Positions 1 through 64,000 of a DNA stretch of 64,000 nt are shown here, piece after piece (position 1 is the first letter of the stretch; every line of letters starts with the position of its first letter). The stretch is taken from NCBI GenBank assembly GCA_048184855.1, contig DBEYYU010000069.1, positions 4,264 to 68,263 of the forward strand, in the 5' to 3' direction. Under the pieces are notes generated by a model. The model saw only the letters and a program-made list of their open reading frames with translations, had not been told where the DNA came from and did no database searches. Source of the stretch: Collinsella aerofaciens. Its GTDB lineage: Bacteria; Actinomycetota; Coriobacteriia; Coriobacteriales; Coriobacteriaceae. The position numbers and the translations under genes are program-made.

Positions 1-2529
1 ACCGCCGGCATCGTCTCCATCATGTCCAAGATGGGCATCTCCACGGTGCAGAGCTACCATTCGGCGCAGATCTTCGAGGCCGTGGGCTTCACTCCGGAGT
101 TCGTCAACGCGTACTTCGCCGGCACGGTGAGCCGTGTGGGCGGTATGGGTGTCGAGGACGTTGAGCGCGAGCAAAACGAGCGCTACGACGCCGCACTCGC
201 TATCCTTAAGAGCCCGGCTCCCGATCAGCTGCCCACGTTGGGCCTGACCAAGTGGCGCCCGCTCGGCGGCGAGGATCACCTCATCGATCCGCAGACCGTC
301 TACTTGCTGCAGACCGCCTGCCGCGAGGACAGCTACGACACCTTTAAGGAGTACAGCGCTCGCCTGCACCGCACCGGCCGTGCCGTGCGTCTGCGCGACT
401 TGCTGGACTTTGATGCCAGCGGCCGCACTCCGGTGGCACTCGACGAGGTGGAGCCCGCGCTCAACATCGTCCGCCGCTTTAACACCGGCGCCATGTCGTA
501 CGGTTCCATCAGCAAAGAAGCACACGAGTGCATGGCCATCGCCATGAACCGCCTGCACGGTCGTTCCAACTCGGGCGAGGGCGGCGAGGATTCGCGTCGC
601 GAGACCCCGCTGGCCAACGGTGACTCCAAGAACTCCGCCATCAAGCAGGTGGCAAGCGCGCGCTTTGGCGTGACGAGCCGCTACCTGTGCAGCGCCTTCG
701 AGATTCAGATCAAGATGGCCCAGGGCGCCAAGCCCGGCGAGGGCGGCCACCTGCCCGGCAAGAAGGTCTACCCCTGGATCGCCGAGGTCCGTCAGTCCAC
801 GCCCGGCATCGGCCTGATCTCGCCCCCGCCGCACCACGATATTTACTCTATCGAGGACCTGGCAGAGCTGATCTTTGACCTTAAGAACGCCAACCCCGGC
901 GCACGCGTGTCGGTCAAGCTGGTCAGCGAGGCCGGTGTCGGCACCATCGCCACCGGTGTGGCCAAGGGCGCTGCCGACAAGATCTTGATCAGCGGCCACA
1001 ACGGCGGCTCCGGTGCCGCGGCGCGCGATTCGATCTGGCACGCCGGTCTGCCGCTGGAGCTTGGCCTTGCCGAGGCCCAGCAGACGCTGCTGCAAAACGG
1101 CCTGCGCTCGCGCGTGGTGCTCGAGGCCGACGGCAAGCTCATGGACGGCACCGATGTTGCTGTCGCCTGCCTGTTGGGCGCCGAGGAGTTTGGCTTTGCG
1201 ACCATGCCGCTCATCTCCATGGGCTGCCTCATGCAGCGCGACTGCCAGCAGGATACCTGCCCGGCCGGCATCGCTACGCAAAACTGCCGCCTGCGTCGCG
1301 GCTTCCGCGGCAAGCCCGAGCACGTCGAACACTTTATGCTCTTTGTTGCCGAGCAGCTGCGCGAGGTCATGGCGAGCCTGGGCTTCCGCACCGTCGACGA
1401 GATGGTCGGCCATCCCGAGTGCTTGCGCCAGATTGAGGTCCCGGGCAACCGCAAGGCCAACCTGCTCGATCTGTCGCCCGTGCTGGCGAGCGCGACCTGC
1501 GAGTTCGGTGCCCACATCCCGGGTGCCGACGGTCGTCACTTCCTGCCGCAGATGGCTGCGGACAGTGAGCTCGACAAGACGCTCGACTCCACGTTGTTTG
1601 TGCCCTATACGGCCGATGCCCGTGCGCACCTGCGTCCGATTCGCTTCCGCGCCGATATCGCCAACGTCAACCGTTGCGTGGGCACCATCTTGGGCAACGC
1701 GGTGACCAAGGCGCATCCCGAGGGTCTGCCCGCCGGCTCCATCACCATCGATTGCGATGGTTCGGCCGGTCAGAGCTTTGGCGCCTTTCTGCCGCGCGGC
1801 ATTACGCTCAACGTGTGCGGCGACGCCAACGACTACTTTGGCAAGGGCCTTTCGGGCGGCGAGGTGTCGGTGCGCCCCAACCCGCATGCGACCTACAAGT
1901 TCGACGAGAACATCATCGTGGGCAACGTTGCGTTCTTTGGCGCTACGAGTGGCCGCGGCTTCATTAACGGCCTGGCCGGCCAGCGCTTTGGCGTACGCAA
2001 CTCCGGTGCCACGGTGGTGGTCGAGGGCTGCGGCAACCATGGCTGCGAGTACATGACGGGAGGTCTGGCGCTCATCCTGGGCGAGGTCGGGCAGAACTTC
2101 GCCGCCGGCATGACGGGCGGCGTGGCTTACGTCTTTGACCAGTACGGCACGCTCGATGCCCGTGTGAACCACGAGAGCGTTGAGCTTAAAGCCCCGACGG
2201 CCGGTGAGCTTGCGCAGATTCGTGCGCTCATCCAGGAGCACGTGGACGCGACGCAGAGCCCGCGCGGTATTAAGCTGCTCTACAGCTTTGAGACGATGAG
2301 CAAGCACTTTGTGAAGGTCATTCCAACCGAGTACGAGCGCGTGCTGGCGATTGTCGCCGCCGCCGAGGCCGTGGGCAAGACGCATGCGCAGGCCGAGGAG
2401 CTGGCGTTTGACATTGTGACCGGCCGCGCGAGTGCCGCGGATGTCGCTCGCTTTGATGTGGCGGGTGGTGTCGCTGGCGCTGCGCCCGCCACCGCCAGCT
2501 CTGTTGCTTCGACCAAGAAGGAGGCGTAA
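1..2529 (+). CDS. gltB: glutamate synthase large subunit, C-terminal part (FMN/synthase domain plus GXGXG domain); the 5' end lies outside the window
   Basis: The frame is open from nt 1 (TAGIVSIMSKMGISTVQSY...). It carries GltB hallmarks: QIKMAQGAKPGEGGHLPG, ISGHNGGSGAA, and the C-terminal GNVAFFGATSG / GCEYMTGG repeat domain. gltD follows after 5 nt. Confidence 0.92.
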   Translation, partial: TAGIVSIMSKMGISTVQSYHSAQIFEAVGFTPEFVNAYFAGTVSRVGGMGVEDVEREQNERYDAALAILKSPAPDQLPTLGLTKWRPLGGEDHLIDPQTVYLLQTACREDSYDTFKEYSARLHRTGRAVRLRDLLDFDASGRTPVALDEVEPALNIVRRFNTGAMSYGSISKEAHECMAIAMNRLHGRSNSGEGGEDSRRETPLANGDSKNSAIKQVASARFGVTSRYLCSAFEIQIKMAQGAKPGEGGHLPGKKVYPWIAEVRQSTPGIGLISPPPHHDIYSIEDLAELIFDLKNANPGARVSVKLVSEAGVGTIATGVAKGAADKILISGHNGGSGAAARDSIWHAGLPLELGLAEAQQTLLQNGLRSRVVLEADGKLMDGTDVAVACLLGAEEFGFATMPLISMGCLMQRDCQQDTCPAGIATQNCRLRRGFRGKPEHVEHFMLFVAEQLREVMASLGFRTVDEMVGHPECLRQIEVPGNRKANLLDLSPVLASATCEFGAHIPGADGRHFLPQMAADSELDKTLDSTLFVPYTADARAHLRPIRFRADIANVNRCVGTILGNAVTKAHPEGLPAGSITIDCDGSAGQSFGAFLPRGITLNVCGDANDYFGKGLSGGEVSVRPNPHATYKFDENIIVGNVAFFGATSGRGFINGLAGQRFGVRNSGATVVVEGCGNHGCEYMTGGLALILGEVGQNFAAGMTGGVAYVFDQYGTLDARVNHESVELKAPTAGELAQIRALIQEHVDATQSPRGIKLLYSFETMSKHFVKVIPTEYERVLAIVAAAEAVGKTHAQAEELAFDIVTGRASAADVARFDVAGGVAGAAPATASSVASTKKEA

Positions 2530-2534
2530 GTGCC

Positions 2535-4016
<1,482 letters not shown>

Positions 4017-4047
4017 GGCGGCTGTCCACAGCTGAATCGTCAAGGGC

Positions 4048-4129
4048 TGTCCCCGAATGCCGGCCCAAAAGGAACGTCCCCAAGTGCCGGCAGCTGGGGA
4101 CGTTCCTTATGTGCCGGCATTCGGGGACA
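4048..4129. repeat. nested palindrome downstream of gltD; a likely terminator and member of the GTCCCC-motif repeat family
   Basis: Perfect 17-nt outer arms: TGTCCCCGAATGCCGGC at 4048-4064 and its reverse complement at 4113-4129. They enclose a 12-bp inner hairpin, GGAACGTCCCCA 4071-4082 / TGGGGACGTTCC 4095-4106. Confidence 0.75.
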
Positions 4130-4431
4130 CTCCTTGCGAGTTCGCAGGCGACTTTGTCATTTGCCGACGTGCAAGTGTTCATTCGTCGACGTTTGCGACT
4201 GTGCTACTCTGCTCTTTCTGTGGTGGTAGCGGGCGTTTGCCTCAAATGAGTGAACTGACTGTCTATATCTACCTGCGGTTTCTTTGCGGTGCGCTCATTC
4301 GGTCAAGTGTCCCGTCAAGTGTTTGGTCAGCATCTGGTTTGCAGCCGGAGGCCTATTTTGCCCGCGCTGGTCGTGGCTGCCCACCCTCCTCGTAAGCTCA
4401 AATTGAGGTTCATCAGTTTGAGGAGGATGCC

Positions 4432-5139
4432 GTGACTGACCACGTTTTAGACCGAGCGCAGCTGGCTGAAGCCGTCGGCAACGATATTGCCGACATGGCC
4501 CATTTTTGGATGCTGCGGAAGTTCCAGTTTTTGGAGCCGGCACGCGAACAGTTCGAGATCATTGTCGACCCGTGGCTCAGCTATTGCACCGAGCCTTCGC
4601 AAAACGAAATCATGGCCTACAACATGGCATTTACCGATTGGCTGCTCTTCGAGCGCCCCTATCGCCATGGCAAGACGCTGCTCGAGCTGTATGTTGACGA
4701 ACCGCCGGCATCGCTTTCGCCTGCCTCGCTCAAGCGGCTCGAGCAGGTACGCGACACGCAGTATTTCTCGCGCTTTGGCATTTTGGACAAGGATCCTGCG
4801 AACGGCATGGTTGCGCTGAAGGATACGCGTGCCGACCGTCGCTTTGATGTCTACGACCCGCATATCGTGCAAAAGGAGCATTGGAGCGACGGCGCGATCG
4901 CGGTGCGCCTCGCCTGCATCGACGATGTCTGGCTGACGGCGGGACAGCTCTATCTGTATGACATCGCGCGCCTGAGTGACACGGCGGTCGATGGACCGGG
5001 TGCGGTGCATCCCGAGGATCTGCAGGACGGCTTTGACACCTCGTGCGTCAGCTTCTTTTTGCGCCTGGTCCGCGACATCATGGGCGCCCAGGGGCGGTAC
5101 GTGAAGTCGCTCAACATCTACGAGCAGGAGTGGGAGTAG
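4432..5139 (+). CDS. hypothetical protein (no family recognised)
   Basis: A 235-aa ORF with a GTG start, preceded by GAGGAGGA 4 nt upstream. Amino-acid composition looks coding. The competing antisense ORFs are Arg/Ala-rich artefacts. Confidence 0.6.
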   Translation: MTDHVLDRAQLAEAVGNDIADMAHFWMLRKFQFLEPAREQFEIIVDPWLSYCTEPSQNEIMAYNMAFTDWLLFERPYRHGKTLLELYVDEPPASLSPASLKRLEQVRDTQYFSRFGILDKDPANGMVALKDTRADRRFDVYDPHIVQKEHWSDGAIAVRLACIDDVWLTAGQLYLYDIARLSDTAVDGPGAVHPEDLQDGFDTSCVSFFLRLVRDIMGAQGRYVKSLNIYEQEWE

Positions 5140-5175
5140 GGGATGTGACTGGCGTCGCCCTGCTGCCCTGACTTT

Positions 5176-5312
5176 GTCTCAATCTGTAACGTTTGGCGGC
5201 TGTTTGGGCCCGTAACTGTTACAGATTGAGACGGAAGGTTGGCGGCTGCCGAAAGATCTTGTTCTGTAACAACTAGAGGCTCAAAGACTGTCTTCCTGTT
5301 ACAGATCAAGAC
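5176..5312. repeat. twin-hairpin repeat element, copy A (units 5176-5232 and 5256-5312)
   Basis: Each unit is a 15-nt arm, a 27-nt loop and a 15-nt inverted arm (GTCTCAATCTGTAAC...GTTACAGATTGAGAC; ATCTTGTTCTGTAAC...GTTACAGATCAAGAC). A 23-nt spacer separates the units. The same architecture occurs at 6418, 12055 and 15631. Confidence 0.9.
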
Positions 5313-5338
5313 ATTTGTCAGCGGAGGCAACGGTGACG

Positions 5339-6409
5339 ATGGTCCATTTGTCTGACGTGGTGGTGATGAAAGTGCCTAATACCGTTCTCAAACACAAACA
5401 TGCGACTCGCAACACGTTGGCGCGGAATAGGATGCTCGCGCGGCTCGCGGAGACGGCCAAGCAAGGTGCGCTGCTCGCAACGCATGACAATACCGAGCTC
5501 ATGTGGCTGCGACGCCATGTTGGAACCGACGATATCGCGGAGCCCGAGCCGTACCTGTTCTGTTTTCAGCATGATTGGGATGCATTGACGCCGGCGGAGC
5601 GAGCGCTGAGGACTATCAAAGGGCTTGCGAAATTTCATCCCGATTGGGCGTTTTGGGGATATGACGCCGCGCTGATATGGGGTCTGGAGGTGCCGAATGA
5701 TCTGCTCGGGCCGCGTTTCCTTGTTAAGACTTGCTGTTCGGTGACGTTGAGCGGCGGGTGCAGGTTGTTGCGTCCGCAGATTGCGGGCGCGCTCGAGCGC
5801 GTCGACGGCGTGCGGGTGACGTCGTTTTGGCGCACGGCGGAGGATTGCTTGCTGCGTGCGCCGTTCTCCTACGGGTTGGCGATTGCCGATTCTGCACTGC
5901 GGGTGAAAGACGTATCACGTGGGGATTTGTGCGAGCGCCTCCGCGCCGATTGCGAGGGCAGGCGAGGGTATCGCAGGGCACAGGCGATTGCGTCGTATGC
6001 GGACGGGCTGTCCGAAAACGGCGGCGAGTCTCGGTTCCGAGCGTTCTTTATTGCGTACGGCTTTCCGGTTCCGGAGCTGCAGGTGGAGTTTCGCGACCCG
6101 CTCGATCCGAGCCAGGTGTTTCGCGTCGACTTTTTTTGGCGGCTCGAGGAGGGAACGTGCGTGATTGGCGAGCTGGACGGTAAGGGGAAGTACACCCTGC
6201 AGAGCGGCGAGGCCCGGGAGCCGGTCGACCCATTCGTGGCAGAGCGTCAGCGGGAATCTCATCTGACAATGCTCGGGCACAAGGTGCTTCGGTTTACGTT
6301 TGATGAGCTCAAGAATCCGGGGAAGCTGGTTGAGAAGATGAGGCTGGCGGGTATTCCGCGACGGCCCGATTTGGCTGAGGAGTGGAGACGTCGGTGGTAT
6401 GGGCGCTGA
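5339..6409 (+). CDS. DUF559 / Vsr-like (PD-(D/E)XK fold) endonuclease-domain protein with an N-terminal wHTH-like region
   Basis: The C-terminus (GGESRFRAFFIAYGFPVPELQVEF..FRVDFFW..IGELDGKGKY..LGHKVLRFTFDEL) matches the pattern of actinobacterial DUF559 proteins as I recall it. The track ORF starts at a TTG at 5315, immediately after the hairpin arm. The ATG at 5339, with GGAGG upstream, is more plausible. Confidence 0.7.
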   Translation: MVHLSDVVVMKVPNTVLKHKHATRNTLARNRMLARLAETAKQGALLATHDNTELMWLRRHVGTDDIAEPEPYLFCFQHDWDALTPAERALRTIKGLAKFHPDWAFWGYDAALIWGLEVPNDLLGPRFLVKTCCSVTLSGGCRLLRPQIAGALERVDGVRVTSFWRTAEDCLLRAPFSYGLAIADSALRVKDVSRGDLCERLRADCEGRRGYRRAQAIASYADGLSENGGESRFRAFFIAYGFPVPELQVEFRDPLDPSQVFRVDFFWRLEEGTCVIGELDGKGKYTLQSGEAREPVDPFVAERQRESHLTMLGHKVLRFTFDELKNPGKLVEKMRLAGIPRRPDLAEEWRRRWYGR

Positions 6410-6417
6410 GAGGTTTT

Positions 6418-6555
6418 GTCTTGATCTGTAACGTTTAGAAGTTGTTTGAGTTCGTAATTGTTACAGATCGAGACAAACCGGTGAAACGTCGACCGAATGT
6501 CTCGATCTGTAACATCAAGGGGCCCAACAACCCTGTATCTGTTACAGATCGAGAT
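6418..6555. repeat. twin-hairpin repeat element, copy B (units 6418-6474 and 6499-6555)
   Basis: GTCTTGATCTGTAAC-27 nt-GTTACAGATCGAGAC, a 24-nt spacer, then GTCTCGATCTGTAAC-27 nt-GTTACAGATCGAGAT. It starts 9 nt after the stop of the DUF559 gene. Confidence 0.9.
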
Positions 6556-6704
6556 ATTTCCCTGGTGTCGCTGGGGTGGGACTGCAGCATATTCCGTCTC
6601 CCACATCCCCTCTTCCCTCCGTTAACCGATGCGTCTGCAGCAATCCAGCGGGACTAGGTGATAATGGACAAATGTTCAAGTTAATCGTGAGGGAGGAGCT
6701 CGAT

Positions 6705-8075
6705 ATGGCGTCTGCCGATCGTTCCACGTTGTTTATCAATGCGACCATTCTGGATGGCTCGGAGCATATGGAGCCGCAACCCGATATGGCCGTGACTGTT
6801 GAGCGCGGCGTCATCACCTGGATGGGGCCGAGTGCTGTGGCGCAGGCGCCCGCGGGTGCCGAGGTTATCGACCTGGGCGGTGCGTATCTCATGCCCGGTC
6901 TCATCAATATGCACGTGCACCTGTGCGGCTCGGGCAAGCCTGTCTCGGCCGGCGATGCGGGCGCGCTGATGAAGAAGCTCGATAATCCCGTGGGGCGCGC
7001 CATCGTGCGCCATATTCTTAAGGGCAGCGCCCAACAACAACTGGCAAGTGGCGTGACCACGGTGCGCGGCGCGGGCGATCCGCTGTTTGCCGATCTGGCC
7101 GTGCGCGATGCTATCGATGCCGGCAAGTATCAAGGTCCTCGCCTGGTGGCGCCGGGAACGGGCGTCACGGTGCCGGGCGGCCATGGTGCGGGCTTGTTCG
7201 CCCAGGTGGCCAACAGTCCCGCCGAGGCAGCCGAACAGGTGCGCGACCTGTATGCGCGTGGTGCCGACGTCATTAAGCTGTTCGTGACGGGCGGCGTGTT
7301 CGACGCTACCGAGGTGGGCGAGCCGGGCGTGCTGCGCATGCCGGTCGAGGTTGCCGCGGCGGCGTGCAAGGCTGCGCACGAGGTGAGTCTGCCGGTTATG
7401 GCCCATGTCGAGAGTACCGAGGGCGTGAAGGCCGCGCTTGAGGCCGGCGTTGACACGATTGAGCACGGCGCTCCGTTGACGCCCGAGATTCTGGAGCTGT
7501 ACCGTGGCGCCGCGGGCACGCAACTCGAGGGGCGTGCGCCCAGTGTTACCTGCACTATCAGCCCGGCGCTGCCGTTTGTATTGCTCGACCCGAAAAAGAC
7601 CCATTCGACCGATACGCAAAAGAAGAACGGCGATATCGTGTGCTCGGGCATTATCGAGAGCGCCCGTGCCGCACTGGAAGCTGGCGTTAAGGTGGGCCTG
7701 GGTACGGACTCGAGCTGCCCGTTCGTGACGCAGTACGACATGTGGCGTGAGGTGGCCTATTTTGCCAAGTATGTCGGCGTGAGCAACGCCTTCGCACTGC
7801 ATACGGCTACGCAAGTCAACGCCGAGCTGCTGGGGCTGGACGGCGAGACTGGCACGATCGAGTGCGGCAAGGCCGCCGATATCTTGGTGACGCGCGAGAA
7901 CCCGCTCGATGACCTGTGCGCTCTGCGTGAGCCGATGCACGTGATGTGTCGCGGCGATCTGGTGTGCAAACTCAAGGTGAAGCGCATCCCCGAGGTGGAT
8001 GCCGAGCTCGACGCGATTATGGCCATGCCAGCCGAAGCGCTGGCTGAGGAGCTGGCCCGCGACGGCGTAGCATAG
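6705..8075 (+). CDS. amidohydrolase-family metal-dependent hydrolase
   Basis: It has the HxH metal motif (LINMHVHLCG) and later H/D ligand regions (MAHVES, IEHG, GTDS). GGGAGGAG lies 8 nt upstream of the ATG at 6705. Alternative starts are 6672 and 6576. Confidence 0.85.
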   Translation: MASADRSTLFINATILDGSEHMEPQPDMAVTVERGVITWMGPSAVAQAPAGAEVIDLGGAYLMPGLINMHVHLCGSGKPVSAGDAGALMKKLDNPVGRAIVRHILKGSAQQQLASGVTTVRGAGDPLFADLAVRDAIDAGKYQGPRLVAPGTGVTVPGGHGAGLFAQVANSPAEAAEQVRDLYARGADVIKLFVTGGVFDATEVGEPGVLRMPVEVAAAACKAAHEVSLPVMAHVESTEGVKAALEAGVDTIEHGAPLTPEILELYRGAAGTQLEGRAPSVTCTISPALPFVLLDPKKTHSTDTQKKNGDIVCSGIIESARAALEAGVKVGLGTDSSCPFVTQYDMWREVAYFAKYVGVSNAFALHTATQVNAELLGLDGETGTIECGKAADILVTRENPLDDLCALREPMHVMCRGDLVCKLKVKRIPEVDAELDAIMAMPAEALAEELARDGVA

Positions 8076-8108
8076 GTGTGACAAAGGGACAGCTCCGTTG
8101 TCGCATAC

Positions 8109-8145
8109 AAAAAGCCGAGGTCTCAGCGCGAGGCCTCGGCTTTTA
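8109..8145. terminator. bidirectional intrinsic terminator between convergent genes
   Basis: AAAAGCCGAGG...CCTCGGCTTTT: a GC-rich stem with an A-run on one side and a T-run on the other. It sits between the stops at 8075 (+) and 8166 (-). Confidence 0.65.
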
Positions 8146-8165
8146 TTTGTCCTATGGTATGGCGG

Positions 8166-8639
8166 CTAGGAGCGCGTCTCCATCTTGGCGTGGCACTTGG
8201 GGCAGGTGACGCGAATCTTGCCCTTGCCCTTGGGGACGGAGAGCATCTGGCCGCAGTTGGGGCACTTGAGATAGGCCGTGGTCTTGCGGCCCTTCCACAT
8301 CTTCTTGGCCGTGCGCTTGGCACGCTCAAAGTCTTCCTTACTGGTGCCGGCCGCGCGTGAGGTGCTGGCCGCTGCGGTTCCGCCGCCCAAGCTGGCGACG
8401 AATTTGCCCAGGCAGGGGACGTTTGCAGTCGCGGCGACAAAGGCCTCGTTCTCCTTGTGACGTGCGTCGATATTTTTGGACAGGCCGCGCAGCACGCCAA
8501 TCACGATTACGGCGATGGCAATCCAGCTGAGCCACTGGATGCGGGCTATCGATCCGATCATCGCGATGACGATGCCGGCAAAACCCATCACGATGGTGAG
8601 TTCATCGGCACCATTGCGACCCTTCATAAAGTCATTCAT
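8166..8639 (-). CDS. membrane protein with a C-terminal zinc ribbon
   Basis: It has two hydrophobic helices (LTIVMGFAGIVIAMIGSIA, LSWIAIAVIVIGVL). The C-terminus has a CPNCG...CPKCH pair. The likely start is MNDFMKG at 8639. Confidence 0.65.
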   Translation of the reverse strand: MNDFMKGRNGADELTIVMGFAGIVIAMIGSIARIQWLSWIAIAVIVIGVLRGLSKNIDARHKENEAFVAATANVPCLGKFVASLGGGTAAASTSRAAGTSKEDFERAKRTAKKMWKGRKTTAYLKCPNCGQMLSVPKGKGKIRVTCPKCHAKMETRS

Positions 8640-8694
8640 GCAAATTGCCTTTCGTTCGATATGCTGCACGCCTTTATACCCGATTTAGAGCAAG

Positions 8695-8741
8695 GGGGAC
8701 AGGTTAATCTGCACCAATGTGGTGCAAACATACCTGTCCCC
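8695..8741. repeat. inverted repeat with a 27-nt loop (family 2, copy 1), followed by a partial extra arm at 8755-8775
   Basis: GGGGACAGGT-27 nt-ACCTGTCCCC. The loop TAATCTGCACCAATGTGGTGCAAACAT contains its own TGCACCA/TGGTGCA hairpin. A near-identical element lies at 19543-19607. Confidence 0.8.
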
Positions 8742-8785
8742 GGAATACCAAGACGGTGCAAACGTACCTGTCCCCAATGCCCCAA

Positions 8786-9058
8786 TTACTTGGAGAGTTT
8801 GTCGACGACGCGTTCGATTTCGGCGAGTTTGGCGGCTTTGAGGTCTTCGTCGCCCGATTCGATTGCCGAAGTCACGCAGCCCTCGATATGCGCCTTGAGC
8901 ACGTCGGCGTTAATGCGCGCGAGGAGCGCCTGTGTGGCCATGAGCTGCGTGGAGATATCGACGCAGTAGCGGTCCTCCTCGACCATCCGCAGGATGCCGT
9001 CGATCTGACCGCGTGCCGTCTTGAGCATGCGGGTCACCGATTTATGGTCTGCCATCAT
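8786..9058 (-). CDS. csoR: CsoR-family copper-sensing transcriptional repressor
   Basis: MMADHKSVTRMLKTARGQIDGILRMVEEDRYCVDISTQLMATQALL...HIEGC shows the typical CsoR/RcnR (DUF156) C-H-C pattern. It lies in an operon with copZ and copA. GAGGA lies upstream of the ATG at 9058. Confidence 0.9.
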   Translation of the reverse strand: MMADHKSVTRMLKTARGQIDGILRMVEEDRYCVDISTQLMATQALLARINADVLKAHIEGCVTSAIESGDEDLKAAKLAEIERVVDKLSK

Positions 9059-9100
9059 GTCGGGTCCTCGTTTCTGGTCGATCTTCCGGATGTCCCCGTC

Positions 9101-9167
9101 AGTTGCGGTGAAATACGGACCGTTTAAAGGCCTAGGGCGGCACAACAGTCCGTATTTCACCGCAACT
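9101..9167. repeat. perfect 20-nt inverted repeat with a 27-nt loop (family 3, copy 1), between copZ and csoR
   Basis: AGTTGCGGTGAAATACGGAC at 9101-9120 and its exact reverse complement at 9148-9167. A related copy lies at 50140-50206. Confidence 0.85.
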
Positions 9168-9193
9168 TCTGAGGATTCAGTAGGCAGCGACTG

Positions 9194-9415
9194 CTATGCG
9201 GCGGTCACAGACAGGGCGTGGAATTTCTCGCCCGCGGCCTCGACAGCGGCGGCGAGTTGCTCGGCGGTTACGGTGTCGGCGCACTCAACCTGGACGGTCT
9301 GGGTCTCGTGATCGGCGTCGGCGTCGGTCACGCCGGCAACGTTGAGCAGTGCCGTCTCGACAGTAGCGTCGCAGTGGCCGCACATGAGGCCGGAAGTCTT
9401 GATTGTGTATCGCAT
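9194..9415 (-). CDS. copZ: heavy-metal-associated (HMA) domain copper chaperone
   Basis: A 73-aa protein, MRYTIKTSGLMCGHCDATVE..., with the CxxC metal-binding motif. GGGAGGAA lies upstream. It is adjacent to copA. Confidence 0.85.
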   Translation of the reverse strand: MRYTIKTSGLMCGHCDATVETALLNVAGVTDADADHETQTVQVECADTVTAEQLAAAVEAAGEKFHALSVTAA

Positions 9416-9562
9416 GGGTATTCCTCCCTGTTGTGTCGGCTTTCCCAGGCACCCGACCTTGACCTTCAAGCCGTCGCTCGCGTACCAAAGTACGCGTCGC
9501 TCCTCTTTCAGGTCAATCTCGGGCACCTGGAAAACCCGTTCTAAATGGACTTAATGGTGAGC

Positions 9563-11902
9563 TTATTTTGCCACTTTTGGCTTAAAGGATTTTAAGCGCA
9601 GCGCATTGCTTACGACGCAGACACTCGACAGGCTCATGGCCGCGGCGCCAAACATCGGCGAGAGCTGCCATCCGGTGAGCGGGAAGAACACGCCCGCCGC
9701 CAGCGGAATGCCGATGCCGTTGTAGAACAGTGCCCAGAACAGGTCCTGCTTGATGTTGCGGATCGTGGCGCGCGAAAGCTCGATGGCGCGGGCGACGTCC
9801 ATGAGGTCGCTGCGCATGAGAACCACGTCGGCGCCCTCCTTGGCGATGTCGGCGCCGGTGCCGATAGCAAGGCCCACGTCGGCGCGCGCCAGGGCGGGGG
9901 AGTCGTTGATGCCGTCGCCTACCATGGCGACCTTGCCGCCCACATCCTGCAGCTCGCGGACGTGGCGCTCCTTGTCGGCAGGGAGGACGTCGGCGATGAC
10001 CTGTTCGCTGCTCAGCCCCACGCGGCGGGCGATGGCCTCGGCCGTCACGCGGTTGTCGCCGGTGAGCATGCGCACGTCGACGCCAAGCGAGCGCAGTGCG
10101 GCGATGGCCCCGGCGCTCGTCTCCTTGACCTCGTCCGCCACGGCGATGGTACCGACAAGCTCGCTGTTCTTGGCAAAGAACAGCGGCGTCTTGCCCTCGG
10201 CCGCGAACTGTTCGGCAAGGCCGGCGGGAACCTTCACGCCCAGCTCGTCCATCAGACGCACGTTGCCGGCGGCGATGACATTCTGCCCCTCGCGTGCCGT
10301 AACGCCTCGCCCGGGCACGGCGGTAAAGTCCTCGACCATGCGTGCGACGATTCCGCGCGCCTCGCACTCGGCCATAATCGCCTCGGCCAGCGGGTGCTCG
10401 CTTGAGCGCTCCAGCGCAGCGGCCAGCTTGAGCAACGCCTTTTCGCTCATGGCGGGCGAGCCGTCAGCGCGCGTGGCTACCGTGATATCGGTCACAGCCG
10501 GCTTGCCGCGGGTGACGGTGCCCGTCTTGTCGAGCACCACGGTGCCCACGCTGCGTAGGTTCTCCAGCGCCTCGGCGCTCTTAAACAGAATGCCCATTTC
10601 GGCGCCCTTGCCGGTGCCGACCATAATGGCGACGGGCGTGGCCAGGCCCAGCGCGCACGGGCAGCTGATCACCAGCACGGCGACGGCGGAGGTGAGCGCT
10701 TCGTTCACGCTTCCGGTCAGTGCCGTCCACACCACGAAGGTCACGGCCGAGATCATGAACACCACGGGCACGAACACGCCGGCGACCTTGTCGGCCATGC
10801 GGGCGATGGGCGCCTCGGTGGCGTTGGCGTCCTCGACGAGCTGGATAATCTTGGCGAGCGACGTGTCGGCGCCCACGCGTGTGGCACGGAAGGTAAACGA
10901 GCCGGTGCGGTTGACAGTGGCGGCGTTGACGGTGTCGCCGGCGGTCTTCTCCACGGGGATGGACTCGCCGGTCAGTGCACTTTCGTCCACGGCCGAAGCG
11001 CCCTCGAGTACCACGCCGTCGACAGGGATGGACTCGCCGGGGCGCACACGCAGCACCTGGCCGGGCAGAATGGCATCGACGTCGACGGTGGCCTCGGTGC
11101 CGTCCTCTGCCACGACGGTCGCGGTCTTGGGCGCTAGGTCGATGAGCGCCTCGATGGCGCCGCCGGTCTTGGACTTGCTGCGCGTCTCGAGGTATTTGCC
11201 TACGGTGACGAGCGACAGGATGGTGCCGGCGCTCTCAAAATACAGATTGTCCATGCCCGTCATCATGGCCTCGTGGACCTGACCCGCGGCTAGCTGGTCG
11301 GCCATGATAAACATGGCGTAGAGCGACCAGGCGATGGAGGCGGTGGCGCCCACGGCAATAAGGGCGTCCATGGTAGGCGCGCCGTGCGCGAGTGATTTAA
11401 ACCCGTTGATAAAGTACGCGTCGTTGACGTAGACGATGGGAATGAGCAGGACGAGCTCGGTGAGCGCGAGCGTCATGCTGTGGGTGTGGTCGGTGAAGAT
11501 GCCGGGCAGCGGCCAGCCGAGCATGTGCCCCATGCCTATGTAGAACAGTGGGATGAGGAATACGATCGAGACGATGAGGCGGGTGCGCATGGCAGAGGCG
11601 GCGGCCTCCAACTTTTTGGTCGGCGACTCCATATGGGCGGCGCCGGACCTGGCTTGCGCACTTCCGCTTTGGACAGCGTCGGTGCCCGTGCTGATGGGCG
11701 AGGCCGAGTAGCCCGCGCGGTCGACAGCGGTGCAGATGTCGTCGGGGGAGACCTGCGCAGGGTCGTAGTCCACCAGCATAGAGCCGGCGAGCAGATTGAC
11801 CGCGACGCTTTGGACGCCGTCGAGCTTGCTCACGGCACGGTCCACGTGCGCCTGGCAGGCGGCGCATGTCATGCCGCCCACGTCGAACTTATCTTGAGCC
11901 AT
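9563..11902 (-). CDS. copA: copper-translocating P1B-type ATPase
   Basis: It has an N-terminal HMA domain ([11 protein letters not shown]), the CPC transmembrane motif ([11 protein letters not shown]), the DKTGT phosphorylation site, and the HP and [10 protein letters not shown] motifs. Confidence 0.96.
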
Positions 11903-11949
11903 GGCTTCTCCTTTCTGTAGTTCGGTGTTGGAATTGTTAACCTGCCGAT

Positions 11950-11977
11950 ACTATACACCCATACCCCCTGGGGGTGT
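11950..11977 (-). promoter_or_regulatory. candidate copA promoter -10 element with an overlapping CsoR operator
   Basis: On the minus strand the sequence reads ACACCCCCAGGGGGTAT (11961-11977), followed by TATAGT (11950-11955), about 45 nt upstream of the copA ATG. It is a GC-rich pseudo-palindrome of the type bound by CsoR. Confidence 0.55.
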
Positions 11978-12006
11978 CCAGTACAGAAAGAAATGTATGA
12001 CATTTC

Positions 12007-12191
12007 GTTACAGATGAGGGTGGTTGGTTGGCCGATGGACCGTCCCAACCAATCATCTCAATCTGTAACATCTGAGGACCGTTTTGCCTGCTAGATGTTA
12101 CAGATTGAGATGTTGTCTCGCGGGGTTGGGGTTTGTCTCGTTCTGTAACATCTAGACCTGTATCTGCCGAGCTGGTGTTACAGATCGAGAC
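12007..12191. repeat. twin-hairpin repeat element, copy C (units 12055-12111 and 12135-12191), plus a solo arm GTTACAGATGAG at 12007-12018
   Basis: ATCTCAATCTGTAAC-27 nt-GTTACAGATTGAGAT, a 23-nt spacer, then GTCTCGTTCTGTAAC-27 nt-GTTACAGATCGAGAC. The extra upstream arm can pair with the first left arm through GGTTGGTTGG/CCAACCAATC. Confidence 0.9.
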
Positions 12192-12233
12192 ATTTGCCGG
12201 GAAGGGGTCCCGTCACGGCAAGACGCCCGCCGC

Positions 12234-14317
12234 CTAGATACAGAACCCGGGGATCACACAGGTTAGCTTGTTTGGCTTTTCCGCAGGCGTTGCGTACGTA
12301 AAGACGTCGCCGTCGTGCCCCACGCGGTTCATATAGAGCGTGCCTTCGCTCTCCGATGTGTCGGGGCTCACCGTGCGCTCCCACCAACAGGTGTCCTTGC
12401 CCTTCCACTGGCGGACCATCGTCTCGTTCGTGGAATACGGGCTCACCTTGAGCTCGCGGAAGAGCTGATACTCCTTGCCCTCGCCGTTGTAGATGTCTGC
12501 CAGGTAGTGATAGTCCTCGGCAAACGAATCGGGCGGTTGCGTACCGCACAGCTCGACCATGGCGGGCAGCCAAAGGGTTGCGGGCAACTCGCTCAGGCAC
12601 GATGCGCTGTTGGCGGCGCCCACATTGTTCGAGACCTTCTTGACCCCTTTAATGAGTGCGCGCAACTCGTTGGGCAGCAGCTTAAGGCCGTCGCCGTTGA
12701 GCCATTCCCGCAGCTCGCAATCTGCCCAGCCGGCGCTCGGCGGTTCAGCCGCAGCGTTGCGCTCGGCAATACCCGCGTCGAACATAAACGTCAGTCCGGC
12801 CTTGCCCGTCCCGTCCAGAAGCTCATCGTGGCGAATGCCCACAAGCTGCGCGCCAACCTGCAGCCCGTTGGTGAGCGTGACGCGCTTGGTACACGGATAG
12901 GGGATATGCCCATCGGCATCGAGCAGATGATAGCGCCTGGCAATCTCGCGTGCCTCGCTACGGGTCTCGGTGGCCTTAATCTTGAGCGAAATCTCCTGCA
13001 GCTGATCCCAAGTGTAGTCGTCAAGTGAGCTGCGGATGCCGTCCAGGTAGTCGGGGATGCCAAAGCCATGGGTTGCCGCCCCGATAACGCCGAGCCCCGC
13101 AACGGCTGCGACAACGCCACCGATAATAAAGCGGCGGCGGGTCATGGCATCGTGCCGGGCCTGCTCCAGGATCTCTCGCGCGCGCTCGCCGGCGACGTCG
13201 ACCTTAAGGTGTGTACCGGAGTCGATGTCGATTGCGGCGTCACTGCCCGCGCCTTCGCGGCCCTCGGATTCGGCATCGGTGAGGTATGCCGAGAGCACCT
13301 CGAGCATCTGCTGCTCGGTGGGACGATCGCACTGCTCGACTGAGAGACCCTTCATGATGATTTTGACGAGCGCTTCATCGCCCTCGCAGCGCGGCTCGAG
13401 CGGTGCCGGCTTGGTCTTGGTCTTTACGAGATAGAACGAGCCGGTTGCAGCGGCGTCCGTCGACTCAAAGTCAAACGGTTTGCGACCGCTGTAGAGCTGG
13501 TACAGAATGCTCGAAAGCGCATAGACGTCGATTGCCGGCGAACGGCGAAGGGCCGCGATGCCTTCGATATCCTGCGTGAGCATCTCGGGCGCGGCGTATG
13601 CGGGCGTGGCAAAGCGCCAGATGTCGGCGCGCCGGGTGATCGTGTCGTCGCCGAGAGCCATGGTCGCGGAGCCCATGTCGATGAGGCAGGGGTCAAAGGA
13701 GCAATCGGCAATCTGCTGCTCGAGCGTTCGGCTGGTGGTGCGGAACATGATATTGGCAGGCGAAAGGTCGCGATGGATGACCGGATTCACGAGGCCTTGG
13801 GTCATCAAGAGCGCACGAAGCACGGCGTTTCCGACGGCGGCGACCATCTGGGTGGTCAGCCCGCCCGAGGCGTCGTGAGGAAGCAGGGGCAGCGCCTGCT
13901 TGAGTGAGGTCCCTCGACCCACTCCATGAGGATGAGCGGGTCGTCCTCGCACGATCCGTAGCCATAGACGCGCGGAAATCCGCGCAGGTACGAGACGGTA
14001 TACAGATGACGGTACTCCTCGAACAGCGCAGCGGTGTTGGCCAGGTGCGCTGCCGATTGCTCGGCGGAGCGGTCGGGGGCTTGGCCAGAGAGAAAGGCGT
14101 TGTCCTTGAGTAGCTTGACGGCAAAGACCTCGCCGCTTGTGTTGGTCGCGCGAAGCACGTGCCCGATGATGCCGTTGTTGCGGTGGGCCGTCTGGAGAAT
14201 AAGCGTCATAAACCGACGCTTGGCGTCGTCCTCGGCACTGGGGTCGACCGCCACGGCGGTGTCGAACGTATCGAGACGGATGAGTTTGTCGCCATAGGCG
14301 CTATCGGTAGTATCCAT
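12234..14317 (-). pseudogene. receptor-type Ser/Thr protein kinase interrupted by a 1-nt frameshift (N-lobe ORF 13856-14404, C-lobe/TM/ectodomain ORF 12234-13952)
   Basis: The N-lobe ORF has FAVKLL and the hinge LILMEWVEG. The overlapping ORF continues with HRDLSPANIMF, IDMGSA and APE. These are followed by a TM helix (FIIGGVVAAVAGLGVIGAA) and a 275-aa ectodomain. The frames join if one G is added to the GGG run at 13911-13913. Confidence 0.75.
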
Positions 14318-14488
14318 GGCGTTCCTTTGTCTGGCATGGGTTGCCGCGCGTACACGTGAGCAGTGCGGATATCGGTAAAGTACCATGATAGCCGCACTGC
14401 TCACGTGTACCGCTGAGTATTGTCGTTTACGACGCAGAAGGTAGAAGACGAAAGACGGACGGCGACCGTCTTCCGATCGCTGTCCGTG

Positions 14489-15451
14489 CTAGTCCACAAT
14501 GACAAGGAATGTCGTGTAGAGACCCAGATGGAGCCTGTCGCTGTTGGCGATTTCCACGGGGGGATAGACTTTGCCGGGTTCGCGTTGGTCGCGGGGCGGC
14601 TCAATCACAATATCGCCGTCGCCCGCGCCCGATTCGAGCACTGTGCCGTTGGTCGATCCAAGGCCCTGGGCGTACCAGTGCTCACCCTCGAGCCAAATAC
14701 GAAGATGCTCGCGCGAGGCGTCGGCGCCTACATCGGTGATGCTGGGCGAGGTTTTGGGCAAAGAACCAATCACGGTGCCGCGCGGATCGCGTGTGAGGGG
14801 ATGGATTTGCATGTCGGCGCAGTTGTCGGCATGGGTTCTGAGCAGACCGAGGTTGGGAGCGACGGTGTGCGGCTGCTCCAGGCTGCTCATAAAGCCACGT
14901 CCGACGGTAGTTTCGGTGGTGCCAAAGTGCCCGCCCGTCTTGCTGTCGCAAAAGCGCTCGACGGTGGCCACGCCCTGAACGGGATCGGCGAGCGCCCCCG
15001 TTGCCACAAAGAGCATAAGGTAAAGCGTGCTTTTCTCGCGCACGGCATTGCCGTCAAAGTTGTCGATGCGATTGAGGGCATTTGCATATAGGCGGCTGTC
15101 CAGCTTGTAGCTGGCGAGAGCCGACATCATTTCGTTGGCGGCCGGACCGCGATAGTGCTCGGCGATTGCCTGATAGGCGGACTCGCCGCCGCCGAGCTTG
15201 CTGCAGATTGCCGCGGAAAGGTTGAGCGTGGTGACGGTAAAGTCGCTGTAGATGGCGGGCGCGCACTGGTCAGGCTTGCGATGGACGATGTAACGGGTGA
15301 GATACGAGCGGTTGGAAGAGCATTTCTCGAGCAGGGTACTGCCGAGATAGGAGTTTCCATTGATGAGCATTCGGGCGATCTCGAGATGTTTAAGACCGCC
15401 GAACGAGCGAATATCGTTATAGAGGACCGAGCAAGGCGTCTCTGCTGCCAC
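14489..15451 (-). CDS. FHA-domain protein with an unrecognised ~220-aa N-terminal domain
   Basis: The C-terminus (GTVIGS...SREHLRIWLEGEHWYAQGLGSTNGTVL...) is a canonical FHA pattern. It lies upstream of the kinase on the same strand. AAGGAGG lies 5 nt before the GTG at 15451. The track ORF begins at a TTG at 15481. Confidence 0.8.
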   Translation of the reverse strand: MAAETPCSVLYNDIRSFGGLKHLEIARMLINGNSYLGSTLLEKCSSNRSYLTRYIVHRKPDQCAPAIYSDFTVTTLNLSAAICSKLGGGESAYQAIAEHYRGPAANEMMSALASYKLDSRLYANALNRIDNFDGNAVREKSTLYLMLFVATGALADPVQGVATVERFCDSKTGGHFGTTETTVGRGFMSSLEQPHTVAPNLGLLRTHADNCADMQIHPLTRDPRGTVIGSLPKTSPSITDVGADASREHLRIWLEGEHWYAQGLGSTNGTVLESGAGDGDIVIEPPRDQREPGKVYPPVEIANSDRLHLGLYTTFLVIVD

Positions 15452-15630
15452 GGATACCTCCTTTGATTGCTTCCTAGCCAATATGGCGATAGGAATTAAT
15501 GGCCCCCGGTGGGCGACGTATTAAATGGTTGCGCAATATATAGCGTAACCAAAGCAACATTATAGGCCACATGTTCGAAATTGCAGGAAGACTGAGAGAT
15601 TTGGTTTGGACTGGACGGAAATCCCCCTCT

Positions 15631-15768
15631 GTCTTGATCTATAACAATTAGGGCCGATTTTACTCGTTAACTGTTACAGATTGAGACGTTTGTGAGCCGT
15701 GTCGACCGTTTGTCTCGATCTGTAACACGTAGAGGAAGATTCGCCCTGTAGATGTTACAGATTGAGAC
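15631..15768. repeat. twin-hairpin repeat element, copy D (units 15631-15687 and 15712-15768)
   Basis: GTCTTGATCTATAAC-27 nt-GTTACAGATTGAGAC, a 24-nt spacer, then GTCTCGATCTGTAAC-27 nt-GTTACAGATTGAGAC. Confidence 0.9.
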
Positions 15769-16039
15769 AATCAGCCGGGCCCACCTCGTCCGCCTCGTCA
15801 TCTGTGGTTTACGTGGGGGCATGCGAAGCACGGGTATACTAACCGGCGGCGAATCTGCTCCATCGCTTAGAGCTGCTGCGTCTGGACGGCGCGTGATAGG
15901 GCTGCCAAAGCGATCGCCAGCGTGCTGAGCAACGTCCTCTCTGTGCGCACCTGTTTTTGTATGTATTAGCGCACTACCAAGCACGCCCGCGCGGCCGCAT
16001 GCCGTGCCCATTGCGCGTGCAGATAAGGAACAACAACAT

Positions 16040-18151
<2,112 letters not shown>

Positions 18152-18185
18152 CATACACATCGCACGCTAGCGTGAGACAAGCTAA

Positions 18186-18221
18186 GGGCCCGAGCAAACA
18201 ACGCTCGGGCCCTTTTGTTTG
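18186..18221 (+). terminator. intrinsic terminator of the helicase gene
   Basis: GGGCCCGAGC-aaacaac-GCTCGGGCCC followed by TTTTGTTTG, 35 nt after the stop codon. Confidence 0.8.
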
Positions 18222-18768
18222 CCGTGTCCATCGCTAATTCAAACGTGATTATCTCGGGAATGCATCTGGGGGATGCTGAGGACCTATTTTCTGCCATGCA
18301 GCAATGGGCCCCATGGGGTGCGCCGTGCATTTTTTGGAGTATTCTGCAGTTCGAGTTGTCTGCATATGATCCGACGTCGCCAACGGTGGCCTTCGGATAT
18401 CCCTGGCGAGCGTTCTGAGTCAGATTTCGCCGTTTTCCGGAGCAGGGGCGCGTCATTCTCGCCATGTCGGGACTTAGAATGATACGGCGCCCTACAGTTT
18501 TGCCCACCCGCGGCGGTGCTGGCGTGGTTACGTTGCAGAATACTCCGTTTTTTGCACGGGCTAGGATGGGGTACCTCAGGAGAACACAGCGGTATCCCGT
18601 AAAGATATACAATTTGTACCGTAATTTATACAAAACGAAGAGGCAGACAGCGTAGGGTGGGTGCATTGGGGTGCTTGGTGCATTAAAACGGGGACCCCAC
18701 GTGCCGTATACTCTGGCTGGATGTGAAAGCGGCTTGACGCGTTGCCAGGCGTAGGGGAGGGTGCCTCG

Positions 18769-19530
18769 ATGAGCGTATTCGAAATTGTGTTTAGTCCGAC
18801 GGGTGGAACGCAGAAGGTGTCAGGCCTTGTGGCCGGAGCACTGGGCAAGAATACCGTTACCGTCGATCTGACCGATAGCGGGTTGGATTTCAACGCTGTC
18901 TCGATGACTGAGGACGACGTGGCCGTAATCTCTGTGCCGGCGTATGCCGGTAGAATCCCGGCTGTGGTGGCTGACCGGTTGGGCATGGTGCGCGGCAACG
19001 GGGCTCGGGCTGTTTTGGTTTGTGTATACGGAAACCGCGCGTTTGAGGACACGCTCGTAGAGCTGGAGGACGTTGCGAAGCATGCGGGATTCCGGGTGAT
19101 CGCGGCAGTTGCAGCCATTGCAGAACATTCCATTGCGCGACAGTTTGCTGCCGGTCGTCCGGATGCGCAGGATGCGGCGCAGCTTGCTGAGTTTGCTCAG
19201 CAAATTCAGCAAAAGCTGTTGGCTGAGGATACGTCCGAGCCCTCTATCCCCGGCAATCGTCCTTATAAACAAGCTGGAGGTCACCGCATGGCACCCGAGG
19301 CAACAGAGGATTGCGTTTCCTGCGGTGCATGCGCCGCGGCGTGCCCCGTTTGTGCTATCGACAAGGGTGACCCCAAACGAGCAGCTGGCGAGGCGTGCAT
19401 CTCCTGCATGCGCTGCATTGCCGTATGTCCGCGAGGTGCTCGTAAGGTTGATCCCAACAAGCTATCCGCTGTTTCCCAGATGCTGAGCAAGGTTTGCGTC
19501 GTGCGGAAGGAATGCGAGCTCTTTATCTAG
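18769..19530 (+). CDS. flavodoxin-like domain fused to a 2x[4Fe-4S] ferredoxin domain
   Basis: The N-terminus (VFSPTGGTQKV...ISVPAYAGRIP) is flavodoxin-like. The C-terminus has CVSCGACAAACP and CISCMRCIAVCP. GGGGAGGG lies upstream of the ATG at 18769. Confidence 0.75.
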   Translation: MSVFEIVFSPTGGTQKVSGLVAGALGKNTVTVDLTDSGLDFNAVSMTEDDVAVISVPAYAGRIPAVVADRLGMVRGNGARAVLVCVYGNRAFEDTLVELEDVAKHAGFRVIAAVAAIAEHSIARQFAAGRPDAQDAAQLAEFAQQIQQKLLAEDTSEPSIPGNRPYKQAGGHRMAPEATEDCVSCGACAAACPVCAIDKGDPKRAAGEACISCMRCIAVCPRGARKVDPNKLSAVSQMLSKVCVVRKECELFI

Positions 19531-19542
19531 CGCATACGAAAT

Positions 19543-19607
19543 TGGTGCAATGGGACCAGGTTAATCTGCACCAACCTGGTGCAAACAAACCTGACCCCAT
19601 TGCACCA
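19543..19607. repeat. inverted repeat with a 27-nt loop (family 2, copy 2)
   Basis: TGGTGCAATGGGACCAGGT-27 nt-ACCTGACCCCATTGCACCA. The loop TAATCTGCACCAACCTGGTGCAAACAA is nearly identical to the loop at 8705-8731. It lies 13 nt downstream of the stop at 19530. Confidence 0.8.
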
Positions 19608-19852
19608 GAGCAAGGAGTGTCCCTGGGTGCCGGCAGAAATGGAGTGTCCCCAAGTGCCGCCTAAATACCGTTCATCGGTCATAATGGTTGCTCCGGCTTT
19701 GGACTTGTCTACAATAGCTTCCGTCAAAAGAAATGCGGAAGGTTACCGAGTCCCTCGGACGTGGGCCTAACCAAAGTCTTTGAACGGGTGTGTCTCTATG
19801 GATGCATTCGCTTGATTTTGGTTGGGCTATATTTATGAAGGGACATGCCACC

Positions 19853-20365
19853 ATGGGTTTCTTTTCTCGCCTGATGGGCGGTTCGGATGAGCAGAAGACT
19901 GCAACTTCCGAGTTCGAAATCCTCGCTCCCGTTTCCGGCGAGCTTGTTCATCTAGAAAATACCAATGACCCCGCTTTTAGCAGCCGTGCCGTGGGCGATG
20001 GCGTTGCCGTGGTTCCCCAAGAGGGAACGGTGTGCGCTCCTGTTTCCGGCACCGTCGCGGCGCTGTTTCCGACTGAGCACGCGCTGGGCATCATGTCCGA
20101 CGACAGTTCTGCTCAGGTGATGCTGCACATCGGAATCGACACTGTTAAACTTGAGGGCAAGGGCTTCCATGCGCTTGTTGCCCAGGGTGATCACGTTGAC
20201 GCGGGCCAGCCCCTCGTCGAGGTCGATTTCGACGTGGTCCGCGCCGCCGGCTTCGATCCCACGGTCTTCGTTATCGTGTGCGAGCGCTCGGAGAACTCGA
20301 CTCTTCGTGAGCATGCTTCCGGCCCTGTTGCTGTTAAAGAGCCTGTCGTCTGGCTTTCCGAGTAA
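19853..20365 (+). CDS. PTS glucose-family EIIA component
   Basis: DPAFSSRAVGDGVAV, a HIGIDTV histidine region and GKGF are typical of EIIA-Glc. The alternative start is 19835. Confidence 0.87.
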   Translation: MGFFSRLMGGSDEQKTATSEFEILAPVSGELVHLENTNDPAFSSRAVGDGVAVVPQEGTVCAPVSGTVAALFPTEHALGIMSDDSSAQVMLHIGIDTVKLEGKGFHALVAQGDHVDAGQPLVEVDFDVVRAAGFDPTVFVIVCERSENSTLREHASGPVAVKEPVVWLSE

Positions 20366-20371
20366 ATTCTT

Positions 20372-21238
20372 GTGGTGGGTACCGTGGTTATCAAGCGAGT
20401 TTTTAACAACAACGTCGCAATGGTCACTTCGGACGATGGCTCCGAGCTCATCGTCATCGGTCGAGGCCTCTGCTTTGGCCGTCATGCCGGCGATGCCATC
20501 GACGAGGCGTCGATCGAAAAGACCTACGCGTTGCAGGAGGGAACTTCTCAGGATTCGCGTACGATTGACCGCTTGGCACATCTTTTGGAGTCCATCCCCA
20601 CCGTCAACCTCGTGATTGCCGAGGACATTGTTCAGATGCTCCGTCGAAAGCTCAATGTCGACATCAACGATAAGATCCTCATCGCTCTCGCAGACCATAT
20701 CAGCCTTGCTTTGGAGCGTGAGCGCAAGGGAGTCTCCTGCGAGAATCCGTTGCTGCTCGAGATCCAGCAGTTCTATCGCAAGGAGTATGCACTTGCGGGC
20801 CGTGCGCTGCAGATTATCAAGGAGTATATGGGCATTCAGATGAGCGAAGAAGAGCAGGGTTTCATTACGCTGCATATCGTCAACGCCACCATGCCGCAAC
20901 GCTCCGATCGTTTGATTGTTTCGGTCCAGCTTGTTCGCGACGTGCTCGCGATTGTTTCCAAGCGCTATGCTACGACCCTCGATGACACCTCGCTGCCTTA
21001 CGAACGTTTCGTTCGTCACCTGCAGTTTTTCGCACAGCGAGCGCTCGATCCTACGGCCGGGCAAATCAATGGTGACGCGCTGTTCCGAATCGATGAAACG
21101 GCGTATCCGTGCGCATTCTCGTGCGCGGATGCCATAGCCGCCCACTTGTCGTCTACCTATAACGTTGTCGTTACCGATGCCGAGAAGAGTTATCTCGCAT
21201 ATCACATTGTTAACCTGCTTGGAGAACCTGGTCTCTAG
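20372..21238 (+). CDS. BglG/LicT-family PRD-containing transcription antiterminator
   Basis: It has an N-terminal CAT RNA-binding domain (IKRVFNNNVAMV...VIGRGLCFG) followed by two PRD-like regions. It lies between the EIIA and EIICB genes. Confidence 0.87.
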   Translation: MVGTVVIKRVFNNNVAMVTSDDGSELIVIGRGLCFGRHAGDAIDEASIEKTYALQEGTSQDSRTIDRLAHLLESIPTVNLVIAEDIVQMLRRKLNVDINDKILIALADHISLALERERKGVSCENPLLLEIQQFYRKEYALAGRALQIIKEYMGIQMSEEEQGFITLHIVNATMPQRSDRLIVSVQLVRDVLAIVSKRYATTLDDTSLPYERFVRHLQFFAQRALDPTAGQINGDALFRIDETAYPCAFSCADAIAAHLSSTYNVVVTDAEKSYLAYHIVNLLGEPGL

Positions 21239-21337
21239 GCATAACGTGCCCACACATCGATTGGTATAAGGCAAGGCTTACGGTCTTGCCCAGGGCACAT
21301 CTGTCTTAATTTGCGGAAAAGGAAGGGGAGTACCGCT

Positions 21338-22954
21338 ATGACCGCAAAAAAGAAGTTCAATTTCAAAGCGCCGTTGGAGGTGTTCGCGAAGTCGATCGTT
21401 CAGCCGATGATGTATCTCTCGGTTGCCGGCATTTTGCTCATCGTGGGCATCATTCTGACCAACAAGACCATCTGCGCTTTGATCCCCGTACTGGGCTCCG
21501 GTCCGTTCCAGCTTGTGGGCGCCGTTGTCTATCAGTCGTTGATGTTTATCATCAACAACCTCTCGATTCTGTTCTGCGTGGGCATCGCCGGCGCCATGGC
21601 AAAGAAGAACAAGGGTCATGCTTCGCTGATCGCCCTGATGTCGTTCTTCCTGTTCCTGCAGGCTAACAACATCGTGCTCAACGCCACCGGTTCTCTTGCC
21701 GATGCGAGCGGCATGCTCGGTCTTACCGGAACCGGCCAGGCCACCGTTATGGGCATCCAGGTACTCGATACCGGCGTGTTTGGCGGCATCATCCTTGGTT
21801 GCATCACCGGTGCCGTGTTCAACAAGTACTCGAACAAGCAGTTCCCCATTGCCCTTTCGATGTTCTCGGGCGTTCGCTTCCCGTTCCTGATTATGATCAT
21901 CATTTCCTGGATCATGGGCGCTGGCTTCTGCATCGTTTGGCCTCCGGTTCAGGGTGCCATCTCCTCCGTTGCCGGTATCATTAAGGAGTCGGGCAACATC
22001 GGTCTGTTTATCTACGGCATGCTCAACAAGCTGCTCGTTCCCACCGGCCTGCACCACCTCATCTACACCCCGTTCCAGTTCTCCGATGTGGGCGGCACCC
22101 TGACGCTGGGTGATCAGGTTATCGCCGGCGCCTATCCCATCCGTGTTGCCGAGATGGCAATGACGGGCCAGCCCTTCTCCGATAGCACCTACTTCAACAG
22201 CTATACCTTCAACAACCTGTGGCCCTACATCGGCATCGGTCTCGCCTTTATCGTCACCGCTTACAAGGGGAACAAGGATAAGACCAAAGCCGTTATCATC
22301 CCGCTGATCATCACCGCCGTGCTCTCCTGTGTCACCGAGCCCATGGACTTCCTCTTTGTCTTTGCCGCTCCCGTGCTCTTTGTCGTTCACTCGGTTCTTT
22401 CCGGCATCTTCCTGGTCCTGCTCAAGGTCCTCTCCGTGCCCGCTTCGACTGCAGGCGGTATCATCAACATCGTGGTCTCCAACCTGGTTCTTGGTGTCGA
22501 TAAGACCAACTGGCCGGTTATGCTGGTGCTTGGAGTCGTCAACGCCGTTCTGTACTTCTTCCTCTTCACCTTCCTTATTAAGAAGCTCAACCTCCACACG
22601 CCTGGTCGCGAGGAAGAGTCCGAGCTTGCCGAGTCCGTTGCCGAGGGCGAGGCCGCCGCTTCTGTCGCGGTGAAGCAGGGCGCTGTTGCCGCAGCTCCCG
22701 CAGAGGGCGTCGATGCAGGTATTGCCGACCTGGTCGCAGGTCTTGGTGGCAAGGACAACATCGAGGAGCTCGAGAACTGCTTTACGCGTCTCCGCGTGAA
22801 CGTTAAGAACCCCGATCTTATCGATGAGAACCTCATCAACCACGTGCCCAACAGCGGCATCAACCGCAACGGTAACAATATCCAGATCATCTTTGGCATG
22901 AAGGTCGCCGAGATGCGCGACAAAGTCGAAAACGCAATTGAGAAGGAGCAGTAA
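21338..22954 (+). CDS. PTS EIICB component, glucose/alpha-glucoside family
   Basis: It has a multi-pass EIIC domain and a C-terminal EIIB with the cysteine motif NCFTRLRV. AAGGAAGGGGAG lies upstream. A GH4 phospho-alpha-glucosidase gene follows. Confidence 0.9.
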   Translation: MTAKKKFNFKAPLEVFAKSIVQPMMYLSVAGILLIVGIILTNKTICALIPVLGSGPFQLVGAVVYQSLMFIINNLSILFCVGIAGAMAKKNKGHASLIALMSFFLFLQANNIVLNATGSLADASGMLGLTGTGQATVMGIQVLDTGVFGGIILGCITGAVFNKYSNKQFPIALSMFSGVRFPFLIMIIISWIMGAGFCIVWPPVQGAISSVAGIIKESGNIGLFIYGMLNKLLVPTGLHHLIYTPFQFSDVGGTLTLGDQVIAGAYPIRVAEMAMTGQPFSDSTYFNSYTFNNLWPYIGIGLAFIVTAYKGNKDKTKAVIIPLIITAVLSCVTEPMDFLFVFAAPVLFVVHSVLSGIFLVLLKVLSVPASTAGGIINIVVSNLVLGVDKTNWPVMLVLGVVNAVLYFFLFTFLIKKLNLHTPGREEESELAESVAEGEAAASVAVKQGAVAAAPAEGVDAGIADLVAGLGGKDNIEELENCFTRLRVNVKNPDLIDENLINHVPNSGINRNGNNIQIIFGMKVAEMRDKVENAIEKEQ

Positions 22955-22957
22955 ACA

Positions 22958-24340
22958 ATGATCATTACTCTGTGCGGTGGCGGATCCACCTTTACCCCCG
23001 GCATCGTCAAGTCCATCGCCCTGCGCAAGGACGAGCTCGACGTTGACGAGATTCGTCTGTACGACATCAACGAGGAGCGCCAGCGCAAGATTGGCGTGCT
23101 CGTGGACTGGATTTTGCACGAGGACCTTGGCCTGGACATCAAGCTCACGGTGACCACTGACAAAAAGACGGCTTTCACCGACGCGAGCTTCGTGTTTGCC
23201 CAGATGCGCGTGGGCGGCTACGCCATGCGCGAGCAGGACGAGAAGATTCCGCTGCGTCACGGCTGCGTGGGTCAGGAGACTTGCGGTTGCGGCGGCCTTG
23301 CCTACGGCATGCGCACTATCTTCCCCATGGTCGAGCTGATCGATGACGTTGAGAAGTACGCCAAGAAGGATTACTGGATTCTCAACTACTCCAATCCTGC
23401 CGCAATCGTCTCCGAGGGCTGCCGTGTGCTGCGTCCCAACGCTCGCATCATCAACATCTGCGACATGCCGATCGCGATCATCGACGTGGTTTGCGCCGCG
23501 CTCGATATCGACAAGAAGGATGTCGAGTACGATTACTTTGGCCTCAACCACTTTGGTTGGTTCACCTCGATCCGCCACAAGGGCGAGGAGGTGCTCCCGC
23601 AGCTGCGCGAGTACATCAAGGAGCATGAGATTCTGCTGCCCGATTCTTACCTCAAGGGCATGGGCTCGCTCATGGCAAAGAAGCCCGAGGAGACCTCCGA
23701 TGAGCATCCCGAGCAGAACCGCCACACTAAGGGCAGCTGGTACTACGTCTGGAAGGGCGAGTACGAGATCATGGAGTGCTTCCCGGAGTACCTGCCCAAC
23801 ACGTATCTGAACTACTACCTGCAGCAGAAGGAGTTCGTCGAGCATTCCAACCCCGAGCGCACCCGTGCTAACGAGGTTGAGGAGACGCGCGAGAAGAACC
23901 TCTTCGACGGCATCGACCACTACGAGAAGACGGGCGAGATCGACGAGAGCACGTTCTATGCGGGCAGCCACGGTGACTGGATTGCCGACCTGGCTATCGC
24001 TCTGAAGAACGACACCAAGCAGCGCTTCCTGGTCATTTGCGAGAACAAGGGCGCTATCCCCAACATGCCCTACGACGCTATGGTCGAGCTGCCTGCCTAC
24101 ATTGGCAAGAACGGCCCCGAGGTCATCAGCCGCGACAACATTCCTCTGTTCCAGCAGGGCCTCATGATGCAGCAGCTGAACTCCGAGAAGCTCGTGGTCG
24201 AGGCTACGATCGAGGGTTCGTACGAGAAGGCGCTCAAGGCCTTTACGCTGAACAAGACCGTGCCGTCGATGAAGGTCGCCAAGGAGGTTCTCGACGACAT
24301 GATCGAGGCCAACAAGGGTTACTGGCCCGAGCTTAAGTAA
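22958..24340 (+). CDS. 6-phospho-alpha-glucosidase (glycoside hydrolase family 4)
   Basis: It has the N-terminal Rossmann motif ITLCGGGSTFTPGIV, GH4 regions (YSNPAAIV, ICDMP, GLNHFGW), and sits in the PTS context. Confidence 0.9.
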   Translation: MIITLCGGGSTFTPGIVKSIALRKDELDVDEIRLYDINEERQRKIGVLVDWILHEDLGLDIKLTVTTDKKTAFTDASFVFAQMRVGGYAMREQDEKIPLRHGCVGQETCGCGGLAYGMRTIFPMVELIDDVEKYAKKDYWILNYSNPAAIVSEGCRVLRPNARIINICDMPIAIIDVVCAALDIDKKDVEYDYFGLNHFGWFTSIRHKGEEVLPQLREYIKEHEILLPDSYLKGMGSLMAKKPEETSDEHPEQNRHTKGSWYYVWKGEYEIMECFPEYLPNTYLNYYLQQKEFVEHSNPERTRANEVEETREKNLFDGIDHYEKTGEIDESTFYAGSHGDWIADLAIALKNDTKQRFLVICENKGAIPNMPYDAMVELPAYIGKNGPEVISRDNIPLFQQGLMMQQLNSEKLVVEATIEGSYEKALKAFTLNKTVPSMKVAKEVLDDMIEANKGYWPELK

Positions 24341-24373
24341 AAGCAACGAGGTCGCTGACCGCATATCTGGAGC

Positions 24374-24417
24374 AATGCCCCGTCCACGTGATTGCGTGGG
24401 TGGGGCATTGTCATTTG
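24374..24417 (+). terminator. candidate intrinsic terminator of the PTS/GH4 operon
   Basis: AATGCCCCGTCCACG-tgatt-GCGTGGGTGGGGCATT (two mismatches) followed by GTCATTT. Confidence 0.55.
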
Positions 24418-24596
24418 GTAACGCGTTTTATCAAATATGGCATTTATCTGCGGTAATGTTCTATTTCACCGCCGAGGGTGACATTTCATACCGCCTGCCG
24501 AACTGCGTGGAGGTCTAACAACTTTTTAGGTCAGTGTTGTGCGTGTAGCAACTTCGCCCGGCCTCGCCTCCGGGCTGCCATGTGAGAGGGGATCTT

Positions 24597-26429
24597 ATGG
24601 CTCGACTGCACGTAATGGAACGCAGCCACGCTCAGGCCGTCATGGACGACCTGCACGATGCGCTCGGACGCCGTCTGGCGGTGAGTTCGCTCGCCCCGTG
24701 CCCCGTCGAGTTTACGGCGGCGCTCGTCAACCTGTGCTCCACCCAGAGCTGCGGCAAGTGCACGCCCTGCCGTGTGGGCCTGAGCGCGCTGAGCGATCTG
24801 CTCGCCGATGTGCTCGAGGGCCGCGCCGATGAGTCCACGCTCAACCTGATTGAGCGCACGGCCCGCACCATCTACCTTTCGAGCGACTGCGCCATCGGTT
24901 ACGAGGCCGGTGCCATGGCGCTTACGGCTATCCGCGGTTTTCGCGACGATTTTGAGCACCACATCCGCGAGCACTCCTGTGGCTTTGACCGCGAGGCCCG
25001 CGTCCCGTGCGTCTCGGGTTGCCCGGCGCACGTCGACATCCCCGGGTACATCTCGCTCGTCGAGGCCGGCCGCTATGCCGATGCCGTCAAGGTCATCCGC
25101 AAGAACAATCCGCTGCCGCTCGTCTGCGGCCTGGTGTGCGAGCATCCCTGCGAGATGCACTGCCGCCGCGGTATGGTCGACGACCCCATGAATATCCTTG
25201 CTCTTAAGCGCTTTGCCGTTGAGCACAGCGACCTCAACGACCACAAGCCGCATGTAGTGGACAACACCGGTAAGCGCGTCGCTGTGATCGGCGGCGGCCC
25301 GGCCGGTCTTTCCTGCGCTTACTACCTGGCCGTGATGGGCCACAAGGTGACCATTTTTGAGCAGCGCCACCACCTGGGCGGCATGCTGCGCTATGGCATT
25401 CCCAGCTACCGTCTGCCGCGCGAGCGCCTGCAGGCCGAGATCGACTGGATCTTGAGCGTCGGTATCGACGTGGAGCTCGACCACTCCGTGAACGGCGAGG
25501 AGCTCGCTCGCCTGCGCGACGAGTTCGATGCCGTCTACCTGGCCATCGGTGCCCACAGCGACAAGAAGCTCGGCCTTCCGGGCGAAGAGGCTCCCGGCGT
25601 GGAGTCGGCCGTCAAGATGCTGCGCGCCATCGGTGACGACGCGCTGCCCGACCTGAGCGGCCAGCGCGTGTGCGTTATCGGCGGCGGCAACGTGGCCATG
25701 GACGTGGCCCGCTCTGCCGTGCGCTGCGGCGCCGAAAAGGTAAGCATCGTCTACCGCCGCCGCATCTGCGATATGACGGCCCAGGACGCCGAGATCGCCG
25801 GTGCCCAGGCCGAGGGCTGCGAGGTGCTGGAGCTGACGGCCCCGCTCGCCATCGAGACGGGCGAGGACGGTCGTGTGAGGGGCCTGCGCGTGCAGCCGCA
25901 GATTATCGGCGAGCCCCGCCGTGGGCGCCCGGCCCCGCGTGCCGCCGCCACGCCCGAGCAGGTCATCCCCTGCGAGCGCGTGTTCGTGGCCATTGGTCAG
26001 GACATCGACTCCAAGCCGTTTGAGGACATGGGCATCGCCTGCAAGTGGGGTCGCGTCGTCACCGATTCGGACGGCGCCGTGCCCAACTTCGATGGCCTCT
26101 TTAGCGGCGGCGACTGCCAGACCGGCCCCGCCACCGTCATCCGTGCTATCAACGCCGGCCGCGTGGCTTCGGCAAATATCGACCACTACCTGGGCTTCGA
26201 CCACAAGATTAAGCTCGACGTGGAGCTGCCGACCGTGCAATTTAAGGGCAAGCACGAGTGCGGCCGCTGCGAGCTGGGCGAGCGCGAGGCCGGCGAGCGC
26301 ATTCACGATTGGAATCTGGTCGAACAGGGCCTTACCGAGGAGGAGGCACGCCAAGAGGCGAGTCGCTGCCTGCGTTGCGACCACTTTGGCTTTGGTGCGT
26401 TCCGCGGAGGGAGGAACCTGGAATGGTAG
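24597..26429 (+). CDS. GltD-like NAD(P)H oxidoreductase with a NuoF-type N-terminal Fe-S module (hydrogenase-associated)
   Basis: It has an N-terminal CGKCTPCR motif, then a GltD-like core (CPAHVDIPGYI, VCEHPCEMHCRR, VAVIGGGPAGLS, VCVIGGGNVAMD) that is paralogous to gltD at 2535-4016. Its stop overlaps the start of the hydrogenase gene. Confidence 0.82.
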   Translation: MARLHVMERSHAQAVMDDLHDALGRRLAVSSLAPCPVEFTAALVNLCSTQSCGKCTPCRVGLSALSDLLADVLEGRADESTLNLIERTARTIYLSSDCAIGYEAGAMALTAIRGFRDDFEHHIREHSCGFDREARVPCVSGCPAHVDIPGYISLVEAGRYADAVKVIRKNNPLPLVCGLVCEHPCEMHCRRGMVDDPMNILALKRFAVEHSDLNDHKPHVVDNTGKRVAVIGGGPAGLSCAYYLAVMGHKVTIFEQRHHLGGMLRYGIPSYRLPRERLQAEIDWILSVGIDVELDHSVNGEELARLRDEFDAVYLAIGAHSDKKLGLPGEEAPGVESAVKMLRAIGDDALPDLSGQRVCVIGGGNVAMDVARSAVRCGAEKVSIVYRRRICDMTAQDAEIAGAQAEGCEVLELTAPLAIETGEDGRVRGLRVQPQIIGEPRRGRPAPRAAATPEQVIPCERVFVAIGQDIDSKPFEDMGIACKWGRVVTDSDGAVPNFDGLFSGGDCQTGPATVIRAINAGRVASANIDHYLGFDHKIKLDVELPTVQFKGKHECGRCELGEREAGERIHDWNLVEQGLTEEEARQEASRCLRCDHFGFGAFRGGRNLEW

Positions 26430-28234
26430 AGCTCAACAAAACCACTGTCGGCGACTACAGCGAAAACGGAGCGCACAACATGGTCAGGCTCATTATCGAT
26501 AACTGCGAAGTCGTGGTGCCCGAGCACACCACGATCCTGGATGCGGCCAAGTCCGTCGGCATTCAGATTCCCACCCTGTGCTACCTGCGCGATCTAAACG
26601 AGATTGGCGGCTGCCGCGTGTGCGTGGTCGAGGTTGAGGGCTGCGATCAGCTGGTCGCAGCCTGCAACAACTACGTGCTCGACGGCATGGTGGTCCACAC
26701 CAACAGCCCCAAGGCCCGCGAGGCCCGTCGCACCAACGTGCAGCTGCTGCTGTCTCAGCACGATTCGCAGTGCACGAGCTGCGTGCGCAGCGGCAACTGC
26801 AACCTACAGACCATCGCCAACGACCTGGGCATTTTCTATCTGCCGTATCAAAGGCATTTGGCGGGCGAGGGCTGGGATTTCGATTTTCCCATCATCCGCG
26901 AAAACGACAAGTGCATTAAATGCATGCGCTGCATCAAGGTGTGCGAGAGCGTGCAGGGCCTAGGGATTTGGGACCTGACCAACCGCGCCACGCATACCGC
27001 TGTGGGTACCCGCGGGCGCGCGCCGATCGGCAAGACCGATTGCGTCGCGTGCGGCCAGTGCGTTACGCATTGTCCGACGGGCGCGCTGCGCGAGCGCGAC
27101 GATACCGAGACCGTGTTCGACGCGCTCGCTAATCCCGACAAGATCGTGCTGGTGCAGATCGCGCCTGCCGTGCGCAGCGCCTGGGGCGAGGAACTCGGCA
27201 TTCCGCGCGAGGAGGCCACCGTTGAGCGCCTGGCTTGCGCGCTGCGTCGCGTTGGCTTTGAGTACGTGTTCGACACCGATTTCTCGGCCGATCTCACCAT
27301 TATGGAGGAGGGCTCCGAGCTGCTCGAGCGCTTGGGCGCCGCCGCCAAGGGCGAGGGTGACAGCCGCGGCTGGCCCATGTTTACGAGCTGCTGCCCGGGT
27401 TGGGTGCGCTTTGTGAAGGCGCGCTATCCGGAGTTTGTCGACAGCCTGTCTACGTCCAAGTCGCCGCAGCAGATGTTCGGCGCTATTGCCAAGACCTACT
27501 ACGCCAAGGTGCTGGGCGTGGAGTCCGAGCGCCTGTTCGTGGTGTCCGTTATGCCGTGCACGGCCAAGAAGGCCGAGTGCGCGCTGCCGAGCATGGTGGG
27601 CGAGGGCGGCACGCCCGATGTGGACGTTGCGCTGACGGTGCGCGAGATGGTGTGCATGATCCGCGCGAGCCACGTGAGCGTGGACACGCTGGTCGAGGAG
27701 CCGCTCGACACGCCGCTGGGCTTTGGCACGGGCGCGGGTGTGATCTTTGGCGCCACGGGCGGCGTGATGGAAGCCGCTGTGCGCTCGGCCTATTACCTGG
27801 TGACGGGCAAGAACCCGGATGCCGATTTCTTTACCGACGTGCGTGGCCTGGATGGCTGGAAGGAAGCCGTCGCCGATATCGATGGCACCAAGGTGCGTGT
27901 TGCCGTGGCGCACGGGCTGGGCAACGCCGCCCGCCTGCTCGACGCGATTCGCGACGGCCGTGTGAGCTATGACTTCGTTGAGGTTATGGCATGCCCGGGC
28001 GGGTGCGTCGGTGGTGGCGGTCAGCCCATCCACGACGGCTGCGAGCTGGCGGCCGAGCGCGGCCAGGTGCTGTGGGGCCTGGATGCCGCTGCGGACATTC
28101 GCTTCTCGCACGAGAATCCCGATGTCCAGGCGTGCTACCGCGAGTTCTTGGGCGAGCCGCTCTCGCCGCTGGCCGAGGAATTGCTGCATACCGACCATCG
28201 CGCATGGACGATGCCTAACGAGGGGACGTGCTAG
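26423..28234 (+). CDS. [FeFe] hydrogenase catalytic subunit (M3-type architecture)
   Basis: It has the H-cluster motifs TSCCPGW, MPCTAKKAE and EVMACPGGCVGGGGQP. The N-terminus has 2Fe-2S and 4Fe-4S cysteine clusters. GGAGGGAGG lies upstream of the ATG at 26423. The track ORF start at 26258 lies inside the upstream gene. Confidence 0.92.
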   Translation: MVELNKTTVGDYSENGAHNMVRLIIDNCEVVVPEHTTILDAAKSVGIQIPTLCYLRDLNEIGGCRVCVVEVEGCDQLVAACNNYVLDGMVVHTNSPKAREARRTNVQLLLSQHDSQCTSCVRSGNCNLQTIANDLGIFYLPYQRHLAGEGWDFDFPIIRENDKCIKCMRCIKVCESVQGLGIWDLTNRATHTAVGTRGRAPIGKTDCVACGQCVTHCPTGALRERDDTETVFDALANPDKIVLVQIAPAVRSAWGEELGIPREEATVERLACALRRVGFEYVFDTDFSADLTIMEEGSELLERLGAAAKGEGDSRGWPMFTSCCPGWVRFVKARYPEFVDSLSTSKSPQQMFGAIAKTYYAKVLGVESERLFVVSVMPCTAKKAECALPSMVGEGGTPDVDVALTVREMVCMIRASHVSVDTLVEEPLDTPLGFGTGAGVIFGATGGVMEAAVRSAYYLVTGKNPDADFFTDVRGLDGWKEAVADIDGTKVRVAVAHGLGNAARLLDAIRDGRVSYDFVEVMACPGGCVGGGGQPIHDGCELAAERGQVLWGLDAAADIRFSHENPDVQACYREFLGEPLSPLAEELLHTDHRAWTMPNEGTC

Positions 28235-28236
28235 CG

Positions 28237-29295
28237 ATGCGCGCGTTTGATGTTGAGATGTCGCGCCGGGGGTTTGCCTCGGCGCTCGCCGCGGGCGCCC
28301 TGTCGCTTGCGCTCGCGGGCTGTGGCGGCGGGGCTGCCGGTGCCGGGTCCGCCGCGGGCTCGGCTGCCGGGTCTGCCGCTGACGGTGCCGCTGCCGAGCC
28401 GGTCGAGGTGCACGTCGCCTCGCTCAAGGGGCCGACGTCGATTGGGCTGGTGCGGTTTATGGGCCAGGCGACCGATGGCGAGACGGACAATGAGTTCGAC
28501 TTTGCGATTAACACTGCCGCTGACGAGATCGTGCCCAAGGTGATTCAGGGCGATATCGACATTGCCCTGGTGCCCGCCAACGTGGCGAGCGTGCTCTACA
28601 ACAAGACCGAGGATGCGGTGCAGGTCATCGACATCAACACGCTGGGCGTGCTGAGCGTGGTGACGGGCGACGCGAGTGTGGCCTCGTTTGGCGATTTGGC
28701 GGGCCATACCGTCTACATGACGGGCAAGGGCACCACGCCAGAGTACGTCATGAACTACCTGCTGGAGCGCGCGGGCCTGACCGGCCAGGTGACGCTCGAG
28801 TTTAAGAGCGAGCCCACCGAGGTGCTGTCGGCCCTGCTTGCCGATCCGTCTGCCGTGGGCGTGCTGCCCGAGCCGTTCAAGACCGCTGCCATCGCCAAGA
28901 GCGAGGGCAAGCTGTCGGCACCGGTAAATCTGACTGATGTGTGGGATGAGCTGGCGGGTGACACGGGTTCGCGCCTGCTGACGGGCGTGACCGTGGTGCG
29001 CCGTGCCTTTGCCGAGGAGCATCCCGAGGCCGTGGCGGAATTCTTGCGCCGCCATGAGGCGAGCGTGAAGGCCGTCAATGCGGCGCCGGCGGGCTGGGCT
29101 CAGGCCGTGGTCGATGCGGGCATCGTGGATAACGCCACGATTGCCGAAAAGGCGATTCCCGGGTGCATGCTTGTGTGCCAGACGGGGAAGGATATGAAGG
29201 CGGCGCTCGGTGGGTACCTGCAGGTGCTGGCCGATGCGGATGCGAGCGCCGTGGGCGGTAAGCTTCCGGCTGATGATTTTTACTACATGGAGTAG
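28237..29295 (+). CDS. ABC transporter substrate-binding lipoprotein (NMT1/SsuA-like)
   Basis: It has a twin-arginine-like signal (SRRGFASALAAGA) and a lipobox (LALAGCGG). The periplasmic-binding fold pattern resembles the nitrate/sulfonate/bicarbonate family. The start is ambiguous (28228, 28237 or 28258). Confidence 0.8.
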   Translation: MRAFDVEMSRRGFASALAAGALSLALAGCGGGAAGAGSAAGSAAGSAADGAAAEPVEVHVASLKGPTSIGLVRFMGQATDGETDNEFDFAINTAADEIVPKVIQGDIDIALVPANVASVLYNKTEDAVQVIDINTLGVLSVVTGDASVASFGDLAGHTVYMTGKGTTPEYVMNYLLERAGLTGQVTLEFKSEPTEVLSALLADPSAVGVLPEPFKTAAIAKSEGKLSAPVNLTDVWDELAGDTGSRLLTGVTVVRRAFAEEHPEAVAEFLRRHEASVKAVNAAPAGWAQAVVDAGIVDNATIAEKAIPGCMLVCQTGKDMKAALGGYLQVLADADASAVGGKLPADDFYYME

Positions 29296-29298
29296 CCC

Positions 29299-30678
29299 GT
29301 GCGTGCGTTTGCTCGACACATGACAGAGCGTATGAAGGCGGTGGCGGCAGCAGGTGCCGTTGCCGCCTTTTGGCTTGCCGTGTGGGTGCTGATGGCGGGT
29401 TTCGTGGCGCAGCCGTTGATTTTGCCGGGGCCGGGCGCTGTCGTGGTGGCGTTGCTGCGGCTGGTGTGCGATGTCGGCACGTGGGCGATTCTGGCGGGCT
29501 CGGGTGCGCGGATTCTAGGCGGTTTGGCGCTTGCCGCGGTGTGCGGTGGTCTGCTGGCCGGAATTTCGTCGCGCTCGCAGGCGTTTGCACGCTTGGTGGC
29601 GCCGGCGCTTTCGTTTGTAAAGGCGACGCCGGTTGCCTGCGTGGTGGTCCTGCTGCTCATTTGGCTGGGGTCGGCGCGCGTGAGCATCGCCGTGGTCTAT
29701 TTGATGGCGCTGCCGGGCGTGTATTTTTCGCTGGCTGAGGGTTTGGCACAGGTTGATCAGCCGCTGGAGCAGATGTTTCGTCTGCATGGCGTGCGGGGTT
29801 GGCGTCTGTTTTGCGCCCATACCTGGTGCGAGATCCTGCCGTTTGTGCTCTCGTGTGCGCGTGCCGTGATCGGCATGAGCTGGAAGGCCGGCGTGGCAGC
29901 TGAGCTTATCGGCATGGCGGTGGGCACCGTGGGTGAGCGCATCTATCAGGCGAAGCTTTTGATCGAGACGGCGGACCTGCTGGCGTGGACCGTGCTGGTC
30001 GTTGCTGCCTCGTGGGCGTGTGAGCGCGTGCTGGTGTGGCTGCTGCGAGCTTCGGGTTCCGTGGCATGGCGTATTGCCGTGCGGGCGCATGGACGCGGGG
30101 GCCGTGGGCGTGCGGGCGGCTCTGCTGGCGGCGGGGTTGCGGCGGAGCTTGCGGTCGCCGTGGCCGACCGGGCGCCCTGGGCGCCGGCGCTCGACGGTTT
30201 GGCGCTCAACGTGCCCGCGGGTGGGCGTGTTTGCGTGATGGGCGCTTCGGGCGTGGGCAAGTCGACGTTGCTCGCGCTGGCGGCGGGGGAGTGCGCGTCG
30301 TGCTCCATGGTGTTTCAGGATACGCGCCTGGTTGAGGACGCCTCTGCTTTGGATAACGTGCTGGTGTGCGCCGATGCACGCGTGAATGCCTCGAGTGCCG
30401 CTGCCTTGTTGCGCCTGCTCGTGCCGGGGGTCGATGTGCATGTTCGTGTGGCCGAGCTCTCGGGCGGGCAGCGCCGTCGCGTCGAGATTGCCCGAGCCCT
30501 GCTGTGTCCGGGCGGCGCAGTGATTCTGGACGAGCCCTTTACCGGTCTAGACATCGCTGCGCGCGACGCATGCGCCGAGGTCGTGCTCGACCTGCTCGAC
30601 GGTCGCATGCTCCTGCTTGCCACGCACGATGCCGCTGACGCTCGGGCCCTCAATATCTCGGACATCATCACGCTCTAA
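29299..30678 (+). CDS. fused ABC transporter permease and ATP-binding protein
   Basis: The N-terminal half is a NitT/TauT-type permease (EAA-like LAEGLAQVDQPLEQMFRLHGVRGW). After a Gly/Arg linker comes an NBD with GASGVGKST, VFQD, LSGGQRRR, ILDEP and ATHD. Confidence 0.82.
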   Translation: MRAFARHMTERMKAVAAAGAVAAFWLAVWVLMAGFVAQPLILPGPGAVVVALLRLVCDVGTWAILAGSGARILGGLALAAVCGGLLAGISSRSQAFARLVAPALSFVKATPVACVVVLLLIWLGSARVSIAVVYLMALPGVYFSLAEGLAQVDQPLEQMFRLHGVRGWRLFCAHTWCEILPFVLSCARAVIGMSWKAGVAAELIGMAVGTVGERIYQAKLLIETADLLAWTVLVVAASWACERVLVWLLRASGSVAWRIAVRAHGRGGRGRAGGSAGGGVAAELAVAVADRAPWAPALDGLALNVPAGGRVCVMGASGVGKSTLLALAAGECASCSMVFQDTRLVEDASALDNVLVCADARVNASSAAALLRLLVPGVDVHVRVAELSGGQRRRVEIARALLCPGGAVILDEPFTGLDIAARDACAEVVLDLLDGRMLLLATHDAADARALNISDIITL

Positions 30679-30892
30679 ATACTTATTCAGCAACAAAATA
30701 ATCCGTTTTTCTCCGTCCCCATGGGGTCGGGTATGGTATTCTATCTGCTGGGTAATACTTAGGAATACCAAGTAATACCAACGCCGTAGAACAAACTCCA
30801 GATGCGGGCCAATCGGGTTGCCTTCACAGCCCGTCGCCCAGCCGCGCGGCCCGCATCTATCCGCACCACCGTCGTTTCAAAAAGGAAGCGCC

Positions 30893-31114
30893 ATGGCAGA
30901 ACACATGACCCCGGTTGTCGCGAAGGTCTTGCCCGAGGAAAAGGCGGCCTTCGCGGCGGCAACCCAGCTCGTGGGCACCACGCCGTCCAACGCCATCCGC
31001 ATGTTCATCGCCGCCTTCAATCGCTGCGGCACCTTTCCGTTCGACATTTCGCCCAACGGGGCCTTTGGTAAAGACTGTCCCCAACAACTAGTCGTTAAAG
31101 AACGTCCCCAATGA
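30893..31114 (+). CDS. RelB/DinJ-family antitoxin-like protein (no adjacent toxin gene)
   Basis: VVAKVLPEEKAAFAAATQLVGTTPSNAIRMFIAAFNRCGTFPFD fits the DinJ ribbon-helix-helix pattern. AAAGGAAG lies upstream of the ATG at 30893. Confidence 0.62.
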   Translation: MAEHMTPVVAKVLPEEKAAFAAATQLVGTTPSNAIRMFIAAFNRCGTFPFDISPNGAFGKDCPQQLVVKERPQ

Positions 31115-32049
31115 CTAGTCGTCGGGATGGGGCCGGCATGCTCAATGCGCTGGTTTGGGCGCTTGCCTGTTTTGGTGTTATTGCTGCTGATATTGCCCTG
31201 AGCATGGTTTTGTTCTCCGCGCTGGACATCGTGTCGGCGCTGACGGGTTTCCCGATCGACAACCTCGATATTCAATGGTTCCAGGCTGCCGCTCAGACGG
31301 CGTCGTTTTTGATGGCGCTGCTGTGGTGGCGCTATCTGTGGCCCCGCTCCTTCATGGCGCGCCGTCAAGACGAGCGCCCATTCGGCGGGGGAGCAAATGC
31401 TGCATGGAAGCGCATCGCCTGCGTTGTCGTGATCGGCCTATCCATGCAGGTGGTCATTAGCTACCTATGCGACGGCGTGCTGTCGCTGCTGCCCGAGGTC
31501 GCGGCAGACTATAGCGAGCTCGTCGAGGAAACTGGCATGGGCGATACCAGCCTTCTTGCCGTCCTGACCACGGTGCTCGGCGCGCCGTTTTGCGAAGAGC
31601 TCCTGGTACGCGGCATCATCTTTGAGTTTTCGCTGCGTGCGTTTAATCCACAGTGCCGTTCGCTCTGGAAGCGCCGGCGTCGTGCGCGGGCGCAAGACGC
31701 CGCCATGGTGCCCTGGGCGGCGCCGGACAAGCGGGGCGTCGCCGCGGCAATCGTGCTGCAGGCGGCGGTCTTCGGCTTTATGCACATGAACTGGGTGCAG
31801 GGCTGCTATGCGGGCGCTGCCGGCCTCATTTTTGGCTGGGTGTTCGTGACCACCGGAAAGCTCCGCTACACGATCCTGCTGCACTTTGCCTTTAATGCCG
31901 GGTCGTATCTCATGACGTTGCTCTGGTTTGTGAACACGCCGCTCGACGTGGCAATTACGGTCGCTATCGCCGGTGTCATCCTCGTTGAGGCAATGCGCTC
32001 GCTGCACCACGCGTGTGGGATGGACGCAGCGAGCGCACCGCTGCCCTAG
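31111..32049 (+). CDS. CPBP-family intramembrane glutamic endopeptidase (CAAX protease / Abi family)
   Basis: It has the motifs FCEELLVRG (EExxxR), FGFMHMN (FxxxH) and HFAFNAG (HxxxN) in a polytopic membrane protein. The start at 31111 overlaps the upstream stop (ATGA). The alternative start is 31138. Confidence 0.82.
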   Translation: MTSRRDGAGMLNALVWALACFGVIAADIALSMVLFSALDIVSALTGFPIDNLDIQWFQAAAQTASFLMALLWWRYLWPRSFMARRQDERPFGGGANAAWKRIACVVVIGLSMQVVISYLCDGVLSLLPEVAADYSELVEETGMGDTSLLAVLTTVLGAPFCEELLVRGIIFEFSLRAFNPQCRSLWKRRRRARAQDAAMVPWAAPDKRGVAAAIVLQAAVFGFMHMNWVQGCYAGAAGLIFGWVFVTTGKLRYTILLHFAFNAGSYLMTLLWFVNTPLDVAITVAIAGVILVEAMRSLHHACGMDAASAPLP

Positions 32050-34187
32050 TTGCGACGCCCGCCTCCGTTGGCGCCCTGTCGTCCCTGGGCCGCGCGGTTG
32101 CGGCCTGCGGTGTTTTGCGCGCGCGACATGCCGCCGTGGCCCTTGCTGCCCTTGGGCCCCTTGCCGGCGGCGCCACCGTGGGCCTTGCCGTCCTTCTTGC
32201 CGGTGCCGTGTCCGCCGCCGGCAGACGTCTCGCCCGGGCGCGGCGGCACGGGACGGATCAGGCAATGCTTGGTGTAGCCGATCAGGTCGCGACGGCCAGC
32301 CTTTTCCAGCGCCTCGCGTACCAGCTTGTAGTTCTCGGGCTTGCGATACTGGATGAGCGCGCGCTGCATGGCCTTCTCGTGCGGGTCGCGCGCCACATAG
32401 ATCGGTTTCATGGTGCGCGGGTCCACGCCGGTGTAGTACATGCACGTCGACATGGTGGACGGTGTGGGGTAGAAGTCCTGCACCTGCTCGGGCATGTAGC
32501 CCATGTCGCGCACGGCTTCGGCAAGGTCCACGGCTTCCTTCATCGTTGAACCGGGGTGGCTCGAGATAAGGTACGGCACCACGTACTGCTTGAGTCCGTA
32601 TTCGCGATTCAAGCGTTCAAATTTACGGCAGAATGCGTCGTAGACAGCTCGGCTCGGCTTGCCCATCACGGACAGTACCGCGTCGCTCACGTGCTCGGGC
32701 GCTACGCGCAGCTGGCCCGAGACATGGTGTTCCAGCAGCTCGCGTAAAAACTCGTCCGAGGCATCGGCCATGGTGTAGTCAAAACGGATGCCGCTGCGCA
32801 CGAAGACCTTCTTGACGCCCGGCAGCTGGCGCAGGTCGCGCAACAGCTGTGTGTAGCCGCTCTCGTCGACCACCATGTTCTTGCACACGCTCGGCCACAG
32901 GCAGCGCTTGTTCTTGCACACGCCGTGCTTGAGCTGCTTGTCGCAGGCGGGGCGGCTAAAGTTGGCCGTCGGTCCACCCACGTCGTTGATGTAGCCCTTA
33001 AACTCGGGATCGCGCGTGAGCAGCTCGGCCTCGCGCATGATCGAATCGTGGCTGCGCATCTGCAGTACGCGGCCCTGATGGAAGGTGAGCGCGCAAAACG
33101 AGCACTCGCCAAAACAGCCGCGGTTGGAGCTAATGGAAAACTTGATCTCGGCAAAGGCCGGCACGCCGCCTGCCGCGTCGTAGTCGGGATGCCAATCGCG
33201 TGCGTAGGGGAGTTCGGCAACCTCGTCCATCTCGTCGGTGGTGAGTGTTGCCGACGGCGGGTTCTGCACCACGTACACGCTGTTGGGATATGGCTCTACC
33301 AAGCGATGGCCGGTGATAGGGTCCATATTTTGCTGCTGCACGTTAAAGCTGCGGGCGTAGTTGAGCTTGTCGGCGGCAAGGTCGTCCCAGCTGGGCAGCA
33401 GGTCGTAGTCGTAGACCTCGTCGAGCGAACCCGTGCGGTAAACGGTGCCGTTGATATAGGTGATCTGATCGACGGGCAGCCCCGCGTCGAGCGCGTCGGC
33501 GATCTCGACAATCGCGTGCTCGCCCATGCCGTAGATGAGGATGTCGGCGCCCGAGTCGAGCAGCACCGAGCGCTTGAGCTTGTCCTGCCAGTAGTCGTAG
33601 TGGGCCAGGCGACGCAGGCTCGCCTCGATGCCGCCGATAATGATGGGGGCGTCCTTGAACGTCTGACGGATGAGATTGCCGTAGACCGTGACGGCACGGT
33701 TGGGGCGGTGACCTTCCTCGCCGCCGGGGGTATAGGCGTCGGTGTGGCGGCGGTGCTTGGTCACCGAATAGTGGTTGACCATGGAGTCCATGTTGCCGGC
33801 ACTGACGAGAAAGCCTAGGCGCGGCTCGCCGAGCACGGTGATGCTGGCGGGGTCGGTCCAGTCGGGTTGGCAGATGATGCCCACTTTGTAGCCGTGCGCG
33901 TCGAGGACGCGGCTGATGATGGCCATGCCAAAGCTGGGATGGTCCACGTAGGCGTCGCCGCAGATGTAGACAAAGTCGCACTGGTCCCAGCCGCGTGCAT
34001 CCATGTCGGCTCGACTGACGGGGAGGAATTTATCGCGGCTCGGACGCCAGGGGCGGACGGGCGTCGCTTGGGAATGCTTGGTGCGGGCGACCGTGGCCTG
34101 CGCCTTGCCGCCGCGCTTTTGCTGCTGGCCCTGTTTGCCCTGCTGACTGCGCTGGTTGTTCTGAGCGTGCTGAGGCTTTTTTGCCAC
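32046..34187 (-). CDS. ygiQ: YgiQ-family radical SAM protein (UPF0313)
   Basis: FVYICGDAYVDHPSFGMAIISRVL and CFGECSFCALTFHQG (radical SAM CxxxCxxC) are present. There are basic low-complexity N- and C-terminal tails. A GTG at 34187 is preceded by GGGAGGGA. The track ORF extends to 34367. Confidence 0.87.
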   Translation of the reverse strand: MAKKPQHAQNNQRSQQGKQGQQQKRGGKAQATVARTKHSQATPVRPWRPSRDKFLPVSRADMDARGWDQCDFVYICGDAYVDHPSFGMAIISRVLDAHGYKVGIICQPDWTDPASITVLGEPRLGFLVSAGNMDSMVNHYSVTKHRRHTDAYTPGGEEGHRPNRAVTVYGNLIRQTFKDAPIIIGGIEASLRRLAHYDYWQDKLKRSVLLDSGADILIYGMGEHAIVEIADALDAGLPVDQITYINGTVYRTGSLDEVYDYDLLPSWDDLAADKLNYARSFNVQQQNMDPITGHRLVEPYPNSVYVVQNPPSATLTTDEMDEVAELPYARDWHPDYDAAGGVPAFAEIKFSISSNRGCFGECSFCALTFHQGRVLQMRSHDSIMREAELLTRDPEFKGYINDVGGPTANFSRPACDKQLKHGVCKNKRCLWPSVCKNMVVDESGYTQLLRDLRQLPGVKKVFVRSGIRFDYTMADASDEFLRELLEHHVSGQLRVAPEHVSDAVLSVMGKPSRAVYDAFCRKFERLNREYGLKQYVVPYLISSHPGSTMKEAVDLAEAVRDMGYMPEQVQDFYPTPSTMSTCMYYTGVDPRTMKPIYVARDPHEKAMQRALIQYRKPENYKLVREALEKAGRRDLIGYTKHCLIRPVPPRPGETSAGGGHGTGKKDGKAHGGAAGKGPKGSKGHGGMSRAQNTAGRNRAAQGRQGANGGGRRN

Positions 34188-34224
34188 GATCCCTCCCGGT
34201 GTTTGTATGCTGCACGTAATTGTA

Positions 34225-34259
34225 ACCAGTCTTTTTGGGACGGGGCTAAAAAGACTGGT
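34225..34259. repeat. 12-bp perfect hairpin with the conserved loop GGGACGGGGCT
   Basis: ACCAGTCTTTTT-GGGACGGGGCT-AAAAAGACTGGT lies in the ygiQ/yoaK divergent intergenic region. The same TTTGGGACGGGGCTA core is the loop of the hairpins at 54123-54160 and 54214-54251. Confidence 0.75.
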
Positions 34260-34449
34260 GGAGTACATGGGCTGGCGGACCGGCGTGTCGATGCGGGTGC
34301 TGTACCCGCCGTTTGTTTCCAGACTGTGTATCTGCGCGTTGGAGAACCCGTCTCGCGCGCACGCCATGTTGTCAATGGGTTACAGTATGAACGGCGGCTA
34401 TGTTTCCGCCAACGCACGAGAGAGTCGTCAACAAGGAGGATGCACGACG

Positions 34450-35166
34450 ATGCAGCGTGCCAAACAGATATCGGAGTCCATCGAACTGGGCATTATCCTG
34501 GCGCTCGCCGGTGGCTTTATGGACGTGTATTCGTACATTGGGCGCGACCATGTTTTCGCCAACGCGCAGACAGGCAACATCCTGCTCGTGGGCGTGAGCA
34601 TCTCGGAGGGCAACTGGGCACTTGCGGAGCGCTACTTCTTCCCTGTGGTGTCGTTTGCCGTGGGTATTATGCTTGCCGATCTGGTACACGAGCGGTTTGG
34701 CAGCGTGATCCACTGGCGTCAGGTGACGGTGTTCTTTGAAGCCGTCATCTTACTGGGCGTGAGCTTTATCCCGGGCGGCAATTTCAACCTGCTCGCCAAC
34801 TGCCTCACCTCGTTTGCCTGCGGCATGCAGGTCGAGAGCTTCCGCAAGATCCACGGTCACGGCATCGCTACGACCATGTGCATCGGCAACTTGCGCAACG
34901 CGCTGCAAAACGTGGACGATTACATCATCACCCACAGGCGCGGCTTTTTGGAAAACGGCCTGCTGTACTTTGGCGTGATCTTTACCTTTGTGTTTGGCGC
35001 CGTGTTGGGCAACTGGTGTATTGAGCGCATGGGCCTGCACGCCATCGTCGTGGCGAGCTTGCTGCTGTTTGTCGCGTTTGCCATCATGTTCATCGACCGC
35101 GAGCGCGACTTGCGCTTACGCTGGAAGGTTGCGGCCGAGGCTTGGAAAGAGGGCTGCCGAAAGTAA
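34450..35166 (+). CDS. YoaK-family (DUF1275) membrane protein
   Basis: GGFMDVYSYIGRDHVFANAQTGNILL is present, with further TM segments. AAGGAGGA lies 10 nt upstream of the ATG at 34450. Confidence 0.75.
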   Translation: MQRAKQISESIELGIILALAGGFMDVYSYIGRDHVFANAQTGNILLVGVSISEGNWALAERYFFPVVSFAVGIMLADLVHERFGSVIHWRQVTVFFEAVILLGVSFIPGGNFNLLANCLTSFACGMQVESFRKIHGHGIATTMCIGNLRNALQNVDDYIITHRRGFLENGLLYFGVIFTFVFGAVLGNWCIERMGLHAIVVASLLLFVAFAIMFIDRERDLRLRWKVAAEAWKEGCRK

Positions 35167-35171
35167 CCGAA

Positions 35172-35208
35172 TGCGGCAAAGGGGCTGTCCCTTTGCCGCA
35201 ATGTTTTT
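35172..35208 (+). terminator. intrinsic terminator
   Basis: TGCGGCAAAGGG-gctgt-CCCTTTGCCGCA followed by ATGTTTTT, 6 nt after the stop codon. Confidence 0.75.
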
Positions 35209-35331
35209 CATCATCTGTTGAAACGCTTTAACAATTTTGACGTTCTCACGCGTTTTTCGTTTCAAAAGCGTTAGGATGGGAGTCATAGCGTGGGGCGTAA
35301 TGGGTGCCCCGCACACGATGGGAGGCTATCA

Positions 35332-36498
35332 ATGGCTAATCGTTTCGTTCTCAATACCATCTCTTATCATGGTTCCGGCGCCATCAAGGAGATCCCCGGC
35401 GAGCTCCAGCGTCGCGGCTACAAGAAGATCTTCGTCTGCTCCGACCCCGATCTGGTCAAGTTTGGCGTTACCGCTAAGGTGACCGACGAGCTCGACGCCG
35501 CCGGCATCGCTTGGAGCCTCTACTCCGAGATCAAGCCCAACCCCACCATCCAGAACGTCAAGGACGGCGTCGAGGCCTTCAAGGCCGCCGAGGCTGACGC
35601 TATCGTGACCATCGGTGGCGGCTCCTCCATGGACACCGCTAAGGCCATCGGCATCATCATCAACAACCCCGAGTTCGCCGATGTCCGCAGCCTCGAGGGC
35701 GTTGCTCCCACTAAGAACCACGCCGTGTTCACCATCGCCGTGCCGACGACTGCCGGTACCGCCGCCGAGGTGACCATCAACTACGTCATCACCGACCCCG
35801 AGAAGGTCCGCAAGTTCGTGTGCGTCGACACCAACGACGCCCCCGAGGTCGCCGTCGTCGACCCCGACATGATGGCCTCCATGCCTGCCGGCCTGACCGC
35901 TTCCACTGGTATGGACGCTCTGACCCACGCCATCGAGGGCTACACCACCAAGGGTGCCTGGGAGCTCTCTGACATGTTCCACTTTGAGGCTATTAAGCTG
36001 ATCAGCGAGAACCTGCGTGACTCCGTCGCCGAGGCCAAGTCCGGCCAGCCCGGCTCCGGCCGCGAGGGCATGGCCCTTGGCCAGTATGTCGCCGGCATGG
36101 GCTTCTCCAACGTTGGCCTGGGCATCGACCACGCCATGGCTCACACCCTGTCCGCTCACTACGACACCCCGCACGGCGTCGCTTGCGCCATGCTGCTACC
36201 GATCGCCATGGAGTTCAACAAGCCGGTTTGCGCCGAGCGCTTGGCCAAGGTTGCCGTTGCCATGGGCGTTGACACCACGGGCATGAGCACCGACGAGGCT
36301 GCCGATGCTGCTATCGCCGCCGTCAAGCAGCTCTCTGCCGACGTGAATATCCCGCACGTCTGCGAGGCCATGAAGGCTGACGAGATCGAGGTTCTGGCCA
36401 AGGACGCCATGGCCGACGCTTGCTTCCCGGGTAACCCGCGCGAGGCGACGCTCGACGACGTCATCGAGCTCTTCAAGAAGATCTGCCCGGCTGCCTAA
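35332..36498 (+). CDS. fucO: iron-containing alcohol dehydrogenase, lactaldehyde reductase (1,2-propanediol oxidoreductase) type
   Basis: It is collinear with E. coli FucO as I recall it (MANRF.LN..., NPEFADVRSLEG, PTTAGTAAEVTINYVITD, MALGQYVAGMGFSNVGLG, GNPREATL.D..EL). GGGAGG lies upstream of the ATG at 35332. Confidence 0.9.
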   Translation: MANRFVLNTISYHGSGAIKEIPGELQRRGYKKIFVCSDPDLVKFGVTAKVTDELDAAGIAWSLYSEIKPNPTIQNVKDGVEAFKAAEADAIVTIGGGSSMDTAKAIGIIINNPEFADVRSLEGVAPTKNHAVFTIAVPTTAGTAAEVTINYVITDPEKVRKFVCVDTNDAPEVAVVDPDMMASMPAGLTASTGMDALTHAIEGYTTKGAWELSDMFHFEAIKLISENLRDSVAEAKSGQPGSGREGMALGQYVAGMGFSNVGLGIDHAMAHTLSAHYDTPHGVACAMLLPIAMEFNKPVCAERLAKVAVAMGVDTTGMSTDEAADAAIAAVKQLSADVNIPHVCEAMKADEIEVLAKDAMADACFPGNPREATLDDVIELFKKICPAA

Positions 36499-36645
36499 CT
36501 TGGTTCGGCGGGCCCCTGCCCGTTATCGTGGCGGGCGCAGTTCTGGGGAGCTCGGTGGGTCGTCTCGCTAGGTAAAAAGATGGTTCGCGGTGGTATTGTT
36601 GCTGTGGGTTTAATTCGAGATGAAAGGGTGACTTTGGTGTCCAAG

Positions 36646-37665
36646 ATGGATTCTACGCTCTCCTATATTACTGACCAGTTGAAGGCGCTTACCTCGATTG
36701 CTTCGCCTACCGGCTATACCCGTGCGGCGACTGATTATCTAATGGAAACGTTGCGCGATATGGGCTTTGGCCCTGAGCGTTCCAATAAGGGCAACGTGCT
36801 GGTCGAGCTTGGCGGCGAGGGCGAGCCGCTCGTGTTGGCGAGCCATGTCGATACTCTGGGCGCCATGGTACGCTCCATTAAGGACAATGGTCGCCTGCGC
36901 CCCACGACCCTCGGCGGGCACCAGTGGTCCACGGCCGATGGCGAGAACTGCACCGTTTATACGCGCGATGGCAATGTCTACACGGGCGTGGTCCTCAATA
37001 CCGAGCCTTCGGCGCACGTGGCCGATGAGCCGGTCAAGACCATCGAGAAGAACATGGAAATCCTGCTCGACGAGAACGTTGACAGCAAGGACGATGTGCT
37101 CGAGCTGGGTATTCAAACTGGCGACATCATCGCTATGGATCCGCGCACCACGGTGACGGAGAGCGGCTACATCAAGAGTCGCTTCCTTGACGACAAACTG
37201 TCCGCGTCGATTCTGCTGGGTTTGGCCCGCGCCGTCGCCGAAGGCGAGGTGACGCTTTCGCGCAAGGTGTCGCTGCTCTTTACGGTGTACGAGGAGGTCG
37301 GCCACGGCGGCGCCTTCGTGCCGGCCGACACGCGCGAGATGATTAGCGTGGACATGGGTTGCGTGGGCGATGATCTGGGCTGCACCGAGCGCATGGTTTC
37401 GATTTGCGCCAAGGATTCGGGCGGTCCGTACAACTACGACCTGGTAACCACGCTGTCCAATATCGCGCGCGAGCTGGAGCTCGATTACGCCATCGACGTG
37501 TACCCGCATTACGGCTCCGACGTCGAGGCCACGCTCTCGGCCGGCTACGACATTCGTCACGGCCTGATTGGCCCCGGCGTGTACGCGAGCCACAACTACG
37601 AGCGCAGCCACATCGACGGTGTGCGCAACACCTTCGAGCTCGTTCGCGCCTACGTACAGCGCTAG
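36646..37665 (+). CDS. M42-family metallopeptidase (glutamyl aminopeptidase / FrvX-YsdC like)
   Basis: SPTGYT, ASHVDTLG, FLDDKLS, VYEEVGHGGA and GPGVYASHNYER fit the M42 pattern. Confidence 0.85.
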   Translation: MDSTLSYITDQLKALTSIASPTGYTRAATDYLMETLRDMGFGPERSNKGNVLVELGGEGEPLVLASHVDTLGAMVRSIKDNGRLRPTTLGGHQWSTADGENCTVYTRDGNVYTGVVLNTEPSAHVADEPVKTIEKNMEILLDENVDSKDDVLELGIQTGDIIAMDPRTTVTESGYIKSRFLDDKLSASILLGLARAVAEGEVTLSRKVSLLFTVYEEVGHGGAFVPADTREMISVDMGCVGDDLGCTERMVSICAKDSGGPYNYDLVTTLSNIARELELDYAIDVYPHYGSDVEATLSAGYDIRHGLIGPGVYASHNYERSHIDGVRNTFELVRAYVQR

Positions 37666-37698
37666 GGGAGCAGCTTGCGACTCGGCTGACCATCGCTA

Positions 37699-37724
37699 AG
37701 GCCCGATTGCTCGGGCCTTTTTTC
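37699..37724 (+). terminator. intrinsic terminator
   Basis: AGGCCCGA-ttgc-TCGGGCCT followed by TTTTTT. Confidence 0.8.
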
Positions 37725-37790
37725 GCTTCAGTCTGTTTAGTATTATGATATATGTAATCTATTAACTAAACGAGTAAATTACTTAACGAG

Positions 37791-39176
37791 GTGATGCGGC
37801 ATATGAATACATCTGAGTACTTGTCTATGGGTGATGCGGCCCGCCTGCTGGGCGTTACAAAAGCCCGCATATCGCAACTTGCCGCATCGGGGACGCTTGC
37901 GTGCGATATTGTGGGCGGCCGGAAGATGGTCGAGTACAATTCTGCGATCGCCTATCAAAAGGTCCGCAAACGAGGGCGCCGTCCTGCAGCCGATGTGGGA
38001 CGCAAGTTTACGCTGATGTCGGCCGACCATGAGGTCGCGCATGTCTCATTTGATCCGACGCGCGAGTTTCCCTTCGAAATCGCCGAGGTCCTCGATATGC
38101 AACGAATGCCGTTTGGCACGTGCTCGAGCTCTTCTCCAACGGTGAATAAGCGGGAGCTCAACGCGTGGTGGGGGCATCGATCGGTGCCTGACGTCCGCCC
38201 CGGGCTCGTCTCGCGCTATCGTGAACTGGGAATTGCCCGTGGCATCGAGGTTCCGGTTCGGTGCCTGGGCCTATCACTTTCGGATTGTTATTGGCTGCGA
38301 CCGGCAGAATGCGACGGGCTCGAATGGCGAAACCTCAATTACTTTGAGAACGATTTTGAGCGATCGGCGCCCGAAGAGCGTTCGGGTTGGCTGGAAGGCA
38401 TCGGTCTTAAAAATCCGGATAACACGTCCGAGGGAGAGCTTCCTAAATCGTGGATGATCCGAAACGGCGCTCGTGTTCTGGTCAAGGGATGTGGCGTGGA
38501 CGATCAGCGTCCCTTTAACGAGGCGGTTGCAACGGCTCTACATCGTCGCTTGCTGTCGGAGGGCGAGTTTGTTCCTTATACGGTTGAGCGGATGTTCAAT
38601 GGCCCCGTGTGCCTGTGCGAGGATTTTCTTGACGGCCGCGAGGAATACGTTCCGGCTGTTTACGTTAAGGGTGCACTTGGTAGCCAGCGGGGAAACTCGA
38701 CATACGATCGATACTGTCGCTACCTTGGCAAGCATGGTGCCGATGAGGCCGCTGTGAGAAGGTCTATGTCGCAGATGATCGTTTGCGACGCCCTTTTGGC
38801 CAACAGCGATCGCCATTGGCGAAACTTCGGCATCATCCGCAATGTCGATACCTTGGAGATAAGGCATGCACCGCTGTTCGATAGCGGCAACTGTCTGTGG
38901 TATAACGTGCCAACTGCTGTGCTCGCAGCTGGGGAGTTTGGGTTTTCCGCTAAGCCGTTTGGGCCCAATCCTTCCGTCCAGCTGGCGCTTGCGGACTCAC
39001 TCGATTGGTTCGACTCATCGCGACTCGACGGATTTGTTGATGAGGCGATCGAGATTCTTTCGCAGAGCAAATGGGCCACGGCAGAGGGTCGGCTCGAGTC
39101 CATTCGCCGCGGCCTGGAGCGTCGCGTTATCGAGGTGAATGCCGCTGCTGAAGTGCTTCGACACGTGCGGCGATAA
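37791..39176 (+). CDS. HipA-homologous Ser/Thr kinase with an N-terminal helix-turn-helix domain (YjjJ/HipH-like, monocistronic)
   Basis: The N-terminus (MGDAARLLGVTKARISQLAASG) is an HTH. The C-terminus (CDALLANSDRHWRNFGII...HAPLFDSGNCLW) matches the HipA_C catalytic region. Alternative starts are 37794 and 37803. An AT-rich upstream region is present. Confidence 0.8.
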   Translation: MMRHMNTSEYLSMGDAARLLGVTKARISQLAASGTLACDIVGGRKMVEYNSAIAYQKVRKRGRRPAADVGRKFTLMSADHEVAHVSFDPTREFPFEIAEVLDMQRMPFGTCSSSSPTVNKRELNAWWGHRSVPDVRPGLVSRYRELGIARGIEVPVRCLGLSLSDCYWLRPAECDGLEWRNLNYFENDFERSAPEERSGWLEGIGLKNPDNTSEGELPKSWMIRNGARVLVKGCGVDDQRPFNEAVATALHRRLLSEGEFVPYTVERMFNGPVCLCEDFLDGREEYVPAVYVKGALGSQRGNSTYDRYCRYLGKHGADEAAVRRSMSQMIVCDALLANSDRHWRNFGIIRNVDTLEIRHAPLFDSGNCLWYNVPTAVLAAGEFGFSAKPFGPNPSVQLALADSLDWFDSSRLDGFVDEAIEILSQSKWATAEGRLESIRRGLERRVIEVNAAAEVLRHVRR

Positions 39177-39184
39177 TCTTGCAG

Positions 39185-40285
39185 CTATTTGATGGCGCCG
39201 GTTACGGTGCCGCCGCCGAGGACGATGTCGCCACGGTAGACTACAACGGCCTGGCCGGGGGCGATGGCTCGTTGCGGCTCGTCAAAAGTTAGCAGCATTT
39301 GCCCATCTTCGCCACGCGTAAGGGTCGCTGCCTGGTCTTTCTGACGGTAGCGGTACTTGGCACCCACGCGAATGCCGCCGGCATCCAGCTCGGCCTCCAT
39401 GCGCTCTGCCGGCGCGCTCCAAATCCAGTCGTTGGCCGCGAGCGCTGTGGCAGCCAGGTCCTCGGCTTCGCCCAGATGTACGGTGTTGCTGGCGGCGTCG
39501 ACGCCCGTTACGTACACGGGATGCGCCATCGCGACGCCCAGGCCCTTGCGCTGGCCGATGGTATAGCGCAGCGTGCCGTTGTGGCGTCCGACCACGCTGC
39601 CGTCGCGCCATACGATATCGCCCGGCGTAGTGGGATGTCCGCACCGACGCTCGATATAGCCCGCGTAGTCGCCGTCCGCGATAAAGCAGATATCCTCGCT
39701 CTCGGCCTTCTTGGCGTTGATGAAGCCCTGCTCGGCGGCAATGCGGCGCACGTCGCGCTCTTTGTCCAGCCCAGCCAGCGGAAAGATCGTGTGCGCCAGG
39801 CGTTCCTGCGTGAGCGAATACAAAAAGTAGCTCTGGTCCTTCTTGGGGTCCTCGCCGCGATGCAGCTGCCAGGTGCCGTCGGACGCCTGGCTCGTTTTGG
39901 CGTAGTGACCTGTGGCGATGTAGTCGCAGCCCATATCGAGCGCCGCATCGAGCAGCGCGCCAAACTTAATATGTCGGTTGCAGATGATGCACGGATTGGG
40001 CGTCAGTCCCTCCTGGTAGGCGGTCACGAAGCGCTCGATAACATTGCGGTCGAAGGTCTGCTGCAGGTCGAGCACATGGTGGGGTATCCCCAGGCGCTCG
40101 GCGACAGCCTTTGCATCGGCGATGTCGCGGTCGACCTTACTCATGCCCGTGACGGGATCGGGCGCGGGGCAGGTGAGGCGCATGGTGGCGCCGACGCATT
40201 CGTAGCCCTGGCACTTGAGCAGGTACGCGGTCACACTGGAATCGACGCCGCCACTCATGGCGACGAGCACGCGCTTGTTGTGCAT
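39185..40285 (-). CDS. mnmA: tRNA 2-thiouridine(34) synthase
   Basis: It has the PP-loop VLVAMSGGVDSSV, then NPCIICNRHIKFG and SYFLY. AAGGAGAA lies upstream of the ATG at 40285. The longer track ORF (to 40831) overlaps cysK out of frame. Confidence 0.93.
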   Translation of the reverse strand: MHNKRVLVAMSGGVDSSVTAYLLKCQGYECVGATMRLTCPAPDPVTGMSKVDRDIADAKAVAERLGIPHHVLDLQQTFDRNVIERFVTAYQEGLTPNPCIICNRHIKFGALLDAALDMGCDYIATGHYAKTSQASDGTWQLHRGEDPKKDQSYFLYSLTQERLAHTIFPLAGLDKERDVRRIAAEQGFINAKKAESEDICFIADGDYAGYIERRCGHPTTPGDIVWRDGSVVGRHNGTLRYTIGQRKGLGVAMAHPVYVTGVDAASNTVHLGEAEDLAATALAANDWIWSAPAERMEAELDAGGIRVGAKYRYRQKDQAATLTRGEDGQMLLTFDEPQRAIAPGQAVVVYRGDIVLGGGTVTGAIK

Positions 40286-40314
40286 GGGGAGGTTCTCCTT
40301 GGTGGCATGTGGCC

Positions 40315-40353
40315 AAAAAAGAAAAGCGGCGCGGGAGGCTGGTTCCGCGCCGC
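40315..40353 (-). terminator. intrinsic terminator downstream of cysK
   Basis: On the minus strand: GCGGCGCGG-aaccagcctc-CCGCGCCGC followed by TTTTCTTTTTT. It lies only about 30 nt upstream of the mnmA start. Confidence 0.75.
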
Positions 40354-40466
40354 AGACATTGTAGCAAGTTCGGGCGTCATGTGGGACGCCCTGTTGGGAT
40401 GAGCCCAGGCTGCCAGAAGAGAGGGAAGGCCGGCGTGCCTTGGACTCGTTCAAAGAACGAGAAGCT

Positions 40467-41405
40467 CTAGTCCTGGAACAGTGCCGTGGACAGGTAGCGC
40501 TCACCGGTGTCGGCGAGCAGCGCCACGATGGTCTTGCCCTCGTTCTCGGGGCGCTTGGCCAGCTGCAGCGCGGCCCACACGGCGGCGCCGGACGAAATGC
40601 CCACGAGCACGCCCTCCTTGTGGCCCACGGCGCGGCCGGTCGCAAAGGCGTCGTCGTTCTCGACGGGGATGATCTCGTCATAGACCTGGGTGTCGAGGAC
40701 GTCGGGCACAAAGCCGGCGCCGATACCCTGGATCTTGTGCGGGCCGGCTTGGCCCTTAGAGAGCACCGGGGAAGTGGCGGGCTCAACGGCGACGACCTGA
40801 ATCTCGGGGTTCTGCTCCTTGAGGAACTCACCCACGCCGGTCACGGTGCCGCCGGTTCCAACGCCGGCGACGAAGATGTCGACCTCGCCGTCGGTGTCAT
40901 CCCAGATTTCGGGGCCGGTCGTGGCCTTGTGGATGGCGGGGTTGGCGGGGTTCACAAACTGGCCGGCGATGATGCTGTTGGGCGTCTCCTTCTGCAGCTC
41001 CTCGGCCTTGGCGATGGCGCCCTTCATGCCCTTGGAGCCGTCGGTGAGCACGAGCTGTGCGCCGTATGCCTGCATAAGCTTGCGGCGCTCGACGGACATG
41101 GTCTCGGGCATGGTGATGATCACCTTGTAGCCGCGAGCCGCCGCCACCGAGGCGATGCCGACGCCGGTGTTGCCGCTCGTGGGCTCGATGATGGTGTAGT
41201 CGCCGCCGCGCACGAGCTTGCCGGCCTTCTCGGCCTCGTCGATCATGTTCTTGGCGACGCGGTCTTTGACGGACCCGGCGGGGTTGAAGTATTCCAGCTT
41301 GACGAGCACGCGGGCCTTGAGGTCCTCATCGGCCTCAAAGTGAGTGAGCTCCAGGAGCGGGGTGTGGCCGATAAGCTGATCGATGGACGTATAAACATTG
41401 CTCAT
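40467..41405 (-). CDS. cysK: cysteine synthase A (O-acetylserine sulfhydrylase)
   Basis: It has the PLP-lysine region ([13 protein letters not shown]), TSGNTG and GTGGT motifs, and a full-length 312 aa. Confidence 0.96.
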
Positions 41406-41658
41406 GGTGAACCTCCAAAGTGTTCAAATGACTGGATACCGTGTGGTTTTACGGTGTGTGTAGCAGCGAAACCCATAAACCTTATGGGTTGTTCGTTTTG
41501 CTGTTGGCAAGCATAGTAGACAGTAAAGCCTAGTAACGCAATAGGAAATAGAAGATTATTACGAGTCGATTAACCATCTTGACCGGAACGGGTATTTTCA
41601 AAACCAATTTTTCGGCTAGAATTTCTACGGACTAAATGACCGAAAGGCAGCACTATAC

Positions 41659-42087
41659 ATGTTGGTTTCTACTAAGGGCAGATATGCCCTGCGCGTTATG
41701 GTCGACCTGGCCGAGCACCAGGCGGCCGGTCGCATCCCGCTCAAAGAGATCGCGGCGCGACAGGGGATTTCCGAGAAATATCTCGAGAACATCTTGGCTA
41801 CGCTCGTGCGCGCCAACATGCTCTCGGGCATGCGCGGCAAGGGCGGCGGCTACGTGCTTACGCGCCCGCCCGAGCAGTATACGGTGGGCGAGATCCTGCG
41901 CCTGACCGAGGGCAGCTTGGCGCCGGTCGCATGCCTGGACGGCGACTGCAAGGGCTGTTCGCGTTCGGACGAGTGCCCCACGCTCGACGTGTGGAAGAAC
42001 CTGGACAAGCTCATCAACGACTACCTCGACGGTGTGACGCTTGATCAACTTGTCGCTCCCAACCATGGCTACGACTACGTCATCTAA
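41659..42087 (+). CDS. Rrf2-family transcriptional regulator (CymR/IscR-like)
   Basis: MLVSTKGRYALRVMVDLAEH... is the Rrf2 wHTH. It has C-terminal cysteines (CLDGDCKGC..C). It is divergent from cysK. Confidence 0.9.
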   Translation: MLVSTKGRYALRVMVDLAEHQAAGRIPLKEIAARQGISEKYLENILATLVRANMLSGMRGKGGGYVLTRPPEQYTVGEILRLTEGSLAPVACLDGDCKGCSRSDECPTLDVWKNLDKLINDYLDGVTLDQLVAPNHGYDYVI

Positions 42088-42157
42088 CCCATACCCGCCA
42101 TTTGGGGACGGAGCGGAAATGGTAGATTCTCTCGCCCTTTGAGACTTGACAAATAAG

Positions 42158-42197
42158 AAGGCCGCCCATTTTTGCGATGGGCGGCCTTCGTTTTGGG
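42158..42197. terminator. bidirectional terminator hairpin between the Rrf2 gene and the holin-family gene
   Basis: AAGGCCGCCCAT-ttttgcg-ATGGGCGGCCTT followed by CGTTTTGG. Confidence 0.72.
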
Positions 42198-42231
42198 TCG
42201 ATATGACGGTTCGTATTGAACAGTTCTAGCC

Positions 42232-42591
42232 CTAGGCGATGCTATCGAGAATGCTGCGCATGATGGATACCAGGATGCTGCCCATAAAGGCCGATCCAAA
42301 GCCGGCAATGGAGATACCAGCGCCCAACAGATTGACCGACAGGTAGCTGGCCAGCTCGAGCATAAAGCTGTTGACTACGAGCTGAAAAATACCAAGCGTA
42401 ATAATAGTGAGCGGCAGTGAGATGACCGTCAGGAACGGCTTGACGAGCGAATCGACGATGTTGAGGAACAGTCCCACAAAGGCGAAACAGACCCAGGCCT
42501 CGGCAAAACCGAAGGGTTGGATGCCGGGGACGAGGAACGTGGCGATCGCGATGGCGATCGAAGTAAAGAGCCAGTTAAGCATAAAGCGCAT
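42232..42591 (-). CDS. phage-holin-family (superfamily IV, DUF360-like) small membrane protein
   Basis: A 119-aa protein with four predicted TM segments. The pattern (LVKPFLTVISLPLTIITLGIFQLVVN) is typical of this family as I recall it. Confidence 0.72.
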   Translation of the reverse strand: MRFMLNWLFTSIAIAIATFLVPGIQPFGFAEAWVCFAFVGLFLNIVDSLVKPFLTVISLPLTIITLGIFQLVVNSFMLELASYLSVNLLGAGISIAGFGSAFMGSILVSIMRSILDSIA

Positions 42592-42916
42592 GGTAGGGGG
42601 TCCTTTCTTGCGCGGGGAGAGTTAGTGACGCGTGAAGCAGCTTGCCGTGGCGACTTGGACGGCTGCGCGAACGCGGGGCCTTGCCTGGATGCCCATTGTC
42701 GCAAATATTCGTGGAGCTTACGTGCGCATTCGATTTCAAAACGGCGTTCGTCCTGAAAAACGCGCCGCTGACAGAGAGTCTTGTCGCTTTAGTTTGGTGG
42801 TGTGCTACACTGCTACGGGCAAAAGCCACAGGCGTTGCCCTATTGCATAGAACGGGCGAACGATGCCCGATGTCAGTATCAACTTCGATGCCTTTTGGCG
42901 GGTTTGGCGGTGATCG

Positions 42917-43216
42917 ATGAATATCGAGAACATGTTTGACAAGCCTGATGTCAAGCAGCTGGTCCACGCATTTAGCCTTTTGGACGACGAGAAGGATATC
43001 CAAGCGTTTTTGACCGATATCTGCACGCCGCGCGAGATTTGCGACCTTTCTCAGCGTTTGCAGGTTGCGCGCTATTTGGACGAGGGCGAGCCTTATGTTG
43101 AGGTTCAGGCCCGTACCGGCGCTTCGTCCACCACGGTGAGCCGCGTTTCAAAGGCGCTGAACGGCGAGTACGGTGGCTACCGCAAGATCCTCATTAAGTT
43201 GGAGGATGGCGAGTAG
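42917..43216 (+). CDS. YerC/YecD-family TrpR-like protein
   Basis: FLTDICTPREICDLSQRLQVARYL..G.PY.EVQARTGASSTTVSRVSKAL matches the YerC/YecD pattern. Confidence 0.85.
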   Translation: MNIENMFDKPDVKQLVHAFSLLDDEKDIQAFLTDICTPREICDLSQRLQVARYLDEGEPYVEVQARTGASSTTVSRVSKALNGEYGGYRKILIKLEDGE

Positions 43217-43242
43217 GCCAGCGACAACATTGAATTACGAAG

Positions 43243-43268
43243 AACCGTCCCTCCGGGGGCGGTTTTTA
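43243..43268 (+). terminator. candidate intrinsic terminator
   Basis: AACCGTCCC-tcc-GGGGGCGGTT followed by TTTATAT. Confidence 0.5.
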
Positions 43269-43400
43269 TATGCCTGCAATCGGCTGGTGCGTTGGGTTCA
43301 GGTTGCTTTGTACCAAAAGATGGAACTGCGGTGGCAATGTGTCCGCTTGGGCGGGTAGGATGGATGCATTGATTATTGCGAACGGTTTGAGCGGAGGACC

Positions 43401-46400
43401 ATGCCTGTTCGAATCTATACCACCAATGCCGGCACGGATTTGAGCGATGCCGAGTCGGCGCTGCTTGCCGACCTTATTGCCCGTCAAGGGCGTGCCGTGT
43501 TGCTGGCACCAACGTTTGCCGAGCTCGACCTGTGCCGTCATGATGTGGCGGAAGCCGGGGTTTCACTGGGTATCGACTACAAGACGCCTTCGTCGTGGCT
43601 TCGCTCGCTTTGGGAGCTTTTGGGCGACGGGCGCGATTTCGTCGACAACCTGCAGCGCCAGATGCTGTTCTCGGACATGATCGACCGCCGCGACGACGCT
43701 GCTTTGCAGCCGCTCTCGCGCAGCCAAGGCACGGTACGCATGCTTTCGCGCATGGCCCGCGATGTGTTGCCTGGCGTGGCGGGGACGGGCGACGAACGCT
43801 GCCGCGATGCCGTCGCTCAGCCCGAGCCCAAAAGCGACGCTGAGGCCCGCGTGTTCGAGCTGTTGAGCGCCTATGCGAGCGGTTTGGACCGTCGAGATAT
43901 GGTCGAGCCCTGCGAGGCAGCCGACATTATGGCCGGTGCCCTGGCCGATAGCCTGCCGGCGTGCGCCCGCGCCGTATGCGTGCGCGGTACCACGTCGTTT
44001 ACGCACGGTCTACTCGAGCTGCTGTCTGCCGTGGCGAACAATGGGGGAGAGGTCGTCGTGCTGCTTGCCCGCGAGCAGGCGGCGATGCGCGAGGAGCTTG
44101 CCACGGCATTTGATGCCCGCGGTGTGCTGTTTGAGATCGCGCCGCTGGGGGAGGACGCCGTCGCGTCTGATGTCGCTTGCGGGGCCGCCGCTCAGCCTGC
44201 CTTTATTGAGGTCGCCGGCCCCCATGCCCGTGCTCATGTCTATGCGGACGCCATCGATAAGTTGGTGAAAGCGCACAAGGAGTCCAAGGCCGATAAAGCT
44301 ACTGCAACGCCCGCCGACCCCGTGCGCGTGCTCGTCGTTTCTGCCCGGGCACCCCAGCTGTTCGGCGAGCTCGCCGCCCGTTTGGCGGCGCGTCACATTG
44401 CGGCCGAGACGACTGAGTTCACGGCGTTTTCCCAGTCCATCGCGGGCAGGCAGTTTACGGCGCTCGCCAACCTGATCGAGCGTATGAAAGCCGCCGACGA
44501 GGGCACCGCTTCCAAGACTGAGTGGTGGCCCGCGCCGGAGCTTACCGACTGGATCTACAGTCCGCTTTCGGGCGCTGATGCCGTCAATGCCCGTACCTTC
44601 GATAAGAATATGCGTCTCTCGCGCAGCAAGACTACCGCGGGCGTCAAGAGCCTGCTGCAGAGCGTTCAGGGCCAGGTGAGGGGCGCGCGCAAGGCGACGA
44701 GCGACGATAACTGGTTTAAGAACGTACCGTGTGTGGTCTCGGACGTGTTCCAGGCGCTGTGGCGTGACAAGCCCGTGACGGCGCTTAAGGCCATGCTTGC
44801 CGTTGCCGAGGCGTTGCCCGATCGCGCTCTAGGCGGCCTTGACGGCCAGGCCCGTCGCCAGGCAGAGACGGCTTTGCTGCGCCATGCCATCGACATCCTT
44901 ATGAACGATGCTCGCGCGCTCGACGTGTCGCAGGCCGCGACCGTGCCGGTTCTCGACGGCGTTCGAACCAAGGTGGACAAGCGCAGTACCGCCTACGATT
45001 ACGAGACCTATGAGGTCGATCGCACACCACGAGCACAAGTGCGCTTCGCGTCGCTTGCCGATGCGTCGGTTCTTCGCCCTGGCAGCTACGATGCCGTGCT
45101 GTTTGCCGATGTCGACCTGGACAGCTATCCGCTTTCGCACGAAGAGGGCCCGCTTGCCACGTTGACAGCCGAGCTGCGCCGCGACGGCGTGTCTTTGGAG
45201 CCCGCTGCCCTGCTGCGCGTGCGCTTTGGCCGTGCGATGCAGGCGGCGAGCGGTCCGGTCGCGCTCGCCCGTGTGACGCACGATCGCCAGGCACGCGAGT
45301 GCTACCCGGCAGCCGTATGGACCGAGCTGTGGGCACATGCCGAGGCCGCTGGCGCTGCCAAGCCCATGCGCGTGGGCGAGGGCGATATCATCGCCGACTT
45401 TGATCCCGCGGCAGGTGAAGGCCTCAAGCGCGAGCGCGTGACCTGTGAAGCCCCTCAGCATCTGAGTGCCGAGGCCGTGCCGTATTTGGTCCTGCGCCGT
45501 CGCGATGGCGAGGGTGAGGACGCGCCGCTCGTGCCGCGTCTGACGTCCGCCTCGCAGATCGAGGCCTATTCGACCTGCCCGCTATGCTGGTTCGTCTCGT
45601 ACCGCGTGAAGCCCCAGTCGATCGACGCGGGCTTTGGCAACATGGAAAAGGGCAACTTTGTCCACGACGTGCTGGAGCATCTGCATGCCCGTCTGCCCCA
45701 AGAGGGCATGGAGCGCGTGACGCCCGAGAATCTGCCGCGCGCACAGGAGCTGCTGCACGAGGTCTTTGACGAGACGTTGGCCGAGCACGCCGGCAAGCGC
45801 GGCACGGAGGGCCCGCTGGTGCCGCTCTCTGCGGTGGAGGAACGCCAGGTGGCCGAGATCTTGCCGCAGCTGGAGGGTGTGCTTGCCTACGAGTCCGAGG
45901 CACTTGCCCCCTTTGCCCCGCGCTACCTGGAGTTTGCGTTCAACGAGCTCCAGGTCGAGTATGCCGGTTGGCCGCTCGGCGGGCGCATCGACCGCGTAGA
46001 TGTGGATGCCGAGAATCGCGCCGTGGTAATCGACTACAAGCATCGTTCGGGTGTCGAGGAGTTTAAGCTTGCCGACCCCACGGTGCGTGACGAGGAGACG
46101 GGCGAGGCTCCCATCGACGACCCGCGCTGGCTGCCGCCCCATACCCAAACGCTCATCTACGCGCAGGCCATGCGTCGGGCACTGGGCTTGGATACCCGTG
46201 CAGCGCTCTATTTTTCGACCAAGGGCGGCAAGCCCGCGCTGCGCGGTGCGGCGAGCGCCGAGTTGCTCGAGGAAGAGCGCGGTGACGGTCGCATCCCGGG
46301 CCTCAAGAAGGGCTTCCCGGGCGAGGGCGGCAGCATGGACTTCGATGCCCTGCTCGATCGCGTGGAGGCCGACATCGCCGAGCGCCTGCGCGAGCTCGAG

Positions 46401-46499
46401 GCGGGCAACGTTGCCGCCATCGACCCGGCGTCGGCTCAGGCCGCGCATGCGCGCTGCTCGTATAACCACGAAGGAACGTTTGTAAGGAGGGACGTGTAG
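43401..46499 (+). CDS. AddB/RexB-like helicase-nuclease subunit with a C-terminal PD-(D/E)XK nuclease domain
   Basis: The C-terminal nuclease core is GGRIDRVDVD...VVIDYKH. It lies immediately upstream of, and 3 nt from, the AddA-like gene. The N-terminal Walker A is degenerate, as in many AddB proteins. Confidence 0.8.
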   Translation: MPVRIYTTNAGTDLSDAESALLADLIARQGRAVLLAPTFAELDLCRHDVAEAGVSLGIDYKTPSSWLRSLWELLGDGRDFVDNLQRQMLFSDMIDRRDDAALQPLSRSQGTVRMLSRMARDVLPGVAGTGDERCRDAVAQPEPKSDAEARVFELLSAYASGLDRRDMVEPCEAADIMAGALADSLPACARAVCVRGTTSFTHGLLELLSAVANNGGEVVVLLAREQAAMREELATAFDARGVLFEIAPLGEDAVASDVACGAAAQPAFIEVAGPHARAHVYADAIDKLVKAHKESKADKATATPADPVRVLVVSARAPQLFGELAARLAARHIAAETTEFTAFSQSIAGRQFTALANLIERMKAADEGTASKTEWWPAPELTDWIYSPLSGADAVNARTFDKNMRLSRSKTTAGVKSLLQSVQGQVRGARKATSDDNWFKNVPCVVSDVFQALWRDKPVTALKAMLAVAEALPDRALGGLDGQARRQAETALLRHAIDILMNDARALDVSQAATVPVLDGVRTKVDKRSTAYDYETYEVDRTPRAQVRFASLADASVLRPGSYDAVLFADVDLDSYPLSHEEGPLATLTAELRRDGVSLEPAALLRVRFGRAMQAASGPVALARVTHDRQARECYPAAVWTELWAHAEAAGAAKPMRVGEGDIIADFDPAAGEGLKRERVTCEAPQHLSAEAVPYLVLRRRDGEGEDAPLVPRLTSASQIEAYSTCPLCWFVSYRVKPQSIDAGFGNMEKGNFVHDVLEHLHARLPQEGMERVTPENLPRAQELLHEVFDETLAEHAGKRGTEGPLVPLSAVEERQVAEILPQLEGVLAYESEALAPFAPRYLEFAFNELQVEYAGWPLGGRIDRVDVDAENRAVVIDYKHRSGVEEFKLADPTVRDEETGEAPIDDPRWLPPHTQTLIYAQAMRRALGLDTRAALYFSTKGGKPALRGAASAELLEEERGDGRIPGLKKGFPGEGGSMDFDALLDRVEADIAERLRELEAGNVAAIDPASAQAAHARCSYNHEGTFVRRDV

Positions 46500-46502
46500 A
46501 CC

Positions 46503-49500
46503 ATGGATCTTTCGACTTTGATGCCGCAACAGCTGCAGATTGTCAAAACGCTCGACCGCCCGCTGTTTGTCTCGGCGGGCGCCGGTTCGGGTAAGACCTT
46601 TACCCTCACGCGCCGCATCGTCTATGCGCTCTCGCCCGAATCCGGTCCGTTCGTTGAGCATCTGGACCAGGTGCTCGCCATTACCTTTACCAAAGATGCC
46701 GCGGCCGAGATTCGCGACCGCGTGCGCCGTGCGCTTATCGACGAGGGCATGGACGAGGAAGCACTGACCGTCGACGACGCGTGGATTTCGACCATTCACG
46801 GCATGTGCTCGCGCATCCTGCGCGCACACGCGTTGGAGCTGGGCATCGATCCCGAGTTCACGGTGCTCACCGATACCGACGAGCTTATGGACCAGGCTGT
46901 TGAGCATGTGCTGGCCCGCGCGACGGCACCCGATGCCGCCCCCGAGCTCGCCGCCTCGCTCAAGGCCCTTTACGCCTGGTATCCCATGGCGGGCGAGGGC
47001 GGGCCGTTTGGTACCGGCACGACCATTAAGGGCCTGGTGCGCGAGCTGCTGGAGCTGTCGAGCCAGTTGCCGGGCGGCATGGACGACGTGCGCGTGGCGC
47101 GCGGCCAGGCCGATACCTCGGCACTCGCCGATGCCTATCGTGCGGCGCTGGGCGCAAGCAAGGCCGCGACCGAGAAAGCGCAGGTGGCGCTCGATGCCAT
47201 CGATGCGTTTGAGGCGAGCGGCAAGACCATGGCCGATGCGGCGCGACTTATGATGTCGTGCACCATGCCGCGCGCGAGCAAGGCGTTTCCTAAGGAGCAG
47301 GTGGAGCTACTCAAGGCCGAGGCGGCTGATGCGTTTATCAATATCGTGCTTGCCTGCGGCGGTTCGGCGCTCGATGCGCTGGTGGGGCTCGCCCGTGCCG
47401 TAGAGGCGGAGTACCGTGCGCTCAAGGCCGGCCAGTCCGCGCTCGATAACAACGACCTGCTGCGTATGGCTTACGAGGCGTTGCGCGATTACCCTGCCAT
47501 CCGTGCTGCGTACGAGGGCCGCTTTAAGATGGTCATGATCGATGAGTTTCAGGATACCGACCAGATGCAGGTCGATCTGATCCGTTACCTGACGGGTGCG
47601 GGGGAGCGCGCGCTGTGCACTGTGGGCGATGCGCAGCAGTCCATCTATCGCTTCCGTGGCGCCGAGGTCGAGGTGTTCCGTCGTCAGGAGCGCAAGGTGG
47701 GCTCGTCTGCCGCGCCCGAGGCGACTGCCGTGGCCGACGCCCCTGCCGGCGAACTCGTCAAACTCGTGCGCAACTTCCGCAGCCATGACGAGGTACTGCG
47801 TTACGTGGCACGCGTCTTCGACGGCGATGACGGCGGCCTGATGCAGGGCTTTTTGGATCTTGAGGCGAGCGACGGCCGCAAGGACACGCTGGTGGCAGAC
47901 GCCTCGCGTCGCCAGGCCCTCTTTGTTGCCGGCGGCAGTACGCAGGAACGCACACAGGCCAAGGCCCGTGCGATCGCCGAGCGATTCCGCGCGCTTGCCG
48001 ATGCCGGCCAGCCCCAGGGCGGCATGGTGCTGCTGCTGGGCCGCATGACCAACGCCGACGTCTACGCCCAGGCCTTCCGCGACCAGGGGCTCGACTGCGT
48101 CATCGCGGGTGGTTCGGTCTTTGCCCAGGCAGCCGAGGTGCAGACGGTGCGCGCCCTGGTATGTGCGCTCGCCAATCCGGCCGATACGGCGCGGGGCCTT
48201 ATGCCGCTGCTCGCCTCGCCGATGTTTGCGCTCGGCGCTCAGGAGTTCCTGGCGCTGGCGACCAAGCTCGATAGCGAGACAGGGGAGACCTCGCGCCGGA
48301 ATATCGACATGGGCATCATGAGCGATTCCGACGTGCCGGGTTTGCAAGACCTGCCGCTCGTGACGCGTGCCCGCGAGGTGCTGCGCTATGCACTGCGCCG
48401 CGTGGGGCGCGATTCGTTCGCCGCCATCGCGCGCGACGTGGTCAATGCCTCCGGCTGGTTCGTGCGCCTGGCGCAGCGCGGCCCCGAAGGCAAGGCCATT
48501 GCCGCCAACGTGCTCAAGGCGCTCGACGCCGTGGCCGAGGCAGAGGCCGAGCTCGGCAATTCTCCGCGTTCCATCGCGCTGGCCTTCGACCGCTTCTTGG
48601 CGGGCAAGGAGGCCCCGGGTGCCCTCAACGAGGAGGGTGACGGCGCAGTGCGCATCATGACGGTGCATGCGTCCAAGGGTCTGGAGTATCCGGTCGTGGC
48701 GGTTGCCGAGTGTTTTGGCGTGCGCAAGCCGTCCGGTGCGGCGCAGATGGGTCGCGTCGAGGGCGGAGCGCAGGTCGTGGCGCTGCCGGCACGCTTCGAC
48801 GGCGTTAAACTCGCGGACGGTACGTTCGTGAAGGGCGATGACGTCAAAAAGCAGTTTGAACACGCGTTTAAGGGCAAGGGCACGTCGCTGTGGTTGCCGC
48901 CAGAGCTTATGGAGGACGTATGCGCGACGGGCTCTCCCGCCGAGGCATTTGCCCGTCTGCGCAACGACGACCTGCAACTTTCGCTCGAAGAGCGGGCTCG
49001 TTTGCTCTATGTCGCCATGACGCGTGCGCGCGAGCTGGTGATCTTGGCGATGGATGCCGGCGTGAGCCGTGGCAAGGTGACGGCGCCGACCTTCGACGTC
49101 GAGATCGATCTGACCTACGACGTGCTGCGCCGCATCCTGCCGGCCGACAGTCTGGACATGCCGCAGCTCGATAGCGACCGTTTGGTGTTCGACAACTCCA
49201 AGCCGGGCGACTACGAGCTTATCTCGCTGGCGGACTTTACGTTTGGCGAGCAGGCGTTTGAGGCCAACGCTTCGCTGGATGTCGAGGGCAGGCTTGTTCG
49301 CGGCGATGCCGATGCCGCCGATAATGCTGCGCGCTCAACCGTGCCCGGTCCTGCCGACCCCAAGCCCGATTCGTTTGAGCTTGTGTATCCCCAGGCAGTG
49401 GGCGTGCGCATGGGCATCTGTCCGTATCCGATGCGTGATTCGTATAGCTACTCGTCAATCGCCGCGGCGCTCCATGCCGAGACGGAAGATCGTGCCGCCG

Positions 49501-50129
49501 AGGCACACGTGCCCATGGACGAGGCCGGCGATGATGCGGAGTCGGATGGCTCGGAGATGACGGATGCAGACGTGGCCGCCGTTGAGCCCGCCGGCAACCC
49601 CATGGCGCTGGGCTCGGCGTTCCACGCCGCTTGCCAGTGGCTCATCGAGATGGGTGCCGATGCGCTGCCCGCTGCGCGCGCCGATGCGCTGGCGCGCCTG
49701 TGGCGCCTGACGCCGGAGCAGCGCGAGCGCTTCGATGTCGCCCTGAATCGCTGGCTCAAGTCGGCTGTTCGTGCTGACCTGCTCGCGTGGCCGTGCGTTC
49801 GTGCCGAGGTGCCGTTCTTCTCGCTGGGCTGCGAGGACGAGGACATCGCCCGCTACGGTGCATATGCCGAAGGCGCCATCGACGCTTTGGCGACCGACCC
49901 GGCCGATCCGTCACGCGCACTGGTCATCGATTACAAGACGGGTGGCACGCCGGATGAGACGCCGGACCAGCTGCTCGAGAAGCACGCCCTGCAGGCGCGC
50001 GTCTACGCCGACGTGTTGCACAAGGCGGGCTTTGAGACGGTGACGGTCAAGCTCGTCCGCGTGGAGCAGCCGGATCCAACCATCTTCGTCGAACCCGCCG
50101 AGCCCCAAGTAGTCACCTACAATCTCTAG
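46503..50129 (+). CDS. AddA/UvrD-family ATP-dependent helicase-nuclease subunit
   Basis: It has GAGSGKTF (Walker A), DEFQDTD, the helicase motifs VGDAQQSIYRFRGA and TVHASKGLEYPVV, and a C-terminal nuclease region (VIDYKTG). Confidence 0.87.
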   Translation: MDLSTLMPQQLQIVKTLDRPLFVSAGAGSGKTFTLTRRIVYALSPESGPFVEHLDQVLAITFTKDAAAEIRDRVRRALIDEGMDEEALTVDDAWISTIHGMCSRILRAHALELGIDPEFTVLTDTDELMDQAVEHVLARATAPDAAPELAASLKALYAWYPMAGEGGPFGTGTTIKGLVRELLELSSQLPGGMDDVRVARGQADTSALADAYRAALGASKAATEKAQVALDAIDAFEASGKTMADAARLMMSCTMPRASKAFPKEQVELLKAEAADAFINIVLACGGSALDALVGLARAVEAEYRALKAGQSALDNNDLLRMAYEALRDYPAIRAAYEGRFKMVMIDEFQDTDQMQVDLIRYLTGAGERALCTVGDAQQSIYRFRGAEVEVFRRQERKVGSSAAPEATAVADAPAGELVKLVRNFRSHDEVLRYVARVFDGDDGGLMQGFLDLEASDGRKDTLVADASRRQALFVAGGSTQERTQAKARAIAERFRALADAGQPQGGMVLLLGRMTNADVYAQAFRDQGLDCVIAGGSVFAQAAEVQTVRALVCALANPADTARGLMPLLASPMFALGAQEFLALATKLDSETGETSRRNIDMGIMSDSDVPGLQDLPLVTRAREVLRYALRRVGRDSFAAIARDVVNASGWFVRLAQRGPEGKAIAANVLKALDAVAEAEAELGNSPRSIALAFDRFLAGKEAPGALNEEGDGAVRIMTVHASKGLEYPVVAVAECFGVRKPSGAAQMGRVEGGAQVVALPARFDGVKLADGTFVKGDDVKKQFEHAFKGKGTSLWLPPELMEDVCATGSPAEAFARLRNDDLQLSLEERARLLYVAMTRARELVILAMDAGVSRGKVTAPTFDVEIDLTYDVLRRILPADSLDMPQLDSDRLVFDNSKPGDYELISLADFTFGEQAFEANASLDVEGRLVRGDADAADNAARSTVPGPADPKPDSFELVYPQAVGVRMGICPYPMRDSYSYSSIAAALHAETEDRAAEAHVPMDEAGDDAESDGSEMTDADVAAVEPAGNPMALGSAFHAACQWLIEMGADALPAARADALARLWRLTPEQRERFDVALNRWLKSAVRADLLAWPCVRAEVPFFSLGCEDEDIARYGAYAEGAIDALATDPADPSRALVIDYKTGGTPDETPDQLLEKHALQARVYADVLHKAGFETVTVKLVRVEQPDPTIFVEPAEPQVVTYNL

Positions 50130-50139
50130 CCCTCAGGTA

Positions 50140-50206
50140 ACTTGCGGTGGAATAGTTCCTGTATTGCGGCCCAGATGGCCCAAGCGGGAACTATTTCACC
50201 GCAACT
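50140..50206. repeat. 20-nt inverted repeat with a 27-nt loop (family 3, copy 2), between addA and dnaE
   Basis: ACTTGCGGTGGAATAGTTCC-27 nt-GGAACTATTTCACCGCAACT. It shares the outer AGTTGCGGTGAAATA with 9101-9167, while the inner 5 bp differ in a compensated way. Confidence 0.85.
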
Positions 50207-50305
50207 GCAAGAGGAGCCGTGTGGGTTTGGCTAGGTTCGGGTGCCGTCCGTGCCGTGCGGTAAAATCGTTCAGTCAGAACACGAACCCGCATCGGAGCTC
50301 ATCAC

Positions 50306-53300
50306 ATGGCATTCGTCCATCTGCACAACCACACTGTCTTTTCCATGCTCGACGGCGCAACCCGTATCCAGGATATGGTCAATCGTGCCGTAGAGCTGGG
50401 CATGCCCGCCGTCGCCATTACCGACCACGGCTACATGTATGGCGTGCCCGACCTGGCGCTGGCCTGCGACGCCGTCAACCACAACACGCCCGAGTACAAA
50501 ACCTGGAGCCACGACAAGGCCTTCCTGGAAAAGGACCGCCGCGACGAGCTGGTGGAGCCCGATCCCGAGGAAAACCCGCGCGAGCATGCCCAGTATGTGA
50601 AGGACATGGCCATGTGGGACGAGAAGGGCAACATCGACGAGCTCAAGCCGCCCCTGGTCATCAAGCCCATCTTTGGCTGCGAGGTCTACTTTACGCCGGA
50701 CGAGACGCTCGCCCGCGACCACAAGCCCGAGCTCTACCACATGATCCTTCTGGCCAAGGACCAGGAGGGCTACGTCAACCTGATGCAGACGGTTTCCGAG
50801 GCCGCCGTGCAGGGCTTTTACTACAAGCCCCGCGTGACGCTCGACAACCTGCGCCGCCACGCCAAGGGCATGATCTGCACGAGCGCCTGCATCGCGGGCA
50901 TCATCCCCAAATACATCGACCGCGGTGACATGGAGGGCGCCATCAAGTGGGCCGAGACCTTCCGCGACACCTTCGACCCCGGTGACTTCTACATCGAGAT
51001 CCAGGAACACGGCATCACCACCGACAACGGCCTGACCGACGAGCAGATGGACCGCACGCTCATCGACATCGCCAAGCAGGTGGGCGTCAAGGTCATCGCC
51101 ACCAACGACTTCCACTACCTGCGCCGCGAGGACGCGCCCGTGCAGGACGTCATCATGTGCATCGGCATGAACGCCAAGGTCGACGACCCCAACCGCATGC
51201 GCATGACCGGCTCGGAGTTTTACATGAAGACCGAGGAGGAGATGCGGGCGATGTTCCCGTATTGCCCCGAGGCCTGCGACAACACGCTCGAGATTGCCGA
51301 CAAGTGCTACGTTGAGCTGGACTGGGACTCCATCATCCTGCCGCGCTTCCCGTTGCTCGATCCCGGCGAGACGCACGAGAGCCAGTTCCGCCGCGAGTGC
51401 GAGAAGGGCCTGCGCCAACACTACGGTGACGACTGGGCCACGCGCGAGATCTGTGGCGTCAACATCAAAGAGCGCTTTGAGTACGAATACAAGGTCATCT
51501 GCGACAAGGGCTTTGCCGCCTACTTTTTGATCGTCGCCGAGTACGTGCAATGGGCCAAGGACAACGGCATCGGCGTCGGTCCCGGCCGTGGCTCGGCCGC
51601 CGGCGCTATCGTCGCCTACGCCATGAACATCACCGCGTTCGACCCGCTCGAGAACGGCCTGATGTTCGAGAGGTTCCTGTCCCCGCAGCGTACCGAGATG
51701 CCCGATATCGATATGGACTTCGACGATGAGCGGCGCCTCGAGGTCGTGGAGCACGTTCGCCAGCTCTACGGTCCCGAGAAGGTCACCCACGTCATCACCT
51801 ACTCGACCATTAAGGCCAAGCAGGCCATCAACGACGCCGCGCGCGTGCTGGACTACCCGGTCTACATGGGCCAGCGCCTGTCCAAGATGGTCTCGAGCGA
51901 CCCCAAGGTCAAGCTCAAGCAGGTGCTCGAAAAGCAACCCGGCAAAGAGGATCTGTTTAACCCCGACTTTGCCGAGGCCTATAAAAAGGATGACGACGCC
52001 CGCCGTATCATCGACACGGCGCTCTCGATCGAGGGCCTCACCCGTGGCGAGGGCGTGCACGCGTGCGCCGTTCTGATCTGCCGCGACCCCGTCAACGAGC
52101 ACGTGCCCACCAAGCTCGACACCAAGGGCGGCGTCGAGATTACCCAGTACGAGGGCCATACCGTCGCCGACATGGGCCTGCTCAAGATGGACTTCTTGGG
52201 CTTGCGCACGCTGACGGTTATCTCCAAGGCCAAGGCAAACATCAAAAAGAACTTCGGCATCGACATCAAAGAGGAAGAGATTCCCTTTGACGATCCCGAG
52301 ATCTTTAAGCTCATGGGCTCCGGCCACACCGCCGGCGTCTTCCAGGTCGAGTCCGCCGGCATGACGGCCACGATCAAGAACATGAAGCCCACCGAGTACA
52401 AACACGTCGTGGCATTGATCGCCCTGTACCGCCCGGGCCCGCTGGGCGCCGGCATGGTCTCGTCCTACATCAACCGTATGAACGGCAAGGAGCCGGCCGT
52501 CTCCTACGACGACCGTCTGGACGACATCCTGGGCGAAACCTACGGCACCATGGTCTACCAGGAGCAGGTTATGCTCATCTCCGTCGAGATGTGCGGCTTC
52601 TCCAAGGGCGAATCGGACTCGCGTATCCGTAAGCCCGTGGCTAAGAAAAAGATTAAGCTGCTCACGTCGACGGTGCTCCACTGGGAGGATGGCTCGGACG
52701 AGACCACTTACGACCACTGGATGAATGGCGCTATCAAGAACAACTACACGCGCGAGGTCGCCCAGAAGATTTGGGACGATGTCCTTGAGTTCGCGTCCTA
52801 CGCCTTCAATAAGTCGCACTCCGCCGGTTACGCCATCCTGGTTATGCAGACGGCATGGCTCAAGGCGCACTATCCGCATGAGTACATGGCGGCCGTTCTG
52901 ACGTCCTATACGGGTAAGACCGACAAGATCGTGCACTACGTCTCGGCGTGCCGTCACGACGGCATCCCCGTGCTGTCGCCAGATGTCAACGAGTCCGGTA
53001 CCGAGTTCACGGCTACCAAGGAAGGCGTGCGCTTTGGTCTGGCCGGTATCCGCGGCGTGGGCACCGGCGTGGCGCAGGCGATTATCGCCGAGCGCGAGGC
53101 GGGCGGTCCGTTTAAGACGCTGCACGACTTTGTCGAGCGCGTGGACTCGAGCCAGGCCAACCGTCGCGTGATCGAATCGCTGATCAAGGCAGGCGCCTTC
53201 GACTCCACGGGGTATCCGCGTCGCCAGATGATGCACTTTGTGGACAAGAACAACCCCGAGAACATCATCGATGCCGCGGTAAAGCGCCAGAAGGACCGCG

Positions 53301-54109
53301 CGAGCGGCCAGACGTCGTTCTTCGATATGTTTGGCGACGTTGAGGGCTCGGGCTTTGAGGTGAGCGTACCCGATCCGGATGGCCAGGAGTGGGACCGCCA
53401 CCTTAAGCTGAGCCAGGAGAAGGAGGTCCTGGGCATCTATGTCTCGGACCACCCGCTGCGCCCGTTTGAGTATGCACTTAGCAAAGCGCGCGACTTCTCG
53501 TTCTCGCAGATCGACACCGGCTATGAGGTGCAAAACCCCACGGGCGGTACCATCAACCAGGAGATTCCCGAGGGCAAGGCGCTGTGGTGGGCCGGCATGG
53601 TCTCGAGCGTGTCCAAGCGCGTGACCAAAAACGGCGACCCCATGGGCATCGTGCAGCTCGAGGACATGGAAGGCGAGGCCACGGTCGTGGTGTTCCCCAA
53701 GACCTACAAGGAGGCCGAGGGGTATCTGTACGGCGAGGTCGATCCCGAGACCGGCGCGCAGCTGTCCGACGCGTTTGTGCGCATTAAGGGCAAGCTCGAG
53801 CGCTCGGACCGCGGCGACCAGATCATCGCGCAGGAGATTGTGCCGCTGGAGCTTAGCGAGGAGAAAAACAAGCCCAAGGTCTTTGAGGTCATGGTGCCCA
53901 ACAGTCGATTTAGCCAGGGCAATATGGCGCGCCTGGCCACGGTGCTCACCACCAACCCGGGCGGCGACCGCGTGGAGATCTTTATTGAGCAAGTCGACGG
54001 GCGCGTGCTGCGTGCCGAGGTGCCGGCCAAGGTCAACGCACGCTCGATTCCGCTGCTGGCAGAGGCAAAGGCGATTGTGGGTAACCAAGGCAGAGTGACG
54101 GTAATTTAA
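50306..54109 (+). CDS. dnaE: DNA polymerase III alpha subunit
   Basis: It has the PHP domain start MAFVHLHNHTVFSMLDGA, and polymerase core and OB-fold regions. The length is 1267 aa. Confidence 0.97.
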   Translation: MAFVHLHNHTVFSMLDGATRIQDMVNRAVELGMPAVAITDHGYMYGVPDLALACDAVNHNTPEYKTWSHDKAFLEKDRRDELVEPDPEENPREHAQYVKDMAMWDEKGNIDELKPPLVIKPIFGCEVYFTPDETLARDHKPELYHMILLAKDQEGYVNLMQTVSEAAVQGFYYKPRVTLDNLRRHAKGMICTSACIAGIIPKYIDRGDMEGAIKWAETFRDTFDPGDFYIEIQEHGITTDNGLTDEQMDRTLIDIAKQVGVKVIATNDFHYLRREDAPVQDVIMCIGMNAKVDDPNRMRMTGSEFYMKTEEEMRAMFPYCPEACDNTLEIADKCYVELDWDSIILPRFPLLDPGETHESQFRRECEKGLRQHYGDDWATREICGVNIKERFEYEYKVICDKGFAAYFLIVAEYVQWAKDNGIGVGPGRGSAAGAIVAYAMNITAFDPLENGLMFERFLSPQRTEMPDIDMDFDDERRLEVVEHVRQLYGPEKVTHVITYSTIKAKQAINDAARVLDYPVYMGQRLSKMVSSDPKVKLKQVLEKQPGKEDLFNPDFAEAYKKDDDARRIIDTALSIEGLTRGEGVHACAVLICRDPVNEHVPTKLDTKGGVEITQYEGHTVADMGLLKMDFLGLRTLTVISKAKANIKKNFGIDIKEEEIPFDDPEIFKLMGSGHTAGVFQVESAGMTATIKNMKPTEYKHVVALIALYRPGPLGAGMVSSYINRMNGKEPAVSYDDRLDDILGETYGTMVYQEQVMLISVEMCGFSKGESDSRIRKPVAKKKIKLLTSTVLHWEDGSDETTYDHWMNGAIKNNYTREVAQKIWDDVLEFASYAFNKSHSAGYAILVMQTAWLKAHYPHEYMAAVLTSYTGKTDKIVHYVSACRHDGIPVLSPDVNESGTEFTATKEGVRFGLAGIRGVGTGVAQAIIAEREAGGPFKTLHDFVERVDSSQANRRVIESLIKAGAFDSTGYPRRQMMHFVDKNNPENIIDAAVKRQKDRASGQTSFFDMFGDVEGSGFEVSVPDPDGQEWDRHLKLSQEKEVLGIYVSDHPLRPFEYALSKARDFSFSQIDTGYEVQNPTGGTINQEIPEGKALWWAGMVSSVSKRVTKNGDPMGIVQLEDMEGEATVVVFPKTYKEAEGYLYGEVDPETGAQLSDAFVRIKGKLERSDRGDQIIAQEIVPLELSEEKNKPKVFEVMVPNSRFSQGNMARLATVLTTNPGGDRVEIFIEQVDGRVLRAEVPAKVNARSIPLLAEAKAIVGNQGRVTVI

Positions 54110-54122
54110 GGACGGCGTTGGC

Positions 54123-54251
54123 GGGGTAGCTAATTTGGGACGGGGCTATTTTAGCTACCCTTTGACTGACGGCGAATGAGTCGGGGTCGGAATGCATCTC
54201 AACCGACATATGGGGGTAGCTAAAATAGCCCCGTCCCAAATTAGCTACCCC
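54123..54251. repeat. 38-nt perfect inverted repeat (54123-54160 / 54214-54251) around a 53-nt centre; each arm is itself a hairpin
   Basis: GGGGTAGCTAATTTGGGACGGGGCTATTTTAGCTACCC and its exact reverse complement. The element lies between the dnaE stop (54109) and the SNF2 gene start (54272). Confidence 0.9.
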
Positions 54252-54271
54252 GGGTGAGATTGGAGGAAGTG

Positions 54272-57200
54272 ATGGCGCAGGGGACGTTTGTGCAGGCGCT
54301 CCGGAAAGAGGCGGCGCTGAGCGGCACCTTTATGAAGGGGCGTTCGCTCATGCTCAACGGCGCTGTGCTGTCGATCGAGGACAGCGGCTCGCGCTTCTCC
54401 AAAAACGTGACGGTTGAGGGCTCGGTGCGCGGCTCGCGCGGCGACCTGTACAAGACGCACGTGGCGCTTGACATGGACGAGCACGAGGTGATCGACTACG
54501 ACTGCGATTGCCCCGCTGCCTATCGCTACCCCGGCATGTGCAAGCACGCCATCGCCACGGCGTTGGCGTACCTGGACGCCAGCGGTGCCGAGCCCGTCGA
54601 GGGCCTGCGCACGCCGGTCCGCACGTTTACGGCGCAGCCGAAACAGCCCGCGCGCACCGCGCCCAAAGCGCCGGCCGTCAATCCCAACTTTCCCTTTCCG
54701 GCGCCCGTCCCCACGAGTCCCAGCCTCATGGCGGCGCTCTCCGATCTTTCGGACGCGCGCATGGATGAGCTGGCGAGCATGCGCCGCAAGCTCGCCGGCA
54801 GTGTGGATCCCGATGCCCCCAAGGCGGTGTTGGAGCCCTCGCTGGTGCCGTACTACAATCCACTGTTTGCCGACCGCTTTAGCTGGGCGCTCGAGCTTCG
54901 CATTCGCTGCGGTTCGGTGTCCTACGTGGTCAAGGACATCGACGGCATGGCCGATGCCTACGTGCGCGGCGGCACCTTCTCGTACGGCAAGAAGCTCACG
55001 TTTGTCCATACGCCCGAAGCCTTCGAAGACGTGTCGACAAAGCTGCTCAACCTTGTCGTGACGACAGTTGCCTATCTCGATGACATCACAAGCTCGCGTT
55101 CGGCGTCGTACGACTTTGCCAACAGCGGTTTTGTCGCCGAGCGTCAGTTGCCGCTGTCCGAGCATAGCATCGTATATGTGCTGGACCTGTTGCGCGGCCA
55201 GACCATCTCCTTTGAGCCCGCCTGGTCGCGGGGGATGACGACGCATCGCACCTATGACGTGGCGGTTGAGATGCCTCCGGAAGGGGAGGACGAGGCTCTG
55301 TCTAAGCGCCCACCGCTCCTTGCCGCCAAAATCGCGCCGGCGGCTGGCGGCAGCTACGATCTACGCCTGCCGGCCGATGCATACTGCTTTGCTTCGGGCG
55401 ACGTTGCCTATCTGGTCGACACCCGCCGTGCGCGCCGCGCCGATGTAGCGTTTGCCCAGCATGCGGCGCCGTTCCTATCGCGCTTACTGCCCTGTCGCAC
55501 GCCGATCCATATCGCTGTCGACCAGGTGGGGGAGTTCTGTCGTATGGCGCTGCCCATTTTGCGCGACTACACCGACCTTACCGCGCCCGCCGTGCTCGAC
55601 ACCGTGGCGCCCGAGCCGAGCTTTGCCATGGCAATCGGTGTCGACGACGGGCTCGTGACCTGCAAGATTACGGTTTCCTACGGCGACTGGTCGGCAGATC
55701 TCTTTAGCCTGGGTGCTCCGGGAAGCCCCTTTGAAGAACAGCGCCCGGGCGTGCCGCCGCGCGACGAGATAGCAGAGTTTCGCGTTATGGACACGGCGGC
55801 CCTGTATTTCGACTTTTACGAGGGCGGCCTGGCGTTTGAGGAGCGCGACGACGAGAGCCTGTTCTGCTTGCTGACCGAGGGCCTGTCTGCCCTGTCCGAG
55901 CTGGGCGAGGTCATGCTCAGCGACCACCTACGCCAGATCTCGGTGCGCCCTGCGCCCAAGCTTTCGGTGCGTGCCACCGTCAAGAGCAACCTGCTCGATG
56001 TTGAACTGGGCGCGAGCGGTCTTTCGGCGGCAGATCTTGCCATCTACCTCGACTCCTATAAGCGCCATCAAACGTTTGCGCGCCTTACGTCCGGCGACAT
56101 CATTCGCCTGGACGAGGGCGCTCGAGCCGCGTTTGGCCTCGCCAAGGACCTGGGCGTCGATGCCGTCGACCTGCTCGACGGCGTGTCGCTTCCCGCGTCG
56201 AGTACCCTGTTCGTCGACAGCATGCTTGCGCGCACGCCGGCGCTTGAGGCCGATCGCGACGCTGCGTTCCGCCGTACCGTCGAGCGCCTGGACACGCTCG
56301 GCAAGATGGACTTTACGGTACCTGCCTCGCTCAAGGCCACGCTGCGTGGCTACCAGGTCGACGGATACCAGTGGCTCGGCTCGCTCGAACACCTGGGCCT
56401 TGGTGGCATCTTGGCCGACGACATGGGCCTGGGCAAAACACTCCAGATGATCGCGCATGTCCTGGCGCGCGTGGAGGCGGGGGACATCAAGCCCACGCTC
56501 GTGGTATGCCCGGCCTCGCTCGTGTACAACTGGACTGCCGAGCTGGAGCGCTTTGCGCCCTCGCTCGATGTTTGCGCAATCGTGGGCGCCAAGGCGCAGC
56601 GCCGCGTGCAGATTGCCGGCGTGGCTGAGCATAACGTGGTCGTGACGTCGTATGACCTTATGCGGCGCGATATCGACGAGTACGTCGAGCAGAACTTTGC
56701 CCGTGTGGTGCTCGATGAGGCCCAGTACATTAAAAACCCGCTCACCCAGGTGGCTCGCGCCGCCAAGCGCCTGCCTGCCGGCGTGCGCTTTGCTCTGACG
56801 GGCACGCCCATCGAAAACCGCCTATCCGAGCTCTGGAGCATCTTCGACTTTTTGATGCCGGGCCTGCTCGGCACGCGCGAGTCGTTTGCCAAACGCTTCG
56901 AAAGCCCGGTCGAGCATGCCGAGGGCGACAGTGCCGCTCGCCTGCAGGCGCTCGTGTCGCCGTTTGTGCTGCGCCGTGTCAAGGAGGACGTGGTGGCCGA
57001 CCTGCCCGAGAAGATCGAGGATACGGTCATGGCGCAGCTCACCGGCGAGCAGCGCAAGCTCTACCTGGCCAACCAGGACCGCATCGCCCAGCAGGTGCAG
57101 CACCGCGAGTCATCCGAGTTTAAGAAAGACAAGCTCAAGGTGCTCGCTGAGCTCACCAAGCTGCGCCAGATCTGCTGCGACCCGCGTCTACACTACGAGG

Positions 57201-57736
57201 ATTACAAGGCGGGGAGCGCCAAACTCGATACGTGCATGGAGCTCGTGCACGGCGCGCTCGACGGCGGGCATCGCATCCTGTTGTTCAGCCAGTTTACGGG
57301 TATGCTCGATATCATCGGTAAGCGCTTGGCCAAGGAGGACATCGCCTTCCTTAAGCTCACGGGCGCTTCGTCTAAGGAGAGCCGCGCCAAGATGGTCGCG
57401 CAGTTCCAAGCGGGCGAGGTTCCGGTCTTTTTGATTTCGCTCAAGGCGGGTGGCGTGGGCCTTAACCTGACGGCTGCCGACGTGGTCATTCACTACGACC
57501 CGTGGTGGAACGTGGCGGCGCAGGACCAAGCGACTGACCGTGCACACCGTATTGGCCAGCAACATGCCGTGACCGTGTACAAGCTCATCGCCAAGGACAC
57601 GATCGAGGAACGCATTATGCAGATGCAGGAGTCCAAGCGCGACCTGGTCAACAGCGTGCTCGGCGGCGACGGCATCTCGTCGGCACTGTTCACGCGCGAG
57701 GATGTTCTGGCGCTGCTCGGCGGCGACGGTCGCTAA
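54272..57736 (+). CDS. SNF2-family helicase with an N-terminal SWIM zinc finger
   Basis: It has the SWIM motif (CDCPAAYRYPGMCKHAIA). It has the SNF2 ATPase motifs (LADDMGLGKT, DEAQYIKN) and the helicase C region (GGVGLNLTAADVVIHYDPWWN, QATDRAHRIGQ). GGAGGA lies upstream of the ATG at 54272. Confidence 0.9.
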   Translation: MAQGTFVQALRKEAALSGTFMKGRSLMLNGAVLSIEDSGSRFSKNVTVEGSVRGSRGDLYKTHVALDMDEHEVIDYDCDCPAAYRYPGMCKHAIATALAYLDASGAEPVEGLRTPVRTFTAQPKQPARTAPKAPAVNPNFPFPAPVPTSPSLMAALSDLSDARMDELASMRRKLAGSVDPDAPKAVLEPSLVPYYNPLFADRFSWALELRIRCGSVSYVVKDIDGMADAYVRGGTFSYGKKLTFVHTPEAFEDVSTKLLNLVVTTVAYLDDITSSRSASYDFANSGFVAERQLPLSEHSIVYVLDLLRGQTISFEPAWSRGMTTHRTYDVAVEMPPEGEDEALSKRPPLLAAKIAPAAGGSYDLRLPADAYCFASGDVAYLVDTRRARRADVAFAQHAAPFLSRLLPCRTPIHIAVDQVGEFCRMALPILRDYTDLTAPAVLDTVAPEPSFAMAIGVDDGLVTCKITVSYGDWSADLFSLGAPGSPFEEQRPGVPPRDEIAEFRVMDTAALYFDFYEGGLAFEERDDESLFCLLTEGLSALSELGEVMLSDHLRQISVRPAPKLSVRATVKSNLLDVELGASGLSAADLAIYLDSYKRHQTFARLTSGDIIRLDEGARAAFGLAKDLGVDAVDLLDGVSLPASSTLFVDSMLARTPALEADRDAAFRRTVERLDTLGKMDFTVPASLKATLRGYQVDGYQWLGSLEHLGLGGILADDMGLGKTLQMIAHVLARVEAGDIKPTLVVCPASLVYNWTAELERFAPSLDVCAIVGAKAQRRVQIAGVAEHNVVVTSYDLMRRDIDEYVEQNFARVVLDEAQYIKNPLTQVARAAKRLPAGVRFALTGTPIENRLSELWSIFDFLMPGLLGTRESFAKRFESPVEHAEGDSAARLQALVSPFVLRRVKEDVVADLPEKIEDTVMAQLTGEQRKLYLANQDRIAQQVQHRESSEFKKDKLKVLAELTKLRQICCDPRLHYEDYKAGSAKLDTCMELVHGALDGGHRILLFSQFTGMLDIIGKRLAKEDIAFLKLTGASSKESRAKMVAQFQAGEVPVFLISLKAGGVGLNLTAADVVIHYDPWWNVAAQDQATDRAHRIGQQHAVTVYKLIAKDTIEERIMQMQESKRDLVNSVLGGDGISSALFTREDVLALLGGDGR

Positions 57737-57886
57737 CCCGCTCGGGTGGGGCCGTCAGGGCGGATGGCACACGCTGTCCCATCGTCCCCGCCCGTTATGT
57801 GTTCATTTGCAATGCCGTGGATGGTTTGTCTGCCTTTGGGCATAAGAACCATCAAGAACATTGGCACATCAGCAAAGGAGAACATC

Positions 57887-58249
57887 ATGGCGAAATTCTT
57901 TAAGGACCCTGACGGCAAGCTCATCGCTGCCCTTGGCGACGGCGTTGCGACCCCTGCCGGTTGCACGGAACTGACTGCAAACACTGAGGACGCGGCGCAC
58001 GAGAAGCACGTGCCTGTTGTCGAGACCGAGCGCGACGGTCACGTGATTCGCGCACGCGTTGGCTCGGTCGAGCACCCCAGCCTGCCCGAGCACTACATTG
58101 AGTGGATCGCCCTTGAGGCCGAGGGCCGCTTAGAGGTCCATTACCTTGAGCCCGGCATGAAACCCGCGACGTTTTTCGCGGGCGGCTCCAAGACCGGTAC
58201 CGTCTATGCCTACTGCAACCTGCACGGGCTGTGGTCCGCGACATTCTAG
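57887..58249 (+). CDS. desulfoferrodoxin-family protein (superoxide reductase-like, centre II only)
   Basis: It has EKHVPV, HP..PEHYIEWI and CNLHGLW ligand motifs in a 120-aa protein. AAGGAGAA lies upstream of the ATG at 57887. Confidence 0.8.
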   Translation: MAKFFKDPDGKLIAALGDGVATPAGCTELTANTEDAAHEKHVPVVETERDGHVIRARVGSVEHPSLPEHYIEWIALEAEGRLEVHYLEPGMKPATFFAGGSKTGTVYAYCNLHGLWSATF

Positions 58250-58295
58250 GAGCGCGCCCCCGCTCGGGGTATCATAGCTAGCATATGCACATGCA

Positions 58296-58328
58296 AGCGC
58301 CGGCTGCATTATGCGGCCGGCGCTTTTA
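58296..58328 (+). terminator. intrinsic terminator
   Basis: AGCGCCGGC-loop-GCCGGCGCT followed by TTTT. Confidence 0.72.
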
Positions 58329-58366
58329 CTACGATTTCGATGGTTTACGACGGAAAGGGCTGAGCC

Positions 58367-60352
58367 ATGAAGCTCGCGCTTGCACAGATCGATATGCGCC
58401 TTGGGGATATTGAGGGCATTTGCGGCCGCATCGAGGACCAGGCTCGTCTGGCCCACGAGCGCGGGGCGCGCGTGCTGTGCGTTCCGGCTCCGCTCTTTAT
58501 GGGCGCCATGCCCGGTGGCCTGGTGGGCGCTGCCGACTTTGAGCACGACGTGCTTGCCGGTTTGACTGGTGTCGCCGAGCGTATCCAGGAGCTTGACATG
58601 ATCTGCATCGTGCCCGCGGCGGTTTCGTTTGAGGGCCAGCCGCTGCTCGACTACATGATGCTCAAGGACGGTCATGTGGTGCCGGCGCGTTCGAGCATTG
58701 CCCTGCAGCGTGGCGAGAACAACGACACGCGTTGGGCGCCGCCGGTGTTCGACGTGGACGGCGTGCGCATCGCCGTGATTTTTGACTTGGACCGCGAGCT
58801 CGAGATGTTGCCGACCGGCGTCGACCTCATTGCCTATTTCCAATTCAACGCGTTTGACATGACCGACCGCGAGACTGCCGCCATTGCCGCCGTTCGCAGC
58901 GGCGCCTACCGCAAGATCGCATCCAAGCGCAGCGTGTGGTTTGCCTGCATGGCGCCGGTCGGTGCCTATGACGAGTCGGTGTATACCGGCGGTTCGTTTG
59001 TGCTCGACGACTGCGGTCGCGTGGTGGCCCAGGCGCCGTGTTTTGAGGAGAGCCTGCTGGTTCAGGAGATTCAGCGTGGCGTGATGCTCGATGCCCTGGA
59101 AGATCACGAACTGCCCGAGTTCCGTTCCGAGGAGTGGCTGTGGCAGGCGCTGGTGCTCGCCGTGCGCGACAACGCCCGAGCCCACGGTGCTTCGCGTGCT
59201 GTGGTGGCACTCGAGGGTGACTTGCCGTCGTCTTTGCTGACGGCGCTGGCCGTCGACGCTCTGGGCCCGCGCAATGTGATTGGCCTGGTGCTGGGGCGCA
59301 ACCGTATCTTTACGCCGGCGCAGGAAGAGGCCGAGGCTGCCCGCTGTGCCGCCGTCCGCGCCATTGCCGAGCGTCTGCACATTCGCACTGTCGAGCGCGA
59401 TGCACCGGATGCGGCGCGTGTGCTCGATCGCGACGTGTCGGCGGGCGATGCCGAGCGTCTGCGCTCGCGCACGCTGGGCCTCATGCTGGAGGACACGGCG
59501 CTCGAGCTGGGTGCGATGGCGCTGAGCCCGCTGTCCAAAACCGAGTATGCGCTGGCGGCGCCGGCGCTTTGCGGCGGCTACCAGGGCGACTTTGCGCCCT
59601 TTGGCGATGTGTACCTGTCGACGCTTGAGTTTGTGGCGCGTGTGCGCAACCGCACGTCTGCCGTGGTGCCCCAAGAGCTCGTGACGCTCAACGCGGTGGA
59701 AGATTGTATGGAGCGCGTGCTGGCGCAGGCGCTCTCGACGCTCGACGGTCCGGTCGATATGCTCGACCGCGCGGCACAGCTGCTTGGCGGGCTTGAGCCG
59801 GGTGAGGTCGATGGCGCGCTCGAGGCGCACGTGGACCGCAATCGATCTTTCGACGACATTCCGATGGCCGCTGGCAAGCCTGAGGCTTGCTCGCTGCTGC
59901 TGATGCTCGTTCGACAGGGTGAGGCTGCCCGCCGCATGTTGCCGATGGCGCCGATCGTCTCGGCCCGTTCGTTTGCCGAGCGTGCCTGGCCGTATATGCT
60001 CGCGTGGTCCGACCTGGGGCTTAACGGCAAGGAGCGTATGACGGTCGATTCGCTGGCGCGCGCCGAGGTGCGCCGTTTTGCTGACGAGGATACGAGCGAG
60101 CGCGTGCGAAACGAGATGATGGGCGTGCTGGGCGAGCTACTGGGTATTTCGCCCGAGCAAATGGAGGAGCTGCGCTCTGAGGACGGTCAGCGTCGTTTGC
60201 ACGAGGGAATGAAAAAGTTCGAGGGCGAGGTTCAGGACGCCATCGATAAGATGATGGGCGGTCAGGGCGGCTCGCAAGGTAGTCCCCAGGGTGGCCCGAT
60301 GCCGCATCCGCCGGTTGATCCGAGGCAGTTCCCCTTTTTCTCGCAGAACTAA
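58367..60352 (+). CDS. glutamine-dependent NAD+ synthetase (NadE) homologue with degenerate catalytic motifs
   Basis: It has the two-domain layout of NadE (N-terminal CN-hydrolase-like, then NAD-synthetase-like). The expected E-K-C triad positions read A, A and F. The SGGxDS P-loop reads EGDLPS. See findings. Confidence 0.7.
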   Translation: MKLALAQIDMRLGDIEGICGRIEDQARLAHERGARVLCVPAPLFMGAMPGGLVGAADFEHDVLAGLTGVAERIQELDMICIVPAAVSFEGQPLLDYMMLKDGHVVPARSSIALQRGENNDTRWAPPVFDVDGVRIAVIFDLDRELEMLPTGVDLIAYFQFNAFDMTDRETAAIAAVRSGAYRKIASKRSVWFACMAPVGAYDESVYTGGSFVLDDCGRVVAQAPCFEESLLVQEIQRGVMLDALEDHELPEFRSEEWLWQALVLAVRDNARAHGASRAVVALEGDLPSSLLTALAVDALGPRNVIGLVLGRNRIFTPAQEEAEAARCAAVRAIAERLHIRTVERDAPDAARVLDRDVSAGDAERLRSRTLGLMLEDTALELGAMALSPLSKTEYALAAPALCGGYQGDFAPFGDVYLSTLEFVARVRNRTSAVVPQELVTLNAVEDCMERVLAQALSTLDGPVDMLDRAAQLLGGLEPGEVDGALEAHVDRNRSFDDIPMAAGKPEACSLLLMLVRQGEAARRMLPMAPIVSARSFAERAWPYMLAWSDLGLNGKERMTVDSLARAEVRRFADEDTSERVRNEMMGVLGELLGISPEQMEELRSEDGQRRLHEGMKKFEGEVQDAIDKMMGGQGGSQGSPQGGPMPHPPVDPRQFPFFSQN

Positions 60353-60420
60353 CTATGGGATAGGATTCGCTTCCAGCCCCGACACTTCAACTAAGTATCG
60401 TGGCTCCGTTGTGTTATTCT

Positions 60421-60434
60421 AGAACAGACGTTCG
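60421..60434. promoter_or_regulatory. candidate LexA (SOS) box upstream of ruvC
   Basis: AGAACAGACGTTCG contains the GAAC-N4-GTTC palindrome of Gram-positive/actinobacterial LexA operators. It lies about 35-55 nt upstream of the possible ruvC starts. Confidence 0.5.
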
Positions 60435-60468
60435 TGAATGATGCGCGGGGCCTTGTCTTGCGCTGTGC

Positions 60469-61011
60469 TTGTGGCGAGGGGAGGTCGGCTTGGTTATCTT
60501 GGGCATTGACCCCGGTTTGGCTCATACGGGTTGGGGGATTATCGAGGAGCGGCGTGGCGAGGTTCGCTGCCGTGCCTACGGCTGCATCGAGACCAGTGCC
60601 GGAAGTCCGCTCGCGGTGCGCCTGTCGCATATCGCCCATGACCTTAAGGATGTCGTCGAGCGTTATCGACCCGACACGGCTGCTGTCGAGAGCATTTACT
60701 TTGGCGCCAACGTTCGCTCGGCCATCCCCACGGCGCATGCCCGCGGTGCTGCACTCGTAGCGCTTTCGGAATGCGCGCTCGAGATTGGCGAGTACACGCC
60801 CATGCAGATCAAACAGGCTGTGGTGGGCACCGGCGCCGCGGACAAGCGGCAGGTCGCCTACATGGTACGCACGCTAACACAGCTCGACCACGACCCGCAT
60901 CCCGACCATGCCGCCGATGCCCTGGCCTGCGCCATCTGCCACGTAAACCTCAGCCGCACCCGCGCCCTCACCGGTGGCGAGTTCTATCAACAGAGAGGAA
61001 CCGGATACTGA
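60469..61011 (+). CDS. ruvC: crossover junction endodeoxyribonuclease RuvC
   Basis: ILGIDPGLAHTGWGII... and the DAADALACAICH catalytic acidic residues are present. The likely start is the TTG at 60490, after GAGGGGAGG. Confidence 0.9.
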   Translation: MWRGEVGLVILGIDPGLAHTGWGIIEERRGEVRCRAYGCIETSAGSPLAVRLSHIAHDLKDVVERYRPDTAAVESIYFGANVRSAIPTAHARGAALVALSECALEIGEYTPMQIKQAVVGTGAADKRQVAYMVRTLTQLDHDPHPDHAADALACAICHVNLSRTRALTGGEFYQQRGTGY

Positions 61012-61631
61012 TGATTTCCCAGCTCCACGGAACGCTTGTCGAGTCCACGATGAGCTCTGCTGTCGTCGATGTGTCGGGCGTTGGCTTTGAACTCGGCATC
61101 TCGGGCAGCACTGCGGCCACGTTGCCGACGCCCGGCGGCGAGGTCCGTCTCTACACGCGTATGCAGGTGCGCGAGGACGCCATGACACTTTTCGGTTTTT
61201 CTTCAAAGGATGAGCGCACGATGTTCGACCGGCTCGTGTCCGTTTCGGGTGTTGGCCCGCGCCTGGCGCTTGCCGTGCTTTCCACCTATACCGTGGGGCA
61301 GCTGTATTCGCTGGTGATGGCCGAGGACGACAAGGGCATGGCCAAGGTACCCGGTGTGGGCAAGAAGACAGCTCAGCGCCTGATCCTGGAACTCAAGAGC
61401 ACCTTTGCCAAGGATAAGGGCTTTGTGCCGGTCGACGTGATTCCCGGACAGGTTGCGATGCCCGTGCCCGCTGCCGCTCCCTCGGCGATCGACGATGCCC
61501 GTGCGGCACTCCTTTCCATGGGCTTTAGCCCGCAGGAGACCGATGTTGCCCTGAGCGGGTATGATGGGCAGAATATGCGTGTCGAGGATTTGCTCGGCGC
61601 GGCGCTTAAGCGACTTGGAATGGATGCGTGA
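61011..61631 (+). CDS. ruvA: Holliday junction branch migration complex subunit RuvA
   Basis: [11 protein letters not shown]..., with HhH motifs ([30 protein letters not shown]). Its ATG overlaps the ruvC stop (TGATG). Confidence 0.93.
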
Positions 61632-62698
61632 TGTGGGAAGCCGATGACTCTCAGGACCTGTGGGCGACGCCCGGCAACTCGCCGGCGGCATCCATGGCGC
61701 ACGGCGAGCGCATGGTGGGCTCGGAGCTGACGGCCGAGGACCTCGATGTCGACCGCACTTTGCGCCCCCAGCGCCTGGACGATTACTGTGGCCAGGAGCA
61801 CATCAAGCAGAGCCTGCGCGTGTTGATCGAAGCGGCGCAGAGCCGTGGCGAGACGCTCGACCACGTGATTTTCTCGGGTCCTCCGGGCCTGGGCAAGACC
61901 ACGCTGGCCACCGTTATCGCCAACGAGCTGGGCGCTCAGATCAAGACCACGAGTGGCCCTGCCATCGCGCGCACGGGCGACCTGGCGGCCATCCTTACTA
62001 ACTTGCAGCCGGGTGATGTGCTGTTTATCGACGAGATCCACCGCCTCAACCGTTCGGTCGAGGAGGTCCTGTACCCCGCGATGGAGGACTTTGCCCTCGA
62101 TATCGTGATTGGCAAGGGTCCGGCGGCGCGCTCGATTCGCCTGGATATTCCCAAATTTACGCTGGTAGCGGCAACGACCCGCTCAGGCATGTTGACAGGC
62201 CCGTTGCGCGACCGCTTTGGCATTTCATATCGCCTGGATTACTACACGGTCGAGGAGCTCGCGCAGATTGTGACGCGCTCGGCGACTATCCTGGGCGTGA
62301 CGATCGATCATCCCAGTGCACTCGAGATCGGCTCGCGTTCGCGCGGTACGCCACGTCTTGCCAACCGCCTGCTCAAGCGCGTGCGCGACTATGCACAGGT
62401 GCGCGGCAACGGTCCCATTGAGCTCGATATCTGCCGTCAGGCGCTCGAGTTCTTCGAGATCGACGAGCTCGGTCTGGACTGGATGGATATTCGTATCTTG
62501 GAGACGCTTGCCAAGACGTTCTCCGGTCGTGCCGTGGGACTTACGACCCTTGCCAGCGCGGTGGGCGAGGACCCGGGCACGCTCGAGGATGTCTATGAGC
62601 CCTATTTGCTGCAGTGCGGGTTGATGATTCGTACGCCGCAGGGCCGTCAGGCAACCCTTCGCACCTTTGAGCACCTGGGGATTGAACCTACCGTTTAG
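61628..62698 (+). CDS. ruvB: Holliday junction DNA helicase RuvB
   Basis: It has the AAA+ motifs GPPGLGKTT and LFIDEIHRL, plus [10 protein letters not shown]. Its start overlaps the ruvA stop. Confidence 0.96.
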
Positions 62699-62842
62699 GG
62701 CGTTTTGTTTTGGCGGGCTGTTGGACTATCGCTGGGCATCGGGTAAACATATCGCCGTTCATCGGTTATGGGCGTTTTACTATTGCGCGCCCGTGCTATG
62801 CTGAATTGGTCTTTTTCTCATTCGGTAACGAAAGGACCGCCC

Positions 62843-64000
62843 ATGCCTACTGACATCGAAATCGCACGTTCTGTCACGCCACTGCCTATTACCGAGGTGG
62901 CCAAGAACGCCGGCGTCGACGTTAAGCACCTGATTCCGTACGGCTTCGACAAGGCTAAGGTCGACTATTCACTGCTCAACGAGCCGACTGATCACCAGGC
63001 CAAGCTTGTTCTCGTGACCGCCATCAACCCCACGCCTGCGGGCGAGGGCAAGACCACCACGACCATCGGTCTGGCCGATGGCCTGCGTCGTCGCGGCGTC
63101 AAGAGTGCCGTGGCCCTGCGCGAGCCTTCGCTCGGCCCCGTCTTTGGCGTCAAGGGCGGTGCTGCCGGCGGCGGCTGGGCTCAGGTCATCCCCATGGAGG
63201 ATATCAACCTGCACTTTACCGGCGACTTCCACGCTATCGGTGCCGCCAATAACCTGCTGGCCGCCATGCTTGATAACCACATCCAGCAGGGCAATCAGCT
63301 CGGTATTGACGTTAAGCGCATCACTTGGAAGCGCGTCGTCGATATGAACGACCGTCAGCTGCGCCACGTCATCGACGGCATTGGCGGTAAGGCCCAGGGC
63401 GTGCCGCGCGAGGACGGCTTCGATATCACCGTTGCCTCCGAGGTCATGGCGATCCTGTGCCTGTCCACGAGCATCAGCGATCTTAAGGAGCGCTTGGGCG
63501 AGATCGTTGTCGGCTATAGCTATGCCGGCGAGCCCGTCCGCGCCCGCGACCTTAAGGCCCAGGGAGCTATGGCCGCACTGCTCAAGGATGCGCTCAAGCC
63601 CAATCTGGTGCAGACGCTCGAGGGCACGCCCGCGTTTGTCCACGGCGGTCCCTTCGCCAATATCGCCCACGGCTGCAACTCCATCATGGCCACGCGTATG
63701 GCTATGCGTTTTGGCGATGTCGCCATTACCGAGGCGGGCTTTGGTGCCGACCTGGGTGCCGAGAAATTCCTGGACATCAAGTGCCGCATGACGGGCGTTC
63801 GTCCCAACGCCGTCGTGGTCGTCGCCACCGCTCGCGCGTTGAAGTACAACGGTGGCGTCGCCAAGGCCGATCTCAACGAGGAGAACCTCGAGGCACTCAA
63901 GGCTGGCATGCCCAACCTGCTGCGTCACGTCGACAACATCCAGAACGTTTATGGTCTGCCCTGCGTGGTCGCCATCAACCGATTCCCGACGGACACCGAG
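62843..64000 (+). CDS. fhs: formate--tetrahydrofolate ligase; the 3' end lies outside the window
   Basis: [11 protein letters not shown]...[17 protein letters not shown]...[11 protein letters not shown] are present. The frame is open to the window end, so this gene is absent from the ORF track, which requires a stop codon. Confidence 0.93.

What the first reader, a model, noticed from the sequence alone, without database searches (positions are those of the whole stretch)
5176..6555. A single nuclease-like gene is bracketed by two copies of a ~137-bp twin-hairpin repeat
Copy A (5176-5312) ends 26 nt before the probable start of the DUF559/Vsr-fold gene. Copy B (6418-6555) begins 9 nt after its stop. 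Both copies are in the same orientation. They share the first-loop type (GTTTgGcgGcTGTTTGgGccCGTAAcT versus GTTTaGaaGtTGTTTGaGttCGTAAtT) and the trailing ATTT. The result is one ORF delimited by structured direct repeats. This resembles a gene cassette, a hairpin-ended mobile unit, or a deletable segment. The enclosed protein belongs to a nuclease-fold family. I saw no recombinase or transposase anywhere in the 64 kb.
Basis: partly seen in the sequence, partly recalled or inferred. Interest (0 to 1): 0.75.

Follow-up and report, generated by a model that had tools for sequence, protein, structure and literature searches.

The report
Nuclease gene bracketed by cognate hairpin repeats
A gut-bacterium (Collinsella) gene for a DNA-cutting-type protein always sits between two arrays of one hairpin repeat. 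Distant relatives of the gene in other actinobacteria are bracketed by their own, different hairpin repeats, which points to a protein-plus-repeat partnership I found no description of.

Summary
Twin hairpins at 5176-5312 and 6418-6555 bracket ORF 5339-6409. The real unit is a single ~57-nt palindrome (15-nt arms RTCTCRATCTGTAAC, 27-nt centre) in arrays of about 80-bp period. Arrays hold 1-5 units at these two sites and vary between strains. Two more arrays lie at 12055 and 15631.

The repeat was found only in Collinsella, at about 20-25 fixed intergenic sites. 37% of sampled arrays lie within 10 kb of this gene.

The mobile-cassette reading fails for this gene. About 95 orthologous loci all keep the gene and both arrays, and no empty site was found.

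The gene-repeat link is nevertheless real. The protein has a winged-helix N-terminus and a Vsr-like PD-(D/E)XK nuclease domain. In 9 of 11 diverged family members the gene is bracketed by its own, different palindromic repeat. These include a Collinsella paralog, an Olsenella homolog and three Tsukamurella paralogs. No neighbour gene reached more than 30.2 bits of flank similarity (0 of 68).

Best reading (0.45): a REPIN/RAYT-like partnership that uses a different nuclease fold. Binding and cutting are inferred, not shown. I found no description of this in the searchable literature.

The parts
5173..5316 (.). Upstream array A: two hairpin units (5176-5232 and 5256-5312) plus T-rich flanks. Each unit has a 15-nt arm, a 27-nt centre and a 15-nt arm. 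Start-to-start spacing is 80 nt.
   Evidence: This site carries 1-5 units in 94 of 95 Collinsella loci.
5323..5327 (+). GGAGG ribosome-binding site, 11 nt before the ATG at 5339.
   Evidence: Read from the sequence. The exact 356-aa product starting at 5339 is on record in 1357 assembly blocks.
5339..6409 (+). Gene for a 356-aa protein: N-terminal winged-helix region, a middle domain, and a C-terminal Vsr-like PD-(D/E)XK nuclease domain.
   Evidence: dN/dS is 0.14 across about 100 orthologs.
5405..5635 (+). Predicted winged-helix DNA-binding region (residues ~23-99). It resembles AbiEi_4 weakly.
   Evidence: AlphaFold model secondary structure. AbiEi_4 hits are weak, in 4 of 54 and 2 of 8 family members.
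6014..6358 (+). Nuclease-like domain (residues ~226-340). Family-invariant residues are E230, S231, R234, D264, E278, G281, K284, E302, R305 and R318. Motifs read RVDF...VIGELDGKGKY...ERQRESHL..G..VLRF.
   Evidence: Fold matches are the I-Bth0305I catalytic domain (3r3p, prob 0.96) and NGO0050 (3hrl). Pfam DUF559 gives E = 0.029.
6415..6559 (.). Downstream array B: two hairpin units (6418-6474 and 6499-6555). Start-to-start spacing is 81 nt.
   Evidence: This site carries 1-5 units in 95 of 96 loci.
12055..12191 (.). Array C of the same unit (12055-12111 and 12135-12191), between the P-type ATPase gene and the kinase gene.
   Evidence: 1-3 units in other strains.
15631..15768 (.). Array D of the same unit (15631-15687 and 15712-15768), downstream of the FHA-domain gene's start region.
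   Evidence: The same site is occupied in L234, L066, L072, L081 and L087.

Best explanation
The two 'twin hairpins' are two arrays of a repeat found only in Collinsella. The unit is a ~57-nt palindrome with arms RTCTCRATCTGTAAC, a 27-nt centre and a period of about 80 bp.

The gene between the arrays encodes a winged-helix plus Vsr-like PD-(D/E)XK nuclease. I infer that this protein is the cognate partner of the repeat. It would recognise the arms by their sequence and nick or cut at them. That activity would seed, homogenise and resize arrays, preferentially near its own gene. This would make it a functional analogue of a RAYT transposase with its REPINs, built on a different nuclease fold.

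The gene itself is a fixed, vertically inherited chromosomal gene, not a mobile cassette.

Shown: the anatomy; restriction to the genus; about 20-25 fixed intergenic sites; variation in unit number between strains; clustering around the gene; purifying selection on the gene; conserved catalytic-type residues; and bracketing of most diverged family members by their own repeats.

Inferred: DNA binding, cleavage, and any role in spreading or maintaining the repeats.
For: 1. Family-level association. The following are each bracketed on both sides by a different palindromic repeat: the orthologs in all Collinsella loci; a 58%-identical ortholog, L141; homologs at 33-44% identity, L142, L223, L226 and the Olsenella-type L232; the Collinsella paralog, L046; and three Tsukamurella paralogs, L235, L236 and L239. 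That is 9 of 11 diverged members.
2. Control. Flank-to-flank similarity exceeds 30.2 bits for 6 of 9 target genes and for 0 of 68 neighbour genes.
3. One repeat type per paralog within one genome. Collinsella has two types. Tsukamurella has three. Several types also occur at a few other intergenic sites.
4. Clustering. 54 of 145 sampled arrays (37%) map to six sites within 10 kb either side of the gene. None map elsewhere in a 95-kb reference.
5. The arms are conserved as sequence. Twelve of 15 positions are at least 95% invariant, and the variable positions show no covariation between the two arms. This suggests protein recognition rather than selection for an RNA stem.
6. The gene is single-copy, syntenic and under purifying selection, with dN/dS 0.14. 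No homolog was found in the viral-contig scan. In the plasmid collection the only matches were chromosome-sized Collinsella and Tsukamurella records that carry housekeeping genes.
7. Residues of the PD-(D/E)XK type are invariant in 54 homologs. The fold matches Vsr-like endonucleases, including a homing endonuclease.
Against: - There is no biochemical or genetic evidence.
- Copy number is low, about 20-25 sites. All sites examined are fixed across species, so there is no sign of recent transposition.
- Loci with a disrupted gene (5 of 95) keep normal arrays.
- Other genes are also bracketed by the same arrays: Nramp and an AAA_16 ATPase.
- Two of 11 family members (L224, L229) have no shared flank repeat.
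- One Tsukamurella repeat type is barely dispersed beyond the gene's flanks. The constant feature is therefore the flanking pair, not dispersal.
- A RAYT elsewhere in the Collinsella genome cannot be excluded, because only part of a genome was examined.
Confidence: 0.45

Rival explanations
1. DNA-binding regulator or architectural protein. The arms are operator-like or centromere-like binding sites for the winged-helix domain. Sites upstream and downstream of the gene give autoregulation or a local nucleoprotein domain. The other sites form a small regulon or binding cluster. The nuclease-like domain is secondary or inactive.
For: - The arms are conserved as sequence without covariation.
- The sites cluster around the gene, as parS sites cluster near parB.
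- The N-terminus weakly resembles AbiEi. This is seen in Pfam scans, and NCBI names relatives 'AbiEi family antitoxin domain-containing'.
- Positions are fixed across species.
Against: - Catalytic-type residues are invariant in 54 diverged homologs.
- Arrays also lie between convergent genes, where no promoter is expected: 37 of 123 classified contexts.
- Unit number varies freely from 1 to 5.
- No AbiEii toxin gene is adjacent.
Confidence: 0.2
2. Selfish gene unit, of the homing-endonuclease or repeat-bounded cassette type. The nuclease gene travels with, or inserts into, a palindromic repeat. The copies on both sides are integration scars or the homology used for copying. Dispersed copies are potential targets rather than products.
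For: - In several lineages the flanking copies are direct repeats of 64-132 nt.
- Family members sit as single-gene insertions in unrelated housekeeping neighbourhoods.
- The fold resembles a homing endonuclease.
- A true cassette-like presence/absence polymorphism, bounded by the same arrays, exists for another gene.
Against: - No empty site was found for this gene in about 95 loci.
- There is one copy per repeat type per genome, although about 20 'unfilled' sites are available.
- An upstream gltD-like gene (Fer4_20/Pyr_redox_2 domains) is seen in both the Collinsella and the Olsenella-type locus, so the location is old.
- No homolog was found in the viral-contig scan, and the only plasmid-collection matches were chromosome-sized records.
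Confidence: 0.2
3. The repeats are mobilised by some other enzyme encoded elsewhere, for example a RAYT or IS200-family Y1 transposase. The nuclease-like gene is only a favoured neighbour.
For: - REP-like hairpins are classically tied to Y1 transposases (abstracts of PMC3733652 and PMC8266576).
- An IS200/IS605 tnpA sits at one array site in one C. aerofaciens strain.
Against: - That tnpA is strain-specific and has its own unrelated end hairpins. It interrupts an array rather than being flanked by one.
- This model does not explain why each paralog in two distant genera is bracketed by its own repeat type.
Confidence: 0.1
4. Passive intergenic palindromes, such as terminator or mRNA-stabiliser elements. 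Their position on both sides of this gene is coincidence.
For: - Arrays are intergenic in 148 of 149 cases. In tandem gene pairs they lie closer to the upstream stop codon, a median of about 55 nt.
- Other genes are also bracketed by arrays.
Against: - 9 of 11 diverged family members are bracketed against 0 of 68 neighbour genes.
- Repeat types are paralog-specific.
- With about 25 sites among roughly 2000 intergenic regions, chance double flanking is of the order of 1e-4 per gene (my estimate).
- The units do not match the terminator pattern; they have no T-run.
Confidence: 0.05

Closest known systems
REP / REPIN elements with their RAYT (TnpA-REP) transposase
   Same: Dispersed intergenic palindromes. 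Units consist of two inverted arms and often occur in clusters. A single-copy, vertically inherited chromosomal gene is flanked on both sides by its own repeat type. Each paralog has its own repeat family.
   Different: The flanked protein is a winged-helix plus Vsr-like PD-(D/E)XK protein, not an HUH Y1 transposase. There are about 20-25 sites, not hundreds. There is no GTAG or CGTC tag at the arm ends. The sites examined are fixed. Arrays cluster around the gene.
BIMEs (mosaic arrays of alternating REPs) of enterobacteria
   Same: Arms alternate in orientation and are separated by recurrent linker types of fixed length (27 nt and 23-24 nt). The number of units varies per site.
   Different: The sequence is unrelated and found only in Collinsella. 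The period is about 80 bp and copy number is low. I tested no link to gyrase or IHF.
MIRU-type VNTR loci of mycobacteria
   Same: Tandem intergenic repeats of 40-100 bp in an actinobacterium. Copy number varies between strains at fixed loci.
   Different: The units here are long palindromes. I saw no small-ORF coupling. A cognate flanked gene is proposed here.
Integron gene cassettes (attC)
   Same: A structured imperfect palindrome lies next to a single ORF. The arm ends ...TGTAAC / GTTACA... loosely recall the RYYYAAC / GTTRRRY core sites.
   Different: Repeats lie on both sides and in arrays. There is no IntI or attI. This gene shows no cassette polymorphism. The arms are long perfect duplexes, not bulged attC stems.
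Vsr-like (EDxHD) homing endonuclease I-Bth0305I and DUF559 proteins such as NGO0050
   Same: These are the best fold matches to the C-terminal domain. The motif pattern is shared: an acidic residue in the first helix, D on one strand, and E-x-D-G on the next.
   Different: The matches are weak overall (Foldseek E of 0.2-2.6). The protein has about 225 extra N-terminal residues. It is not in an intron or a phage. K/Y replace the histidines of Vsr (from my own knowledge of Vsr).
IS200/IS605 elements
   Same: A gene bounded by hairpin-forming sequences.
   Different: The enclosed gene is not TnpA or TnpB. The unit is not multi-copy and its position is fixed.

Membership tests
REP/REPIN-RAYT system | Dispersed extragenic imperfect palindromes | tested here: met
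   148 of 149 arrays are intergenic, in all gene-orientation contexts. The unit is near-palindromic over 57 nt.
REP/REPIN-RAYT system | High copy number (tens to hundreds of sites per genome) | tested here: not met
   149 sampled arrays fall into 20 flank clusters with only one singleton, which implies about 20-25 sites. There are 18 BLAST places in a 900-kb C. aerofaciens record.
REP/REPIN-RAYT system | Conserved GTAG or CGTC tetranucleotide at one end of the palindrome (abstract of PMC3733652) | tested here: not met
   The arms read RTCTCRATCTGTAAC, with flanks RTTT or AAAY.
REP/REPIN-RAYT system | Cognate HUH Y1 transposase (RAYT) gene flanked by the repeats | tested here: not met
   The flanked gene is PD-(D/E)XK-like. 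The only Y1 gene seen is an IS200-type tnpA that interrupts an array in one strain and is not flanked by units. The rest of the genome was not searched.
REP/REPIN-RAYT system | Flanked gene is single-copy, chromosomal and vertically inherited | tested here: met
   Synteny is the same in about 100 loci. dN/dS is 0.14. There is one place in the 900-kb record. No homolog in the viral-contig scan, and only chromosome-sized records matched in the plasmid collection.
Integron gene cassette | attC site with bulged stem, one per cassette, plus IntI/attI platform | tested here: not met
   Perfect 15-bp arms, arrays of 1-5 units on both sides. No integrase is annotated within 19 kb; a 'recombinase family protein' lies about 20 kb upstream in L234. 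No attC covariance model was available.
Integron gene cassette | Presence/absence polymorphism of the cassette | tested here: not met
   Gene and arrays are present in 94/95 and 95/96 loci. Such a polymorphism was seen only for a different gene at another array site.
MITE | Terminal inverted repeats with target-site duplication and insertion polymorphism | tested here: inconclusive
   The flanks are T-rich (RTTT or AAAY) but no clear duplication is visible. The occupied sites examined near the gene are occupied in nearly all loci, and the neighbouring intergenic sites never carry arrays. Empty sites elsewhere were not sampled.
VNTR/MIRU-like intergenic tandem repeat | Tandem units of 40-100 bp at fixed intergenic loci, with strain-variable copy number | tested here: met
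   The period is 79-81 bp. There are 1-7 units per array overall, and 1-5 at the two gene-flanking sites.
CRISPR array | Direct repeats separated by unique spacers, with cas genes nearby | tested here: not met
   The arms alternate in orientation. The loops and linkers are recurrent types shared between sites and species. No cas genes appear in the annotated 41 kb.
DUF559 / Vsr-like PD-(D/E)XK endonuclease (protein) | Significant match to Pfam PF04480 | tested here: not met
   E = 0.029 and 14.7 bits against a cut-off of 20.6. None of 8 other members matches.
DUF559 / Vsr-like PD-(D/E)XK endonuclease (protein) | Vsr-like fold with conserved acidic/basic active-site residues | tested here: met
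   The model has pLDDT 91. Local fold matches are 3r3p (prob 0.96, TM 0.62 on the target) and 3hrl. E230, D264, E278 and K284 are invariant in 54 sequences.
AbiEi antitoxin (type IV toxin-antitoxin) | AbiEi winged-helix N-terminus with an adjacent AbiEii nucleotidyltransferase toxin gene | tested here: not met
   AbiEi_4 matches are weak, in 4 of 54 and 2 of 8 members. The neighbours are a 235-aa protein of unknown family and an amidohydrolase. There is no PADLOC hit.

The most novel reading that the evidence does not exclude
A previously unrecognised, widespread actinobacterial system. It is a family of chromosomal winged-helix/Vsr-like PD-(D/E)XK nucleases, with about 4800 clusters at 50% identity. 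Each member is paired with its own palindromic repeat, which brackets the gene and can spread to other intergenic sites. This would be a second, mechanistically independent invention of the REPIN-RAYT type of within-genome replicator, using a restriction-endonuclease-fold enzyme in place of an HUH transposase.
Probability: 0.4. Interest if true: 0.85.

Novelty: new variant of a known kind. Interest (0 to 1): 0.75.

Why it matters
Dispersed palindromic repeats are common in bacteria. A cognate protein is known only for the REP/RAYT class, which has been studied mainly in proteobacteria.

If this family of nuclease-like proteins is the partner of lineage-specific hairpin repeats in Actinomycetota, three things follow:
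- A large uncharacterised protein family, annotated as 'hypothetical' or 'AbiEi antitoxin domain', would gain a function.
- There would be a second model for how short repeats are spread, homogenised and kept over long times inside genomes.
- A set of sequence-specific DNA recognition pairs, each a protein with a 15-35-nt arm, would become available for biochemical testing.

Separately, the arrays vary in unit number at fixed sites in an abundant human gut genus. They could therefore serve as strain-typing markers.

Tried and rejected
- Rfam, at gathering and at E-value thresholds, gave only chance microRNA-like matches to the hairpins. This is not a known RNA family.
- tRNA search found none.
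- PADLOC, NCBIfam, and PDB searches by sequence and by profile gave no hits for the protein.
- The metagenome scan with the family alignment returned only close Collinsella orthologs. It did not help the test on distant homologs, but it did serve the polymorphism test.
- The viral-contig scan found no relatives.
- Plasmid-collection searches with four family members found only chromosome-sized Collinsella and Tsukamurella records that carry housekeeping genes.
- RNA-structure reading: I tested covariation between the two arms and in the loop and found none, so I dropped it.
- Terminator reading: the units do not fit the terminator pattern.
- Comparing arrays in loci with intact and disrupted genes showed no difference. 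This is uninformative.
- My dN/dS value for the amidohydrolase gene was computed in the wrong frame and should be ignored.
- Three homolog contigs (L227, L228, L231) were too short to judge their flanks.
- A 2026 bioRxiv paper on coevolutionary mining of non-coding elements could not be opened. It did not appear among the 25 papers that mention DUF559.
Full report
**What is in the window.** Two near-identical structures bracket ORF 5339-6409 (+). Array A has hairpins at 5176-5232 and 5256-5312. Array B has hairpins at 6418-6474 and 6499-6555. Each hairpin has 15-nt arms (GTCTYRWTCTGTAAC / GTTACAGAWYRAGAC) around 27 nt. The arm motif occurs 17 times in the 64 kb against 0.34 expected. The eight extra arm matches form two more twin arrays, at 12055-12191 and 15631-15768. 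Both gene-flanking copies fold far better than shuffled sequence, with z = -6.6 and -10.0. No Rfam family and no tRNA matches.

**The unit and its variation.** The exact 356-aa product is on record in more than 1300 assembly blocks from human-gut metagenomes. The annotated match is Collinsella aerofaciens.
- In 20 such contigs the number of hairpins per site varies.
- In a genome-collection scan the hairpin pattern hit only Collinsella genomes or unnamed or differently labelled bins.
- About 370 units form arrays of 1-7 units with a period of 79-81 bp. The unit is therefore one hairpin, not the 137-bp twin.
- Twelve of the 15 arm positions are at least 95% invariant across species.
- The centre has the symmetric pattern A..TAG....WWW....CTA..T.
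- At the variable arm positions (1/57 and 6/52) the two arms vary independently. The inner loop does not pair. The arms are therefore conserved as sequence, not as a selected stem.
- Units occur in both orientations within arrays.
- Loops and 23-24-nt linkers are recurrent types recombined in a mosaic.

**Where arrays sit.**
- 148 of 149 arrays are intergenic. They occur in tandem, convergent and divergent gene contexts. In tandem pairs they lie closer to the upstream stop codon.
- The 149 sampled arrays collapse into only 20 clusters by flanking sequence, with one singleton. A Collinsella genome therefore has roughly 20-25 sites.
- A 900-kb C. aerofaciens record is the only one of 72,556 plasmid-collection records that matches an array query.
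- 54 of 145 sampled arrays (37%) map to six sites within 10 kb either side of this gene. None map elsewhere in a 95-kb reference. I estimate this as about a 40-fold local enrichment.

**The cassette hypothesis for this gene.** In about 95 loci from many strains and species, 94/95 and 95/96 carry 1-5 units at the two flanking sites. Five neighbouring intergenic sites never carry any. The gene is always present. This includes the 10 loci fetched through the upstream neighbour rather than through the gene. It is disrupted in 5 of 95 loci, with the arrays unchanged. Its dN/dS is 0.14, against 0.07-0.08 for two neighbour genes. It is a resident gene under purifying selection, not a presence/absence cassette.

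**The protein.**
- Pfam, NCBIfam, PADLOC and PDB sequence searches give nothing significant. Pfam DUF559 gives E = 0.029.
- An exhaustive search finds 4824 clusters at 50% identity, most of them full-length.
- In an alignment of 54 homologs, D184, E230, S231, R234, Q248, D264, E278, G281, K284, E302, R305 and R318 are invariant.
- The AlphaFold model (pLDDT 91) shows an N-terminal winged-helix region, a middle domain and a C-terminal alpha/beta domain.
- The best local fold matches of the C-terminal domain are the Vsr-like homing endonuclease I-Bth0305I (prob 0.96) and the DUF559-type protein NGO0050. Other PD-(D/E)XK nucleases follow in the list.
- AbiEi_4 matches are weak. NCBI names relatives 'AbiEi family antitoxin domain-containing protein'. 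No toxin partner gene is adjacent.

**The main result: the bracketing is a property of the family.**
- A 58%-identical ortholog in the same synteny (L141) is flanked on both sides by arrays of about 82-bp period. The hairpin there is different, with arms GTGCRNATYTCAGAC.
- A 44% homolog in another context (L142) is flanked by two 92%-identical 64-nt hairpins with a 27-nt centre. These are the only repeats in 7 kb.
- L223 is flanked by an 85-nt hairpin.
- L226 is flanked by arrays of a short palindrome with a period of about 40 bp.
- The Olsenella-type L232/L233 is flanked by 53-bp units and hairpins.
- The Collinsella paralog (L046, L065, L070) is flanked by its own 132-nt repeat, made of 22-bp units plus a GAGCGTGGATAATCTCCC hairpin. 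That repeat also occurs at other sites.
- Three Tsukamurella paralogs are each flanked by a different repeat. Two of those repeat types are also dispersed at ordinary intergenic sites. The third is hardly dispersed.
- Two members, L224 and L229, show no shared flank repeat.
- In a uniform test, 6 of 9 target genes exceed 30.2 bits of flank-to-flank similarity, and 0 of 68 neighbour genes do.

**Interpretation.** One repeat type per paralog, a single-copy and vertically inherited gene, repeats on both sides of it and dispersed copies elsewhere together form the signature known for RAYT transposases and REPINs. Here the protein fold is unrelated to RAYT. The combination of sequence-conserved arms, clustering around the gene and invariant catalytic-type residues leads me to favour a cognate nuclease. 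It would bind and nick or cut the arms and so seed, homogenise and resize arrays. My confidence in that reading is 0.45. Binding and cleavage are inferred, not shown.

Three alternatives remain open:
- a regulator or architectural binding protein (0.2);
- a selfish homing or cassette unit that inserts at or with the repeat (0.2);
- mobilisation by an unseen Y1 transposase (0.1).

Chance flanking is very unlikely (0.05).

**Literature.** Full-text searches found nothing that links such proteins to palindromic repeats. The terms were DUF559, AbiEi, RAYT, REPIN, extragenic palindromic and Collinsella.

**Side findings.**
- At another array site, a 1.18-kb segment carrying one AAA_16 ATPase gene is bounded by two ~245-bp direct copies of array plus flanks. 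It is absent, with exactly one copy left, in three other genomes.
- An IS200-type element interrupts an array in one strain.

Noticed in passing
L064:2314-3981 (also L056). Empty sites at L069:5677-5921, L090:5683-5932 and L099:355-601.: There is a cassette-like presence/absence polymorphism at another array site. A 1.18-kb segment with one gene (368 aa, AAA_16/ATPase_2, weak BrxC/D) is bounded by two ~245-bp direct copies. Each copy holds a twin-hairpin array plus 45-65 nt of flank, including the 3' end of the next gene. Three other genomes have exactly one copy and no gene.
   Followed up: partly
L234:9700-10524 (C. aerofaciens NZ_OY725717.1, about 9.6 kb upstream of the gene; just outside the window start): An IS200/IS605-family tnpA (152 aa) sits at the rubredoxin|Nramp array site. 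Only a right half-arm (GTTACAGATTAAGAC at 10510) remains there. The element has its own unrelated end hairpins and is absent from other strains (L036, L048, L071).
   Followed up: partly
L046:1430-1581 and 2851-2982 (also L065, L070, L107). Dispersed copies at L124:6066-6129, L107:3216-3280, L111:3607 and L137:2477 and 4424.: Collinsella has a second repeat family: 22-bp tandem units GACGAGCGTGGATTTTCGGACG plus a hairpin GAGCGTGGATAATCTCCC...GGGAGATTATCCACGCTC. It brackets the 35-39%-identical paralog of the window's gene and occurs at a few other sites. None is in the window.
   Followed up: partly
L036:3011-4610, L071:6221-7980, L048:2519-5235: The Nramp (MntH-like) transporter gene, just upstream of gltB, is also bracketed by two arrays of the window's unit. 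Together with the window's four arrays this makes six array sites within about 20 kb.
   Followed up: partly
L014, L020, L192, L201, L203 (orthologs of window 5339-6409): The nuclease-like gene is split by a frameshift or stop in 5 of 95 loci, while the flanking arrays look normal. This could be real pseudogenes or assembly errors.
   Followed up: partly
L227, L228, L231; also the contig-length distributions: Contigs that carry family members often end within 150-300 nt of the gene. This is what one expects if assemblies break at the flanking repeats.
   Followed up: no
L224:5121-5256: A homolog without a shared flank repeat (P0208) has G+C-rich tandem repeats of 59-60 bp only downstream of the gene.
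   Followed up: no
window 4432-5139: The 235-aa protein upstream of array A has no Pfam, NCBIfam or PADLOC match. It is conserved next to the gene in Collinsella, with a 248-aa counterpart in L141, but is absent from the Olsenella-type locus.
   Followed up: no

What the first reader, a model, noticed from the sequence alone, without database searches (positions are those of the whole stretch)
5176..5312. The twin-hairpin element has rigid geometry: 15-nt arm, 27-nt loop, 15-nt arm, 23/24-nt spacer, then the same again
There are eight hairpin units at four loci: 5176, 5256, 6418, 6499, 12055, 12135, 15631 and 15712. All have arms of consensus GTCTCGATCTGTAAC / GTTACAGATCGAGAC. By my hand count, every loop is exactly 27 nt, although the loop sequences diverge strongly. 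Arm changes are compensated. Position 6 is A:T in units A1 and C1 but G:C elsewhere. Position 1 is A:T in C1. Of the remaining stem mismatches, 5 are G-U compatible if the + strand is the folded strand, 2 are A-C and 2 are T-T. Conserved pairing with fixed spacing and free loop sequence argues for selection on structure or on a protein that measures arm spacing. It does not look like simple duplication. The arm ends, ...AAC and GTT..., loosely recall integron attC core sites (RYYYAAC / GTTRRRY). However, they face the loop rather than the element ends.
Basis: seen in the sequence. Interest (0 to 1): 0.7.

Follow-up and report, generated by a model that had tools for sequence, protein, structure and literature searches.

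The report
Arrayed intergenic palindrome repeats of Collinsella
The "twin hairpin" is one copy of an undescribed repeat family confined to the gut genus Collinsella: about 80-bp palindromic modules, in arrays of 1-8, that hold the same gene-free sites across more than 100 species, with exact spacing and conserved arms that do not co-vary, which suits a protein landing pad on DNA better than a folded RNA.

Summary
Eight units at four loci have 15-nt arms, 27-nt centres and 23/24-nt linkers, far above chance.

A census of 365 units in 120 Collinsella loci, plus an unbiased scan of 900 kb of C. aerofaciens, shows the geometry is near-invariant: the centre is 27 nt in about 99% of units. Indels per substitution are about 57-fold rarer in centres than in adjacent flanks.

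There is no compensatory evolution. The variable arm positions 1, 5 and 6 vary independently of their partners. A·C mismatches are as common as G·U, including on the sense strand.

"Twin" is only the commonest copy number (range 1-8). The "loop" is not free: A16, TAG, a central A/T tract, CTA and T42 are conserved. About 27 orthologous intergenic sites are always occupied. I found no new insertions, no target duplications and no partner transposase, integrase or cas gene. Arrays change by whole-unit recombination and bound two single-gene indels.

Best reading (about 0.5): a REP/BIME- or MIRU-like repeat family whose arms are sequence-specific duplex-DNA binding sites for an unidentified protein that needs fixed spacing (42 bp, four helical turns). 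It is not attC, CRISPR, a known Rfam family or an active MITE. Interest is moderate.

The parts
5176..5232 (.). Unit A1: arm 5176-5190, 27-nt centre 5191-5217, inverted arm 5218-5232
   Evidence: covariance-model hit 5172-5236, 63 bits.
5233..5255 (.). Linker of array A (23 nt)
   Evidence: Linker lengths genus-wide are 23 (128), 24 (84) and 22 (7).
5256..5312 (.). Unit A2
   Evidence: 58.7 bits.
6418..6474 (.). Unit B1
6475..6498 (.). Linker of array B (24 nt)
6499..6555 (.). Unit B2
   Evidence: 68.2 bits.
12055..12111 (.). Unit C1
12112..12134 (.). Linker of array C (23 nt)
12135..12191 (.). Unit C2
15631..15687 (.). Unit D1
15688..15711 (.). Linker of array D (24 nt)
15712..15768 (.). Unit D2
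   Evidence: 70.5 bits.
5339..6409 (+). Single gene bounded by arrays A and B (356 aa, weak DUF559/Vsr-like C-terminus). The gene, with units A2 and B1, is absent in species L038, where one unit joins the A-upstream and B-downstream flanks.
   Evidence: Annotated as hypothetical protein in the orthologous RefSeq region.
12007..12021 (+). Degenerate relic of a reverse arm (GTTACAGATGAGGGT), 48 nt before C1
   Evidence: (I13).

Best explanation
**What it is (shown).** The element belongs to a Collinsella-specific family of tandemly arrayed intergenic modules.
- Each module is about 80.5 bp.
- Its core is a 57-bp near-palindrome: arm RTCTCRATCTGTAAC, a 27-bp centre with conserved A..TAG......WWW......CTA..T, then the inverted arm. 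Short A/T tracts flank the core.
- A 23/24-bp linker follows.
- Arrays of 1-8 modules occupy a fixed set of roughly 27 orthologous intergenic sites in the sampled loci. That is 13 arrays and 30 units per 900 kb.
- Copy number differs between species at the same site.

**How arrays change (shown).** Recombination in unit register between the conserved arms gains, loses and reshuffles whole modules. Occasionally it removes or adds a gene lying between two arrays.

**What holds them constant (inferred).** Each arm is a sequence-specific recognition site on duplex DNA for an unidentified, genus-conserved protein. The protein would bind as a dimer or higher oligomer and need exact spacing. Arm centres are 42 bp apart, four helical turns, so they lie on the same face. 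A/T tracts sit at the centre and edges.

On this reading, purifying selection acts on arm sequence and on the lengths of centre and linker. It does not act on base-pairing or on most centre and linker sequence. If transcribed, the units will also fold into hairpins, but the data show no selection for that.
For: **Distribution.**
- Genome scan: 120 loci, almost all Collinsella. Match spans are nearly always 45 nt and the period is 80/81.
- Census: 365 units in 146 arrays of 1-8. Forward-to-reverse arm distance is 42 in 350 of 352 cases. Reverse-to-forward distance is 38, 39 or 37.
- Unbiased 899,693-bp census: 30 units in 13 arrays, 29 of 30 centres are 27 nt, all intergenic. The covariance model finds the same 38 units and nothing weaker.

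**Site stability.**
- Arrays fall into about 22 flank clusters (about 27 sites) shared by many species, with only 3 singletons.
- No empty orthologous site was found.
- Copy number is 1-5 at the window's own four sites.

**Constraint on arm sequence.** For orthologous arrays binned by flank divergence, divergence is:

| Region | Bin 1 | Bin 2 | Bin 3 |
|---|---|---|---|
| Arms | 0.5% | 3.5% | 5.7% |
| Centres | 4.3% | 11.8% | 18.7% |
| Linkers | 2.9% | 11.8% | 21.0% |
| Flanks | 2.0% | 5.3% | 9.1% |

**Constraint on length.** Length changes per substitution are 0.0022 in centres and 0.045 in linkers (only 23 to 24). Adjacent 60-nt flanks show 0.125 gap openings per substitution.

**No pairing selection.**
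- Position 1:57 reads GC 147, GT 85, AC 70, AT 39. Position 6:52 reads GC 105, AT 81, AC 80, GT 77. Mutual information is 0.01 for both.
- Fisher tests are non-significant on all units and on 105 non-redundant clusters.
- Covariation is 0.103 against a shuffled mean of 0.115. Paired cells are 89.0% against 89.8%.
- On the sense strand, A·C 61 against G·U 36.

**Position 5-6 asymmetry.** CG 333, CA 263, TG 53. This shows base-specific tolerance, as expected of a protein contact.

**Context.** Arrays occur in convergent, tandem and divergent intergenic regions alike: 5, 5 and 3 with RefSeq annotation, and 33, 44 and 31 with crude gene calls.
Against: - No binding protein has been identified. No gene family recurs next to the arrays, and nothing tested here shows binding.
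- A 15-bp invariant site is long for a single DNA-binding domain.
- Linker spacing (38/39 bp centre to centre, about 3.7 turns) is not an integral number of helical turns.
- Conservation of both arms automatically preserves a very stable hairpin: -66 kcal/mol for the twin as RNA, z = -6.5. With only three informative variable positions, weak selection on pairing cannot be excluded. Position 6 shows a non-significant trend (odds ratio 1.35-1.98).
- The last unit of an array cannot be lost by unit-unit recombination. Permanent site occupancy therefore does not by itself prove function.
- Pairwise divergence and indel counts are phylogenetically non-independent. Units were detected only with centres of 25-29 nt by the arm scan, although the covariance-model search, which allows insertions, found no others.
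Confidence: 0.5

Rival explanations
1. RNA (or single-stranded DNA) hairpins that act like REP elements or the conserved-sequence terminator hairpins of mycobacteria. They would serve as bidirectional terminators, RNase barriers or mRNA 3'-end stabilisers between transcription units.
For: - Each unit is predicted to fold very stably. The twin folds at -65.9 kcal/mol as RNA (z = -6.5) and -33.6 kcal/mol as DNA (z = -5.7).
- In 10 of 13 annotated sites a stop codon lies 9-113 nt from the array.
- Palindromy would let the units work on both strands at convergent gene pairs (5 of 13 sites).
Against: - There is no covariation at the only variable stem positions.
- A·C is as frequent as G·U, and more frequent on the sense strand.
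- Exact 27-nt centre and 23/24-nt linker lengths are not needed for a hairpin, yet they are strongly maintained.
- A structural stem would be free to change sequence, but 12 of 15 arm positions are at least 95% invariant across more than 100 species.
- Three of 13 arrays lie in divergent promoter regions.
- There is no consistent U-tract, and no terminator-like call falls on the units.
- No Rfam family matches.
Confidence: 0.2
2. A non-autonomous mobile element (a MITE or REPIN-like element). The arms would be terminal inverted repeats used by a transposase supplied in trans, and arrays would arise by repeated insertion next to existing copies.
For: - The 15-bp inverted arms with A/T-rich flanks look like terminal inverted repeats.
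- The family is multi-copy and strictly intergenic.
- Insertion sequences are abundant in the genome, and one IS200 copy sits at an array site in C. aerofaciens TSDC17.2-1.1.
Against: - Practically all arrays lie at sites shared by many species (about 27 sites; 3 singletons among 146 arrays). No empty orthologous site exists, so no recent transposition is visible.
- There is no consistent target-site duplication. Flanking W-tracts occur in all polarity combinations.
- Centres and linkers have diverged up to about 20% at orthologous sites while arms stay intact. This needs selection in place, not recent copying.
- No transposase with matching ends and no single-copy RAYT-like gene flanked by units was seen in 900 kb. 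The two IS200 tnpA copies encode the same protein (WP_055287554.1) and have their own different hairpins.
Confidence: 0.12
3. No host function. The family would be a selfish or neutral minisatellite whose arms stay uniform because unit-register recombination and gene conversion keep homogenising them (concerted evolution). Unit length would be fixed because only whole modules are copied.
For: - Recent duplication of unit plus linker is seen in L014.
- Arrays are mosaics of units shared between species and between neighbouring arrays.
- Copy number varies widely at each site.
- The last unit cannot be removed by this process, which would explain permanent occupancy.
Against: - Conversion would carry centres and linkers along with arms, yet these diverge about 3-4 times faster than arms.
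- Arms are the same in all species rather than homogenised to species-specific variants. Positions 1 and 6 stay polymorphic (R) everywhere.
- Single-unit sites keep intact arms (for example L007, L011, L038).
- Indels inside centres are about 57-fold depleted relative to flanks, even between orthologous units.
Confidence: 0.1
4. Site-specific recombination sites (integron attC-like or res/dif-like) that capture and excise single-gene cassettes.
For: - Two single-gene segments are bounded by arrays on both sides and are present or absent between species. One is the DUF559-like gene between A and B, absent in L038. The other is a 1115-aa CAP-domain gene at site C in L055 and L061, absent in the window.
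- Arm ends read ...AAC / GTT....
Against: - CTGTAAC does not fit RYYYAAC, and the motif faces the centre rather than the element ends.
- attC sites conserve structure and extrahelical bases, not sequence. Here it is the reverse.
- No integrase or recombinase gene adjoins the arrays in the annotated orthologous 40 kb.
- Most arrays sit between ordinary housekeeping genes (dxs, tuf, glgP, gltB).
- The indels are equally explained by homologous or slipped recombination between 15-57-bp repeats.
Confidence: 0.08

Closest known systems
REP / BIME elements of enterobacteria and pseudomonads (bacterial interspersed mosaic elements; REPINs with RAYT transposases). Based on my own knowledge of the family.
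   Same: - Both are strictly extragenic.
- Conserved motifs alternate in orientation and are separated by linkers of fixed length.
- Copy number in tandem varies.
- The units are able to form hairpins.
- They act as recombination and insertion-sequence hot spots.
- BIMEs are bound by host proteins (IHF, gyrase, Pol I).
   Different: - Each arm here is not itself a palindrome.
- Copy number is about 80 units per genome, not hundreds.
- Sites are orthologous across a whole genus, with no sign of spread.
- No RAYT was found.
- There is no GTAG-type head.
- Stem positions show no covariation.
MIRU-VNTR loci of Mycobacterium tuberculosis. Based on my own knowledge.
   Same: - Both occur in an actinobacterial genome.
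- There are a few dozen fixed intergenic loci.
- Each locus carries a tandem array of 40-100-bp units.
- Copy number differs between strains or species.
   Different: - MIRUs are direct, non-palindromic repeats.
- They are oriented with the operon and carry small overlapping ORFs.
- The Collinsella units are palindromic and orientation-independent. Their 80/81-bp period is not a multiple of three.
Integron attC sites
   Same: - Both are imperfect inverted repeats 57 nt or longer, with ...AAC / GTT... motifs.
- Genes are bounded by the repeats.
- Presence or absence of single genes is associated with them.
   Different: - The core-site consensus and its position are not met.
- Sequence is conserved here, rather than structure.
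- There is no integrase and no attI/Pc platform.
- Arrays of several units occur without genes between them.
Iterated protein-binding arrays such as F-plasmid sopC (twelve 43-bp repeats, each with an inverted repeat) or phased operator arrays. Based on my own knowledge.
   Same: - Both are tandem units of exact length.
- Each unit carries an inverted recognition motif.
- Sequence between motifs is free but its length is fixed. This is the closest analogy for how the element may work.
   Different: - Those arrays are single loci next to the gene for their binding protein.
- Here there are about 35 dispersed chromosomal loci and no adjacent partner gene.
Collinsella-1 RNA motif (RF01700; Weinberg et al. 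2010, PMC2864571)
   Same: It is a conserved non-coding motif reported from Collinsella and human-gut metagenomes.
   Different: The Rfam 15 model does not match the units, even at E-values up to 1, and gives no gathering-level hit anywhere in the window.

Membership tests
Integron attC | Outer core sites R'' (RYYYAAC) and R' (GTTRRRY) at the two ends of the element | tested here: not met
   The 7-mer ending in AAC is CTGTAAC. Position 1 is C, not a purine, and position 3 is G, not a pyrimidine. The motif lies at the inner end of each arm, facing the centre.
Integron attC | Structure, not sequence, is conserved, with extrahelical bases in the folded bottom strand | tested here: not met
   Twelve of 15 arm positions are at least 95% invariant in sequence. 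The consensus arms are perfectly complementary with no conserved bulge, and there is no covariation.
Integron attC | Adjacent intI integrase and attI/Pc platform | tested here: not met
   The RefSeq annotation of the orthologous 40 kb lists no integron integrase. Pfam scans of the flanking window ORFs find none.
REP/BIME (REPIN-RAYT) | Extragenic repeats in alternating orientation with fixed linkers and variable tandem copy number | tested here: met
   All 146 + 13 arrays are intergenic. Arms alternate with gaps of 27 and 23/24 nt. Arrays hold 1-8 units.
REP/BIME (REPIN-RAYT) | Each REP is itself an imperfect palindrome with a conserved 5' tetranucleotide (GTAG-like) | tested here: not met
   The arm RTCTCRATCTGTAAC has no internal stem. 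Only the tetranucleotide palindromes GATC and TCGA occur within it.
REP/BIME (REPIN-RAYT) | A cognate single-copy RAYT (Y1 transposase) gene flanked by the repeats | tested here: inconclusive
   In 900 kb the only Y1 genes are two copies of an IS200/IS605 tnpA encoding the same protein, with their own different hairpins. One lies beside an orphan arm. The rest of the genome was not available.
MITE | Terminal inverted repeats plus target-site duplication | tested here: not met
   Inverted arms are present, but the flanking triplets show all four polarity combinations: TT 107, TA 76, AA 71, AT 67 at positions -2/60. No direct duplication is seen.
MITE | Insertion polymorphism: occupied and empty orthologous sites, and lineage-specific copies | tested here: not met
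   No empty site was found among the loci that span a second site. Only 3 singleton site clusters occur among 146 arrays.
CRISPR array | Direct repeats of 23-55 nt separated by unique spacers, usually next to cas genes | tested here: not met
   The conserved 15-mers alternate in orientation. The "spacers" have conserved positions. No cas gene appears in the annotated region.
MIRU-type VNTR | Fixed intergenic loci with tandem units whose number varies between lineages | tested here: met
   Copy number is 2-5 at site A, 1-4 at B, 1-5 at C and 1-2 at D among species. There are 13 loci per 900 kb.
MIRU-type VNTR | Direct, oriented repeats with small ORFs overlapping the neighbouring stop and start codons | tested here: not met
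   Units are palindromic and centre polarity is mixed within arrays. The 80/81-bp period is not a multiple of three. Arrays also lie between convergent and divergent genes.
Structured RNA (any Rfam family; intrinsic terminator) | Match to a curated covariance model, or covariation supporting the stem; for terminators a G+C-rich stem followed by a U-tract | tested here: not met
   There is no Rfam hit on the units at E-values up to 1, and no gathering-level hit in the window. Covariation is at or below the shuffled level. The terminator scan places no site on the units.

The most novel reading that the evidence does not exclude
The arrays are phased landing pads for a still unknown, Collinsella-specific DNA-binding factor. 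That factor would assemble on about 35 fixed intergenic sites: one dimer per 57-bp core, with units about 80.5 bp apart. This would form a new kind of chromosomal nucleoprotein element, acting as an insulator, roadblock or organiser. The same element would double as the recombination joint at which single-gene cassettes are gained and lost.
Probability: 0.25. Interest if true: 0.7.

Novelty: new variant of a known kind. Interest (0 to 1): 0.45.

Why it matters
- Collinsella is an abundant human-gut genus that taxonomy splits very finely. A set of about 30 fixed loci with variable unit number is a ready-made VNTR marker system for strain typing. It is also a likely cause of assembly breaks.
- The conservation pattern is invariant non-covarying arms, exact spacing, and near-neutral sequence in between. 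That is the footprint of an unidentified sequence-specific DNA-binding protein, and it makes that protein directly fishable with a 140-bp bait.
- The arrays also mark places where single genes come and go. This bears on how gene content varies within the genus.
- As a caution, eight copies in one window suggested compensatory evolution. A census of several hundred copies shows none.

Tried and rejected
- **Phage or plasmid origin.** The window is chromosomal (gltBD, Cu-ATPase and others), with only weak unrelated phage hits. The period-80 "viral" hits are host DNA beside a prophage whose junction lies about 75 nt from one array.
- **Rfam.** There is nothing on the units, and Collinsella-1 does not match.
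- **Literature.** I ran five full-text searches and one supplement search, by organism, repeat terms and the arm sequence itself. They gave nothing relevant. The GATCTGTAAC hit in PMC2724278 is a chance CRP-site listing.
- **RAYT idea.** The IS200/IS605 tnpA next to the orthologous region is an ordinary multi-copy IS200 with its own hairpins. It is inserted at a site whose forward arm was already missing in a species without the insertion sequence.
- **Partner-gene search.** All-against-all comparison of ORFs within 1.5 kb of arrays finds no family shared by more than 3 site clusters.
- **DUF559-like gene as cognate enzyme.** There is only one copy in 900 kb. Paralogues elsewhere are not bounded by arrays.
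- **Alternative pairing across the linker.** Reverse arm of one unit with forward arm of the next shows no positive covariation. If anything there is a mild anti-correlation at position 6.
- **Pairing inside the centre.** Positions 22-27 with 31-36 show fewer Watson-Crick pairs than expected. The centre has a polarity (AAA or TTT) instead.
- **Promoter or terminator consensus on the units.** None found.
- **Origin or terminus association.** There is no GC-skew turn in the window or the 900-kb record.
- **Automated count of arrays as synteny break points.** This over-called, and manual checks showed several false positives. Only the two verified cassettes are reported.

Full report
**1. Observation**

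The arm consensus GTCTCGATCTGTAAC, allowing up to 3 mismatches, occurs 16 times in the window. Shuffles give 1.1 on average, and none of 100 shuffles reached 16.

The 16 hits form eight forward/reverse pairs at exactly the reported coordinates. Every forward-to-reverse arm distance is 42, so every centre is 27 nt. The unit period is 80 or 81.

Aligning the four loci shows that unit-1 centres resemble each other and unit-2 centres resemble each other. All four loci have the same orientation on the + strand, although their neighbouring genes run in different directions.

**2. What the window is**

The flanking ORFs encode:
- glutamate synthase large and small subunits
- an amidohydrolase
- a copper P-type ATPase
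- a kinase/DUF6273 protein
- an FHA protein
- a DEAD-box helicase

These are chromosomal genes. Phage hits are weak and unrelated. No Rfam family matches the units at E-values up to 1, and nothing in the whole window reaches a gathering score.

**3. Where else it occurs**

I scanned one genome per species with ATCTGTAAC-N(12-42)-GTTACAGAT. Almost every locus came from Collinsella.

Match spans were nearly always 45 nt, which means a 27-nt centre even though 12-42 nt was allowed. Matches came in runs with an 80/81 period.

**4. Census of the sampled loci**

An arm-based census over the window and these 920 kb found 765 arms. They form 365 units in 146 arrays.

| Units per array | Arrays |
|---|---|
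| 1 | 18 |
| 2 | 64 |
| 3 | 44 |
| 4 | 16 |
| 5 | 3 |
| 8 | 1 |

- Forward-to-reverse distance is 42 in 350 of 352 cases.
- Reverse-to-forward distance is 38 (130 cases), 39 (87) or 37 (7).

"Twin" is thus only the modal copy number.

**5. Unbiased census in a 900-kb record**

PLSDB holds a 899,693-bp C. aerofaciens record labelled "plasmid 6". Its gene content is plainly chromosomal. I fetched it whole.

It contains 30 units in 13 arrays plus a few orphan arms. Twenty-nine of 30 centres are 27 nt and one is 26 nt. All arrays are intergenic.

I built a covariance model from 93 non-redundant units and searched the window plus this record. It recovered exactly these 38 units on both strands, at 38-75 bits, and nothing weaker up to E = 1. 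The family is therefore discrete.

There are no arrays in the first 400 kb. Five arrays and an orphan arm lie within 20 kb, which is the region orthologous to the window.

**6. Anatomy of the unit**

Column statistics give the arm as RTCTCRATCTGTAAC. Positions 1 and 6 are free purines, position 5 is mostly C, and the other positions are at least 95% invariant.

The "loop" is not free:
- A16, T19-A20-G21, C37-T38-A39 and T42 are conserved.
- Positions 28-30 are an A/T tract, read as AAA or TTT.
- This gives the centre a polarity, and that polarity is mixed within arrays.
- Further A/T triplets flank the arms.

**7. The compensation claim fails**

| Pair | GC | GT | AC | AT |
|---|---|---|---|---|
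| 1:57 | 147 | 85 | 70 | 39 |
| 6:52 | 105 | 77 | 80 | 81 |

- For 1:57, Watson-Crick pairs number 186 observed against 187 expected.
- Mutual information is 0.01 for both pairs.
- Position 5:53 shows 3-5 compensated cases against about 6 expected.
- Fisher tests are non-significant for all units and for 105 non-redundant clusters.
- On the 93-unit alignment, 89.0% of cells pair against 89.8% after shuffling partners. The covariation score is 0.103 against 0.115, and 492 of 500 shuffles are at least as high.
- In co-directional gene contexts the sense strand carries 61 A·C and 36 G·U mismatches. This is the opposite of what selection on an RNA helix would give.
- Pairing across the linker is not supported either.

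The stem exists because both arms are conserved in sequence. It is not maintained as a stem.

**8. What is constrained**

For orthologous arrays with the same layout, binned by flank divergence:

| Region | Bin 1 | Bin 2 | Bin 3 |
|---|---|---|---|
| Flanks | 2.0% | 5.3% | 9.1% |
| Arms | 0.5% | 3.5% | 5.7% |
| Centres | 4.3% | 11.8% | 18.7% |
| Linkers | 2.9% | 11.8% | 21.0% |

- Adjacent 60-nt flanks show 0.125 gap openings per substitution.
- Centres show 0.0022 length changes per substitution.
- Linkers show 0.045, and only between 23 and 24 nt.

Arm sequence and the two spacings are therefore under purifying selection. Most of the sequence between arms drifts at about the rate expected for unconstrained DNA.

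These counts use non-independent species pairs, so they are indicative rather than exact.

**9. Genomic behaviour**

- **Few shared sites.** Flank clustering puts the 146 arrays into about 22 clusters (about 27 sites) shared by many species, with only three singletons.
- **Always occupied.** No locus that spans a site lacks an array.
- **Variable copy number.** At the window's own sites, copy number ranges 2-5 (A), 1-4 (B), 1-5 (C) and 1-2 (D).
- **Mosaic arrays.** Arrays are mosaics of shared units. Recent duplication of unit plus linker is visible in L014.
- **No target duplications.** None are visible.
- **No partner gene.** No neighbouring gene family recurs.
- **No partner enzyme nearby.** No transposase, integrase or cas gene adjoins the arrays in the annotated region.
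- **Context.** With RefSeq annotation, contexts are convergent 5, tandem 5 and divergent 3.

Two single genes are bounded by arrays and differ in presence:
- the 356-aa DUF559-like ORF between A and B, which is absent with units A2 and B1 in L038
- a 1115-aa CAP-domain gene between two arrays at site C in L055 and L061, which is absent in the window

**10. Interpretation**

*Shown.* This is a genus-specific, position-stable, copy-number-variable family of arrayed intergenic modules. Arm sequence and spacing are conserved. It evolves by unit-register recombination.

*Inferred.* The arms are duplex-DNA recognition sites for an unidentified protein that needs fixed phasing. Arm centres are 42 bp apart, four helical turns. 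A/T tracts lie at the dyad and the edges. I put this at about 0.5.

*Rivals.*

| Rival | Probability |
|---|---|
| REP-like RNA hairpin or terminator | 0.2 |
| Non-autonomous transposon | 0.12 |
| Functionless minisatellite kept uniform by conversion | 0.1 |
| Site-specific recombination site | 0.08 |

Each rival conflicts with at least one measured feature: lack of covariation and the length constraint; lack of insertion polymorphism; arm-specific conservation; and lack of a recombinase or attC features.

**11. Comparison with known systems**

The element works most like REP/BIME elements and iterated protein-binding arrays. Its genomic behaviour is like MIRU-VNTR loci. It fails defining tests for attC, CRISPR, MITEs and Rfam families (see the membership table).

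Five full-text literature searches and one supplement search found no description of it. Absence from a partial library is not proof of novelty.

**12. Verdict**

This is a real, well-defined and apparently undescribed repeat family: a new variant of a known kind. The "compensated stem" and the attC hint are not supported. Interest is moderate at 0.45. It would rise if a dedicated binding protein is found.

Noticed in passing
window 4041-4136: A 96-nt near-perfect palindrome (48-nt arms, 88% complementary, no gap) lies just after the glutamate synthase small-subunit gene. It gives spurious sub-threshold hits to plant microRNA precursor models. Alignments to other Collinsella loci break at 4016-4123, so it is variable between species.
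   Followed up: partly
window 8685-8785 and 19543-19607: A second palindromic repeat family (GGGGACAGGTTAATCTGCACCA / TGGTGCAAAC.TACCTGTCCCC) is present at two places in the window. The 14-mer GGTTAATCTGCACC is found only once in the 900-kb C. aerofaciens record.
   Followed up: partly
window 9101-9167, 24462, 50142-50204: A third palindromic family is built on TTGCGGTGAAATA. The core GCGGTGAAATA occurs about 20 times in the 900-kb C. aerofaciens record. Alignments to other species break at window 9080-9195.
   Followed up: partly
window 54122-54252 and 14350-14410: Two further strong inverted repeats. One has 39-nt perfectly complementary arms 53 nt apart (GGGTAGCTAA core, also repeated in the 900-kb record). 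The other has 24-nt arms at 96% complementarity, 13 nt apart.
   Followed up: no
window 5339-6409: A 356-aa ORF with no significant Pfam or NCBIfam match. Its C-terminus resembles DUF559/Vsr-like endonucleases (E = 0.028, below threshold). It is bounded by arrays A and B in 12 species and missing in L038. Paralogues at 35-45% identity (L027, L047, L053, L091) lie near the arrays of another site cluster.
   Followed up: partly
L055 380-3727 and L061 5-3340 (site C orthologues): A 1115-aa CAP-domain protein gene sits between two arrays where the window has a single two-unit array. The window's array looks like a recombinant of the two flanking arrays.
   Followed up: partly
L241 8806-9264 and 9434 (NZ_OY725717.1 422699-423341): An IS200/IS605 tnpA copy lies beside an orphan arm at an array site upstream of the window's region. 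The forward arm is also missing in L098, which has no insertion sequence there. A second copy encoding the same TnpA lies at 533435-533893.
   Followed up: partly
PLSDB record NZ_OY725717.1 (L241-L259): The 899,693-bp "plasmid 6" of C. aerofaciens TSDC17.2-1.1 carries ribosomal protein operons, rpoBC, recA, ftsK, dnaE, rho and tuf. It is chromosomal sequence labelled as a plasmid.
   Followed up: yes
L134, L146, L182, L190, L198 (IMG/VR contigs) against L042/L106: Five viral contigs share host DNA up to a point about 75 nt beyond the array of one site cluster (after a terminator-like hairpin, ...tactgccaca), and then continue as prophage. A prophage attachment site therefore lies in the same intergenic region as an array.
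   Followed up: partly
Viral-contig loci L121-L200 (for example L125, L136, L161, L195): Many low-G+C viral contigs carry ATCTGTAAC...GTTACAGAT hairpins with other spans (33-60 nt). These include a recurrent pair of 34- and 57-nt spans about 140 nt apart. They are unrelated to the Collinsella family by geometry and composition.
   Followed up: no
NZ_OY725717.1 751406, 756415, 761222: Three two-unit arrays lie downstream of three paralogous lactose PTS / 6-phospho-beta-galactosidase gene clusters. Two of them have nearly identical centres. This suggests the arrays were copied along with the gene clusters.
   Followed up: no

Follow-up and report, generated by a model that had tools for sequence, protein, structure and literature searches.

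The window analysed here, a 64,000-nucleotide stretch of a Collinsella aerofaciens genome, carries on its minus strand the P-type Cu ATPase gene copA (9563-11902), with a CsoR-type operator palindrome (ATACCCCCTGGGGGTGT) at 11961-11977, and directly upstream of it a minus-strand segment of 3436 nt that holds two genes. One encodes an FHA-domain protein of 320 aa (14489-15451, within an ORF at 14489-15481; Pfam FHA, E=6e-6), in which the FHA domain is C-terminal, behind 200 N-terminal aa that received no domain assignment. The other encodes a Ser/Thr protein kinase with a transmembrane helix and a DUF6273 ectodomain (12234-14317; Pkinase plus DUF6273 ORF at 12234-13952). A net 1-nt deletion near 13910 shifts the frame of the kinase gene, leaving an N-lobe ORF of 182 aa (13856-14404) and an ORF of 572 aa; the kinase is a pseudogene in this genome, is intact with 694 aa in other strains, and is frequently found in truncated versions in other assemblies. 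Its PADLOC and NCBIfam matches were generic kinase-domain matches far below the family cut-offs, and it was rejected as a member of a defence system. The spacer between the two genes contains a perfect, locus-specific hairpin of ~19 bp (14346-14414, minus strand), which is preceded by a terminator-like stem (14458-14470) and lies outside the repeat family described below. Upstream of the FHA gene, an AT-rich region (15482-15628, minus strand; 46% G+C against 62% for the whole window) is presumably its promoter region, where a simple scan returned no consensus promoter. A DEAD-box helicase gene (16004-18151) follows on the plus strand and adjoins the FHA-kinase pair in the window's lineage only, copA being the conserved neighbour.

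A previous sequence-only reading of this DNA had described a 3.4-kb minus-strand unit with an AT-rich upstream region (15482-15630), an FHA gene and a kinase gene, flanked by twin-hairpin copies C and D and wedged between the copA promoter and the helicase gene. The unit, the AT-rich region and both hairpin copies were recovered, with all features within 3 nt of where they had been placed. Two points of that description need correction: the kinase gene is broken, and the helicase runs on the plus strand, so that site D lies between divergent genes and not 3' of a gene.

Sites C (12052-12193, between the kinase stop codon and the copA promoter) and D (15629-15770, between the divergent FHA operon and the helicase gene) consist of two hairpin units each, for which no strand was assigned. 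The hairpin arms (TGTTACAGATYGAGACA) are conserved over 17-20 bp and alternate in orientation at exactly 40-nt steps. When the window was scanned with the arm pattern TGTTACAGATYGAGA, allowing up to two mismatches and using shuffled sequence as background, 16 matches were obtained against 0.11 expected, and all of them fell in four sites with the arm order -,+,-,+ and 40-nt spacing: A (5177-5311), B (6419-6554), C (12056-12190, with arms at 12056-12070, 12096-12110, 12136-12150 and 12176-12190) and D (15632-15767, with arms at 15632-15646, 15672-15686, 15713-15727 and 15753-15767). Two long hairpins were predicted by folding at each ~148-nt site (z = -6.6 to -9.8 against shuffles), with a stability of -52 to -71 kcal/mol per twin. 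Array A, likewise of two units and without strand (5174-5314; two to five units in relatives), ends 1 nt before the longest ORF of a DUF559-like gene (TTG at 5315) and ~25 nt before its probable ATG at 5339, and the two-unit, unstranded array B (6416-6557) begins 7 nt past the same gene. The solo arm that had been reported about 30 nt from the CsoR operator is real: this degenerate arm (CGTTACAGATGAGGG, 12007-12021, plus strand), seen in the sequence itself, begins 30 nt from the palindrome and is kept beside the copA operator in L080 and L084. It is tied to the first arm of array C by a palindromic 34-nt linker (12022-12055) and is plausibly a truncated hairpin unit.

These arrays belong to a larger repeat family of uniform build. 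One unit of ~57-63 bp comprises inverted arms (5'-WWTGTCTCRATCTGTAACA ... TGTTACAGATYGAGACAWW-3') around a centre whose sequence varies and whose length of 25 nt does not, and units are joined by linkers of 25 or 26 nt into phased arrays of one to eight units with a period of 80/81 bp. The arm-to-arm spacing was 40 nt in 473 of 475 hairpins, and the linker spacing was 40 or 41 nt in 292 of 303; the arms, of 17-20 bp, were more than 95% conserved at most positions, with outer ends TG...CA. Nearly all arrays (202/205) were intergenic, and the 46 distinct flank-pair sites comprised 22 convergent, 13 tandem and 9 divergent ones and two probable gene miscalls. The strict hairpin pattern was found in at least 120 stretches of species-representative genomes, nearly all labelled Collinsella; among the matches listed there was no phage record, and the only record from a plasmid collection was a mislabelled piece of C. 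aerofaciens chromosome. A direct count over 516 kb of one C. aerofaciens genome gave 13 hairpins, all clustered in 20 kb, against none in the further 476 kb; an indirect estimate suggested ~20-25 arrays per genome. The counts of 14 and 23 "places" returned by BLAST in NZ_OY725717.1 were discarded: on direct scanning, the excess came from a handful of arrays that had been matched in several registers. A degenerate consensus runs through the loops, and loops at different sites averaged 50% identity, with ~1% of pairs at 80% or above.

Unit number differed between strains at nearly every site, including all four window sites. Orthologues of site C held one, two, three, five or six units, with different strains carrying different subsets, and site D held one or two units in other strains; the single unit of L002 at D, read by eye, looks like a chimera of units 1 and 2. 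Larger changes were also observed at arrays. In L058 the DUF559-like gene is missing and one hybrid A/B hairpin is left, with the junction in an arm; in L074 and L080 a 3.6-kb surface-protein gene lies inside array C; and in L082 the end of an IS256 element lies in an arm. Judged by these comparisons of sequence, the arrays are recombination-prone places where DNA is gained, lost and exchanged, as the earlier proposal of insertion or exchange points had it, although the FHA-kinase pair did not prove to be such cargo.

The proposal had been that the repeats mark points of insertion or exchange, unless the pair were universally conserved at this position in relatives lacking the repeats. The FHA-kinase unit would then be an accessory cassette between two twin-hairpin recombination sites, integron-like or similar to a composite element. 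Several observations speak for such a cassette, since the arrays bracket the 3436-nt unit exactly in all strains of the aerofaciens group, the kinase is often inactivated as expected of a dispensable gene, other array-flanked genes are variably present, and lineages cease to share gene order at D, upstream of the FHA gene. On the copA side, however, the pair was found directly upstream of copA in ~23 related contigs and, among the lineages examined, in every one with a visible junction except L148/L149, where the kinase is 75% identical, arms are absent and the genes after the kinase are not copA. In L144/L145 and L146/L147 the pair stands beside copA with a kinase ~70% identical and without any arm in 10-16 kb, precisely the observation named beforehand as refuting the cassette, and in L141-143 it is unbracketed, the array being present on the copA side only. 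No empty site, that is, the locus without the pair, was seen in the relatives compared. The G+C content, GC3 and codon scores of the pair, a comparison that had been suggested as a check, are ordinary (23rd to 54th percentile of the 39 window genes, within or near the interquartile range). The unit carries no integrase, transposase or other mobility gene; no integrase was found in the PGAP annotation of the 40-kb orthologous region or in Pfam calls on ten strains, and the PGAP transposases of that region were strain-specific IS200 and IS256 copies only. Neither presence/absence variation or a changed position, nor atypical composition, nor mobility genes marked the unit as a genomic island. 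Nor do the repeats bracket accessory-type genes alone, as elsewhere they lie beside core genes such as those for Nramp, PTS and LacI proteins. Moreover, the arms do not fit the attC core GTTRRRY, and loop similarity between C and D does not exceed that between unrelated sites. We consider the cassette very improbable; from comparative sequence data, the FHA-kinase pair is an old resident beside copA and not a variable or inserted cassette.

Two further explanations were considered. In 984 orthologous comparisons the arm cores diverged by 3.7%, the loops by 9.0% and the linkers and flanks by 12.6%, the arms thus diverging ~3.4 times more slowly than the linkers. A role at the RNA level, with the hairpins as terminators, insulators, 3'-end stabilisers or small-RNA processing sites, would agree with the very stable stems (z down to -9.8), the over-representation of convergent sites (22/44), the frequent position of arrays directly after terminator-like hairpins and the few canonical terminators of this region. 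As half of the distinct sites are convergent and many arrays follow a terminator-like hairpin, an RNA 3'-end role is possible at some sites. As a general explanation it is nevertheless unlikely. Nine distinct sites, including D, lie between divergent genes without any 3' end; the stems are followed by no U-tract; and the arms are conserved as sequence on both strands. No covariation was detected at the stem positions 4/60, 8/56 and 9/55: at 9/55 the pairs were GC 124, AT 92, AC 89 and GT 83, with A·C mismatches in 23% of units, so these positions vary independently, and the loop gave weak hints only (26 with 36/37). Rfam returned nothing relevant at the gathering threshold over the whole window or at E<=1 over 11900-16050, which removed a known RNA family from consideration, and loops and linkers matched no phage record. 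Because arm sequence and spacing are strongly conserved and base pairing at the variable stem positions is not, the arms are probably read as sequence-specific sites on DNA. An active non-autonomous transposon of the MITE or REPIN type, copied by a trans-acting transposase and forming arrays by targeted insertion beside existing copies, is suggested by the terminal inverted repeats of 17-20 bp with 5'-TG...CA-3' ends, by the many copies of a genus-specific family, by the local clustering, which fits local hopping, and by the IS200/IS605, IS256, IS21, IS3, IS30 and IS110 transposases of the genome. We hold it to be doubtful all the same, to about the same degree as the RNA-level role. No target-site duplication was detectable, the flanking WW dinucleotides varying almost independently (positions 1/63: TT 113, AA 89, AT 82, TA 79); in the array-centred loci no arm pair encloses a transposase, and neither the IS256 nor the IS200 copies nearby have ends related to the arms; the 50% average identity of loops at different sites indicates that recent copying is rare; and orthologous units persist across species.

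Several known systems resemble these arrays in part. MITEs such as Correia in Neisseria and RUP/BOX in Streptococcus are flanked by target-site duplications, have a cognate IS, lie at variable distances from one another and exert insertion-dependent effects on adjacent genes. The Collinsella units share with them terminal inverted repeats bounding a short non-coding element and a location in gene spacers, but neighbouring units are locked to the 80/81-bp register, no duplication was found and, in the scanned loci, no cognate IS. Integron attC sites are likewise imperfect palindromes with conserved outer boxes, a variable centre and strain-variable adjacent genes, whereas the Collinsella locus has no integrase, attI or Pc. 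Integron attC sites have R'' RYYYAAC and R' GTTRRRY cores and occur once per promoterless cassette. The Collinsella arms have CTGTAAC and GTTACAG at these places, with two mismatches to GTTRRRY; one to six hairpins follow one another without an ORF between them; the flanked units carry putative promoters of their own and include core genes; and the FHA-kinase unit has its own AT-rich upstream region and is fixed in position. Unlike CRISPR arrays, which combine direct repeats with unique spacers of foreign origin and cas genes, the Collinsella repeats are inverted in alternation, their loops share a consensus, and no cas genes were annotated by PGAP in the 40-kb region.

The closest likeness is to the BIME/REP arrays of Enterobacteria, Pseudomonas and Stenotrophomonas (PMC2817692, PMC3733652). 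Both are extragenic palindromic units with regular spacing, alternating orientation and fixed linker lengths, vary in unit number between strains, are species- or genus-specific, receive IS insertions and have been proposed to bind protein at the DNA level. In contrast to BIME/REP, the Collinsella arm itself is not palindromic, the palindrome of 57-63 bp has a centre of fixed 25-nt length, the copy number appears far lower (an estimated ~20-25 arrays per genome), regional clustering is strong, and the host is a Coriobacteriia actinobacterium. REP elements form palindromes of 20-40 bp in more than 100 copies per genome; the direct count here was 13 hairpins in 516 kb. RAYT-associated REPs are recognised by a GTAG (or CGTC) tag at one unit end (PMC3733652); among 782 arm ends examined here, 3.6% had GTAG, 0.1% CGTC and 21% CTAG, which was the most frequent tag; this too speaks against a transposon of that type. 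A RAYT gene (IS200/IS605-like Y1) between two inverted cognate units is a further mark of REP/BIME (PMC2817692), and neither an arm-flanked RAYT nor an IS with matching ends turned up when ~1.2 Mb of array-centred loci and 516 kb of C. aerofaciens were scanned. REPINs, in which a less conserved spacer separates two REPs in inverted orientation (PMC3116915, PMC3337134), resemble the Collinsella units in their conserved inverted arms, variable spacer and long hairpin, in occurring as singlets, doublets and clusters, and in long vertical persistence. They differ in depending on a single-copy RAYT and in forming populations of near-identical copies, as the Collinsella centres are ~50% diverged between sites and no RAYT was seen in the scanned loci.

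Other candidates for a partner or a function were rejected. In strain TSDC17.2-1.1 an IS200/IS605 tnpA was noted at 1.6 kb from an array, but this insertion, which follows TTGAT, is specific to the strain, has unrelated hairpins of its own and does not point to a RAYT/REPtron, and the ends of IS256, considered as a cognate IS, are unrelated to the arms. Irregular or solo arm matches proved to be chance matches, truncated arrays or one degenerate unit, and none encloses a transposase. A prophage attachment site was discarded since the host/prophage junction lies ~75 nt outside the array in seven viral contigs; in these contigs the array stands beside a 375-aa gene, a putative prophage integrase by position only. 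CRISPR-like spacers were discounted, as a six-unit array compared with 50,697 phage records gave no match at E<=1. At their inner ends the arms (TGTTACAG/CTGTAACA) look like parS half-sites, but these point outward, with 25 nt between them and no skew switch close by, and parS was rejected; a marker of origin or terminus was also dismissed, the GC skew being uniform over 476 kb. The DUF559-like gene was dropped as a partner enzyme on its sub-threshold Pfam match (E=0.028). A paralogue with 35% identity occurs at ~0.9 kb from a different array, which is not evidence of association because the loci were chosen for containing arrays.

Taken together, C and D are probably not the ends of a mobile cassette but two local members of a BIME/REP/MITE-like family of palindromic repeats that lies between genes and is specific to Collinsella; in our view the hairpins serve neither as terminators in RNA nor as sites at which a cassette system recombines. 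In such a scenario, which the comparison of relatives suggests, the FHA-kinase operon beside copA would predate the spread of the repeats, which would later have settled in the spacers on both sides of it and in three other spacers of the same 20 kb, the apparent main hot spot of the family. The junctions point to arrays that may gain, lose and exchange units when arms or units recombine unequally in register or slip, and the same short homologies may occasionally delete or admit whole genes. The conservation patterns are consistent with a candidate reader protein on DNA, which, by analogy with BIME/REP, might be an architectural protein of the host or a partner resembling a transposase. Even without any function, the arms could have stayed uniform through gene conversion among copies. 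Three differences in gene content involve arrays (L058, L074/L080 and the break in synteny at D), and the arrays may therefore contribute more actively to gene exchange than simple recombination between short homologies would. In its strongest form, the arrays would be platforms for a dedicated putative Collinsella DNA-binding or recombination protein that actively drives gene gain, loss and replacement at ~20-25 sites, as a hairpin-array system of gene exchange or chromosome architecture distinct from integrons and RAYT/REP. The strict 40-nt geometry, the 20-kb hot spot, arms conserved in sequence with no covariation of their pairing, and the three differences in gene content with junctions in or at arrays are compatible with it, but we rate it as a long shot, somewhat less probable than a transposon or an RNA-level role.

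Among the actinobacteria of the human gut, Collinsella aerofaciens is one of the commonest, and its strains fall into hundreds of genomic species. No description of the present repeat was found in the searched literature or in Rfam, and the 2013 survey of REP elements does not mention Actinobacteria and lists GTAG repeats in other phyla only (PMC3733652); the family thus adds a member from a new lineage, with the unusual traits of non-palindromic arms, rigid 40-nt geometry, no GTAG tag and strong regional clustering. For annotation, the FHA-kinase pair should carry no mobile-cassette label. The arrays themselves probably contribute to contig breaks and to the loss or insertion of genes nearby, and a genus-specific repeat with strain-variable unit number could serve as a marker for strain typing.

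A scan of the window with the arm pattern TGTTACAGATYGAGA (15 nt, up to two mismatches) returned 16 matches against 0.11 expected, and all 16 were contained in four sites: array A (5174-5314), array B (6416-6557), array C (12052-12193) and array D (15629-15770). At each site the arms, which are conserved inverted repeats, followed the order -,+,-,+ at a start-to-start distance of exactly 40 nt. Two long hairpins were predicted per site by folding (z-scores of -6.6 to -9.8 versus dinucleotide shuffles), and alignment of the four sites revealed invariant arms with variable loops and linkers. The arm scan, folding and alignment thus agree that the twin-hairpin copies C and D proposed in the sequence-only reading are real. 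The solo arm it reported near the CsoR operator of copA was likewise located at 12007-12021, 30 nt from the CsoR-type palindrome at 11961-11977. Arrays C and D do flank a minus-strand unit (3436 nt) holding an FHA-domain ORF and a Pkinase+DUF6273 ORF, with an AT-rich stretch (46% G+C) upstream of the FHA gene as described. A helicase gene is indeed the neighbour of this unit, but it lies on the plus strand, and D therefore sits between divergent genes. Downstream of the helicase gene, every ORF in 18200-19600 (about 56% G+C) scored below or close to zero for codon usage; a 196-aa ORF is annotated in this stretch in some strains.

The repeat was then characterised beyond the window. A strict hairpin pattern, ATCTGTAAC-N27-GTTACAGAT, for which about 9 chance matches were estimated in the species-representative genome collection, occurred there in at least 120 stretches, nearly all labelled Collinsella, and gave no match in 50,697 phage records. 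When the plasmid collection was queried with the arrays, the single matching record was NZ_OY725717.1, a mislabelled piece of C. aerofaciens chromosome, since this 'plasmid 6' encodes recA, rho, dnaE, secA, secY and ribosomal-protein operons. Across 141 sequences, 473 of 475 hairpins had their two arms spaced at 40 nt, and across the linkers joining hairpins the spacing was 40 nt (n=174) or 41 nt (n=118). Arrays comprised 1, 2, 3, 4, 5, 6 or 8 units, most commonly two. The unit consensus was WWTGTCTCRATCTGTAACA-(25 nt)-TGTTACAGATYGAGACAWW, with a polar (A-run), degenerate centre, and linkers took the form CAWW-(~17 variable nt)-WWTG. Nearly all arrays (202/205) were intergenic. After orthologues were merged, both flanks could be seen at 46 distinct sites: the flanking genes were convergent at 22 of these, tandem at 13 and divergent at 9, and the other 2 were probable gene miscalls. 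The genes enclosed by adjacent arrays (Nramp, PTS permease, LacI, histidine phosphatase and AAA ATPase among them) were a mix of core and accessory functions.

In the 516 kb of NZ_OY725717.1 that were scanned, five arrays (13 hairpins) and one degenerate unit were all found within a single 20 kb stretch, orthologous to window 1-16,000; the further 476 kb contained no array, IS-rich and defence regions included. This same region supplied about 30 of the 119 array-bearing species-representative loci among the matches listed, which suggests, as a rough estimate, some 20-25 arrays per genome with the window-like region as a hot spot. A hot spot at the origin or terminus was ruled out, because GC skew was uniform across the scanned stretch.

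Several other elements were noted around these loci. A second palindromic intergenic repeat family, built on GGGGACAG/CTGTCCCC, was present at window 4041-4136, 8685-8775, 19542-19659 and 31069-31117; at other loci, related CCACCACAAAGGGGACAGGCACCTTTGTGGTGG terminator-like hairpins often lay 9-33 nt from hairpin arrays. A MITE-like element of 131 nt (54122-54252), bounded by perfect terminal inverted repeats of 39 bp, separated the dnaE-like and SNF2-like genes; in C. aerofaciens TSDC17.2-1.1 the same spacer measures just 28 nt, and copies of the element occur elsewhere in that strain (L154, L155). Strain-specific IS200/IS605 and IS256 insertions were observed in the orthologous region of NZ_OY725717.1 (L150, 3032-3490 and 26431-27765), the IS200 insertion following TTGAT and adjoining a degenerate half unit. 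In viral contigs L011-L020 (e.g. L013, 1944-2165) an array adjoined a gene for a 375-aa presumed integrase, some 75 nt away from a prophage junction; because the junction fell outside the array, the viral matches reflect host flank DNA.

In comparison with known systems, the architecture of the arrays matched that of BIMEs, which are defined as regularly spaced, alternating-orientation, extragenic, dynamic and species-specific repeats (PMC2817692), and the arm/spacer/arm unit was similar to a REPIN (PMC3116915, PMC3337134). However, the units lacked the GTAG or CGTC tag that is a defining REP feature (PMC3733652), and no arm-flanked RAYT gene was found in the DNA examined. Terminal inverted repeats are shared with MITEs, but neither a target-site duplication nor a cognate IS was found for the units in the DNA examined. 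Assignment to integrons or to CRISPR failed on the features tested, Rfam returned no match for the hairpins, and no description of this repeat was found in the literature searched. The family appears to belong with REP, BIME and MITE elements, and some of its traits are unusual.

Among near-identical strains, unit number varied at all four sites (A, 2-4; B, 1-2; C, 1, 2 or 6; D, 1-2). At site C, strains held different subsets of a common unit set, and the single unit at site D of relative L002 resembled, by eye, a chimera formed from both D units of the window. The process suggested by these observations is in-register unequal recombination or slippage between units, which would also keep the fixed period. 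Recent copying of units is rare, because loops of different sites were about 50% identical (about 30% for shuffled loops) and only about 1% of pairs reached 80% or more. When orthologous units were matched through non-arm positions only (984 comparisons), divergence was 3.7% in arm cores as against 9.0% in loops and 12.6% in linkers and flanks, with similar results in a second comparison; the arm sequence is thus either constrained or homogenised by conversion. The stem has three variable positions, and at each of them the opposing bases varied independently, indicating that pairing is not under constraint, although loop length was invariant. Since sequence and geometry appear constrained and complementarity does not, these conservation patterns suggest that the arms are read by a protein recognising DNA. 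The mechanism we prefer would combine such DNA-level recognition with in-register recombination.

The proposal that the repeats mark exchange points was borne out in part. Between A and B lies a DUF559-like gene (5339-6409, plus strand; Pfam match only at E=0.028; codon-usage score about 0); array A ends 1 nt ahead of its longest ORF and some 25 nt ahead of the probable ATG, and array B begins 7 nt past its stop. In the Collinsella genome L058 this gene is absent and one hairpin is left (2955-3015), with the left flank and loop of A and the right flank of B, the junction falling inside an arm. As the distant L141 lineage has the gene, its absence in L058 is a deletion. In two species-representative genomes (L074, 380-3727; L080, 2-3340), a 3.6-kb PgrA/Sec10-like LPXTG surface-exclusion-type gene (1112-1115 aa), with its own upstream region and terminator, occupies a linker position within array C, with the kinase gene on one side and copA on the other. 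Lineages differ in the synteny upstream of the FHA gene, the change falling at D, and in L082 (about 4790) an IS256 end interrupts an arm. On the other side, some gene-content differences in the vicinity involve no array, such as the PTS cluster beyond the helicase, so the arrays are fragile spots and not the sole route of change.

A different picture emerged for the FHA-kinase pair itself, which had been read as a cassette inserted between the repeats. The exact CopA protein is encoded by many gut-metagenome and Collinsella contigs, and ten of these (L001-L010) all shared the order helicase, FHA, kinase (intact, 694 aa), copA. The same arrangement is annotated in C. aerofaciens TSDC17.2-1.1 and was found in six species-representative Collinsella genomes. 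Most kinase homologues clustered together at 88-96% identity, with further groups more remote at 70-75%. In L141-143 (71%) the pair precedes copA with five hairpins in between, and a larger kinase/FHA/PP2C cluster, with neither array nor helicase, lies upstream of the FHA gene. In L144/L145 (70%) and L146/L147 the pair is directly before copA and its operator, with no arm in 10-16 kb. Only L148/L149 (75%, no arms) departed from this adjacency, with small ORFs after the kinase. Retention of the pair at copA in repeat-free lineages is the very outcome that the sequence-only reading had set as a refutation of the cassette idea. The composition of the pair was ordinary: G+C was 0.61 (window, 0.62), and G+C, GC3 and codon-usage score fell at the 23rd-54th percentile among 39 window genes. 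Genomic-island membership failed on the features tested.

The kinase gene (12234-14317, minus strand) is present as the sequence-only reading had it, but compared with the intact 694-aa allele of L001 it has lost a net 1 nt near 13910, which splits the reading frame, and is either a pseudogene or an assembly error. Truncated forms, N-terminal (P0070, 293 members) and C-terminal (P0071, 1422 members; L010), were common in other assemblies, suggesting recurrent inactivation; the kinase seems dispensable rather than mobile. The FHA-kinase spacer contains a perfectly paired hairpin (about 19 bp; 14346-14414) and a terminator-like stem (14458-14470); relatives have this sequence at the orthologous position only, and it may separate the two genes or attenuate them. 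Taken from the comparative evidence, the FHA-kinase 'cassette' appears to be an ancestral operon that has decayed in this genome, the flanking spacers of which have probably been colonised by Collinsella-specific phased palindromic repeats.
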